In this document: piece by piece, positions 1 through 30,942 of the stretch
How positions within the stretch are numbered: position 1 is the first letter of the stretch
Layout of the letters: every line of letters starts with the position of its first letter
Assembly (NCBI GenBank): GCA_036397835.1
Contig: DASWIG010000167.1
Span: 1 to 30,942, forward strand
DNA from: Thermoanaerobaculia bacterium
Lineage (GTDB): Bacteria; Acidobacteriota; Thermoanaerobaculia; Multivoradales; J023
DNA: 30,942 bases
Reading direction: 5' to 3'
Program-made: the position numbers and the translations under genes
Notes under the pieces: generated by a model
What the model saw: the letters and a program-made list of their open reading frames with translations, nothing else
What the model was told of the DNA's origin: nothing
Databases searched by the model: none

Positions 1-1
1 T

Positions 2-259
2 CTCAACGGTCAGATCAACGAGGCCAAGCGCCGCGCCTCCAAGGCGCGGGTCGTCAAGAACCAGGTCATGGGGGAGTACGACAAGCTCTTCCTGCGCAGC
101 GTGCGGATCTTCGAGGACTGCTGCCGGTTCACCGGGCAGGATGAGCTGGCTGACCTGGTGCGGCCTTCCACCACCCGGCCCGGCCGGACCGTGGAGGAGC
201 CCGGGGAAGTGCCCGACGACGTGCTCGACCAGATCGGTGAGGTGCCCCAACAAGGATAG
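2..259 (+). CDS. C-terminal fragment of an upstream gene, product unknown (hypothetical)
   Basis: The reading frame is open from the window edge to TAG at 257-259 (..[53 protein letters not shown]..). Amino-acid composition is balanced. A GC-rich hairpin follows. I recognise no family. Confidence 0.4.
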
Positions 260-299
260 ACTGACGCCGGTCTGAATCCGTCCACTCCGTGGCGCCGAG

Positions 300-344
300 G
301 GCCGGGCCTCGCACCGAGCCCGGCCTCCGGCGCCCGTTTTCGGG
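300..344 (+). terminator. Putative terminator-like hairpin after the first gene
   Basis: Inverted repeat ggccgggc (300-307) / gcccggcc (318-325), then cccgTTTTcggg with a T-run at 337-340. The T-run is not immediately adjacent to the main stem, so the call is weak. Confidence 0.25.
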
Positions 345-673
345 ATCTCGCCATGACGATCGCCACCGACCTCGCTCCCTCCTTCGCGACGCTCGCGGGC
401 GGCCCCACGCCGCGGTCGCGGCGGCTGCTCAACCGCGTGGCCGAGGATCCCCTGCGCGCCCTCGACGACCGGCGGTGCCAGAAGCCCGCGTTCTGCGATA
501 GCCGACGCGGACGCTGAGCGTGCCGAATTGTGGTGCAGCCGGCCCGGCTGCACCCGGAGCAGGCGGGACGCCTGCGCCACAATCTGGCAACTTCCCGCCG
601 GCGCGCATATGATGGACGCCTCGCGATCAGCGGGGCGCGGCCATCGTCCCGTATCTTCTCAGGTTGTCTTGCC

Positions 674-2989
674 ATGCGCACGATCTACCACGAGTTCGAG
701 TCCCTGGAGCACCTCCTGGCCACCCGCCTGCTGCCCGGAGGCGGCGACCGCCCGGTCCGCTTCGTGGTCTTCGGCGGCACCGGCGCGGTGGGCGGCGCCA
801 CCGTGCTCGAGCTGTGCCGCCTGATCCTCATGTCGCCGCGCTACCGCCAGCGGCCGCTGCGCGGCGAGGTCTACGCCACCGGCCTCCACGACAAGGAGAT
901 CGTCGGCTTCGTCAAGCGGCTCTACATGGCCTTCGAGGGCGAGGCCGAGATCGAGAAGATCGAGCCCCGGCGCCACTACCGGCTCCGCGGCGCCATCGAC
1001 CTCCGTTTCTCCCACCTCCACCTCACCCTGCCGCAGGACCTCCACCAGCACGTGCTGGCGGCGCGCGAGGCCGGCGGCGGCGCGTTCGACCCCGAGGCGG
1101 CGCTGGCCGAGTACTTCGAGTCGCAGCCCAAGCCCTTCCTGCGCTTCGTCGAGGCCCTCGGCGAGGAGGAGCTGCTGCACGCCGTGGTGGTGGCCATCCC
1201 CCTGCCCAGCGTCGCCACCTACACCCTCGAGTCGATCGACCGGCTCAACGCCGAGCTCGGCCTCGACCACAAGACGCTCAAGCACGTCAAGTCGAGCTAC
1301 CTGAAGACCTTCATCCGCGGCCTGGCCACCATCCAGCAACGCTACGCCCGCCACGTGGTCATGGCCCACACCACCGCCGTCGGCGGCATGTACCGGGTCG
1401 ACGGCGGCGCCGCCGAGATCCGCCTCGGCTTCGCCCACAGCGCCCTCGGCAAGAGACTGGTCGACAAGAAGTACTTCGCCGACGAGCTCACCCAGCTCTA
1501 CATCGACCACGGCTTCTACGTGCTGGTGACGGCGGCGGCGATCGGCATCGACGCGGTCGAGCTCCACTGCCACCTGCCCCTGGACCGCGGCGTCAGGAAC
1601 GCGCTCCGCCGCGCCGTGGACGCGCGCCCCGAGTCGCCGCCGCTGCCCGCCGCCGACCTCGAGCAGGGCAACGTCCTCGTCTACCCCGCCCTCGACCTGG
1701 CGCTGGAGCCCACGGCGGAGAGGAGCGGGGGGGAGACCACCGGGGAGAGCGAGCCGCTCGTCTTCGGCGCCGGCAAGGAGCTCGCGGTGGACGCGGCGAT
1801 CCGCTCGGGCGAGAACGGCCTCTTCTCGGTCGCCAACTGCGACGCCCTCTACAACGTGATGAAGGTGGCGATCCCCGAGGAGCTGGCCATGGTGCTGGTG
1901 CGCTTCGCCCTCTTCGGACCCGAGCGCCGCCGCGACTGGTTCCAGGACAACCTCTGCTACTACACCGAGACCGAGAACGCCCACTTCGCCCTGCAGCTCC
2001 TCTACAGCTATCCCGAGCTGCGCCGCGCCTGCTTCGGTCCCTTCGCGATCCAGGCCTACCAGGCCCTGGGCTCTTCCACCCACCAGGCGCGTCTCCACGA
2101 GCTGGGCCTCGTGATGGTGCTGCTGCGCCTGCGCGACCTCGGCGCCCGCTTCGCCGAGATCCCCGAGAAGGAGCTCGCCGAGGGCCTGACCGACGTCGAC
2201 GGTTTCCTCTGGCTGCACACCTCCATCCCCGCCTTCGAAGACTTCGAGGCGCTCGACGCCGCCCGCCTCGAGGCGCTCTTCGGCGCCCTGTGCGAGGTCG
2301 AGACCATGGAGGACGCCGGCCTGCTCCTGGGCTACGACCCGCGCCGGCACGGCCTGCGCGAGAGCGGCCGCGAGCGCTTCCTCGCCCGCCTCGCGACCCG
2401 TATCGGCCGCTACGTGAGGACCATCACCTCGCTCGGCATCCCGATCGTCTACCGCAGCCCCTCGAGCGGCCAGACCCGACTGCTCCTGGGGCCCTACGTG
2501 GCGCCGCTCGACGCCGCCGCCACCTCGACGCACGACGTCGACGCCGCCTTCCGCGGCCTCGCCGGCGAGCACGGCGTACCCTACGAGACGGCCCGCGACT
2601 GGGTGATCGCCAACAACGGCTTCGTGGACCTGCGCGCCCACGCCCTCGTGAGCGCCGCCAAGGAGCCGGGCCCGCGCATGGGCGAGGCCGTGCGCGGCCT
2701 GGCCTCGGCCGAGGAGCTCGCGGCGTGGATCGACGCCCTGCCGGCGGGCTCCTACTTCACCACCTGCGGGCTGGTGGCCCTCGAATACCGGCTGCGCCGC
2801 CTCTACGGCAAGGTGCGCAGACGCCAGATCCGCCTCGGCACCCGCGAGACCTGGAAGCACCTCTTCCCGCAGGACGGCCAGGGGCGTTACCTGCTCTCGC
2901 CGGGCCTGATCGAGACCGCGCGCATGTACTCGGAAGGCCTGGGCAAGGTCACCGGCACCGAGGCCCTGTGGCCGGGATGGGGGTATTGA
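674..2989 (+). CDS. Large (about 771 aa) uncharacterised protein with an N-terminal NAD(P)-binding Rossmann motif
   Basis: ORF 530..2989. The likely start is the ATG at 674 (MRTIYHEFESLEHLL). A Rossmann-type motif VRFVVFGGTGAVGGATVLEL sits near the N-terminus. Composition is diverse and non-repetitive, unlike the Ala/Arg/Gly-rich overlapping alternative frames. The C-terminal two-thirds has no family I can name. Confidence 0.6.
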   Translation: MRTIYHEFESLEHLLATRLLPGGGDRPVRFVVFGGTGAVGGATVLELCRLILMSPRYRQRPLRGEVYATGLHDKEIVGFVKRLYMAFEGEAEIEKIEPRRHYRLRGAIDLRFSHLHLTLPQDLHQHVLAAREAGGGAFDPEAALAEYFESQPKPFLRFVEALGEEELLHAVVVAIPLPSVATYTLESIDRLNAELGLDHKTLKHVKSSYLKTFIRGLATIQQRYARHVVMAHTTAVGGMYRVDGGAAEIRLGFAHSALGKRLVDKKYFADELTQLYIDHGFYVLVTAAAIGIDAVELHCHLPLDRGVRNALRRAVDARPESPPLPAADLEQGNVLVYPALDLALEPTAERSGGETTGESEPLVFGAGKELAVDAAIRSGENGLFSVANCDALYNVMKVAIPEELAMVLVRFALFGPERRRDWFQDNLCYYTETENAHFALQLLYSYPELRRACFGPFAIQAYQALGSSTHQARLHELGLVMVLLRLRDLGARFAEIPEKELAEGLTDVDGFLWLHTSIPAFEDFEALDAARLEALFGALCEVETMEDAGLLLGYDPRRHGLRESGRERFLARLATRIGRYVRTITSLGIPIVYRSPSSGQTRLLLGPYVAPLDAAATSTHDVDAAFRGLAGEHGVPYETARDWVIANNGFVDLRAHALVSAAKEPGPRMGEAVRGLASAEELAAWIDALPAGSYFTTCGLVALEYRLRRLYGKVRRRQIRLGTRETWKHLFPQDGQGRYLLSPGLIETARMYSEGLGKVTGTEALWPGWGY

Positions 2990-3048
2990 CGCCGCCGGAC
3001 CGAATCCGGCGTCGCGAATGAAGAGACGCGCGCCGGCGTATCGCAACG

Positions 3049-3720
3049 ATGATGACCGGGATCCTGGAAGTCCTCCACCACGCCTTCAGCATGCCGACCG
3101 CGATCTTCAGCGTTCTGCTGATCCTGGTCATCCTCTACTGGCTCGTTTCCCTCCTCGGCATCTTCAGCCTCGAGATGTTCGAGGCCGCCGAGGGTCTTGC
3201 GGACGGCGCCGCCGACGCCCTCGCCGAGGCCGGCGAAAGCCTGGGCGAGGCCGCCGAGGGCGAGCGCCCCGGCCTGCTGCGGGGCTTCGACGACGTGCCG
3301 CGCTCGATAAGCTGGAGCCTGGTCGTCGTCTTCGCCTGGCTCTTCAGCCTGCTCGCCACGATCTACCTGCCGCGCTACACCGAGGTCGCCATGCAGGGCC
3401 TGGCGGCCGTGGCCATGGTCGGCGCCGTGTCGCTCATGCTCGCCGTGGCGGTGACCGCCGTCGCTCTCCAGCCCCTGCGCAAGGTCCTGGTGGCGGGCTA
3501 CGGCCCCTCGCGCCACGACCTCGTGGGCCGCGTCTGCGTGGTGAGGACGCAGAGCGTGACGGACGATTTCGGCCAGGCCGAGCTCGACGACGGCGGCAGC
3601 ATCCTCCAGGTGCGCAACCCGCAGCACTACGACTTCACCGGAGGCTCGCGCGGCCTGATCTACGAGTACGACCCGGCCCGCGAGGTCTTCTACATCATGC
3701 CGATGGAAGACGACGGATGA
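3049..3720 (+). CDS. YqiJ-like (NfeD/DUF1449-like) inner-membrane protein
   Basis: Hydrophobic N-terminal and central segments (IFSVLLILVILYWLVSLLGIF; AVAMVGAVSLMLAVAVTAVAL) are followed by a soluble beta-rich C-terminus (VGRVCVVRTQSVTDDFGQAELDDGGSILQVRN). It lies 18 bp upstream of a flotillin gene, which is the classic yqiJ-yqiK (NfeD-SPFH) arrangement. Confidence 0.5.
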   Translation: MMTGILEVLHHAFSMPTAIFSVLLILVILYWLVSLLGIFSLEMFEAAEGLADGAADALAEAGESLGEAAEGERPGLLRGFDDVPRSISWSLVVVFAWLFSLLATIYLPRYTEVAMQGLAAVAMVGAVSLMLAVAVTAVALQPLRKVLVAGYGPSRHDLVGRVCVVRTQSVTDDFGQAELDDGGSILQVRNPQHYDFTGGSRGLIYEYDPAREVFYIMPMEDDG

Positions 3721-3738
3721 CGACTTGAGGAGCTCGAA

Positions 3739-5778
3739 ATGATTCCACTTCCGAGAAAGGTTCCGCAAGGAAAAGCGCTGATCATCAGCAACTTCGCGCG
3801 CGGGACGGTCAAGGTCAGCTTCACCGGCGCCCTGGTGGTTCCCTTCATCCACAAAGTGGAGGAGATGGACATCTCGGTCAAGACGATCGAGCTCGACCGC
3901 CGCGGCTCCGACGGCCTGATCTGTCAGGACAACATCCGCGCCGACATCAAGGTCACCTTCTTCGTGCGCGTCAACAACACGCAGGAGGACGTGAAGAAGG
4001 TGGCGCAGGCCATCGGCTGCGAGCGCGCCTCCGACCAGAAGACGCTCGAGGCGCTGTTCATCGCCAAGTTCTCCGAAGCGCTGAAGACGGTCGGCAAGGG
4101 TCTCGATTTCGTCGACCTCTACACCAAGCGCAAGGAATTCCGCGACCAGATCATCGCGGTGATCGGCACCGACCTCAACGGCTACTCGCTCGAGGACTGC
4201 GCCATCGACTACCTCGAGCAGACGCCGCTGGCCGAGCTCGACAAGGACAACATCCTCGACGCCCAGGGCATCCGCAAGATCACCGAGCTCACCGCCATCG
4301 AGCACGTGAGCACCAACGACTTCCGGCGCAACGAAGAAAAGCAGATCAAGAAGCAGGACGTCGAGGCCGCCGAGGCCATCTACGAGCTCGAGCGCCAGCA
4401 GGCCGACGCCGAGTCGAAACAGAAGCGCGAGATCGAGTCGGTGCGGGCGCGCGAGCAGGCCGAGACGCTCAAGGTGCAGCAGGAAGAGCGCCTCAAGGCC
4501 GAGACCGCGCGCATCAAGGCCGAGGAAGAGATCGCCGTCCAGGAACAGAACAAGCAGCGCCAGGTCGAGGTGGCGCAGAAGAACCGCGAGCGGGTCATCG
4601 CGGTCGAGACCGAGCGCGTGGAGAAGGACCGGGTGCTCGAGGTCATCTCCCGCGAGCGCGAGACCGAGCTCCAGCGCATCGCCAAGGACAAGGAGGTCGA
4701 GAACGAGAAACGCGAGATCGCCAACGTGATCCGCGAGCGCATCGCGGTGGAGAAGACGGTGGCCGAGGAGGAGGAGGCGATCAAGCGCCTGCGGGTGGTC
4801 GAGGAGGCCAACCGCACGCGCGAGGCCACGGTGATCACCGCCGAGGCCGAGGCCCAGGAGAAGCTGGTCAAGGACATCAAGGCCGCCGAGGCCGCCGAGA
4901 TCGCCGCCGGCCATCGGGCCAAGGAGCGGGTGGTCCTCGCCGAGGCCGAGGCCGAGGAGAAGAAGATCAGGGACGTCAAGGCCGCCGAGGCCGGCGAGGA
5001 GGCGGCCCAGTTCAAGGCCCGCGAGCTCATCGCGCTCGCCGAGGCCGAGCTGGAGACGACCGACCGCAAGGCGCGGGCGCGGGTGCGCATGGCCGACGCC
5101 GAGCGCGACGCGGCGGAGAAAGAGTCCGAGGGCAAGAAGCTGCTCGCCGAGGGCGTCCAGGCCGAGTCGGCGGCCGTCGGCCTGGCCGAGGCCCGGGTGC
5201 TGCGCCGCAAGGGCATGGCCGAGGCCACGGCGATCCGCGAGAAGATCAAGGGCGAGGCCGAGGGCCTGACCGACAAGGCCAAGGCCATGGCCTCCCTCGA
5301 CGAACGCAGCCGCCAGCACGAGGAGTACCGCCTGCGCCTCGAGATGGAGCGCGCCGTGGAGCTCGCGGGCATCGACGCGCGGCGGCAGGTCGCCGAGGCC
5401 CAGGCCGTGGTGCTCTCCGACGGCCTCAAGAACGCCAAGATCGACATCGTCGGCGGCGAGTCGATCTTCTTCGACCGCCTGGTCAACGCCGTCTCGATGG
5501 GCAAGTCGGTCGACGGCTTCCTCAGGAGCGACGGCGGACGCACGCTCTTCAAGGACTACCTGGACGGCAAGGCGAGCTTCGCGGACGACCTGAGGAGCGT
5601 GCTCACCCGCCCCGCCCTCGACGCCGGCAAGGTCCGCGACCTGACGCTCGCGGCCTTCCTCGGCAAGGCGATGGCGTCGGCCGAGGGCGAGGAGAAGAGC
5701 AAGCTCGACCAGATCGCGCAGATCGTCCAGCGGCTGGGGCTCGACCAGGTGAAGGTCGGAGACTTGGGCGGCGAGTAG
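3739..5778 (+). CDS. Flotillin / SPFH (band-7) family protein, YqiK-like
   Basis: An N-terminal membrane hairpin and SPFH domain (ISVKTIELDRRGSDGLICQDNIRADIKVTFFVRV...) are followed by a long Glu/Ala/Arg/Lys-rich coiled-coil (EA-repeat flotillin tail). It is 679 aa, has a clean start with an upstream GGAG, and ends at TAG 5776-5778. Confidence 0.8.
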   Translation: MIPLPRKVPQGKALIISNFARGTVKVSFTGALVVPFIHKVEEMDISVKTIELDRRGSDGLICQDNIRADIKVTFFVRVNNTQEDVKKVAQAIGCERASDQKTLEALFIAKFSEALKTVGKGLDFVDLYTKRKEFRDQIIAVIGTDLNGYSLEDCAIDYLEQTPLAELDKDNILDAQGIRKITELTAIEHVSTNDFRRNEEKQIKKQDVEAAEAIYELERQQADAESKQKREIESVRAREQAETLKVQQEERLKAETARIKAEEEIAVQEQNKQRQVEVAQKNRERVIAVETERVEKDRVLEVISRERETELQRIAKDKEVENEKREIANVIRERIAVEKTVAEEEEAIKRLRVVEEANRTREATVITAEAEAQEKLVKDIKAAEAAEIAAGHRAKERVVLAEAEAEEKKIRDVKAAEAGEEAAQFKARELIALAEAELETTDRKARARVRMADAERDAAEKESEGKKLLAEGVQAESAAVGLAEARVLRRKGMAEATAIREKIKGEAEGLTDKAKAMASLDERSRQHEEYRLRLEMERAVELAGIDARRQVAEAQAVVLSDGLKNAKIDIVGGESIFFDRLVNAVSMGKSVDGFLRSDGGRTLFKDYLDGKASFADDLRSVLTRPALDAGKVRDLTLAAFLGKAMASAEGEEKSKLDQIAQIVQRLGLDQVKVGDLGGE

Positions 5779-5808
5779 CCTGCCGCGACACCCACGCCTC
5801 AAGAAAAA

Positions 5809-5835
5809 CCGCGGCGCTCAAGAGCAGCGCCGCGG
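5809..5835. terminator. Perfect 10-bp GC-rich hairpin right after the flotillin stop (terminator-like)
   Basis: ccgcggcgct (5809-5818), loop caagagc, agcgccgcgg (5826-5835). An A-run (agaaaaa) precedes it. There is no T-run on the + side, so it may be a non-canonical or bidirectional element. Confidence 0.4.
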
Positions 5836-5844
5836 AAACGATCG

Positions 5845-5962
5845 GAGGCGCTGAACCTGGCACAGCCGGGCGCGCTCGCCGGCGTCGATCGCCAGCTTCC
5901 TGGAGGCGGCCGGCGCGGCGGCGCTGGAGCTGGCCGGCAAGATCCTGGTGCGGCGGAGCTGA
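5845..5962 (+). pseudogene. 3'-terminal remnant (about 115 bp) of a paralogue of the acidic gene at 22925..23403 (minus strand)
   Basis: Nucleotide alignment with the reverse complement of 22925..23045 matches apart from a few mismatches and two single-base indels in the 5' part. The last 28 codons are in frame and encode PASIASFLEAAGAAALELAGKILVRRS*, versus ...AGRILVRRS* in the other copy. There is no start codon and no upstream ORF. The 5' part has lost the frame. Confidence 0.6.
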
Positions 5963-5982
5963 CGCGGAACCCTCACCCCCGG

Positions 5983-6005
5983 CCCCTCTCCCAGGGGGAG
6001 AGGGG
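5983..6005. repeat. GC-rich stem-loop cccctctccc-agg-gggagagggg
   Basis: Perfect 10-bp inverted repeat (5983-5992 / 5996-6005). The same CCCTCTCC...GGAGAGG hairpin motif recurs at 16246..16271. Confidence 0.5.
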
Positions 6006-6379
6006 AGTCGGATCTGATGGATGTTCGAGCCGGGGGGAGGATTTGGACGGCGTCAGCCGTCCGGAAATCCCCCCTCGGTCCCTTTGTCAAAGGGGGGAGG
6101 TGGACTCCTCGCTGGCGCCTCGGGGCCCGAGGCTCGGCAGGCTCCGCGGGCACCGTTTGGGATGTCGAGTCAGCCATCTTGCTGCTCTCAGTCCAGCTCG
6201 AAGAGGACGATTCCCTCCCGGGCGTCCTTGACAAGCGCAAGCCCTGCGGTCCTCAAGGACGGATCGGTCATTGAGGACTTCGTCCTCGAATGGATCGTTC
6301 TCCGCGTCGAAGCCGCGGATCGGCAGGCCCAGTCTGCCCTACGAGAGCCTCGCCATTCGTTCGTGCTAGGCTTTGCGGG

Positions 6380-7261
6380 ATGTGCCCGAGCCGGCGGCGT
6401 CCGACCCTTTTCACCCTCGCCCTGTACACCCTCCTCGCGGCGCTCACGGGTCCGGCGGCCCAAGCGGCGGACCGGTTCTACGAAGACCTCCTGCGCGAAG
6501 GCATCCTGACGGCGGAGCGCGGCGACGCGCCGCGCGCCGCGCGTCTCCTGCGCCTGGCCTGCTTCGGCCTGCTCGAGGAGCCGCCGGCCTTGGCGCGTTG
6601 CCTCGCCCATCTCGCCCTGGCGCAGGCGAGCCTCGACGACGGCGACGCCTTCTTCGCCACGTTCCAGCGCGTGCTCGAGATCGAGCAGCGCTTCTCCGCG
6701 TACAGCCGCGCCGAGCTCGGCGACGAGGCGCGCCGGCGATTCGAGGGCGCCCTTCGCGAGCGGGTCTCGCCCGAGGTCCTCGCGCGCTCGCCGGCCTTCC
6801 GCCATCTCGCCCAGGATGCGACCTCCGAGGTGGTGACGGACGAAGACAACGGCCCGCCCGTTTCGGCGCCCCCCAGGAGCTTGCCGCGGGAGGTGACGGC
6901 GGCGATCATCCACGCCCGCGAGGTCCGGGGCACGGCAAGCCGCGACGAGATCCTGCGCGAGCTCGAGGCCCTGCGTCCCCTGGCCGACGCCCATCCCAGG
7001 GTGGGGGAGCTGCAGCTCCTGACCGCGGAGCTCGCCTACCGGGTGCGGCGGTGGGAGGAGAGCCGGGCCTACTTCGAGCGGGGCGAGATCCGTCCCGACC
7101 AGCCGGCGCTCGCCTTCTACTTCGCCGTGACGCTCTACGAGACCGGCGAGACGAAGCGCGCGGTGGAGGTCCTGGAGCAGTGCCTGCCGCGTCTGCGCCG
7201 CAACCCCTTCGTCGACGAGTACGCGGCGAAGATCCTGGGCGCGGGCGCCGGGGGAGGCTGA
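6380..7261 (+). CDS. Secreted alpha-helical, TPR-like hypothetical protein
   Basis: ORF 6290..7261. The likely start is the ATG at 6380, giving a signal-peptide-like N-terminus MCPSRRRPTLFTLALYTLLAALTGPAAQAADRF. The body is helical and Leu/Ala/Arg/Glu-rich. It converges on topA with a 6-bp gap. Confidence 0.5.
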   Translation: MCPSRRRPTLFTLALYTLLAALTGPAAQAADRFYEDLLREGILTAERGDAPRAARLLRLACFGLLEEPPALARCLAHLALAQASLDDGDAFFATFQRVLEIEQRFSAYSRAELGDEARRRFEGALRERVSPEVLARSPAFRHLAQDATSEVVTDEDNGPPVSAPPRSLPREVTAAIIHAREVRGTASRDEILRELEALRPLADAHPRVGELQLLTAELAYRVRRWEESRAYFERGEIRPDQPALAFYFAVTLYETGETKRAVEVLEQCLPRLRRNPFVDEYAAKILGAGAGGG

Positions 7262-7267
7262 TCGCGG

Positions 7268-9904
7268 CTACCGCCGCCCGCGCTTCGACTTCTTGCGCTC
7301 GGCCGCCGCGGCCAGCAGCTCGGCGGCCTGGGCGGCGGTCACGGCCTGGGGGTCGGCGCCCTTGGGCAGCGAGGCGTTCACTTTGCCGTCGGTCACGTAG
7401 GGGCCGTAACTGCCGTCGAGCACCCGCACGGGGCCGGCGGCGCCGGCGACCTCGCCGACCTCCTTAAGCACGGTCTTGGGAGCGCCCCGGCGGCGGCTTC
7501 CGCCCTTCTTGGGCAGCGTCAGGATCGCCAGGGCCTCGCCGAGCCCCAGGTCGCAGGCTTGCTCCCAGGATTCGAGGTTGCGGTAGTCGTCGCCGTGCTT
7601 CACGAAGGGTCCGAAGCGCCCGAGCCCGGTCGTGATCTCCTCCCCGCTCTCGGGATGACGGCCCAGGGTGCGCGGGAGCTGGATCAGCCGTCCGGCGATC
7701 GCCGCCGTCACGTCGCCGGCCTTCATGCCGCGCGGCAGCGACACCCGCCGCGGCTTGACGTCGCGCTCCTTCTCCTCCGCGCTCAGACCGAGCTCGAGGT
7801 ACTCGCCGAAGCGACCCACCTTGAGCGTGATCGGCCGGCCGGTGACCGGGTCCGCGGCGAGCGGCGGCGTCTCGTCGTTCTTGCTGCGCAGCAGCTCGAG
7901 CGCGCGCCCCAGCGTGAGCTCGTCGGGCGGCATGTCGACCGGGATCGTCGCCGCGTTGGTCGTGCCGCCCTCGCCCCGGCGCACGTAGGGTCCGTACTTG
8001 CCCACCTTGACGACGACCTCCTCGCCGCTCTCCGGGTCGGCGCCGAGCGCGATCGCGGGGTAGGTGACCTCGCCTTTCTCGACCCGCTCGACCAGGCCGG
8101 GGCGGGCGCCGTCGCCGCGGTAGAAGCCGGCCACCAGGGCGTCCCAGGCGATCTTGCCGTCGGCGACTTCGTCGAGGTCGTCTTCCATGCGGGCGGTGAA
8201 CTGGGTCTCCACCAGGTCGCGGAACTGCCCTTCGAGGAGCTCGGTGACGCAGAACGCCGTGAACGTGGGCACCAGCTCGTTGCCGCGCTTGAAGACGTAG
8301 TCGCGCTCCTGGATCGTCGAGATGATCGAGGCGTAGGTCGACGGGCGGCCGATGCCCTCGTCCTCGAGCTTCTTGACCAGGCTGGCCTCGGTGTAGCGGT
8401 AGGGCGGCTTGGTCACGTGCTCCTCGGCCTCGACGGCGCGCGCCTCGAGCTCCTGGCGCTCGGCGAGCGCCGGCAGCAGCGTCTCCTGGTCGCCGAGCTC
8501 GGCCTCGGGGTCGTCGGAGCCCTCGACGTAGGCGCGCAGGAACCCGGGGAACACGATCTGCCGGCCGCCGGCGGTGAAGACGAGCGCCTCGCCGCCGGCG
8601 TCGACCGTCACCTCGACGGCGGTGCGCTCGAAGCGCGCCGCCACCATCTGGCAGGCGATCGTGCGCTTCCAGATCAGCTCGTAGAGGCGGAATTCGTCGT
8701 CGTTCAGGTAACGGCGCACGTCCTGGGGGCGCCGCGCCAGGTCGGTCGGCCGGATCGCCTCGTGGGCCTCCTGGGCCCGCCTGGCCTGCGTCTTGTAGTA
8801 CACCGGCTGCTCCGGCAGGTAATCCTTGCCGTAGATGTCGGCGACCACCTCGCGGGCCTGGCGTACGGCGCGGTCGGCGAGGACGACGCTGTCGGTGCGC
8901 ATGTAGGTGATGAGGCCCACCCGGTCGCCGTCGAGGTCCACGCCCTCGTAGAGGCGCTGGGCCACCTGCATGGTGCGGCGCGAGGGCATGCGCAGCTTGC
9001 GGTTGGCTTCCTGCTGCAGGGTGGAGGTGATGAAGGGCGGCGACGGGCGTTGGGTGCCGGGGGTCGTCTCGAGCGCCGACACGGTCCACGGCCGGGCGTC
9101 GCGGGCCGCCGCGGCGAGAGCCTGCGCCCGGGCCGCGGCGAGGTGCAGGCGCTGCGTGTCGCTGAGCGCTCCGGTGGCGGCGTCGAAGCTCTTGGAGGTG
9201 GCCAGGCGCCGGCCGTCGACGCGCTGGAGCCGGGCCCGGAAGCGGCCGCCGTCGGCCGCCAGCTCCGCCGTCAGGTCCCAGTACTGCGAGCTCTTGAACG
9301 CCATGCGCTCGCGCTCGCGCTCGACCAGCAGCCGCACGGCCACGCTCTGCACGCGGCCGGCCGACAGGCCCGGGGCCACCCGTTTCCACAGCAGGGGCGA
9401 GAGGGAGTAGCCGTAGAGCCGGTCGAGGATGCGCCGGGCCTCCTGCGCCCGCACCAGGTTCTCGTCGACCCCGCGCGGCGACTTGAGGGCCTGCTCGATG
9501 GCCTCGGGCGTCACCTCGTGGAAAACGATGCGGCGCACGTCGACCGACGCCTTGGGCTTCAAGAGCTGCAGCACGTGCCAGCTTATGGACTCGCCCTCAC
9601 GGTCCTCGTCGGTCGCCAGCAGCAGCCCGTCGGCCCCCTTCAACGCGTCCTTGAGCTGCTTGACGTATTTCTTCTTGTCGGCAGGCACCACGTAGACCGG
9701 CTCGAAGCCCTTGTCGACGTTGACGCCGAGCCGCGCCCAGTCCTCGCCGCGCACCGCGGCGGGGATCTCCTTGGCGTTCTGGGGCAGGTCGCGCACGTGC
9801 CCGTAGCTCGCCTCCACCTGGTACTGGGGGCCGAGGAAACGGCTGATGGTCTTCGCCTTGGCGGGCGATTCGACGACGACGAGAAATTTTTCGGGATTCG
9901 ACAT
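7268..9904 (-). CDS. topA: DNA topoisomerase I
   Basis: N-terminus MSNPEKFLVVVESPAKAKTISRFLG (Toprim; compare E. coli MGKALVIVESPAKAKTI). The topoisomerase IA core follows (GYSLSPLLW..., YxRTDS-like ITYMRTDSVVLA). C-terminal G(K/R)(Y/F)GP(Y/F)V repeats indicate a Zn-finger-less C-terminal domain, and the tail is Lys/Arg-rich. The ORF track extends to 9940, but the second Met, with GAGG 6 nt upstream, fits the family N-terminus. Confidence 0.9.
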   Translation of the reverse strand: MSNPEKFLVVVESPAKAKTISRFLGPQYQVEASYGHVRDLPQNAKEIPAAVRGEDWARLGVNVDKGFEPVYVVPADKKKYVKQLKDALKGADGLLLATDEDREGESISWHVLQLLKPKASVDVRRIVFHEVTPEAIEQALKSPRGVDENLVRAQEARRILDRLYGYSLSPLLWKRVAPGLSAGRVQSVAVRLLVERERERMAFKSSQYWDLTAELAADGGRFRARLQRVDGRRLATSKSFDAATGALSDTQRLHLAAARAQALAAAARDARPWTVSALETTPGTQRPSPPFITSTLQQEANRKLRMPSRRTMQVAQRLYEGVDLDGDRVGLITYMRTDSVVLADRAVRQAREVVADIYGKDYLPEQPVYYKTQARRAQEAHEAIRPTDLARRPQDVRRYLNDDEFRLYELIWKRTIACQMVAARFERTAVEVTVDAGGEALVFTAGGRQIVFPGFLRAYVEGSDDPEAELGDQETLLPALAERQELEARAVEAEEHVTKPPYRYTEASLVKKLEDEGIGRPSTYASIISTIQERDYVFKRGNELVPTFTAFCVTELLEGQFRDLVETQFTARMEDDLDEVADGKIAWDALVAGFYRGDGARPGLVERVEKGEVTYPAIALGADPESGEEVVVKVGKYGPYVRRGEGGTTNAATIPVDMPPDELTLGRALELLRSKNDETPPLAADPVTGRPITLKVGRFGEYLELGLSAEEKERDVKPRRVSLPRGMKAGDVTAAIAGRLIQLPRTLGRHPESGEEITTGLGRFGPFVKHGDDYRNLESWEQACDLGLGEALAILTLPKKGGSRRRGAPKTVLKEVGEVAGAAGPVRVLDGSYGPYVTDGKVNASLPKGADPQAVTAAQAAELLAAAAERKKSKRGRR

Positions 9905-9994
9905 TGAGCCTCGTTGTTCCGCGGCCTTCCCGGCCGCCAAGGGCGAAGAGGCTAACGGGGCGCCGATCGGGGTGTCAAGCGAGGGCTTCCGGCT

Positions 9995-11059
9995 TCACAG
10001 GAGCTCGGCGGCGTGCCGGGCCGCCCCGAGCAGCCCGACCTTAGAGTCGAGCACCACGTGGACGGGCACCCGTTCGAGCAGGGGCGCCATCCGTCCCTTG
10101 TCCTTGAACGCCGCGATGAAGCCGTCGCGCTCGAGCAGCGGCAGGATCTTGGGGGCGATGCCGCCGGCCACGTAGAGGCCGCCGTAGGGCAGCAGCTTGA
10201 GGGCCAGGTTGCCGGCCTCGGCGCCGTAGGCCCCCACGAAGACGTCCATGGTCTCCGTGCACAGCGGCTCGTCCTCGGCGATCGCGGCCTGCGACACCAC
10301 CGCCGCGAGGTCCACCGTCGGGCTCTCCTTGCCGATCTCCCGCTTCCAGGTCTCGAAGGCGGCGGCGAGCGCCGCGGACTCTCGCGCGGTGCCGCGCAGG
10401 CGCAGGAGCTCGTAGATCGAGGCGATGCCCTGGCCCGAGACCACCCGCTCCACCGAGACCCGGGTCAGTTGCAGGCTCTCGCGCAGGAAGCCGAGGAGCT
10501 CGATCTCGAGCGGCGAGCGCGGCGCGAAGTCGGTGTGGCCGCCCTCGGTGGCGAAGACCCGGTGCCCCGCGGGCGCGGGGATCAGGAACCCTTCGCCCAG
10601 GCCGGTGCCGGCGCCGATGACGGCGATCGGTGCCTCGGGCTCGTGGCGGCCGGCCTGCAGGGTGTGGAGCGCCGCCGGGGGCAGCGCGGTGACGCCGTGG
10701 CCGATGGCGGTGAAGTCGTTGATCAGCTCGACGCGGGCGATGGCGAGCTCGCGGGCCAGCCGCTCGCCGGCGAGCGTCCAGGGGAGGTTGGTCACCCGGC
10801 TGGTGTTGGCGGCGACCGGGCCGGCGACGCCGAAGCAGGCGGCCGCGGGCCGCGCTCGCCCGCCGGTCTCGGCCGCCGCGGCGGCCAGGAACTCCACCAC
10901 CATCGGCGCCAGGCCGGAGTAGGCCTTGCTCGCGTACGTCCGCTCGGCGCGCGCCGTGAGCAGCCCGCCGCGCGTCTCGACCAGGCGCAGGATCGTCTTC
11001 GTACCGCCGATGTCTCCGGCCAGCAGCGTCACCATTCTCCTCAGGCTCTCGTCTTCCAC
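9995..11059 (-). CDS. glk: Glucokinase (Glk family)
   Basis: N-terminal LLAGDIGGTKTILRL matches the Glk ATP-binding motif (compare E. coli LVGDVGGTNARLAL). Length is about 345 aa. The start may be the internal Met at 11035 (MVTLLAGDIGG). Confidence 0.8.
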   Translation of the reverse strand: MEDESLRRMVTLLAGDIGGTKTILRLVETRGGLLTARAERTYASKAYSGLAPMVVEFLAAAAAETGGRARPAAACFGVAGPVAANTSRVTNLPWTLAGERLARELAIARVELINDFTAIGHGVTALPPAALHTLQAGRHEPEAPIAVIGAGTGLGEGFLIPAPAGHRVFATEGGHTDFAPRSPLEIELLGFLRESLQLTRVSVERVVSGQGIASIYELLRLRGTARESAALAAAFETWKREIGKESPTVDLAAVVSQAAIAEDEPLCTETMDVFVGAYGAEAGNLALKLLPYGGLYVAGGIAPKILPLLERDGFIAAFKDKGRMAPLLERVPVHVVLDSKVGLLGAARHAAELL

Positions 11060-11172
11060 GCTCCTTCGGCTCCGCGTAGAGCGTAGAGTATAGGCGGCGG
11101 ACGCTGCGCCTCGCTCGTCCGTAGACTCATCGGAGCCTCTGCTGACCGAGGCCCGGCCACAGGAGCACGCAC

Positions 11173-12351
11173 ATGACCACAGCGCCCATGACCGCCGAGG
11201 ACGTTTCCGTCGCAGAGAACGCCGCCCCGGGGGCCGCGTCGGCGCCGCGGGCGTTCGAGGAGATCAAGCCGCCGCTGATCTTCGACGAGCTGCGTCACGG
11301 CGTGCTGGGGCAGGACAAGGCCTTGCGCTTCGTCGCCGTCGCCATCTTCAAGCACACCACCGGCAAGGTGCCGGGCAACCTGATGATGATCGGCAATTCG
11401 GGCACCGGCAAGACGACGGTCATGAACAACATCCAGCGGCTCTACAACACGGTGCCCGAGTACCGACCGTTCCGCGCCGTGACCATCATCAACGCCAACC
11501 TGCTGGTCGACGGCGACCGCATGGAGTTCCGTCCCGAGCGGCTGCTCTCGGCCGTCGAGCAGCGCGCCCGCGCGATCGCCGGCGCCCAGCCTTCGCCCGA
11601 GGCCCTCAAGGCGGCGATGGAGCGCGCCACGATCTGCATCGACGAGATCGACAAGATGGCCGCGGTGGTGGCCGGCAAGCCCAATCCGATCGGGGTGATC
11701 CTGCAGCAGGGCCTGCTGACGATGATGGAGGGCGAGACCATCGCCTACCCGGCCCACGTCTGGTTCCACGGCGAGGAGCGCCGGACGACGCTGGAGATCG
11801 ACACCGGCCGCATCATGTTCATCTGCGGCGGCGCCTTCGAGGGCCTCTACGACCAGGTCTACAACCGCGTGCTGAAGCCCGGCAGCGGCGAGAAGCTGCG
11901 CACCCAGACGATCCGCACGGCCGAAGGGCAGGTGCGCATCGAGACCCGCTTCGAGCTCGGCGATTACCTGAAGCCCAAGGACCTCTTCGAGTTCGGCATG
12001 GTGCCGCAGTTCATGGCGCGTTTCGAGAACACCGTGCTGCTCTACGACCTCTCCCACAAAGTGCTGAAGGAGATCCTGCTGAAGTCGTACGAGTCGCCTT
12101 TCGTGCGCTCGCGCCGCTTCTTCAAGGTGATGGACATCGCCCTCGAGATCGACGAGCTCGCCGCCGCCCTGATCGCCGAGGAGGCGGTCAAGGACAGCCG
12201 CACCGGCGCCCGCGCGCTGCGGCCGATCTTCGCCGAGATCGTCAACCCCCTGGAGTTCGACCCCTGGCACAGCGAGGCGCTCGTCAAGCGGCCCGAAGGC
12301 GGTCACCTGCTGCGCATCACGGCCGACATGGCGCGCCAGGTGTTGAAGTAG
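11173..12351 (+). CDS. ClpX-paralogous AAA+ ATPase lacking the N-terminal zinc-binding domain, with divergent pore and ClpP-docking loops
   Basis: Walker A GNSGTGKTT and Walker B ICIDEIDKM are present. Extended colinear similarity to ClpX includes ILQQGLLTMMEGE (compare GVQQALLKLIEGT), IMFICGGAFEGL (compare ILFICGGAFAGL), FGMVPQFMARF (compare FGLIPEFIGRL) and the sensor-2 RTGARALRPI (compare KTGARGLRSI). There is no C4 zinc finger. Where ClpX has GYVG, this has ...NLLVDGDRME.... Where ClpX has GSGIGF, this has GSGEKL. AGGAG lies 6 nt upstream of the ATG. Confidence 0.75.
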   Translation: MTTAPMTAEDVSVAENAAPGAASAPRAFEEIKPPLIFDELRHGVLGQDKALRFVAVAIFKHTTGKVPGNLMMIGNSGTGKTTVMNNIQRLYNTVPEYRPFRAVTIINANLLVDGDRMEFRPERLLSAVEQRARAIAGAQPSPEALKAAMERATICIDEIDKMAAVVAGKPNPIGVILQQGLLTMMEGETIAYPAHVWFHGEERRTTLEIDTGRIMFICGGAFEGLYDQVYNRVLKPGSGEKLRTQTIRTAEGQVRIETRFELGDYLKPKDLFEFGMVPQFMARFENTVLLYDLSHKVLKEILLKSYESPFVRSRRFFKVMDIALEIDELAAALIAEEAVKDSRTGARALRPIFAEIVNPLEFDPWHSEALVKRPEGGHLLRITADMARQVLK

Positions 12352-12367
12352 GTGGGCTTCGCCCACC

Positions 12368-13453
<1,086 letters not shown>

Positions 13454-13585
13454 GGCCGCGTATCTTAGCGCCCCGGCGGCGATTCGGGTAAGATCGCGGC
13501 GATCTCCTAGGAGGGAGTGTGCTCGCGGTCGGACAGGTCTGACTCGTCCGACGATTTCGGCCGGCTGGAGACGGTGGAGGACACG

Positions 13586-14866
13586 ATGAAGGTACTGGTC
13601 GTCGGATCCGGAGGCAGGGAGCACGCGCTGTGCTGGAAGCTGCGCCAGAGCCCCTTGCTCGAGGAGCTCTACTGCGCTCCCGGCAACCCCGGCATCGCCG
13701 AGGTCGCCGATCTGGTGCCGATCGCGGCGGACGAGATCCACAAGCTCCTCGACTTCGCCACCGACCTCGGCGTCGACCTGACCGTGGTCGGTCCCGAGCT
13801 GCCCCTCACCCTCGGCATCGCCGACGACTTCGCCCAACGCGGCCTGCCGCTCTTCGGGCCCCGCCAGCAGGCCGCCGAGCTCGAGGGCAGCAAGGTCTTC
13901 GCCAAGGAGTTCATGCGCCGGCACGGCATCCCGACGCCCGACTTCCGGGTCGCCCACGACGCCGAGGAGGCGCGGCGGGCCGCCGCCGGCTTCGGCTTTC
14001 CGGTGGTGCTCAAGGCCGACGGCCTGGCCGGCGGCAAGGGCGTGATGATCGCCGAGGGCCAGGACGAGCTCGAGCGCATGATCGCCGTGTTCTTCGAGGA
14101 GCGCCGCTTCGGCGCCGCGGGGGGGCGCGTGGTGGTCGAGGAGCACGTGGACGGCGAGGAGCTCTCCTTCATCGCCCTCTGCGACGGCGAGCGCGTCCTG
14201 CCGCTCGCGACCTCCAAGGACTACAAGCGCCTCGAGGACTTCGACCGCGGCCCCAACACCGGCGGCATGGGCGCCCACAGCCCGGCCGGGGTGCTCACCG
14301 CCCAGGCCTCGACCGACGTCTACGACCGCGTGGTGCGCCCCACGGTGGCGGGCCTGGCCGCCGAGGACCGGCCCTACGTGGGGGTGATCTACGCCGGCCT
14401 GATGATGACCGCCGACGGGCCGCGGGTGCTCGAGTACAACGTGCGCTTCGGCGATCCCGAGGCCCAGGCCCTGCTGCTGCGCCTCGAGTCGGACCTGCTG
14501 CCGGTGCTCGCCGCCGGCGCCGCGGGCCGCTTCGACACGGCGCGGCTCAGCTTCAAGAAGGAGGCCTCGGCGTGCCTGGTGCTGGCCAGCTCGGGCTACC
14601 CGCGCCACCCGGTGAAGGGCGAGCCGATCTCGGGGCTGGAGGCGGCGCGGCGCCACGAGGGCGTGGAGGTCTTCCACGCCGCCACCGCGCTGCGCAAGGG
14701 GCAGCTCGTCGCCGCCGGCGGCCGGGTCTTGAACGTCTGCGCCACCGGGCCGCACCTGCGCGACGCCCTCAAGCTGGCCTACCTGGCGGCGGCCGAGATC
14801 CACTGGCCGAGCAAGGTGATGCGCCGCGACGTCGGCCGCCGGGTGCTGGAGAAGGCGGCGGGTTGA
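13586..14866 (+). CDS. purD: Phosphoribosylamine--glycine ligase
   Basis: MKVLVVGSGGREHALCWKL... is the canonical PurD start, with GGAGGA upstream. The ATP-grasp core follows (VVLKADGLAGGKGV..., EYNVRFGDPE). Length is 426 aa. Confidence 0.9.
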   Translation: MKVLVVGSGGREHALCWKLRQSPLLEELYCAPGNPGIAEVADLVPIAADEIHKLLDFATDLGVDLTVVGPELPLTLGIADDFAQRGLPLFGPRQQAAELEGSKVFAKEFMRRHGIPTPDFRVAHDAEEARRAAAGFGFPVVLKADGLAGGKGVMIAEGQDELERMIAVFFEERRFGAAGGRVVVEEHVDGEELSFIALCDGERVLPLATSKDYKRLEDFDRGPNTGGMGAHSPAGVLTAQASTDVYDRVVRPTVAGLAAEDRPYVGVIYAGLMMTADGPRVLEYNVRFGDPEAQALLLRLESDLLPVLAAGAAGRFDTARLSFKKEASACLVLASSGYPRHPVKGEPISGLEAARRHEGVEVFHAATALRKGQLVAAGGRVLNVCATGPHLRDALKLAYLAAAEIHWPSKVMRRDVGRRVLEKAAG

Positions 14867-14942
14867 ACGCCGCCGGCCGCTCACTGTCGGAAGCTCGCCG
14901 TCGGACGCTCACGGACGGGCTCTGCACCGGATCGCGGACCAT

Positions 14943-14972
14943 TTGACAGGCGCCGAGAGCCGTTGCCATAAT
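14943..14972 (+). promoter_or_regulatory. Sigma70-like promoter upstream of the ricT-hfq-like-pckA cluster
   Basis: TTGACA (14943-14948), an 18-bp spacer, then CATAAT (14967-14972). It sits about 160 bp upstream of the ricT start in an otherwise GC-rich intergenic region. Confidence 0.4.
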
Positions 14973-15131
14973 CGCCGGCAGAACTCCCTGCCGTGGTCGC
15001 GGTAGATCTCGCGAGTTCTGTCTTTCGATGACGCGCTCACGAGCGCTTCCGATGATGCGGACGTCCCGGTCGTCACTCCAGGCTCCGTTCCTCCCCCAGA
15101 GGCGTCGCCGCCTCGGAAAGGATTTCTGACC

Positions 15132-15872
15132 ATGCCAGGATGCGCTGGCTGCTCGTACAAGGGCATGTCGACCGCCGTGGAAGACAGCTTCCTCGGCATC
15201 CGCTTCCGCGAGGAGACCAACCTCACCCTGTGCCGCTCGGAGGGCAAGCTCTACGCCCAGGGCGCCCGGGTGGTGGTGGAGCTGGAGGACGGGCCGGCCT
15301 ACGGCGTGGTCGAGAAGTCCCCGATGCCGGTCTTCAAGCCCTGCCAGAAGTCCGGCGCCCGGCCGATCCTGCGGCTCGCCACCGGCGAGGACGACGCGGC
15401 CAACGAGCGGCGGGTCAAGAACGAGTTCGTGGCCAAGCGTTTCTGCCGCGAGCGGGCCAAGAAGCTCGAGCTGGAGCTGAAGGTCTCGCGCGTGGACTTC
15501 ACCTTGAACGGCCGCCACGCCACCTTCTACTTCACCGCCAACGGCCGGGTGGACTTCCGCCAGCTCGTGCGCGAGCTGGCCCAGCGCTTCTCCACCCGGG
15601 TGCGCATGGTCCAGGTCGGAGCGCGCGACGAGGCGGGGCTCCTGGGCGGCATCGGCATCTGCGGCCGCACCCTCTGCTGCTCGACCTGGCTCAAGGACTT
15701 CAAGCCGATCTCGATCCAGATGGCCAAGCGCCAGAACCTGAGCCTCAACCCCTCGAAGATCTCCGGCCAGTGCGGGCGTCTGTTATGCTGTCTGGCCTAC
15801 GAAGATCCCGGCTACCAATCGAAGCGGAAACGCCCCAAGGCCGAACGGGGACAAACCCATGACGTCGCGTAA
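15132..15872 (+). CDS. ricT: PSP1 C-terminal domain protein (RicT/YaaT family)
   Basis: The N-terminal beta-region ([43 protein letters not shown]) and the conserved PSP1 Cys-rich motifs ([16 protein letters not shown]; [13 protein letters not shown]) are present. AAAGGA lies 9 nt upstream of the start. Confidence 0.8.
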
Positions 15873-16215
15873 GCTGATCCGACCGGAGAAGTCGGACCCA
15901 CGTTCCACCCGCGGAGTCCGGCGCAAGCAGGTCCCGCCCGAGCAGACCAACGCCGAGGAGTTCTACTACCTCAAGCAGATGGCGGCCAAGACCCCGATGG
16001 TCGTGGTCCTCAACAACGACGAGGAGCTCCAGGGCTGGATCGAGTGGTACGACAAGGGGTCATTGAAGCTCAACCGCAGCCACGGCCCCAACCTGCTGAT
16101 CCCCAAGCACAGCATCCGCTACATGTTCAAGGAAGAAGAGCTGAAGCGTTTCCGCAAGCGCGAGCGCGCCGCCGAGCGGGCGGCCGAGCGGGCGGCCGAG
16201 CGCGCGTCGTCCTGA
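15859..16215 (+). CDS. Divergent Hfq-like / Sm-fold RNA-binding protein with a basic N-terminal extension and a C-terminal (ERAA)n repeat tail
   Basis: An Sm1-like segment [20 protein letters not shown] (compare Hfq [20 protein letters not shown]) and an Sm2-like segment [12 protein letters not shown] (compare MVYKHAISTVV) are present. The start overlaps the ricT 3' end by 14 nt. The tail is [19 protein letters not shown]. Confidence 0.5.
16163..16204 (+). repeat. 12-nt tandem coding repeat (gcSgccgagcgS x about 3.5) encoding (ERAA)n
   Basis: gccgccgagcgg / gcggccgagcgg / gcggccgagcgc in frame at the 3' end of the hfq-like gene. Confidence 0.6.
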
Positions 16216-16245
16216 GCCCCCATCGCCGTAGGCCTTGCGACCCGG

Positions 16246-16271
16246 TCCCTCTCCGGAGGGAGAAAGCCGGA
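16246..16271. repeat. Stem-loop cctctccgg-N8-ccggagagg between the hfq-like gene and pckA
   Basis: 9-bp inverted repeat. Its 3' arm, GGAGAGG, doubles as the pckA Shine-Dalgarno sequence. The motif is related to the 5983..6005 hairpin. Confidence 0.45.
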
Positions 16272-16284
16272 GAGGTTAGACCGC

Positions 16285-17892
16285 ATGGAGAACCTTGGTC
16301 CCTACGTCAGCCGTTTCGGACTCGACCAGCAAGGCATCCTGAACGCCGGCCGGGTCTACTGGAATCTGCCGCCGGCGCAGCTCTACGAGCATGCGATCCG
16401 CCGCGGCGAGGCGGCGCTGGCGCTCGAGGGGCCGCTGGTGGCCTCCACCGGCGAGCACACCGGGCGCTCGCCCAACGACCGCTTCGTGGTCCGCGAGCCC
16501 TCGAGCGAGGCCGACGTCTGGTGGGGCAAGGTCAACCGCCCGTTCGAGCGCGAGCGCTTCGAGTGCCTGCTGCACCGGGTCCGCGCCTACGTGCAGCACC
16601 GCGACCTCTACGTGTTCGACGGCTACGCCGGCTGCGATCCGCGCTACCGGCTGCGGGTGCGGGTGATCAACGAGAACGCCTGGCAGAACCTCTTCGCGCG
16701 CAACATGTTCGTGCGCGAGAGCGAGGGCGCGCCGCTCGTCGATTTCGCGCCCGACTTCACGGTCTTGAACGTCCCCGGCTTCCAGGCCGATCCGGCCACC
16801 GACGGCACCCGCAGCGGCGCCTTCATCCTCGTCGACTTCGGCCACAAGCTGGTGCTGATCGGCGGCACCCACTACGCCGGCGAGATCAAGAAATCGATCT
16901 TCACGGTCATGAACTACGCGCTGCCGCGGCGCGGCGTGATGAGCATGCACTGCAGCGCCAACTACGGCGAGGGTCGCGACGACGTGGCGCTCTTCTTCGG
17001 GCTCTCGGGCACCGGCAAGACCACGCTCTCGGCCGATCCCGAGCGCACCCTGATCGGCGACGACGAGCACGGCTGGTCGAGCGACGGGGTCTTCAACATC
17101 GAGGGCGGCTGCTATGCCAAGGTGATCCGGCTCGACCCCGAAGGCGAGCCCGACATCTACGCCACCACGCGCTGCTTCGGCACCATCCTCGAGAACGTGG
17201 TCTACGATCCCGAGACCCGGGTGCTCGACCTCGACGACGACTCGCTGACCGAGAACACCCGCGCCAGCTATCCGATCACCCACCTGCGCAACGTCGACCC
17301 GAGCGGCTGCGCCGGCCACCCGCGCAACGTGGTCTTCCTCACCTGCGACGCCTTCGGCGTGCTGCCGCCGATCAGCCGCCTCGACGAGGCCCAGGCCATG
17401 TACCACTTCCTCTCCGGCTACACCGCCAAGGTGGCGGGCACCGAGCGCGGCGTCACCGAGCCGAGCGCGACTTTCAGCACCTGCTTCGGAGCGCCCTTCA
17501 TGCCGCTGCACCCCGGCACCTACGCCCGCCTCCTGGGCGAGAAGATCGCCCGCCACCAGGCGCGGGTCTGGCTGGTCAACACCGGCTGGACCGGCGGGCC
17601 CTACGGCACCGGCCGGCGCCTCAAGCTGGGCCACACCCGGCGCATGGTCACCGCGGCCTTGACCGGCGCCCTCGACGAGGTGCCCACCGCGCGCGATCCG
17701 ATCTTCGGCCTCGCCGTGCCCGAGCGCGTCGACGGCGTGCCGCCGGAGACGCTCACGCCGCGCCGCACCTGGAGCGACGGCGCCGCCTACGACGCCCAGG
17801 CCGCCAAGCTGGCGCGCATGTTCGTCGACAACTTCGAGCAGTACGCCGACGAAGTGAGCGGCGAGGTCCGGGCGGCGGGGCCGAAGGGCTGA
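16285..17892 (+). CDS. pckA: Phosphoenolpyruvate carboxykinase (ATP)
   Basis: Kinase-1a motif [13 protein letters not shown] is present, with family-wide similarity such as [23 protein letters not shown] and [14 protein letters not shown]. Length is 535 aa, with a good upstream SD. Confidence 0.9.
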
Positions 17893-17907
17893 GGGACGAG
17901 GACGGCG

Positions 17908-19533
17908 TCAGCCGTCCTCGCTCAGGCGTTGCAGGTTCCGGAGCGCCAGCTCGTTGTTCGGGCTGATGCGCAGGAGACGCTCGAACAGCTCCCGTGCCTC
18001 TTCCTTCTCCCCCTTCATCATCACCACCACGGCGAGGTCGTTGAGCGCCGGCACGTGCTCGGGGACGAGCTCGAGCGCGCGGCGCAGGTCCTGCTCGGCG
18101 GCGGCCGCGTCCTCGAGGGCCATGCGGACGACGCCGCGCTGGTAATAGGCGTCGACGTTGTCCGGGAAGCGCTCGACCGTGGCCTCGCACGAGCGCAGCG
18201 CGTCCTCGTAGCGCTCGAGCGAGGCCAGCAGCCGCACCTCGAGCAGCCGCGGACGCACGTCGTCCGGCGTCAGCGCGATCTCCTGGCGCAGCACCGCCAG
18301 GGCCTTCTGCGGCTCGCCGCCCGCCACCGCTTCCTGGACCTCGCGCAGCAGCTCGTTCACGGGATCCTGCGCCGCCGCCTCGGCCGCCTGCCGGCGGGCC
18401 TGCGCTTCCTCGGCGAGCCGGCGGAGGCTCTCGCGGGCCGCGCCCGCCTCGGCGTCTCGTCCGGCGGCGGTCAACGCCTCGCCCAGGCTCTCCCACGCGA
18501 GCTGCTCCCGCGGCCCGATCTCGGCCGCCCTCTCGAGATACGGGAGGGCGTCGGCGGCCCGGCCCGTCGACGCCAGCGCACGGCCGTAGTCGAGGAGCAC
18601 CCGGTAGGCGACGGGACCGCCGGCGGACGCGTGCGACGTCACCTGGCGGGCGAACGGCTCGAGCGCGGCGGCGGCCGCGGCGAGGTCGCCGCCCTCGCGG
18701 TGTGCTTCGGCCAGCAGCAGGGCGAGGCGCGGGTCGCCGTCCACCCGGCCGTCGAGCAGCGCCACCGCGTCGCCCGCCCGGCCCACGCGGAGGTAGCTGC
18801 CGGCGAGCACCCGGAGCACGTCGGTGCGCAGCTCGGGCGGCGCGGCCTCGCGCAGGCGCTCGAGCGCCACGATGGCGCTCTGGGGGTCGCCGGTCTGGCT
18901 CAGGTACTGCGCGCGCAGCAGGGCCACGCGCGGCTCGTCGGGCAGGCCCTGGAACAGGGGTGCCACCTCTTCGCCGTGTCCGAGCGTCAGGCCGGCGGCG
19001 ATGAGGGCGATCCGCGCCGGCACGTCGCCGAGGTTCTGCGCCACCCACGCGCGCAGCAGCAGGAAGGAGTCCGCCACCCGACCCTGGGCGCCGCGCAGGA
19101 GCCCCAGCTCGCGGGTGGCGGGCGAGACCGCCACCTTGGCGACCGAGCGCTCGAGATAGGCCTCGGCCGCCGCGGCTTCGCCCACGGCGAGGGCCGCGCG
19201 CCCGGCGTTGTAGAGCACCGCGGGATCGGCCGCCTCGCCGTCGGCCACCGCCCGCAGCGCGTCCAGGGCCTCGGCGGCGCGGCCCGCCTCGAGGTAGAGC
19301 GTGCCCAGGAGCGCCAGGTCCACGTGGGTGGCGGCGCCGGTCTGCCGCTGCCGTTCGAGGAGCTCGATCGCTCCCGTCGCGTCGTCCTGCCGGAGCCGTT
19401 CGTAGGCCTGCCGGCCGACCTCCGAGAACTCGGCCGGGTTCTGGGCCGGCGCCTCGCTCTGGGCGAGGGCCGAGGCGGCGGCGAGGACGGCGCCGAGCAG
19501 AAATGGGATGAGGCGGTTGGCTTGGGTCGGCAT
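17908..19533 (-). CDS. Secreted TPR-repeat protein
   Basis: The ATG at 19533 gives a signal peptide MPTQANRLIPFLLGAVLAAASALAQSEA. The body is all TPR-like helical repeats (AxxYxxLG..A pattern). The track's longer version, starting at 19623, adds an Arg/Pro-rich leader that is unlikely to be real. Confidence 0.65.
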   Translation of the reverse strand: MPTQANRLIPFLLGAVLAAASALAQSEAPAQNPAEFSEVGRQAYERLRQDDATGAIELLERQRQTGAATHVDLALLGTLYLEAGRAAEALDALRAVADGEAADPAVLYNAGRAALAVGEAAAAEAYLERSVAKVAVSPATRELGLLRGAQGRVADSFLLLRAWVAQNLGDVPARIALIAAGLTLGHGEEVAPLFQGLPDEPRVALLRAQYLSQTGDPQSAIVALERLREAAPPELRTDVLRVLAGSYLRVGRAGDAVALLDGRVDGDPRLALLLAEAHREGGDLAAAAAALEPFARQVTSHASAGGPVAYRVLLDYGRALASTGRAADALPYLERAAEIGPREQLAWESLGEALTAAGRDAEAGAARESLRRLAEEAQARRQAAEAAAQDPVNELLREVQEAVAGGEPQKALAVLRQEIALTPDDVRPRLLEVRLLASLERYEDALRSCEATVERFPDNVDAYYQRGVVRMALEDAAAAEQDLRRALELVPEHVPALNDLAVVVMMKGEKEEARELFERLLRISPNNELALRNLQRLSEDG

Positions 19534-19643
19534 CACGGGTCCCCCTGAGTGTGTGAAAGGCGCCGGCCGCAATCGAGGGGGTGGTTCGTTGAGGTATTCT
19601 CGCGGTCGGCGGTGCGCCGGCAAGACGAACGGCGTAAGGAAGG

Positions 19644-20783
19644 ATGATAATGTACGCGGCCCTACGGCGCGGAACGATCGTGGTCTGGATCGCCTGCTCG
19701 GCGGTGCGAGCGGTGCCGGCGCAGGCGGGCACGGAGGAGCTGCTGGCGCGCGCCGCCGCCGACCTCACGGCCGGCCGCTTCGCCGCCGCGGAAATAGTCT
19801 ACCGCGAGCTCGCCGCGCGCCAGCCGGGTCTGATCGACGCCCACCGCGGCCTGTCGCGGGCGCTCGCCGCGCAGCAGCGCCGGAGCGAGGCCGCCGCGGT
19901 GCTCGGCGGTCTCGGCGAGGGTCTCCTGGGCGCGGGACGGCACGCCGCCGCCGCCGAGGTGCTCGGCGAGGCCGCGGAGCTCGCCGCCGCGGACCCTCGC
20001 CTCCAGGCGCTGCTGGGCAAGGCCCGCCTCTTCGCGCAGAGCCCGCAAGCGGCCATCGCGCCGCTCGAGCGCGCCCGCGAGCTCGGCGACGCCAGCCTCC
20101 TCACCCGCCTCTACCTCGCCGCCGCCCTGTGGGAGAGCGGACGCCCGGAGGCCGCCGAGAGGCTCTACCGCGAGCTCGTCGCCGGCGCCGCCGGGCCTTT
20201 CGCCGCCGTCCACCAGCTCGGCCGCCTGCTGCTCTGGCAGGGCCGCTTCGCCGAGGCCGCGCCGCTGCTCGAGCGGGCCGCCGCCGAGCGTCCCGCCGCC
20301 GCCGACGTGCGCTTCGACCTGGCGCAGGCCCTGGCCGGCGCCGGCGAGCTCGACGGCGCCCTCGCCGCCTACCGGCGCACCGTGGAGCTCTCGCCCGGCC
20401 ACTACAAGGCCTTCTACGGCCTCGCCCGCGTGCTGGCGCGGCTTGGCGGCCAGGACGCCGCCGCCCGCGAGGCCCTCGCCACCTACCAGCGCCTCTACGC
20501 CGCCGAGCAGGAGGCGACGCGGCGCGAGAACCTGGAGCGCGCCCGCCTCGACCGCGGCTGGAAGGCGATCGAGGACGGCGCCTACCGCGAGGCGATCGGC
20601 CTTTTCGAGCGTCTCGGCGCCAGTCCCGAGGCCCTTGCCGGCACCGCCGCCGCCTGGACGCTTCTCGGCGATCCGGCGCGCGCCGCCGAGCACCTCGAAC
20701 GGGCGGTGGCCCTGGCGCCGGAGCGCGAGGACCTGCGGCGTCTGCTCGCCGAGGCCCGGCTGGCGGCCGGTGGAGATACCTGA
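19644..20783 (+). CDS. TPR-repeat protein (secreted or periplasmic)
   Basis: The N-terminus MIMYAALRRGTIVVWIACSAVRAVPAQAG is signal-like, and AAGGAAGG lies upstream. TPR-like repeats run throughout. Its stop overlaps the next gene's start (TGATG). Confidence 0.6.
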   Translation: MIMYAALRRGTIVVWIACSAVRAVPAQAGTEELLARAAADLTAGRFAAAEIVYRELAARQPGLIDAHRGLSRALAAQQRRSEAAAVLGGLGEGLLGAGRHAAAAEVLGEAAELAAADPRLQALLGKARLFAQSPQAAIAPLERARELGDASLLTRLYLAAALWESGRPEAAERLYRELVAGAAGPFAAVHQLGRLLLWQGRFAEAAPLLERAAAERPAAADVRFDLAQALAGAGELDGALAAYRRTVELSPGHYKAFYGLARVLARLGGQDAAAREALATYQRLYAAEQEATRRENLERARLDRGWKAIEDGAYREAIGLFERLGASPEALAGTAAAWTLLGDPARAAEHLERAVALAPEREDLRRLLAEARLAAGGDT

Positions 20784-22411
20784 TGGTGCGGCTCGCCCTC
20801 GTGGGCCTCGTCCTGGCGGCGCCGCCGGCCGGCGACGACCCCTGCGCCACCCCGCGCTTCACCGAGACCGCCGCCGACGCCGGCGTCGTCTTCACCCACG
20901 ACCCGGGCTCCCGCGGCGAATACCACCTGCCGGAGTCGATGGGCGCCGGGCTCGCCTGGCTCGACTACGACGGCGACGGCTGGAGCGACCTCTACGCCGT
21001 GCAGTCGGGCCCCTTCCCAGGCGGCGGCGAACCCGGCCGTCTGTGGCGCAACCTGGGAACGGGCGACGACGGCCGCGCGACCTTCGAGGACGTGACCGAG
21101 CGCGCCTTGCCCGACGCCGGCGGCTACGGCCAGGGCGCCCTCGCCGCCGACCTCGACGGCGACGGCTGGACCGATCTCTACCTGACCCGCTTCGGCCCCG
21201 ACGCCTTCCTGCGCAACCGAGGCGACGGAACCTTCGAGGACGCGACCGCGGCCTTCGGCCTCGGCCTTCCCGGCTGGAGCTCCTCGGCCGCCGCCGCCGA
21301 CGCCGACGGCGACGGCGAACTCGACCTCTACGTGACCCGCTACCTGGTCTACGACCCGTCCGAGGAGCTCTTCTGCGGCGACCTCGAGCGCGGCCTGCGC
21401 CGCTTCTGCGACCCGGTGCTCTTCGCCGGCGCCGAGGACCGCTTCTTCGTCAACCGGGGAGGCCGTTTCGAGGACGCCACCGCCGCCGCGGGCCTCGCCG
21501 GCGCCGCCGGCAAGGGCCTCGGCGTGGTCTTCACCGACCTCGACGGCGACCGCCGTCCCGACCTCTACGTGGCCAACGACCTGACGCCGAACTTCCTCTT
21601 CCGCAACCTCGGCCGGCGTTTCGAGGACGTCTCCCTCTTCTCCGGCGCCGCCGCCAACCGCGAAGGCGCCTTCGAGGCCGGCATGGGGATCGCCGTCGGC
21701 GACGTCGACGGCGACGGCGACCCCGATCTCGCGGTGACCAACTTCGACGTCGAGACCAACACGCTCTACCTCAACCTCGGTTCGATGCAATTCGAGGACG
21801 TCTCGGCCCGCAGCGGCTTCGGCACTCCGTCGTTCAACCTCCTCGGCTTCGGCGTCGCTTTGGCCGACTTTGACCGCGACGGCGGCCTCGACGCCTGGGT
21901 GGCCAACGGCCACATCTTCGAGCATCCGCCGCGCGAGAACGTCACCCACGCCCAGCGCGACTTGCTGCTGCTCGGCGACGGCCGCGGCGGCTTCCGCGAG
22001 CGTCGCTGCCCGTGGCTCGAGGAGAGGCCGCTGGTTGGCCGCGGCCTCGCCGTGGCCGACTACGACCGCGACGGCGACGCGGACGTGGCGATCGTCAACA
22101 ACGGCGGTCCGCTGCAACTGTGGCGCAACGACGCCGAGGCGGGCGGCTGGCTCGCCGTGGAGGCCGAGAGCGTGGGGACGACGGTGGACGTCGTCGACGC
22201 CGGCGGCCGCCGCCGGCGCCGCTGGGTGACGGCGGGAGACAGCTACCAGTCGACCAGCGAGCGGCGGCCGCTCTTCGGGCTGGGCGCGTCCTCGCCGGCG
22301 GCGGTCGAGGTCGCCTGGCCCGACGGCCGGCGGACGCGATTGCAGGGCCTGCGCCCCTCCCCCGGCGGCTCCGGCGACCGCGGTGCGGGGCTGGCCATGC
22401 GCTTCCGGTGA
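20783..22411 (+). CDS. FG-GAP/VCBS repeat protein with C-terminal ASPIC/UnbV domain (CRTAC1 family)
   Basis: DxDGDGxxD FG-GAP calcium-binding repeats recur (LDYDGDGWSDLY, DLDGDGWTDLYL, DADGDGELDLYV, DVDGDGDPDLAV, DYDRDGDADVAI). The C-terminus RRWVTAGDSYQSTSERRPLFGLG...VEVAWPDGR is typical of ASPIC/UnbV. The start overlaps the upstream TPR stop. The first 425 codons of track ORF 19508..22411 are a different gene and its frame extension. Confidence 0.8.
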   Translation: MVRLALVGLVLAAPPAGDDPCATPRFTETAADAGVVFTHDPGSRGEYHLPESMGAGLAWLDYDGDGWSDLYAVQSGPFPGGGEPGRLWRNLGTGDDGRATFEDVTERALPDAGGYGQGALAADLDGDGWTDLYLTRFGPDAFLRNRGDGTFEDATAAFGLGLPGWSSSAAAADADGDGELDLYVTRYLVYDPSEELFCGDLERGLRRFCDPVLFAGAEDRFFVNRGGRFEDATAAAGLAGAAGKGLGVVFTDLDGDRRPDLYVANDLTPNFLFRNLGRRFEDVSLFSGAAANREGAFEAGMGIAVGDVDGDGDPDLAVTNFDVETNTLYLNLGSMQFEDVSARSGFGTPSFNLLGFGVALADFDRDGGLDAWVANGHIFEHPPRENVTHAQRDLLLLGDGRGGFRERRCPWLEERPLVGRGLAVADYDRDGDADVAIVNNGGPLQLWRNDAEAGGWLAVEAESVGTTVDVVDAGGRRRRRWVTAGDSYQSTSERRPLFGLGASSPAAVEVAWPDGRRTRLQGLRPSPGGSGDRGAGLAMRFR

Positions 22412-22426
22412 TTCCGGGAACCGGGG

Positions 22427-22760
22427 TGCAGGCGCTGCAATGCACCTCGGCCAATTCCCGAAACTGGATTGCAGGCACTGCATCGCACCTTCGCCAATTG
22501 CCGGAAGTGCGCTGCAGGGTCTGCAACGCACTTTTGCCAATTGAGGAAGTAGCATTGCAGGCACTGCAGCGCACCCTGCCAATTGCCGGAAGTGCGTTGC
22601 AGCGGCTGCAACGCACCTCTGCCAATTGAGGAAGTTGCATTGCAGGAGCTGCAGCGTACTTCTGCCAATTCACAGAAGCGCATTGCAGAGGCTGCAGCGC
22701 TACTTTCCTAATCGAGGCAATAGCGTTGCAGAGGCTGCAACGTCACGGTCACGGCGGTGC
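22427..22760. repeat. Intergenic tandem array of about 8 copies of a 42-43-bp palindromic unit (not CRISPR)
   Basis: Units start at 22427, 22470, 22513, 22556, 22598, 22641, 22684 and 22727. Each contains TGCAGNNNCTGCA(N)CGCAC, which together with the preceding GTGCG forms an 11-bp-arm inverted repeat (GTGCGCTGCAG-N3-CTGCAGCGCAC). An 18-20-bp linker follows, carrying GCCAATTG (CAATTG palindrome). Linkers alternate between two variants (..ccggaagtgcg. and ..aggaagtWgcat), which points to an 86-bp higher-order repeat. The terminal copies are degenerate. Confidence 0.85.
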
Positions 22761-22924
22761 AGTCGGCTGACTCCTTCCCGCAAGTGCTGAAAACACGTGG
22801 CTTACGCCAAAGCGACTCGGTCCGGCAGGAAGATCCGGGAAACTGGATATCCCAGACAGACATAGACGATGGGAGCGCAGGCGAGACGCTTGCTCGCCTC
22901 ATCTGCACTCCCTGCGGGCGCCGT

Positions 22925-23403
22925 TCAGCTCCGACGCACCAGGATCCTGCCGGCCAACTCCAGCGCCGCCGCGCCCGCCGCTTCCAGGAAGCTGGCGATC
23001 GACGCCGGGCAGCGCGCCAGGCCGTCGGCGAGGTTCAGCGCCTCCGTCAGCTCCGGATTGCCGTGGCGCAGCCGGCCCACGGCGCGGCCGTCCCGATAGA
23101 GCACGGGACCGCCGGCGTCCTCCGGGTCGACGGAGAAGCTCCGCGTCCGGTCTACCAACGGCAGGAATGCGGCGGCGAGCAGGGCCGTGTCGCGGTCGGT
23201 GAGGGTGCCGAAGGGCTCGTCGCCGTCCTCCGGATTCTCCCACATGCGAACAGGCCGTAGCGCTCGTCGCCGAGCGGCACCACGCGCCAGAAGCCGCCGG
23301 TCACCGCCTCGCCGGCGGTCACGGGGTCGTCGTGCTGGTCGAGACTTCGGAGGTAGCTCGGATGGAAGGCGTTGACGAGGGTAGAATCGTCTTGATCGGG
23401 CAT
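22925..23403 (-). pseudogene. Acidic hypothetical protein gene disrupted by a frameshift near 23246
   Basis: Two abutting minus-strand ORFs, 23403..23152 (MPDQDDSTLVNAFHPSYL...GDERYGLFA) and 23245..22925 (MWENPEDGDEPFGTLTDRD...ELAGRILVRRS), are colinear in adjacent frames and overlap at ggcctgttcgcatgtgggag. Joined, they would give an acidic protein of about 160 aa. It is divergent from hsdM. A 3' remnant of a paralogue lies at 5845..5962. Confidence 0.55.
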
Positions 23404-23555
23404 TGGGTGTACTCCTTTGCCTGGTCAGGTCCGGGCGAGCGCCAACTCGCTCGGGCCGTCTTGGTTTTGTGAAGCGGATGCTCCGTTACCGCTAAGAGTA
23501 GCCGGATTCCGGGGACAAGTCAACCCTCGAGAGCGTCAAAGGCTGGGATTCTTCG

Positions 23556-25491
<1,936 letters not shown>

Positions 25492-25499
<8 letters not shown>

Positions 25500-26745
25500 T
25501 GCAGGAACCATGGAGCGGGCTGTTACCAATGCCGAGCTTGGGGCCTCCATGCTTCCACGTGAGTGGGAGATCGTCGAGTTTGACGCCTCTATTCAGAAAG
25601 GCCGACTGCCGGTCAGGAAAATCAAGTCTTCGGATTACATGGCAAAGGGCCGGTTCCCTATAGTAGACCAAGGCCAAGGACTGATTGCCGGATACTGGGA
25701 TGACTCGGATGGATTGTATGATGGCCAGGAACCGGTTATTGTCTTCGGTGATCACACTCGCACCTTCAAATACATAGATTTCCCGTTCTTTGCCGGCGCC
25801 GATGGTACACAGATCCTGCGACCTAACACGAAGATCTTTGATCCTCGCTTTCTGTACTATGCCCTCACATTCCTGTCAATTCCGAGCCGGGGATATAATA
25901 GACATTACTCGATTCTACGACAGAAACACCTGTCAAGACCACCGCTAAGCGAACAACGAGCCATCGCCCATGTCCTGCGGACGGTGCAGCGAGCGAAGGA
26001 AGCGACGGAGAAGGTCATCGCCGCCGCCCGTCAACTCAAGCAGAGCCTCATGCGTCATCTGTTCACTTATGGCCCCGTTCCGTTCCACGAGGCCGGCCAA
26101 GTGGACATTCGCGGAACAGATTTCGGCGCAGCGCCAGCGAACTGGACGATAATGCGATTGGACGAGTGCGCCGAAGTTCAAACAGGGGTAGCGAAGGGTC
26201 GCAAGCTCAATTCGACAGAAACCGTGACGCTTCCCTATCTTCGCGTTGCGAACGTCCAAGATGGCTTTCTCGATCTGACGGAGATAAAGACCTTGACGAT
26301 TCGCTCCTCAGAAGTAGATCGTTACTCGTTGAGACGCGGCGACGTGGTCCTCACAGAAGGCGGTGATTTCGACAAGTTGGGGCGTGGCTTCATCTGGACC
26401 GAGGAAGTGTCCCTCTGCATCCACCAGAATCACATTTTCGCCGTCCGTGCCAATCGAGAGCTCCTCCTGCCCGAGTTTCTCGCCTACATGACGCAGAGCA
26501 ACTACGGTAAGGCGTATTTCCTCTCCGTCGCGCACAAGACTACAAACCTCGCCTGCATCAACACGACAAAGCTGAAAGCCTTTCCTGCTCTCCTTCCTGA
26601 ATTGGAAGGCCAGCGGAGCATAATAGAGCGACTGCGATTCGTTGATCGCAAGATCGCCGCCGAGGAAGCCAAGAGAAGCAGTCTCGAATCGTTGTTCAGC
26701 TCACTCCTGCACGAGCTAATGACCGGACAAACCCGAGTTGATTAG
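25492..26745 (+). CDS. hsdS: Type I restriction-modification specificity subunit
   Basis: Two target-recognition domains are separated by the conserved central helix (LSEQRAIAHVLRTVQRAKEATEKVIAAARQLKQSLMRHLFTYG). The matching C-terminal conserved helix is LEGQRSIIERLRFVDRKIAAEEAKRSSLESLFSSLLHELMTGQ. GC content is markedly lower than in neighbouring genes. It overlaps hsdM. Confidence 0.85.
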
Positions 26746-26770
26746 CGGATTCTACCAAAGTGAGAGTGTG

Positions 26771-29658
<2,888 letters not shown>

Positions 29659-29659
<1 letters not shown>

Positions 29660-29994
29660 TGAGTCGAGCGACGGCGACGGCCGTGGCCGAGTGGGCGCCG
29701 CTCGAGGACGCGGTGAGCAAGGACGTGCTGCGAGCCGAGATCCGGGTCTGGGCGGATCGGATCGGCGTGGAGGCTAAAGAGGTCCACATCCGTCCGATGC
29801 GTCGCAAGTGGGGCAGTTGCTCCACGGCTGGGCGGGTGACGTTCAGCTTGGACCTCCTCGTCGAGCCGGCGGAATTCCGCAAGCGGGTGATCGTCCACGA
29901 GCTGCTGCACCTGAAGGTGCCGAACCACGGCAAGCTGTTCCGGGCGTTGTTGCGAGCGTACACGGATTCAGGCGAGTCTCCGTCCTCTCCCTGA
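29659..29994 (+). CDS. DUF45 / YgjP-like (M48-related) zinc metallopeptidase, short form
   Basis: The WGSCS motif is followed by the HExxH-containing segment VIVHELLHLKVPNHGKLF, as in the YgjP/DUF45 family. It is translationally coupled to hsdR (TAATG). DUF45 genes are commonly found next to type I hsd operons. Confidence 0.65.
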
Positions 29995-30189
29995 TTCCCA
30001 GCCTGAAATCGGCTCCGGTACAAGTCACTGAGAACAGGGACCTTATCGCCACCGGGCGAAAAAATCTCAAACCCCGCGTCAGAATTCACGGCTCTCATAC
30101 GTCTTACAGGTCTTCAGTAGACGCAAGCACGGATTGCGCGCGTCTCTCAAGTGCCGCTCTCGTTCCCGAGGGGCGGCGACGGAGGACCT

Positions 30190-30942
30190 ATGCGTGGCCT
30201 TCACGACCATATCGTCAAGGAGCTCGGCATCGCCTTCCCGGCCGACCTGCTGGCGCTCGCCCTGCCGCACCTGGCGGCGGCCGCCGACGTGTCGAGGCTC
30301 GAGCTCGTGCCCGGCCGCGAGCGCTTCAACGACCTCCTGCGGGGCCGCCGCTGGTTCCCGGACTTGGTGGCGGAGATCCGCGTGCCCTCCGACCCGGAGC
30401 CGCGGGCATTGGCGCACGTGGAGATCGAGCACGAGTACCGCAAGCGCAAGCTCGTGCGCCTGCGCGATTACAACCACGTGCTCACCCTGGGCACGGGTTT
30501 GCCCGTGCACACGGCGGTGGTCTACCTGCACGGCGGCGAGGCGGGACTGACCCGGTCGAGCTTCGAGCAGGTCTCGTTCGGCGTCCCGGTCACCTTCGCC
30601 TACAACAGCCTGGGGCTCTCGGGAGCATCGGCGCGGGAGTATCTCGCCCGCCCGGAGCCGTTGGCCTGGGCGTTCGCGGTGCTCATGAGCTCCCAGGGCT
30701 TCGGCAGCCGTGCGGAGGCGGCGCTCGCCTGTCTGCGTCGAATCCTGGAGGCCCCCGGGCTCGACGAAGACCGCCGCTTTCGGCTCTTGAACTTCGTGGG
30801 TACATACGTCAAACTGGATGCGCAGACGGCTCCGGAGTACGAGGCCTTGCTCCGCGAGGCGGGATATCGAGAGGTAGAAGCGATGATCACGACGTGGGCA
30901 GACGATCTTCGAGCGGAAGGACGCCAGAAGGGCAAGGAGGAA
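30190..30942 (+). CDS. Rpn (YhgA-like) family PD-(D/E)XK recombination-promoting nuclease / transposase_31-like, 3'-truncated by the window edge
   Basis: The frame is open from ATG 30190 to the window end, with GGAGGA 4 nt upstream. HVEIEHEYRKRKLVRLRDY matches the RpnA-type HVVIEHQSKPDKKMAFRMMRY. The N-terminal HDHIVKEL matches HDAVFKQF. The C-terminal MITTWADDLRAEGRQKGKEE is the typical W...eG.q.G DUF4351-like tail. This ORF is missing from the supplied track, probably because it has no stop codon in the window. Confidence 0.65.
   Translation, partial: MRGLHDHIVKELGIAFPADLLALALPHLAAAADVSRLELVPGRERFNDLLRGRRWFPDLVAEIRVPSDPEPRALAHVEIEHEYRKRKLVRLRDYNHVLTLGTGLPVHTAVVYLHGGEAGLTRSSFEQVSFGVPVTFAYNSLGLSGASAREYLARPEPLAWAFAVLMSSQGFGSRAEAALACLRRILEAPGLDEDRRFRLLNFVGTYVKLDAQTAPEYEALLREAGYREVEAMITTWADDLRAEGRQKGKEE

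What the first reader, a model, noticed from the sequence alone, without database searches (positions are those of the whole stretch)
5845..5962. 3' remnant of the R-M-adjacent acidic gene lies 17 kb away, and the two copies differ mainly by synonymous changes
Positions 5845..5962 align with the reverse complement of 22925..23045, the 3' end of the frameshifted gene. Across the last 28 codons I count five nucleotide differences. Four are synonymous (gaG/gaA, gcC/gcG, Ctg/Ttg, cgG/cgT) and one is conservative (aAg/aGg, K/R). That pattern is expected when two paralogues diverged under purifying selection before one was truncated. Upstream of that point the 5845 copy has indels that break the frame, and it has no start, so it is a relic. 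A multi-copy, decaying acidic protein gene next to an R-M system raises the possibility of an anti-restriction or DNA-mimic gene, or an immunity-like gene family. Neither copy is intact in this window.
Basis: seen in the sequence. Interest (0 to 1): 0.55.

Follow-up and report, generated by a model that had tools for sequence, protein, structure and literature searches.

The report
Dead fragment of multi-copy gene family
The 118-base segment is a real but dead tail-end fragment of one member of a many-copy, uncharacterised small-protein gene family found in Thermoanaerobaculia; its position next to a restriction-modification system in this window is coincidental, so the remnant is ordinary genome decay, although the family itself is unstudied.

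Summary
Window 5843-5962 (+) matches the reverse complement of 23047-22925 (118/135, E 1e-37). It is the longest inverted repeat in the window, and it has a 2-nt deletion and no start codon.

It is not a copy of the R-M-adjacent gene. It is a relic of another paralogue of a dispersed family of about 160-aa acidic proteins. Eight annotated loci in this MAG, plus this unannotated relic, carry family sequence. At least 12 full copies occur in one metagenome, and 627 clusters at 50% identity were found. Its last 93 nt differ by 1 nt from a full copy elsewhere (L052) but by 7 nt from the window's own copy.

Selection on the family is purifying (pN/pS about 0.29).

The frameshift is the loss of one T from a TTT run. 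It recurs in at least three further independent assemblies, while two others are intact, so it is a real polymorphism.

The R-M link is incidental, because neighbours vary between loci. There is no ArdA/Ocr or immunity-protein match by sequence or fold, and no homologues on plasmids or phages.

Family copies and relics sit at synteny breakpoints. I infer that they act as patches of homology for recombination. The protein's function remains unknown; it is probably a non-enzymatic binder.

The parts
5843..5962 (+). 3' relic, corresponding to codons ~119-159 plus the stop of a family paralogue. It has a 2-nt deletion near 5863 and no start codon. Weak homology may begin at about 5833.
5809..5835 (.). 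G+C-rich hairpin directly 5' of the relic, at the deletion junction. The scan tool calls it terminator-like on the - strand; it may also end the 679-aa gene.
   Evidence: sequence
5963..6124 (+). Downstream flank of the relic. Segments 5963-5985 and 6045-6124 are homologous to the flank of the full-length L019 paralogue. Segment 5986-6044 is extra sequence relative to L019 and holds most of the dispersed 'type A' palindrome (CCCCTCTCCC-AGG-GGGAGAGGGG, about 5982-6004).
22925..23403 (-). Full-length family gene (159 aa when intact). Here it is split into 83-aa and 106-aa ORFs by loss of one T in a TTT run at 23249-23250.
23404..23470 (-). Conserved leader. It consists of an A-rich tract, a hairpin at 23428-23457 with a hypervariable loop, the invariant sequence GACCAGGCAAAGGAG (Shine-Dalgarno at 23412-23417), and then the ATG. 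On the + strand the hairpin scores as an intrinsic terminator.
23471..23523 (-). Upstream part of the repeat unit, shared with some paralogues only (unit edges at -103/-89 in those, at -66/-60 in others). TTGACT-17-TACTCT (23523-23495) was seen by eye but did not pass the promoter scan.
22871..22912 (-). 'Type B' palindrome (GGGAGYGCAG...CTGCGCTCCC) right after the stop codon, probably a terminator. The same class follows the stop of many paralogues and follows the relic in L012.
22407..22745 (.). Array of eight 43-bp palindromic units downstream of the gene. The same kind of array lies downstream of three other family copies (L028, L046, L058).

Best explanation
Window 5843-5962 is a non-functional 3' remnant (pseudogene fragment) of one member of a dispersed, lineage-specific multigene family of Thermoanaerobaculia (Acidobacteriota).

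A family unit is about 0.55-0.6 kb. It contains a conserved leader with a hairpin and Shine-Dalgarno sequence, a 159-aa ORF, and a terminator-like palindrome of one of two types.

Shown:
- The MAG that holds this window has eight annotated loci with family sequence (five intact, one frameshifted, one cut by a contig end, one truncated), plus this unannotated relic.
- One metagenome holds at least 12 full copies.
- The paralogues evolve under purifying selection.
- Many 5' and 3' fragments exist elsewhere.
- The relic comes from a paralogue lineage different from the R-M-adjacent copy, and it still has that lineage's downstream flank.
- The frameshift in the R-M-adjacent copy is a segregating 1-nt deletion.

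Inferred:
- A full copy once lay downstream of the 679-aa gene. A deletion or rearrangement removed its leader and first ~118 codons, leaving the most conserved part of the gene. A small palindromic repeat later landed in the flank.
- The relic does nothing as a gene. Its only activity is as a patch of homology.
- Strain-to-strain synteny breaks fall at the relic's 3' edge (L012) and inside the 5' part of the full copy (L010 is L028-like upstream and window-like downstream). I therefore infer that recombination between family copies reshuffles flanking DNA, which often carries toxin-antitoxin or defence genes.

The protein itself is most likely a stand-alone, non-enzymatic binding protein. It is acidic, and its conserved residues are only hydrophobic, Gly or Pro. 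Individual copies appear dispensable. Its partner is unknown.
For: - Repeat confirmed.
- No ORF in the relic.
- Family size: 50 close hits, including locus tags VGG06_31885, _15060, _13300, _30295, _11615, _07490, _00270 and _21090 from one MAG; 627 clusters at 50% identity; 51 metagenome loci, with at least 12 full copies in Ga0299906; three copies in another Thermoanaerobaculia MAG.
- Sharp unit edges: -103 to -60 upstream, and the stop codon at the 3' end.
- Selection: dN/dS 0.24-0.54 between pairs; pS 0.207 against pN 0.060 overall.
- Relic origin: 1 nt from L052, 2 nt from L028/L039, and 7 nt from the window copy over 93 nt; its flank is homologous to the L019 flank.
- Other fragments: P0030, P0035, P0037-P0040, P0043-P0049 and L061-L068, L073, L076.
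- The relic is present and 99.9% identical in at least five independent assemblies.
- Breakpoints: L012 is identical up to 5963 and then differs. L010 positions 3477-3700 are 99.6% identical to L028 but about 91% to the window, while the rest of L010 is 98.9% identical to the window.
- Frameshift allele: TT in the window, L078, L079 and L080; TTT in L010 and L011.
- Conserved columns are F, L, A, G, W and P only.
- pI 4.65 and net charge -10.
Against: - Nothing tested shows what the protein does. 'Binding protein' rests only on the lack of conserved polar or catalytic residues.
- The recombination inference relies on metagenome contigs. The L012 arrangement is seen in a single contig, and L010 could be an assembly chimera formed at a near-identical repeat.
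- Sharp unit edges at dS of about 0.2-0.3 would also fit a mobilised cassette, which simple duplication plus decay does not predict.
- Toxin-antitoxin or defence genes lie next to at least 8 of ~21 loci. This hints at a non-random association that the plain 'decaying paralogue' picture does not explain.
Confidence: 0.75

Rival explanations
1. The family protein is an anti-restriction protein or DNA mimic (ArdA/Ocr-like) linked functionally to the adjacent type I R-M system. The relic is then a decayed second copy of that anti-restriction gene.
For: The protein is acidic (pI 4.65, net charge -10). In this window it lies divergently next to hsdM-hsdS-hsdR.
Against: - R-M adjacency occurs only at this locus. 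About 20 other loci have unrelated neighbours.
- The same locus carries HicB/RHH in place of the R-M system in L010.
- There is no ArdA/Ocr/ArdB Pfam or PADLOC hit and no PDB sequence hit with a 116-sequence profile.
- No homologues were found on plasmids, phages or IMG/VR contigs, which is where anti-restriction genes normally reside.
- A chromosomal, 10-20-copy gene with its own leader is not the usual setting for anti-restriction.
Confidence: 0.04
2. The family is an orphan immunity-like or antitoxin-like protein family that neutralises a toxin or effector supplied in trans. Copy-number expansion and decay would then reflect an arms race.
For: - The genes are multi-copy, individually dispensable and partly decayed.
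- The conservation pattern looks non-enzymatic.
- The N-terminus is variable while the core is conserved.
- Toxin-antitoxin or defence genes lie next door at at least 8 of ~21 loci: R-M, HicB, SieB/FitA, PIN, RES-Xre, Phd, SLFN_AlbA_2 and BrxL_N.
- One locus is 2.7 kb from an RHS-repeat gene.
Against: - There is no conserved partner gene of any kind.
- No immunity or antitoxin family matches in Pfam, NCBIfam or PADLOC.
- No fold match was found.
- Paralogues are 85-91% identical, with dN/dS of about 0.3 and no sign of diversifying selection.
Confidence: 0.15
3. The 3' relics are attachment-site duplications or cassette boundaries. In this view, small cargo elements carrying toxin-antitoxin or defence genes integrate at the 3' end or leader of the family gene, or the 0.6-kb unit itself is a non-autonomous mobile cassette, and this leaves displaced gene ends behind.
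For: - Unit edges are sharp despite dS of 0.2-0.3.
- L019 shows relic - full copy - PIN toxin-antitoxin pair - relic, all in direct orientation, and the two relics share about 285 bp including their flank.
- L028 has 5 kb of cargo inserted about 170 bp upstream of the ATG relative to L010.
- Many relics keep an exact 3' end with variable 5' ends.
Against: - In the window the relic and the full copy are inverted and separated by 17 kb of housekeeping genes such as topA, glk, purD and pckA.
- No full copy lies within 15 kb upstream of the relic in L022.
- No integrase or transposase is enriched among 118 neighbouring ORFs.
- No terminal inverted repeats or target duplications were seen.
- The apparent excess of 3' relics is at least partly an ascertainment bias of the scan patterns. 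The unbiased search gave 5 fragments from the 5' end against 7 from the 3' end.
Confidence: 0.08
4. The similarity, the frameshift or the breakpoints are artefacts: a chance GC-rich or low-complexity match, or metagenome misassembly.
For: The genome is 69% G+C and the shared peptide is rich in Ala and Leu. Contigs often break inside family copies (L079-L081; L032, L034, L054 and L060).
Against: - The match has E 1e-37 and is the only long inverted repeat in the window.
- The relic with both of its flanks is reproduced at 99.9% identity in at least five assemblies from different samples.
- The TT frameshift allele is seen in four assemblies and the TTT allele in two.
- Homologues number in the hundreds.
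Confidence: 0.02

Closest known systems
Gene remnants (pseudogene fragments) of lineage-specific paralogous families, which act as dispersed repeats that mediate homologous rearrangement, as IS copies or rRNA operons do
   Same: The relic is a truncated, frame-broken, promoterless piece with high identity to intact paralogues. Copies coincide with synteny breakpoints, and individual copies are polymorphic for inactivation.
   Different: The unit encodes no transposase and has no recognisable ends. Paralogues are 85-91% identical, not near-identical like IS copies. The family has no annotation in Pfam, NCBIfam, PHROGs or PADLOC.
ArdA / Ocr anti-restriction DNA mimics
   Same: Small and acidic. 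One copy lies next to a type I R-M system.
   Different: There is no sequence or fold similarity. The charge is much lower (-10). The genes are chromosomal and multi-copy and are absent from plasmids and phages. The R-M adjacency is not conserved.
Orphan immunity genes or orphan modules of polymorphic toxin systems (Rhs/CDI)
   Same: Multiple copies together with truncated 3' fragments scattered in accessory regions. The proteins are small and apparently non-enzymatic.
   Different: In Rhs/CDI orphans the 3' fragment carries the variable toxin tip followed by an immunity gene. Here the 3' end is the most conserved part, and no toxin partner is linked.
REP/BIME-type extragenic palindromes (my own knowledge of E. 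coli and Pseudomonas REPs)
   Same: The palindromes that follow the relic and the gene (types A and B) and the 43-bp array are short, G+C-rich, dispersed, extragenic palindromes that often lie just 3' of a stop codon.
   Different: They are accessories to the finding, not the finding itself. No RAYT-type transposase was looked for or seen, and the sequences are unrelated to the enterobacterial REPs I know.

Membership tests
Pseudogene relic of a paralogous gene family | Homologous to part of a gene that exists intact elsewhere | tested here: met
   The relic is 87-99% identical over 93-135 nt to the 3' ends of intact 159-aa paralogues.
Pseudogene relic of a paralogous gene family | Cannot encode the protein (no start codon, frame disruption, truncation) | tested here: met
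   It has a 2-nt deletion, an upstream in-frame stop, no start codon, and only ~40 of 159 codons present.
Pseudogene relic of a paralogous gene family | The parent family is under purifying selection, so the fragment's conservation is inherited and not its own | tested here: met
   pN/pS is 0.29 family-wide. The relic peptide equals the family consensus. The only relic-specific changes cluster at its 5' junction.
ArdA/Ocr-type anti-restriction DNA mimic | Sequence membership (Pfam ArdA, Ocr or related; PADLOC/PHROGs anti-defence models) | tested here: not met
   There were no hits for the window ORFs or for 116 family members.
ArdA/Ocr-type anti-restriction DNA mimic | DNA-mimic fold comparable to solved ArdA or Ocr structures | tested here: not met
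ArdA/Ocr-type anti-restriction DNA mimic | Carried by plasmids, conjugative elements or phages | tested here: not met
   No tblastn hit in 72,556 plasmids or 50,697 phages, and none in IMG/VR.
ArdA/Ocr-type anti-restriction DNA mimic | Inhibits type I restriction enzymes | not testable with these tools
   This needs a restriction-alleviation assay.
Polymorphic-toxin immunity or antitoxin protein | Encoded next to its cognate toxin | tested here: not met
   No neighbour family recurs across 23 loci. There are 130 Pfam families among 118 neighbouring ORFs, and none occurs in more than 3.
Polymorphic-toxin immunity or antitoxin protein | Match to a known immunity or antitoxin family | tested here: not met
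   Pfam, NCBIfam and PADLOC gave no match.
att-site duplication left by an integrative element that targets a gene's 3' end | The full gene and the displaced 3' fragment are direct repeats flanking a discrete element that carries a recombinase | tested here: not met
   In the window the two are inverted around 17 kb of core genes, and no integrase is nearby. L019 has a direct arrangement around a PIN toxin-antitoxin pair but no recombinase, so that locus is inconclusive.
REP/BIME-like extragenic palindromes (flanking elements only) | Short imperfect palindromes that are extragenic and dispersed in many copies | tested here: met
   The type A palindrome is found at more than 10 loci and type B at 8 or more. 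The 43-bp array folds with z -5.2.
REP/BIME-like extragenic palindromes (flanking elements only) | Cognate RAYT (Y1 transposase) in the genome | not tested
   The whole genome was not available.

The most novel reading that the evidence does not exclude
The ~0.6-kb unit (leader hairpin + 159-aa ORF + terminator palindrome) might be more than a decaying paralogue family. It could be a portable 'homology anchor' or non-autonomous cassette that nucleates and exchanges small toxin-antitoxin and defence islets between loci and strains. In that reading the 3' relics are footprints of such exchanges. The encoded protein has a confidently predicted fold with no match in PDB, and it could be a new kind of trans-acting immunity or anti-defence factor.
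Probability: 0.1. Interest if true: 0.65.

Novelty: new member of a known kind. Interest (0 to 1): 0.3.

Why it matters
As a remnant it matters little. It is ordinary gene decay and should not be annotated as, or linked to, an anti-restriction function.

The useful by-products are these:
1. An unannotated family restricted, so far as seen, to Thermoanaerobaculia. It has 627 clusters at 50% identity and 10-20 copies per genome. It has a high-confidence predicted fold without PDB matches and a conserved leader hairpin. It is a candidate for a new Pfam entry and for experimental work.
2. Evidence that its copies and relics mark rearrangement junctions and toxin-antitoxin or defence islets. This is relevant to MAG assembly quality, because contigs break or may chimerise at these repeats, and to how accessory genes are shuffled in this poorly studied class.

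Tried and rejected
- **Known-family searches.** Pfam, NCBIfam, PADLOC and PHROGs scans of the window ORFs and of 116 family members found nothing. A PDB sequence-profile search found nothing at E <= 10.
- **Domain fusions.** Ten longer family members gave no Pfam hits.
- **Conserved neighbour.** All-against-all blastp of ORFs within 3 kb at 23 loci, and a Pfam scan of 118 neighbouring ORFs, found no recurrent partner and no integrase or transposase enrichment.
- **Model 'gene - cargo - displaced 3' end'.** This predicted a full copy upstream of the relic. None was found within 15 kb in L022.
- **RNA searches.** Rfam found nothing at gathering thresholds, and only chance miRNA-like hits in the 43-bp array in E-value mode. 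No tRNAs were found.
- **Leader hairpin.** The alifold structure is conserved, but only 1 pair covaries, so structure is not demonstrated.
- **PIN remnant next to the relic.** Only the repeat-derived tail matches, so I rejected this.
- **Literature.** A search for Thermoanaerobaculia plus paralog found nothing relevant.
- **Excess of 3' relics.** I rejected this as evidence of mechanism once I saw that the scan patterns lie in the C-terminal half of the protein.

Full report
**1. Observation**

The window is 69% G+C. blastn of 5700-6100 against the reverse complement of 22800-23600 gives a single strong alignment: 118/135 identities, E 1e-37. It runs from 5843 to just past the TGA at 5960-5962, against 23047 to about 22911, with the stop codons in register. 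The repeat finder reports it as the longest inverted repeat in the window (I1, 101 nt ungapped, 91%); the background pairs are at most 48 nt at about 71%.

Translation of the three frames shows ...EALNLA in one frame and, after a 2-nt deletion, ARSPASIASFLEAAGAAALELAGKILVRRS* in another. There is a stop just upstream and no start codon. Two codons further up there is also an S/C difference involving 2 nt.

**2. The full copy and its frameshift**

Window 23403-22925 (-) is split into ORFs of 83 and 106 aa. A 99%-identical contig from another sample (L011) has CCTGTTTCGC where the window has CCTGTTCGC, and it encodes an intact 159-aa protein, P0001. The lesion is therefore the loss of one T at 23249-23250.

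The TT allele is also present in three further assemblies from different samples (L078, L079, L080). The TTT allele is in L010 and L011/L027. This argues for a real, segregating inactivating mutation and against an assembly error. Only reads can prove it.

**3. The family**

The repaired protein finds 50 close relatives. Their names carry eight locus tags of one MAG (Thermoanaerobaculia, prefix VGG06_), including VGG06_07490, which is the 106-aa ORF of this 30,942-bp contig. Five of the eight are intact. The others are this frameshifted copy, one cut by a contig end, and one truncated. The relic is a ninth, unannotated locus.

A profile search of 1.84 billion cluster representatives finds 627 clusters at E <= 0.001. 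Named members are all Thermoanaerobaculia, and another MAG again has three copies. A metagenome scan returned 51 loci, and in one metagenome at least 12 full copies sit on separate long contigs.

No Pfam, NCBIfam, PADLOC or PHROGs model and no PDB sequence matches the family. Longer members carry no extra known domain.

The nearly invariant columns are M, F, L, A, G, W and P only. The protein has pI 4.65 and net charge -10. No relatives occur in plasmid, phage or IMG/VR collections.

**4. The repeat unit**

Among paralogues, DNA similarity (85-91%) starts between -103 and -60 relative to the ATG and ends at or a few bases after the stop codon.

The leader is conserved even in relatives that are 57-61% identical at the protein level (L018, L021). 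It has an A-rich tract, a 12-bp hairpin whose loop is hypervariable, and the invariant sequence GACCAGGCAAAGGAG before the ATG. RNAalifold predicts the hairpin and a second helix pairing the Shine-Dalgarno and AUG region. Only one pair covaries, so the structure is not proven. Read on the opposite strand, the hairpin plus its T-rich tail scores as an intrinsic terminator.

After the stop codon comes one of two classes of palindrome. Type B is at the window's full copy (22871-22912). Type A follows the relic.

Pairwise dN/dS among paralogues is 0.24-0.54. Pooled pS is 0.207 and pN is 0.060. In the last 40 codons pS is about 0.125 and pN about 0.01.

**5. Where the relic came from**

Over its last 93 nt the relic differs by 1 nt from the full copy in L052, by 2 nt from L028 and L039, and by 7 nt from the window's own copy. 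Its peptide is the exact family consensus, whereas the window copy has derived C and R residues.

Its downstream flank (5963-5985 and 6045-6124) is homologous to the flank of the full-length copy in L019. The window has an extra 59 nt (5986-6044), which holds most of the dispersed type A palindrome.

The relic-specific changes (the 2-nt deletion, G>A and T>G) cluster within 12 nt of its 5' junction. That junction abuts a G+C-rich hairpin after the 679-aa gene.

The relic with both of its flanks is reproduced at 99.9% identity in at least five assemblies. I conclude that a full paralogue of the L019/L052 type once lay here and lost its leader and first ~118 codons.

**6. Neighbours and the R-M question**

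hsdM, hsdS and hsdR are confirmed at 23556-29659. The same locus in L010 keeps the FG-GAP gene, the 43-bp array and the family gene, but has HicB/RHH genes where the R-M system should be.

Other copies lie next to SLFN_AlbA_2, MerB, SieB/FitA, PIN, RES-Xre, Phd, a BrxL_N fragment, a Mutator transposase fragment, or ordinary metabolic genes.

No neighbour family recurs across loci. Among 118 neighbouring ORFs, 130 Pfam families are hit, and none in more than three ORFs. Toxin-antitoxin or defence genes are immediate neighbours at at least 8 of ~21 loci. That is suggestive, but I could not compare it with a measured background rate. The R-M adjacency is incidental, and the anti-restriction idea fails every membership feature that could be tested.

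The 17 kb between the relic and the full copy is housekeeping DNA, including topA, glk, purD and pckA.

**7. Breakpoints**

L012 is 99.8% identical to the window from position 1 to 5963. It then continues with a type B palindrome and HTH/HigB genes in place of the window's flank. L017 follows the window to 6005 and then diverges.

L010 is 99.6% identical to L028 across the upstream flank, the leader and the first 54 nt of the CDS, but only about 91% identical to the window there. The remaining 3.5 kb of L010 is 98.9% identical to the window. Relative to L010, L028 carries about 5 kb of extra genes roughly 170 bp upstream of the ATG.

L019 contains relic - full copy - PIN toxin-antitoxin pair - relic in direct orientation.

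These patterns are what recombination between dispersed copies would produce. They are also where metagenome assemblers can err. Contigs frequently end inside family copies. I therefore treat recombination as inferred and not shown.

**8. Alternatives**

An att-duplication or cassette model is attractive for L019, and it would explain the sharp unit edges. It fails in the window for three reasons: the orientation is inverted, core genes lie between the two copies, and no recombinase is nearby. Its prediction of a full copy upstream of the relic was not met.

The apparent excess of 3' relics is an ascertainment effect. The scan patterns cover residues 74-82 and 135-144. The unbiased search gave 5 fragments from the 5' end and 7 from the 3' end.

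An immunity-like role cannot be excluded, but it has no positive evidence beyond copy number, decay and the neighbourhood.

**9. Verdict**

The finding is real, and it is an ordinary gene remnant of a multi-copy family. The pairing with the R-M-adjacent copy and the anti-restriction suggestion are not supported.

The family itself is unannotated and has a confidently predicted fold with no PDB match. It also has a conserved leader and is associated with rearrangement junctions. It is worth a note, but nothing here shows a new mechanism.

Noticed in passing
window 22407-22745 (also L028 6667-6900, L046 1387-1660, L058 2974-3041): There is an array of eight 43-bp units. Each unit is an 11-bp-stem palindrome (GTGCGTTGCAG-NNN-CTGCAACGCAC) plus a conserved 16-nt linker with a CCAATTG core. 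Two units fold at -47 kcal/mol (z -5.2). Similar arrays lie 180-320 bp downstream of three other family copies. It is not CRISPR-like, because the linkers are conserved.
   Followed up: partly
window 5982-6004 (type A) and 22871-22912 (type B); many loci: Two classes of dispersed G+C-rich palindrome sit immediately after family stop codons. Type A (CCCCTCTCCC-AGG-GGGAGAGGGG) is translated as 'NPHPRPLSQGERG' in several mis-called ORFs (P0019, P0035, P0049). Type B is GGGAGCGCAGGCG..CGCCTGCGCTCCC. They are REP-like or terminator-like. Type A also occurs away from family genes.
   Followed up: partly
window 23404-23470 (-): The family has a conserved leader with a hairpin whose loop is hypervariable, followed by the invariant sequence GACCAGGCAAAGGAG. 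There is no Rfam match. On the + strand the hairpin (23428-23457) scores as an intrinsic terminator. An isolated copy of leader positions -60 to -11 lies at L041 9098-9147.
   Followed up: partly
window 530-5778 (+); L022 1-10000; L017 1-900: A three-gene block (771/819 aa, 223 aa, 679 aa) has no Pfam hit. In longer contigs it is preceded by CHAT, a caspase-like Peptidase_C14, ParE/Phd and a TIR_2/SEFIR protein. It may be a defence island, and the relic sits at its downstream edge.
   Followed up: no
L078 1-1190: In sample 3300037518 the hsdM orthologue is called as two ORFs (240 aa with HsdM_N and 406 aa with N6_Mtase). The methylase may therefore be disrupted in that population.
   Followed up: no
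window 23556-23840 (+): HsdM is unusually long (647 aa), with a weak N-terminal SAP-domain hit that falls below the Pfam cut-off.
   Followed up: no
P0038 (metagenome contig, 1.4 kb): The N-terminal 76 residues of a family member are fused in frame to a LuxR/GerE-type HTH (PF00196, PF08281). This is probably another rearrangement junction.
   Followed up: no
L019 5288-6232 and 12480-12863: Two PALP-domain ORFs (314 aa and 127 aa) flank a ~6-kb stretch that holds toxin-antitoxin genes, a full family copy and two relics. This may be a gene split or partially duplicated by an insertion.
   Followed up: no

Follow-up and report, generated by a model that had tools for sequence, protein, structure and literature searches.

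What can a ClpX-type ATPase do once the parts with which ClpX grips its substrates and docks on its protease have been exchanged? ClpX is among the best-understood unfolding motors, and the very elements that define its mechanism are the ones replaced in the protein studied here, which is encoded within the window (the whole 30,942-nt stretch of Thermoanaerobaculia DNA that was analysed) at the following position:

11161..11165, + strand: Shine–Dalgarno sequence AGGAG, 7 nt before the ATG (direct reading of the sequence)
11173..12351, + strand: coding sequence of the ClpX-like AAA+ ATPase, 392 aa, TAG stop (ORF list)
9995-11059, - strand: glk, divergent from the ClpX-like gene, with a 113-nt spacer
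12368-13414, - strand: IF-2B/MtnA-type gene, convergent with the ClpX-like gene, with a 16-nt gap

As an earlier, sequence-only reading had claimed, the gene has its own Shine–Dalgarno sequence and stands alone, being monocistronic with opposite-strand genes on both sides; in a Myxococcales metagenome-assembled genome (MAG) it is monocistronic as well. The GC content at third codon positions (GC3) of the ORF is 0.96. A scan for promoters and terminators around the gene found none.

The window protein is a ClpX-derived AAA+ module, and its likeness to ClpX goes far beyond chance. It matched the NCBIfam ClpX model PRK05342 with 129 bits (E = 2e-37), and a phmmer search of the PDB aligned residues 36-355 to ClpX at E = 1e-24. 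Comparing the family profile with the ClpX profile in hhalign gave a probability of 100% over 331 columns (E = 8e-62). An AlphaFold2 (AF2) monomer model of the 392-aa protein (mean pLDDT 89.6) has the fold of ClpX: the best 50 matches in a Foldseek search of the PDB were all ClpX, with TM-scores of ∼0.5–0.8, mostly 0.7–0.8 when normalised to the target. To judge from these searches, ClpX is its only close relative. The distance is nonetheless considerable, as both ClpX equivalog models were missed on score (PRK05342, cutoff 359; TIGR00382, 97 bits versus a cutoff of 370.75), and identity amounts to 28–30% between the family and the canonical ClpX representatives in our alignment and to 21–26% with solved ClpX structures. 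HMM, profile–profile, structure-prediction and family-wide evidence thus agree on the colinearity with the ClpX AAA+ module that had been read from the letters, and all motifs quoted in that reading are present. The protein has an HCLR-clade AAA+ core with Walker A and B, Arg finger and sensor-2:

11392..11418, + strand: Walker A, GNSGTGKTT (residues 74–82); G74, G77, G79, K80 and T81 invariant in the family and ClpX
11632..11655, + strand: Walker B, ICIDEIDK (154–161); D157, E158, D160 and K161 invariant
11818..11847, + strand: FICGGAFEGL box (216–225), common to ClpX and the window protein; F216 and G220 invariant, G219, A221, F222 and E223 nearly so
11992..12021, + strand: FGMVPQFMAR box with Arg finger R283 (274–283); G275 and R283 invariant in the family and ClpX
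12205..12222, + strand: sensor-2, GARALR (345–350); G345, A346, R347 and L349 invariant
12253..12264, + strand: family signature EFDP (361–364) in a C-terminal extension of the small domain; within the family, E361 invariant and P364 nearly so

In the joint alignment of the family and ClpX, no variation was seen at G74, G77, G79, K80, T81, D157, E158, R283 or R347. At the EFDP position, the same alignment shows M(Y/F)(D/E)xP in ClpX.

Outside this engine, the elements that define ClpX are missing or exchanged:

11173..11247, + strand: variable N-terminal tail (residues 1–25) at the place of the ClpX C4 zinc-binding domain (ZBD); low pLDDT, high entropy
11491..11538, + strand: pore-1-loop equivalent NANLLVDGDRMEFRPE (107–122), placed by MAFFT and hhalign alignments
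11668..11718, + strand: pore-2-loop equivalent VAGKPNPIGVILQQGLL (166–182), in place of ClpX TRDVSGEGVQQALL (alignments)
11734..11805, + strand: pre-sensor-1 beta-hairpin (188–211), with model strands 189–198 and 201–210
11881..11898, + strand: GSGEKL (237–242) at the position equivalent to IGF (hhalign; phmmer alignment to E. coli ClpX)
11902..11958, + strand: family-specific beta-hairpin TQTIRTAEGQVRIETRFEL (244–262), at the place taken in ClpX by the rest of its flexible IGF loop

At the N-terminus, the alignment of ClpX to the window protein begins past the ZBD in both MAFFT and hhalign. Residues 1–21 are disordered in the AF2 model (pLDDT <50), residues 1–25 are unconserved (column entropy 2.77 versus 0.88 overall), and the N-terminus contains no Cys; among the 118 close relatives, none has at least three Cys in its first 70 residues. 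A split ZBD ORF was sought across all six frames of the whole window, by a regular-expression scan and by tblastn with ClpX N-termini, and none was found, in line with the earlier claim that the domain is absent. In the pore-1 loop, ClpX GYVG aligns onto D115-R116-M117-E118 within LLVDGDRME (110–118), and careful alignment revealed no hidden aromatic loop, so that the proposed replacement of GYVG stands. The family consensus here is NANLLVD.dRmEFrP.R (entropy 0.45), and G[YFW][VILM]G occurs in 0 of 118 close relatives. Beside the tip of the loop, the close family conserves M117 and F119, whereas distant members do not. The pore-2 segment, in which ClpX TRDVSGEG has become AGKPNPIG, is among the best-conserved segments (entropy 0.40). 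By alignment, the tip of the pre-sensor-1 hairpin reads HVWFHGEERR at the position of the ClpX RKH loop, and RKH was found in none of the 118 close relatives, a loss that the sequence-only reading had not mentioned.

The IGF position was likewise confirmed as replaced. In the hhalign alignment, I corresponds to S238, G to G239 and F to L242, with a two-residue insertion (E-K), and no (I/L/V)G(F/L) tripeptide emerged on careful alignment; [ILV]G[FLY] was present at this position in 0/118 close relatives. The Gly is retained there, as is a hydrophobic side chain (L242). The hairpin that follows (strands 243–248 and 254–259, pLDDT ∼81–89 in the AF2 model) has the conserved family pattern tirTA.G.Vr.etrF.L, and the IGF-loop region is predicted to be ordered, not flexible. 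Compared with ClpX, the window protein also carries family-specific insertions at residues 93–103 and 137–152.

ZBD, GYVG, RKH and IGF are missing not only from the window protein but also from 118 of 118 close relatives and from distant relatives at 36–42% identity. By column entropy, the replaced loops exceed the average conservation of the protein, and the pore loops rank with its best-conserved segments. They are therefore functional, not decaying; the conservation indicates that a new function is under purifying selection.

All relatives that we found come from uncultured MAGs. Close-family members from Acidobacteriota (Thermoanaerobaculia, Holophagae) are 68–86% identical to the window protein and those from Myxococcota 55–62%, and more distant branches of the clade occur outside these two phyla. 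In a neighbour-joining (NJ) tree, close and distant members form one clade, apart from 45 canonical ClpX representatives. Its signatures are a length of ∼365–395 aa, no N-domain, an acidic NAN-x-L pore-1 loop, a (G/D)KP-x-x-x-G-I/V-x-x-Q pore-2 loop, FEYGM-x-PQF-x-x-RF and a C-terminal EF(D/N)P; the window protein carries all of them, and they are conserved in close and distant members (P0001-P0138-type relatives). On sequence grounds, this group appears to be a sister family of ClpX, distinct and so far uncharacterised. Pfam and NCBIfam hold no specific model for it, and automatic pipelines label its members ‘AAA family ATPase’ or, wrongly, ‘ClpX’. Full-text searches of the literature turned up no description of the family; the nearest item was ClpX3 of Myxococcus xanthus.

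The genomic neighbourhood offered little guidance. The sequence-only reading had placed the gene between glk and mtnA, divergent from glk; position and orientation are right, but the arrangement is not kept in any relative and carries no functional information. Indeed, 13 neighbouring genes of the window (530-20783, including topA, glk, mtnA, purD and pckA) recurred in none of 80 genome loci. Neighbour clustering detected no family-wide conserved neighbour, the contexts of distant members share nothing, and only clade-restricted partners emerged: an M29 aminopeptidase, a 227-aa protein (not in the window), an FHA-HTH regulator and an LD-carboxypeptidase. Searching the window and 91 related loci with flanks of 6–8 kb by tblastn (92 sequences, 1.19 Mb), we found neither clpP nor a canonical clpX within ±8 kb. 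Two further candidate contexts were rejected. For an anti-phage defence role, PADLOC gave just a 20-bit P-loop match to DolB, and for a phage origin, the sole PHROGs match was to a generic family of ClpX-like proteins with no known function, and the gene lies among housekeeping genes.

Taken together, we consider it probable that the window protein is a ClpP-independent, client-specific remodelling ATPase. Since the complete ClpX-type engine is kept, with large and small AAA+ domains, Walker A and B, Arg finger and sensor-2, it most likely assembles into a hexameric ring that hydrolyses ATP. ZBD, GYVG paddle, RKH loop, pore-2 loop and IGF loop have all been swapped for strongly conserved, family-specific sequence, and the protein most likely acts as an ATP-driven remodelling machine, or ‘activase’, independently of ClpP. 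Its re-tooled axial loops and the beta-hairpin on the bottom face would be specific for a single conserved client or a small number of them, and arbitrary polypeptides would not be threaded into a protease. That the protein is not a ClpP partner and acts in remodelling or through an adaptor had been suggested from the letters alone; with no clpP near ∼90 loci and strong purifying selection on the replaced loops, this is the most reasonable view, although it is one that we infer.

A challenge comes from a gene for an M29 aminopeptidase (Peptidase_M29, Pfam E = 5e-47), which lies directly upstream and on the same strand in 33 of 74 close-family loci in an apparent operon arrangement. Of these, 32 could be placed: the spacing ranges from -22 to +136 nt in the 22 scored upstream, and the remaining 10 overlap more deeply. 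This could point to a peptidase-linked role for the family, with the ATPase as the unfolding component of a bipartite protease that it would form with either this aminopeptidase or a ClpP bound through S-G-E-K-L and the beta-hairpin. Residual docking of S-G-E-K-L to some partner pocket is conceivable given the Gly and the hydrophobic residue that persist at the IGF position, and M117 and F119, as conserved residues beside the tip of the pore-1 loop, might retain a grip on polypeptides. However, the M29 linkage is confined to one subclade; no M29 gene was found in the window (tblastn), in its nearest relatives (L001-L017), in the Myxococcota member or in any distant branch. To our knowledge, M29 enzymes do not form ring-shaped, chambered peptidases. 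Furthermore, no ClpP was encoded near any locus searched, IGF is destroyed by the I-to-S exchange and the insertion in a loop that is predicted to be ordered, and the wider family has no conserved aromatic–hydrophobic pair in pore-1. We therefore regard such a protease as rather unlikely.

To a similarly low degree, the protein may be a dedicated activase for one metabolic enzyme, for example a TIM-barrel enzyme of sugar metabolism, by analogy with Rubisco activases; this would be a narrower form of the remodelling ATPase that we favour. In a distant branch (P0124/P0393), the ATPase is fused at its C-terminus to a xylose-isomerase-like TIM barrel (AP_endonuc_2, E = 2e-29) in four members on independent contigs, one of them of 395 kb, and genes for carbohydrate enzymes adjoin scattered members: glk in the window, an alpha-amylase 3 nt upstream at one locus (L086) and GH125 at another (L081). 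A precedent exists in mitochondrial ClpX, which activates ALAS (PMC7077987). The fusion, however, is limited to a single branch, the adjoining enzymes differ by branch with none conserved, and such neighbours are expected by chance in GC-rich, gene-dense genomes.

It is very unlikely that the protein is the organism's only ClpX, a minimal form without the N-domain that still serves ClpP; the label ‘paralogue’ in the sequence-only reading presupposes that the genome also encodes a canonical clpX–clpP pair. ClpX variants that lack the N-domain do exist (e.g. P0262), but these keep GYVG and IGF, whereas GYVG, RKH and IGF are missing here; the wide margin to the ClpX equivalog cutoff, the separate clade in the NJ tree and the absence of an adjacent clpP from all loci searched also count against it. 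As far as we know, ClpXP is near-universal in bacteria. In Myxococcota, moreover, multiple ClpX genes are documented (PMC11423568). Finally, a decaying, functionless clpX duplicate with drifted loops would account for the simultaneous loss of several functional motifs, but this is effectively refuted by the conservation data, given the identities within Acidobacteriota and Myxococcota, the above-average conservation of the replaced loops, the invariant catalytic residues, and an intact ORF with high GC3 and a Shine–Dalgarno sequence.

The ClpP-independent remodelling ATPase that we favour can be extended, more tentatively, to a ring that does without both aromatic-paddle threading and ClpP docking, in which a new set of charged axial loops, fixed by selection, and a collar of bottom-face hairpins remodel one specific, conserved client, and which would represent a new functional class of the HCLR clade in Acidobacteriota and Myxococcota. 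Its client might then be a metabolic enzyme, as in the TIM-barrel fusion, or a peptidase, as in the M29 operon of a large subclade. A family across two phyla in which the engine is kept and the tools are swapped is a natural experiment on the capabilities of a ClpX-type ring without protease threading, and recognising it would correct the annotation of thousands of metagenomic proteins. It would also point to a new function in proteostasis or enzyme activation among bacteria of soil and sediment that are abundant and mostly uncultured.

Among known systems, canonical ClpX is typically encoded in tig-clpP-clpX linkage; its ZBD binds adaptors and substrates, and its RKH loop recognises degrons. 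With the E. coli protein (PDB 6WRF, 3HWS), the window protein shares the large and small AAA+ fold, in colinear order over the whole length that follows the ZBD, as well as Walker A and B, the FICGGAF box, the FG(M/L)xP(E/Q)F-xxR Arg-finger box and the GARxLR sensor-2, and in the model it retains the pre-sensor-1 beta-hairpin. Unlike canonical ClpX, it has no ZBD, D-R-M-E in place of GYVG, a replaced RKH tip and pore-2 loop, and S-G-E-K-L plus an ordered hairpin in place of IGF. HslU (ClpY), a related single-ring AAA+ ATPase of the HCLR clade, has no IGF loop either, but carries a large I-domain insertion and docks on HslV via its C-terminal tail; the model of the window protein contains no I-domain, and its NCBIfam HslU score was 45 bits against a cutoff of 362. 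In ClpX itself, Y153 of the pore-1 GYVG grips the substrate, and the IGF loops must be flexible for docking to ClpP (PMC9035409).

The closest described case is M. xanthus ClpX3 (MXAN_2743), an extra ClpX-like gene isolated from clpP and without the zinc domain or the RKH motif, which is dispensable for growth and has heat sensitivity at 36 C as its only known phenotype (PMC11423568). The window protein resembles it in all three respects, having no N-terminal domain, no RKH and no clpP nearby, and ClpX3 occurs in Myxococcota, one of the phyla carrying the sister family. ClpX3, however, is 43.5% identical to E. coli ClpX and annotated as clpX by NCBI (PMC11423568, which is silent on the state of its pore-1 and IGF loops), whereas the sister family reaches 28–30% with canonical ClpX representatives and is named only ‘AAA family ATPase’. 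When the 120 nearest relatives of a Myxococcales member of the family were retrieved, none came from M. xanthus. From its description, ClpX3 probably belongs to a different lineage of ClpX without the N-domain, similar to P0262. For function, a precedent for a non-proteolytic, client-specific ClpX derivative is mitochondrial ClpX (yeast Mcx1), which acts on ALAS by partial unfolding, independently of ClpP (PMC7077987). It is no close sequence relative of the sister family, and because partial unfolding means pore-loop threading, it presumably keeps the aromatic pore-1 loop that the family described here has lost.

The ClpX-like AAA+ ATPase of 392 aa is encoded by an ORF at 11173–12351 (+), which is present in the ORF list and whose codon-position GC pattern (GC3 = 0.96, in a window of roughly 70% GC) is that of a genuine gene. 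As the sequence-only reading had proposed, the gene lies divergent from glk and next to mtnA, and every motif quoted there was found in its place. The immediate surroundings are as follows.

9995–11059 (−), glucokinase gene (Pfam Glucokinase, E = 3e-104), divergent from the ClpX-like gene
11161–11165 (+), Shine–Dalgarno motif AGGAG, 7 nt before the ATG of the ClpX-like gene
12368–13414 (−), IF-2B/MtnA-type isomerase gene (E = 3e-79), convergent with the ClpX-like gene

Further genes around it include topA, purD and pckA. Mechanical listing also gave an 838-aa ORF at 12368–14884 (−), of which only the C-terminal 348 aa are the real IF-2B/MtnA-type gene; the remainder was rejected as a spurious high-GC extension antisense to purD (13517–14866, +).

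Elsewhere in the window, four consecutive ORFs at 530–7261 (+), of 819, 223, 679 and 323 aa, are confidently coding (GC3 0.89–0.96) and had no Pfam match at E ≤ 1e-5. A 967-aa ORF at 19508–22411 (+) carries FG-GAP and UnbV_ASPIC domains confined to its C-terminal half (from about 21.1 kb), and a 380-aa ORF with strong TPR matches (19644–20783, +) overlaps its N-terminal half in a different frame. Since TPR, FG-GAP and ASPIC domains frequently occur within one protein, a frameshift, a sequencing error or a pseudogene junction may lie near 20.8 kb. The gene-poor stretch at 22364–22743 holds an array of roughly 43-nt, mutually inverted units (spacings 43/43/85/43/43), with 117-nt arms (22427–22543 and 22580–22696) that are 71% complementary and a palindrome at 22580–22628. 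It had no Rfam match, no tRNA was found anywhere in the window, and it resembles a cluster of REP/MITE-like palindromic repeats. A type I restriction-modification locus occupies 23556–29994.

23556–25499, hsdM
26738–29659, hsdR
29659–29994, YgjP-like metallopeptidase

GC content at 25–27 kb falls to 57%, compared with about 70% elsewhere in the window, which probably marks either the hsdS region or an island acquired by horizontal transfer.

Colinearity with the ClpX AAA+ module, claimed from the sequence by eye, was borne out by profile and structure comparisons. Pfam assigned only generic AAA domains (AAA_2, E = 8e-10), and the top-ranking NCBIfam model was ClpX (PRK05342; 129 bits, E = 2e-37), far under its equivalog cutoff of 359. 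HslU was rejected, since the I-domain is missing and the NCBIfam score for that family is only 45 bits. The best PDB-sequence matches were ClpX chains of E. coli and others (E = 1e-24), colinear over residues 36–355. Aligning a family-only profile to a canonical-ClpX-only profile with hhalign gave a probability of 100% (E = 8e-62) over 331 columns, from just C-terminal to the ClpX zinc domain to the C-terminus. A confident AlphaFold2 model built from the family alignment (mean pLDDT 89.6, pTM 0.84) had ClpX as all of its best 50 Foldseek matches in the PDB (TM-scores about 0.5–0.8, identity 21–26%). The protein is thus, beyond reasonable doubt, a ClpX derivative.

Across 34 aligned family and ClpX sequences, the catalytic core is invariant: Walker A (G74, G77, G79, K80, T81), Walker B (D157, E158), F216 and G220 of the FICGGAF box (G219, A221 and F222 nearly so), the arginine finger R283, and sensor-2 G345, A346 and R347. 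The N-terminal zinc-binding domain (ZBD) is missing; residues 1–21 have pLDDT < 50, residues 1–25 are unconserved, and no split ZBD gene is present within the window. Careful alignment places D115-R116-M117-E118 opposite the pore-1 loop GYVG and S238-G239-(E240-K241)-L242 opposite the ClpP-docking tripeptide IGF. HVWFHGEERR occupies the pre-sensor-1 hairpin tip, where ClpX has the degron-recognition loop RKH, and AGKPNPIG replaces the pore-2 loop TRDVSGEG. The rest of the IGF-loop region was modelled as an ordered β-hairpin (strands 243–248 and 254–259, pLDDT about 81–89); the IGF loop of ClpX is a flexible tether whose mobility ClpP docking needs (PMC9035409). None of 118 full-length close relatives had at least three cysteines within residues 1–70, a G[YFW][VILM]G motif, [ILV]G[FLY] in the IGF region, or RKH. 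With neither misaligned loops nor a split ZBD gene to account for the absences, the anatomy described in the sequence-only reading is correct. As the family lacks every ClpX-specific membership feature except the common AAA+ core, it should not be filed as ClpX.

Column entropies in a 178-sequence close-family alignment (mean 0.88) were low at the equivalents of pore-1 (0.45; consensus TiiNANLLVD.dRmEFrP.R) and pore-2 (0.40; vvAGKPN.iGVVLQQGLL), on a par with those of Walker A (0.27) and Walker B (0.19), and average at the IGF-equivalent segment (0.91). M117 and F119, next to the pore-1 tip, are kept in the close family; distant members (36–42% identical) have no conserved aromatic there. By this conservation, the loops are re-tooled rather than decayed.

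A word-indexed search returned thousands of matches, of which the best 120 were 68–100% identical, about 380–395 aa long and, where named, labelled only 'AAA family ATPase' (NCBI) or automatically 'ClpX' (JGI). When 1.84 billion 50%-identity representatives were searched exhaustively, only 48 reached E < 1e-30. The close family had one full-length representative (P0121); a handful of 365–373-aa relatives at 36–42% identity (P0127, P0129, P0130, P0135–P0138) and one 716-aa fusion (P0124) were also found, with canonical ClpX next at about 100 bits. In a neighbour-joining tree, the window protein and its close and distant relatives grouped into a single clade, separate from 45 canonical ClpX representatives, of which nearly all have the ZBD, GYVG and IGF. 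Species-representative genomes with close relatives are almost all uncultured, belonging to Acidobacteriota (Thermoanaerobaculia, Holophagae, Ca. Sulfomarinibacteraceae, Ca. Multivoradales), a few Myxococcota and one Methylomirabolota MAG; Thermodesulfobacteriota hold one distant branch. A second search seeded with a Myxococcales member again returned only MAG proteins. MAG isolate Bpl_12 (JAAELT01) carries two copies on separate contigs (L005, L034; 74% and 79% identical to the window protein), reflecting either within-genome duplication or a mixed bin. We found no paper describing this family. The window protein represents a sister family of ClpX that is well conserved but uncharacterised, and whose functional loops have been re-tooled.

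No window neighbour recurs beside a homologue in 80 genome loci. At 33 of 74 loci, a Peptidase_M29 aminopeptidase gene (Pfam E = 5e-47; e.g. L051:6671–7912) lies directly upstream on the same strand, with gaps of −22 to +136 nt at 22 loci and deeper overlap of the ATPase start at another 10. Downstream, at lower frequency, lie recG and genes for a 227-aa protein that has no Pfam match, a regulator with FHA and Fis-HTH domains, and an LD-carboxypeptidase. The M29 block is limited to one subclade (loci L018–L075), and is missing from the window and its nearest relatives, from a Myxococcales member whose gene, as in the window, is monocistronic, and from all distant members examined. In the P0124/P0393 branch, the ATPase continues at its C-terminus into a xylose-isomerase-like TIM barrel (AP_endonuc_2, E = 2e-29; e.g. 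L092:8001–10115); the fusion is genuine, occurring in four members on independent contigs, of which one measures 395 kb. At its N-terminus P0124, the member checked, also has a short CxxC...CxC cluster. P0130, a distant Acidobacteriota member, has an 80-aa zf-CDGSH iron–sulfur protein gene (L083:5762–6004) that overlaps the ATPase start (L083:6001–7122) by 4 nt, suggesting translational coupling, with thrS and a CarD-like gene on either side of the pair.

With its residues for nucleotide binding and inter-subunit catalysis intact, the protein is predicted to form an ATP-hydrolysing ring, following the AAA+ literature (for ClpX, PMC9035409). General ClpP-coupled unfolding is disfavoured by loss of the tyrosine paddle that touches the substrate at two-residue intervals, of the degron contacts made by RKH and pore-2, of the zinc domain and of the flexible IGF tether, and because clpP is genomically unlinked: across the window and the 91 loci retrieved (1.19 Mb), no gene for ClpP or canonical ClpX was found. 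The substituted loops are under strong selection, which argues for a putative new and specific binding role on the axial face and on the face that formerly met ClpP. Together, what was lost and what was conserved make a client-specific, ClpP-independent remodelling ATPase the favoured reading, which we hold with moderate confidence; mitochondrial ClpX, which activates ALAS through partial unfolding (PMC7077987), is a functional precedent. Only two hints to a client or partner emerged, the operon with M29 and the fusion to a TIM barrel; both are clade-restricted, and they diverge in direction. The former hints at a non-canonical peptidase partner, the latter at an enzyme activase; we keep both as rivals or refinements of the remodelling reading, and regard each as rather unlikely. 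That the protein is the organism's only ClpX is very improbable, and a decaying duplicate is scarcely credible given pore-loop equivalents more conserved than the close-family mean.

For a paradigm motor, the family is a clean natural experiment, and it exposes a widespread annotation gap. The closest studied protein in character is Myxococcus xanthus ClpX3 (MXAN_2743), which likewise lacks the N-domain and RKH and is encoded by an isolated, deletable gene whose loss causes heat sensitivity (PMC11423568). ClpX3 is 43.5% identical to EcClpX, is annotated clpX at NCBI and was missing from the nearest relatives found for a Myxococcales family member, and therefore probably represents a different N-domain-less ClpX lineage.

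Follow-up and report, generated by a model that had tools for sequence, protein, structure and literature searches.

Known Palindromic Repeats and Repeated Binding Sites

To our knowledge, the dispersed palindromic repeats characterised so far are almost all from Proteobacteria. REP families usually exceed 100 copies per genome, with some families at 20-100, and the cognate RAYT is an IS200/IS605-like Y1 transposase whose gene is flanked by the repeats. Pneumococcal BOX elements contain a tandemly repeated boxB module; a partition centromere has parA/parB (sopA/sopB) adjacent to it and sits on a replicon that needs partition. [quoted passage not shown] One end of each palindrome is marked by an unpaired tetranucleotide, GTAG (GT[A/G]G) or CGTC (PMC3733652, PMC2817692), and the palindromes are kept by complementary mutations (PMC2817692); published REPs are mostly located 3' of ORFs and in the gaps between convergent ones (PMC3733652). 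BIMEs are regularly spaced mosaic clusters (PMC2817692). The sopC site of the F plasmid is composed of 12 direct 43-bp repeats, each with a 16-bp inverted repeat that is bound by SopB (PMC3177203).

The window analysed here is a 30,942-bp stretch of DNA (contig DASWIG010000167.1) that holds an array of 43-bp palindromic units. Exact protein matches and a homology search assign the window to an uncultured bacterium of the Thermoanaerobaculia (Acidobacteriota). The array is very probably one of the copies of a non-coding repeat family, dispersed in this bacterium and specific to its lineage, that is REP/BIME-like in kind. A REP/BIME-like element had been among the possibilities raised in the preliminary description; it is still the closest known kind, with dispersal at about 14 loci, but several of the features that define REPs fail. 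Judged from its sequence, the 43-bp family appears to work like REP/BIME elements and is filed as a variant of that kind, outside the GTAG-REP superfamily.

The Array and Its Units

The core TGCAG-N3-CTGCA occurs eight times across 22427-22739, with exact starts at 22427, 22470, 22513, 22556, 22598, 22641, 22684, and 22727 and a spacing of 43/43/43/42/43/43/43 bp; Tandem Repeats Finder (TRF) reports periods of 43, 86, and 128 over 22427-22731. The core, repeat and consensus analyses place the array of eight 43-bp units (one of which is 42 bp) at 22427-22769, with no strand assigned. The TRF periods and the eight regularly spaced cores establish the 43-bp tandem array of the preliminary description as real, and its 86-bp dimer alternation is borne out by a match rate of 82% at period 86 vs 76% at period 43. 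The window has 12 occurrences of an extended core pattern (0.08 expected) and 4 of GCCAATTG (0.36 expected), every one within the array; the G+C content of the array region is 58%, compared to 69% for the window. It is agreed that the array is non-coding, as 43 is not divisible by 3, and that it is not a CRISPR, as the entire 43-bp unit repeats and unique spacers are absent; the window also has no cas genes. A search of 22000-23600 against Rfam 15 gave only microRNA-hairpin-type matches below the gathering score.

Each unit in the window runs from the invariant TGCAG-N3-CTGCA core through ACGCAC-YTCY-GCCAATT to a variable 13-nt linker; the complete unit is a degenerate double palindrome, with its second centre at CAATTG. 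The near-perfect 11-3-11 palindrome described previously is found in units 3 and 5 only; the part that is invariant across units is 5-3-5. The degenerate units of the window array are the two closest to the adjacent small gene, referred to here as S.

Two further degenerate units lead into the array at 22341-22426 (no strand assigned), as placed by a profile scan and by the same periodicity with which they are in phase. With a unit profile made solely from units of other loci, a reverse-reading unit at 22397-22439 scores 24.9 bits. Two positions in phase with the array, 22384 and 22341, score 1.3 and -8.6, ranking first and third among ~61,000 non-array positions, for which the scan maximum is -5.0. 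From these scores and ranks it follows that the TGA at 22409-22411 is inside a degenerate unit, and the array does not, as had been stated, start after the ASPIC stop codon; the one or two leading degenerate units cover this stop codon together with the last ~23 codons. The profile scan found no second unit elsewhere in the window.

A 99-bp tandem repeat of a different nature (2.1 copies, 76% matches) is present at 4839-5049, where it is coding and inside the 679-aa gene at 3739-5778.

Sequence Constraint and Folding of the Unit

Among 55 distinct internal units, the consensus is TGCAG-NNN-CTGCA-ACGCAC-YTCY-GCCAATT-SCCGRAAGTGC-NT. The near-invariant positions are the core arms, G16C17, T21, G24, A27A28T29T30 (AATT), A36, and G40C41; the central triplet N3 and several linker positions have an entropy near the maximum. 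The per-position conservation is mirror-symmetric (r=0.77), a value reached by 6 of 20,000 permutations. A distance of 21.5 bp separates the two dyad centres, in the core and at AATT, and each of them returns at 43-bp intervals.

Compensatory change is found in neither dyad among these units. For the variable pairs centred on CAATTG, the Watson-Crick counts vs those under independence are 27 vs 26.6, 32 vs 26.4, and 19 vs 26.1; the outer arms of the core dyad have 115 observed pairs, below the shuffled-partner mean of 129 +/- 4.5, and the G-to-A changes in the core (TACAG variants) stay uncompensated. As the partners in the dyads vary and show no covariation, selection on folded hairpins is counter-indicated, within the limited power of a test whose units are tied by recent block copying and so are not independent; the missing covariation could instead reflect recent common ancestry and concerted evolution of the units. 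Mirror-symmetric conservation without compensation favours an interpretation of the units as putative phased duplex-DNA binding sites over one as selected hairpins.

The complementary mutations of REP palindromes therefore have no counterpart in the 43-bp units, where Watson-Crick pairs show no excess over independence. Nor is the REP tag present as a rule: GTAG is at a fixed position in 12 of the 55 distinct units, all of one linker variant, GTGG is in 2, and CGTC is in 0. The alternating orientation of BIMEs is likewise missing, since the 43-bp units are mostly head-to-tail with occasional reversals, e.g. ><>>>=><.

Anatomy of the Copied Element

The repeated element consists of a ~165-190-bp spacer and a mosaic array of 2-9 head-to-tail 43-bp units; every array continues on one side into the spacer. 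The order of unit variants u1-u8 is nearly identical at no fewer than 7 loci, and the arrays therefore arose by copying of whole blocks, not by fresh expansion at every locus. There are four spacer types, which have in common the conserved block GYTGAAAACASG...CTTGCC (22781-22808 in the window). Spacer comparison assigns the stretch between the array and S, at 22770-22924 on the minus strand, to type D; it contains CAAGTGCTGAAAACACGTGGCTTACGCC (22781-22808), which the other spacer types also have, and GGGAAACTGGAT at 22841-22852, which resembles a unit linker. Type D spacers adjoin the 3' end of full-length S and are found in the window and at loci L133 and L143; type E spacers adjoin a variant, often 5'-truncated remnant of S and are found at nine loci. 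The D and E layouts account for most loci, and arrays with no S gene nearby are those of L139, L128, and L129; a 123-aa ORF adjoining the L139 array was considered as a diverged S and rejected (E=34).

The outer end of the array is sharp, and E-type copies pass from unrelated DNA to GGTTGACGGGGGCGAT and then to the array; in L140/L146 an S copy is joined at codon ~22 directly to the array end. Loci L118 and L133 carry the same island, with S and the array, beside different chromosomal genes, and the homology between them begins exactly at the outer edge of the array. The boundary of the element on the S side is ragged.

As a composite non-coding element with an internal module in variable repeat number and with intergenic dispersal, it resembles MITE-like or segmentally duplicated non-autonomous elements such as BOX; it differs from these in that neither terminal inverted repeats nor target-site duplications were identified for it, and in its one ragged boundary. 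It also differs from REP/BIME elements in that arrays and spacer are copied as whole blocks, together with a neighbouring gene family.

The Small Gene S

The gene S encodes 159 aa and was delimited at 22925-23403 on the minus strand through comparison with L118, L119, and L127, in all of which it is intact. The window copy has a 1-bp deletion near 23245 that shifts the frame, which is either a pseudogene mutation or an assembly error; it is annotated at NCBI as the truncated 106-aa VGG06_07490. The ASPIC gene and S converge on the array, which separates their 3' ends. A region of ~60 bp upstream of S (23405-23467, minus strand), identified through locus comparison, is conserved at all S copies and contains, just upstream of the gene, a GC-rich hairpin with a 12-bp stem at 23428-23457. 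The window also contains a solo remnant of an S paralogue at 5843-5985 on the plus strand, consisting of the last ~120 nt and a little downstream sequence with the array absent; it has 91-95% identity to other S copies and sits between the genes at 3739-5778 and 6290-7261.

The VGG06 MAG has at least 8 paralogues of S, a gene whose wider family, with about 577 cluster representatives, is uncharacterised. Searches of the S protein against Pfam, NCBIfam and PADLOC gave no matches, an HUH or Y1 signature is absent, and fusions elsewhere in the family offer no clue. With a pI of 4.4-5.1 the protein is strongly acidic; AlphaFold models it poorly (pLDDT 58), and no fold matches the model significantly. 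Distant homologues of S and five close paralogues have no array alongside. Based on its acidity, the lack of a domain or fold match, and its many array-free relatives, S is concluded to accompany the array often, as a passenger or neighbour, and to be neither the protein that binds it nor its transposase.

Several paralogues of S, in L156/L157 (5637-7307), L166 (1357-2223), and L162 (2608-3120), are near genes for SLFN_AlbA_2-domain, Phd/YefM or RHH antitoxin-like, and SieB-like proteins, which hints that the S family belongs to defence or toxin-antitoxin neighbourhoods. Different palindromic repeats are found downstream of array-free S paralogues in L159 (5600-5830), L166 (3400-3640), and L152 (6550-6720), e.g. 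CCCAGGGT...ACCCTGGG and CCGCGGCTTCGCCGCGG; the position downstream of S paralogues may be occupied by several repeat families.

Neighbouring Genes and the Island Junction

The window genes upstream of the array include those for TopA, glucokinase, PurD, and PEPCK, and those downstream are hsdM, hsdS, hsdR, and a YgjP-like gene. What had been given as an ASPIC gene of 967 aa, closest to the array on the upstream side, is an ORF (19508-22411) that was extended too far and comprises two genes: a TPR gene at 19644-20783 and an FG-GAP/UnbV_ASPIC gene at 20783-22411, the ATG of which, at 20783, overlaps the preceding TGA.

Locus L118 is 99.5% identical to the window over 6285-23507, including S and the array, in which there is one base difference. 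Beyond ~23507 it has BrxL_N, SLFN_AlbA_2/HATPase_c_4/Fic-like, and other genes in place of hsdMSR; the collinearity comparison places the breakpoint at 23490-23507, with no strand assigned. As L118 keeps the ASPIC gene, the array and S but swaps the cargo, the island junction is at ~23507, about 750 bp past the array and on the far side of S, and not at the array itself as the preliminary description had it. The DNA beside S constitutes a variable defence-island hotspot (window 23507-30000 vs L118 17236-21608 vs L133 2755-6840), the cargo of which is hsdM/hsdS/hsdR and the YgjP-like gene in the window, and BrxL_N, SLFN_AlbA_2/HATPase_c_4/Fic-like and three unknown genes in sister strains; L133 carries the same alternative island at another chromosomal locus with 98% identity. 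The cargo neighbouring arrays is often defence-like with a low GC3, and includes type I R-M, BrxL_N/SLFN, and an MmeI/PglX-like methyltransferase with a PIN protein. In L143 the gene of a P4-type integrase starts 70 bp from the array; housekeeping neighbours at other array loci are UvrC and a GT2 glycosyltransferase. No tRNA genes, which could serve as integration targets, are present in the window or in 21 loci.

Within the R-M cargo of the window, HsdM (23556-25499, plus strand) has an N-terminal extension of ~130 aa before the HsdM_N domain, with a weak SAP-domain match (E=0.001) below the Pfam cut-off. The G+C content of hsdS (25450-26800) is 0.51-0.58 with a GC3 of 0.62, compared to about 0.65-0.69 with a GC3 of about 0.9 for hsdM and hsdR; this suggests that the specificity subunit was separately acquired or is fast-evolving.

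Dispersal, Probably within One Population

A unit-specific pattern of 22 fixed bases, matched exactly, was found in 27 JGI metagenome contigs, 12 of them from sample Ga0299906, and was absent from all 185,579 species-representative genomes; plasmids and phages, compared with the array by blastn, and viral contigs, searched with the unit pattern, gave no matches. In the matched contigs the arrays have 2-9 units, spaced at strictly 43 bp. After overlapping contigs were merged, about 14 distinct loci with different outer flanks remained, a number that is a lower bound owing to the exact 22-base pattern; about 70 distinct units are spread across these loci in one population. Proteins identical to those of the MAG of the window (locus tags VGG06_) are present in the same samples, and the population of the window recurs in several ENA and JGI metagenomes; the about 14 array loci probably belong to this same population, although the S paralogues looked up on named contigs of the MAG lack arrays. 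The preliminary description had noted that the array would be unremarkable if its unit proved to be a common dispersed element, and the unit is indeed dispersed at about 14 loci of one population; the local specificity claimed for the array is removed by this dispersal.

The arrays are intergenic at all loci, save for the overlap with a stop codon. In the window no more than 13 nt separate the array start from the stop codon of ASPIC, and in L128 the array begins 10 nt past a stop codon; the elements tend toward gene ends and the margins of variable defence-gene islands.

Other matches were rejected. L125 and L130 have one pattern match each, apparently by chance or unrelated, and a loose two-core pattern applied to the species genomes returned 117+ loci that are mostly chance matches or coding 9- or 42-bp repeats. 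Intergenic 43- or 42-bp tandem arrays with a TGCAG-N3-CTGCA core do exist in L002 (3766-4023), L097 (4292-4590), and L014 (2001-2071), the hosts of which are unrelated MAGs (Deltaproteobacteria, Comamonadaceae, Myxococcota). These look-alikes were rejected as homologues: neighbouring genes are not shared, S is not nearby, and the similarity ends at the required core, with a best score of 0.9 bits vs 17-43 for real units. Their second palindromes also differ, being CGATCG in L002 and TGTGATC..GATCACA in L014; on sequence comparison, these arrays are regarded as analogous in design and not homologous to the 43-bp family.

The generic features of a REP are all present in the 43-bp family, which is extragenic, short and multi-copy, has a palindromic 5-3-5 core, and shares a common consensus. 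Like E. coli BIME-2 and the REP clusters of Xanthomonas and Pseudomonas, it forms regular mosaic arrays from few unit and linker variants. The loci recovered number about 14 or more, with 2-9 units each and almost never singletons, and no Y1_Tnp match that would indicate a RAYT was found among the flanking genes examined at the array loci. The family further resembles REP/BIME elements in its location at 3' gene ends and convergent intergenic sites and in being species- or lineage-specific (PMC2817692, PMC3733652, PMC12306157).

Alternative Explanations for the Array

The array could act at the level of RNA, as a REP-like element in the transcribed 3' end of the convergent genes whose stack of hairpins would terminate or insulate transcription and protect mRNA 3' ends, and would otherwise be selfish. 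Its location between convergent 3' ends, starting at the ASPIC stop codon, suits such a role, as does a scan for sigma-70 promoters and intrinsic terminators between the convergent genes that was empty except for the hairpin upstream of S. The two strands of the array fold at -194 and -192 kcal/mol (z -9.2 and -8.7) and single units at -6 to -18 kcal/mol; however, z values of about -9 on both strands are obtained because any palindromic tandem repeat folds so, and they are not independent evidence of a fold. Neither dyad has compensatory substitutions, the transitions in the core being uncompensated, the invariant stem has just 5 bp, and Rfam yields sub-threshold generic hairpin matches only. 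The transcribed hairpins envisaged in the preliminary description are weakened by this lack of compensation, while the very stable single-strand folding still stands and leaves room for RNA or cruciform roles; an RNA element is the main alternative, yet considered rather unlikely overall. A role of the units as sites of a RAYT-like or tyrosine recombinase (integron attC/pdif-like), with the arrays delimiting exchanged modules, is improbable. It would account for homology breakpoints at module edges, namely the outer edge of the array (L118 vs L133) and the upstream edge of S (window vs L118), for the fusion into codon ~22 of S in L140/L146, and for type I R-M or BrxL_N/SLFN cargo at the same site in different strains; the P4-type integrase gene 70 bp from the array in L143 and the 12-6-12 layout of the CAATTG centre with its ~12-bp imperfect arms also agree with it. 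Homologous recombination between dispersed copies would account equally for the breakpoints, however, and an integrase is nearby at only 1 of about 14 loci, no Y1/HUH transposase is in any of the flanks, tRNA targets are absent, and the S-side boundary is ragged and imprecise. It is correspondingly doubtful that the spacer and array are the cis boundaries of a recombination system that shuffles defence islands and small-gene cassettes among a dozen Thermoanaerobaculia landing sites, with the dyads bound by a dedicated recombinase or accessory protein; if true, such a system would be the chromosomal counterpart of integron attC or pdif modules, built from tandem arrays.

A partition centromere like sopC, or an iteron array, left by an integrated plasmid or prophage would explain the period and the general architecture, which match those of the F-plasmid site in the exact 43-bp period and in direct repeats that each have a dyad motif (PMC3177203). 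The 43-bp family differs from sopC in being chromosomal and multi-copy, with two dyads per unit, and has neither partition genes nor sequence similarity to it. The element is at many chromosomal loci of one population, flanked by housekeeping genes (PEPCK, TopA, UvrC); parA/parB (sopA/sopB) and Rep genes are absent from the window and from all array loci, and there is no similarity to plasmids, phages, or viral contigs. This origin is thus very improbable and close to refuted, although sopC is a plausible model, by analogy, for a phased array of dimer-binding sites. The suggestion of a site array for a dimeric protein fares differently in its two parts: it is favoured by the conservation pattern, but its iteron/parS centromere version is unlikely given the chromosomal multi-copy state, the lack of par/rep genes, and the lack of plasmid or phage matches. 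The last possibility, also raised previously, makes the array an att site or a scar from the insertion of the type I R-M island beside it; the proximity of hsdMSR and a drop in GC at 22450-22900 could be cited in its favour. It is scarcely credible, as L118 has a near-identical array with different cargo and a break in collinearity only at ~23507, and as many loci, among them those beside UvrC, the glycosyltransferase and other genes, have arrays and no R-M system; L118 and L133 together refute it. The array carries no specific information on how the type I R-M island was inserted.

Proposed Mechanism

Taken as a whole, the best explanation is a dispersed, BIME-like, block-copied family with units that serve as phased duplex binding sites, which is judged to be slightly on the probable side. 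The part of it that concerns mechanism, in which the units are phased, dyad-symmetric sites in duplex DNA for a sequence-specific dimeric or multimeric protein, is more tentative and is put at somewhat below an even chance; it is drawn from the pattern of conservation.

According to this explanation, the element would be a selfishly or passively dispersed BIME-like non-coding module, in which the spacer and array are copied between loci as a block, usually with S paralogues or 5'-truncated S remnants. A putative symmetric, sequence-specific dimeric or multimeric protein would recognise the units as duplex DNA. A 21.5-bp distance between centres and a 43-bp repeat would come close to 2 and 4 helical turns, so that all the sites would lie on one face of the helix; helical phasing may in this way be the cause of the 43-bp period. 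Sites on one face could assemble a cooperative nucleoprotein array, which may have a part in nucleoid structure or topology, or be the platform recognised by whatever enzyme spreads the element; these are the physiological roles that could be envisaged, and arrays between convergent genes may also block read-through. A candidate binding protein was not found at the loci examined, where the adjacent S protein is acidic and has no known domain.

Significance

The 43-bp arrays constitute a well-delimited repeat family in an uncultured class of the Acidobacteriota, a poorly studied phylum, and they depart from the REP/BIME rules in several ways. The units are phased and head-to-tail at 43 bp with two dyads each, and their sequence conservation is symmetric without compensated stems; the element spreads in blocks with a multi-copy uncharacterised gene and is met repeatedly where variable defence islands begin or end. 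Should the units be bound by a protein, they would provide a clean repeated target for finding a new DNA-binding or recombination protein, and the family would also mark hotspots of island exchange in this lineage.
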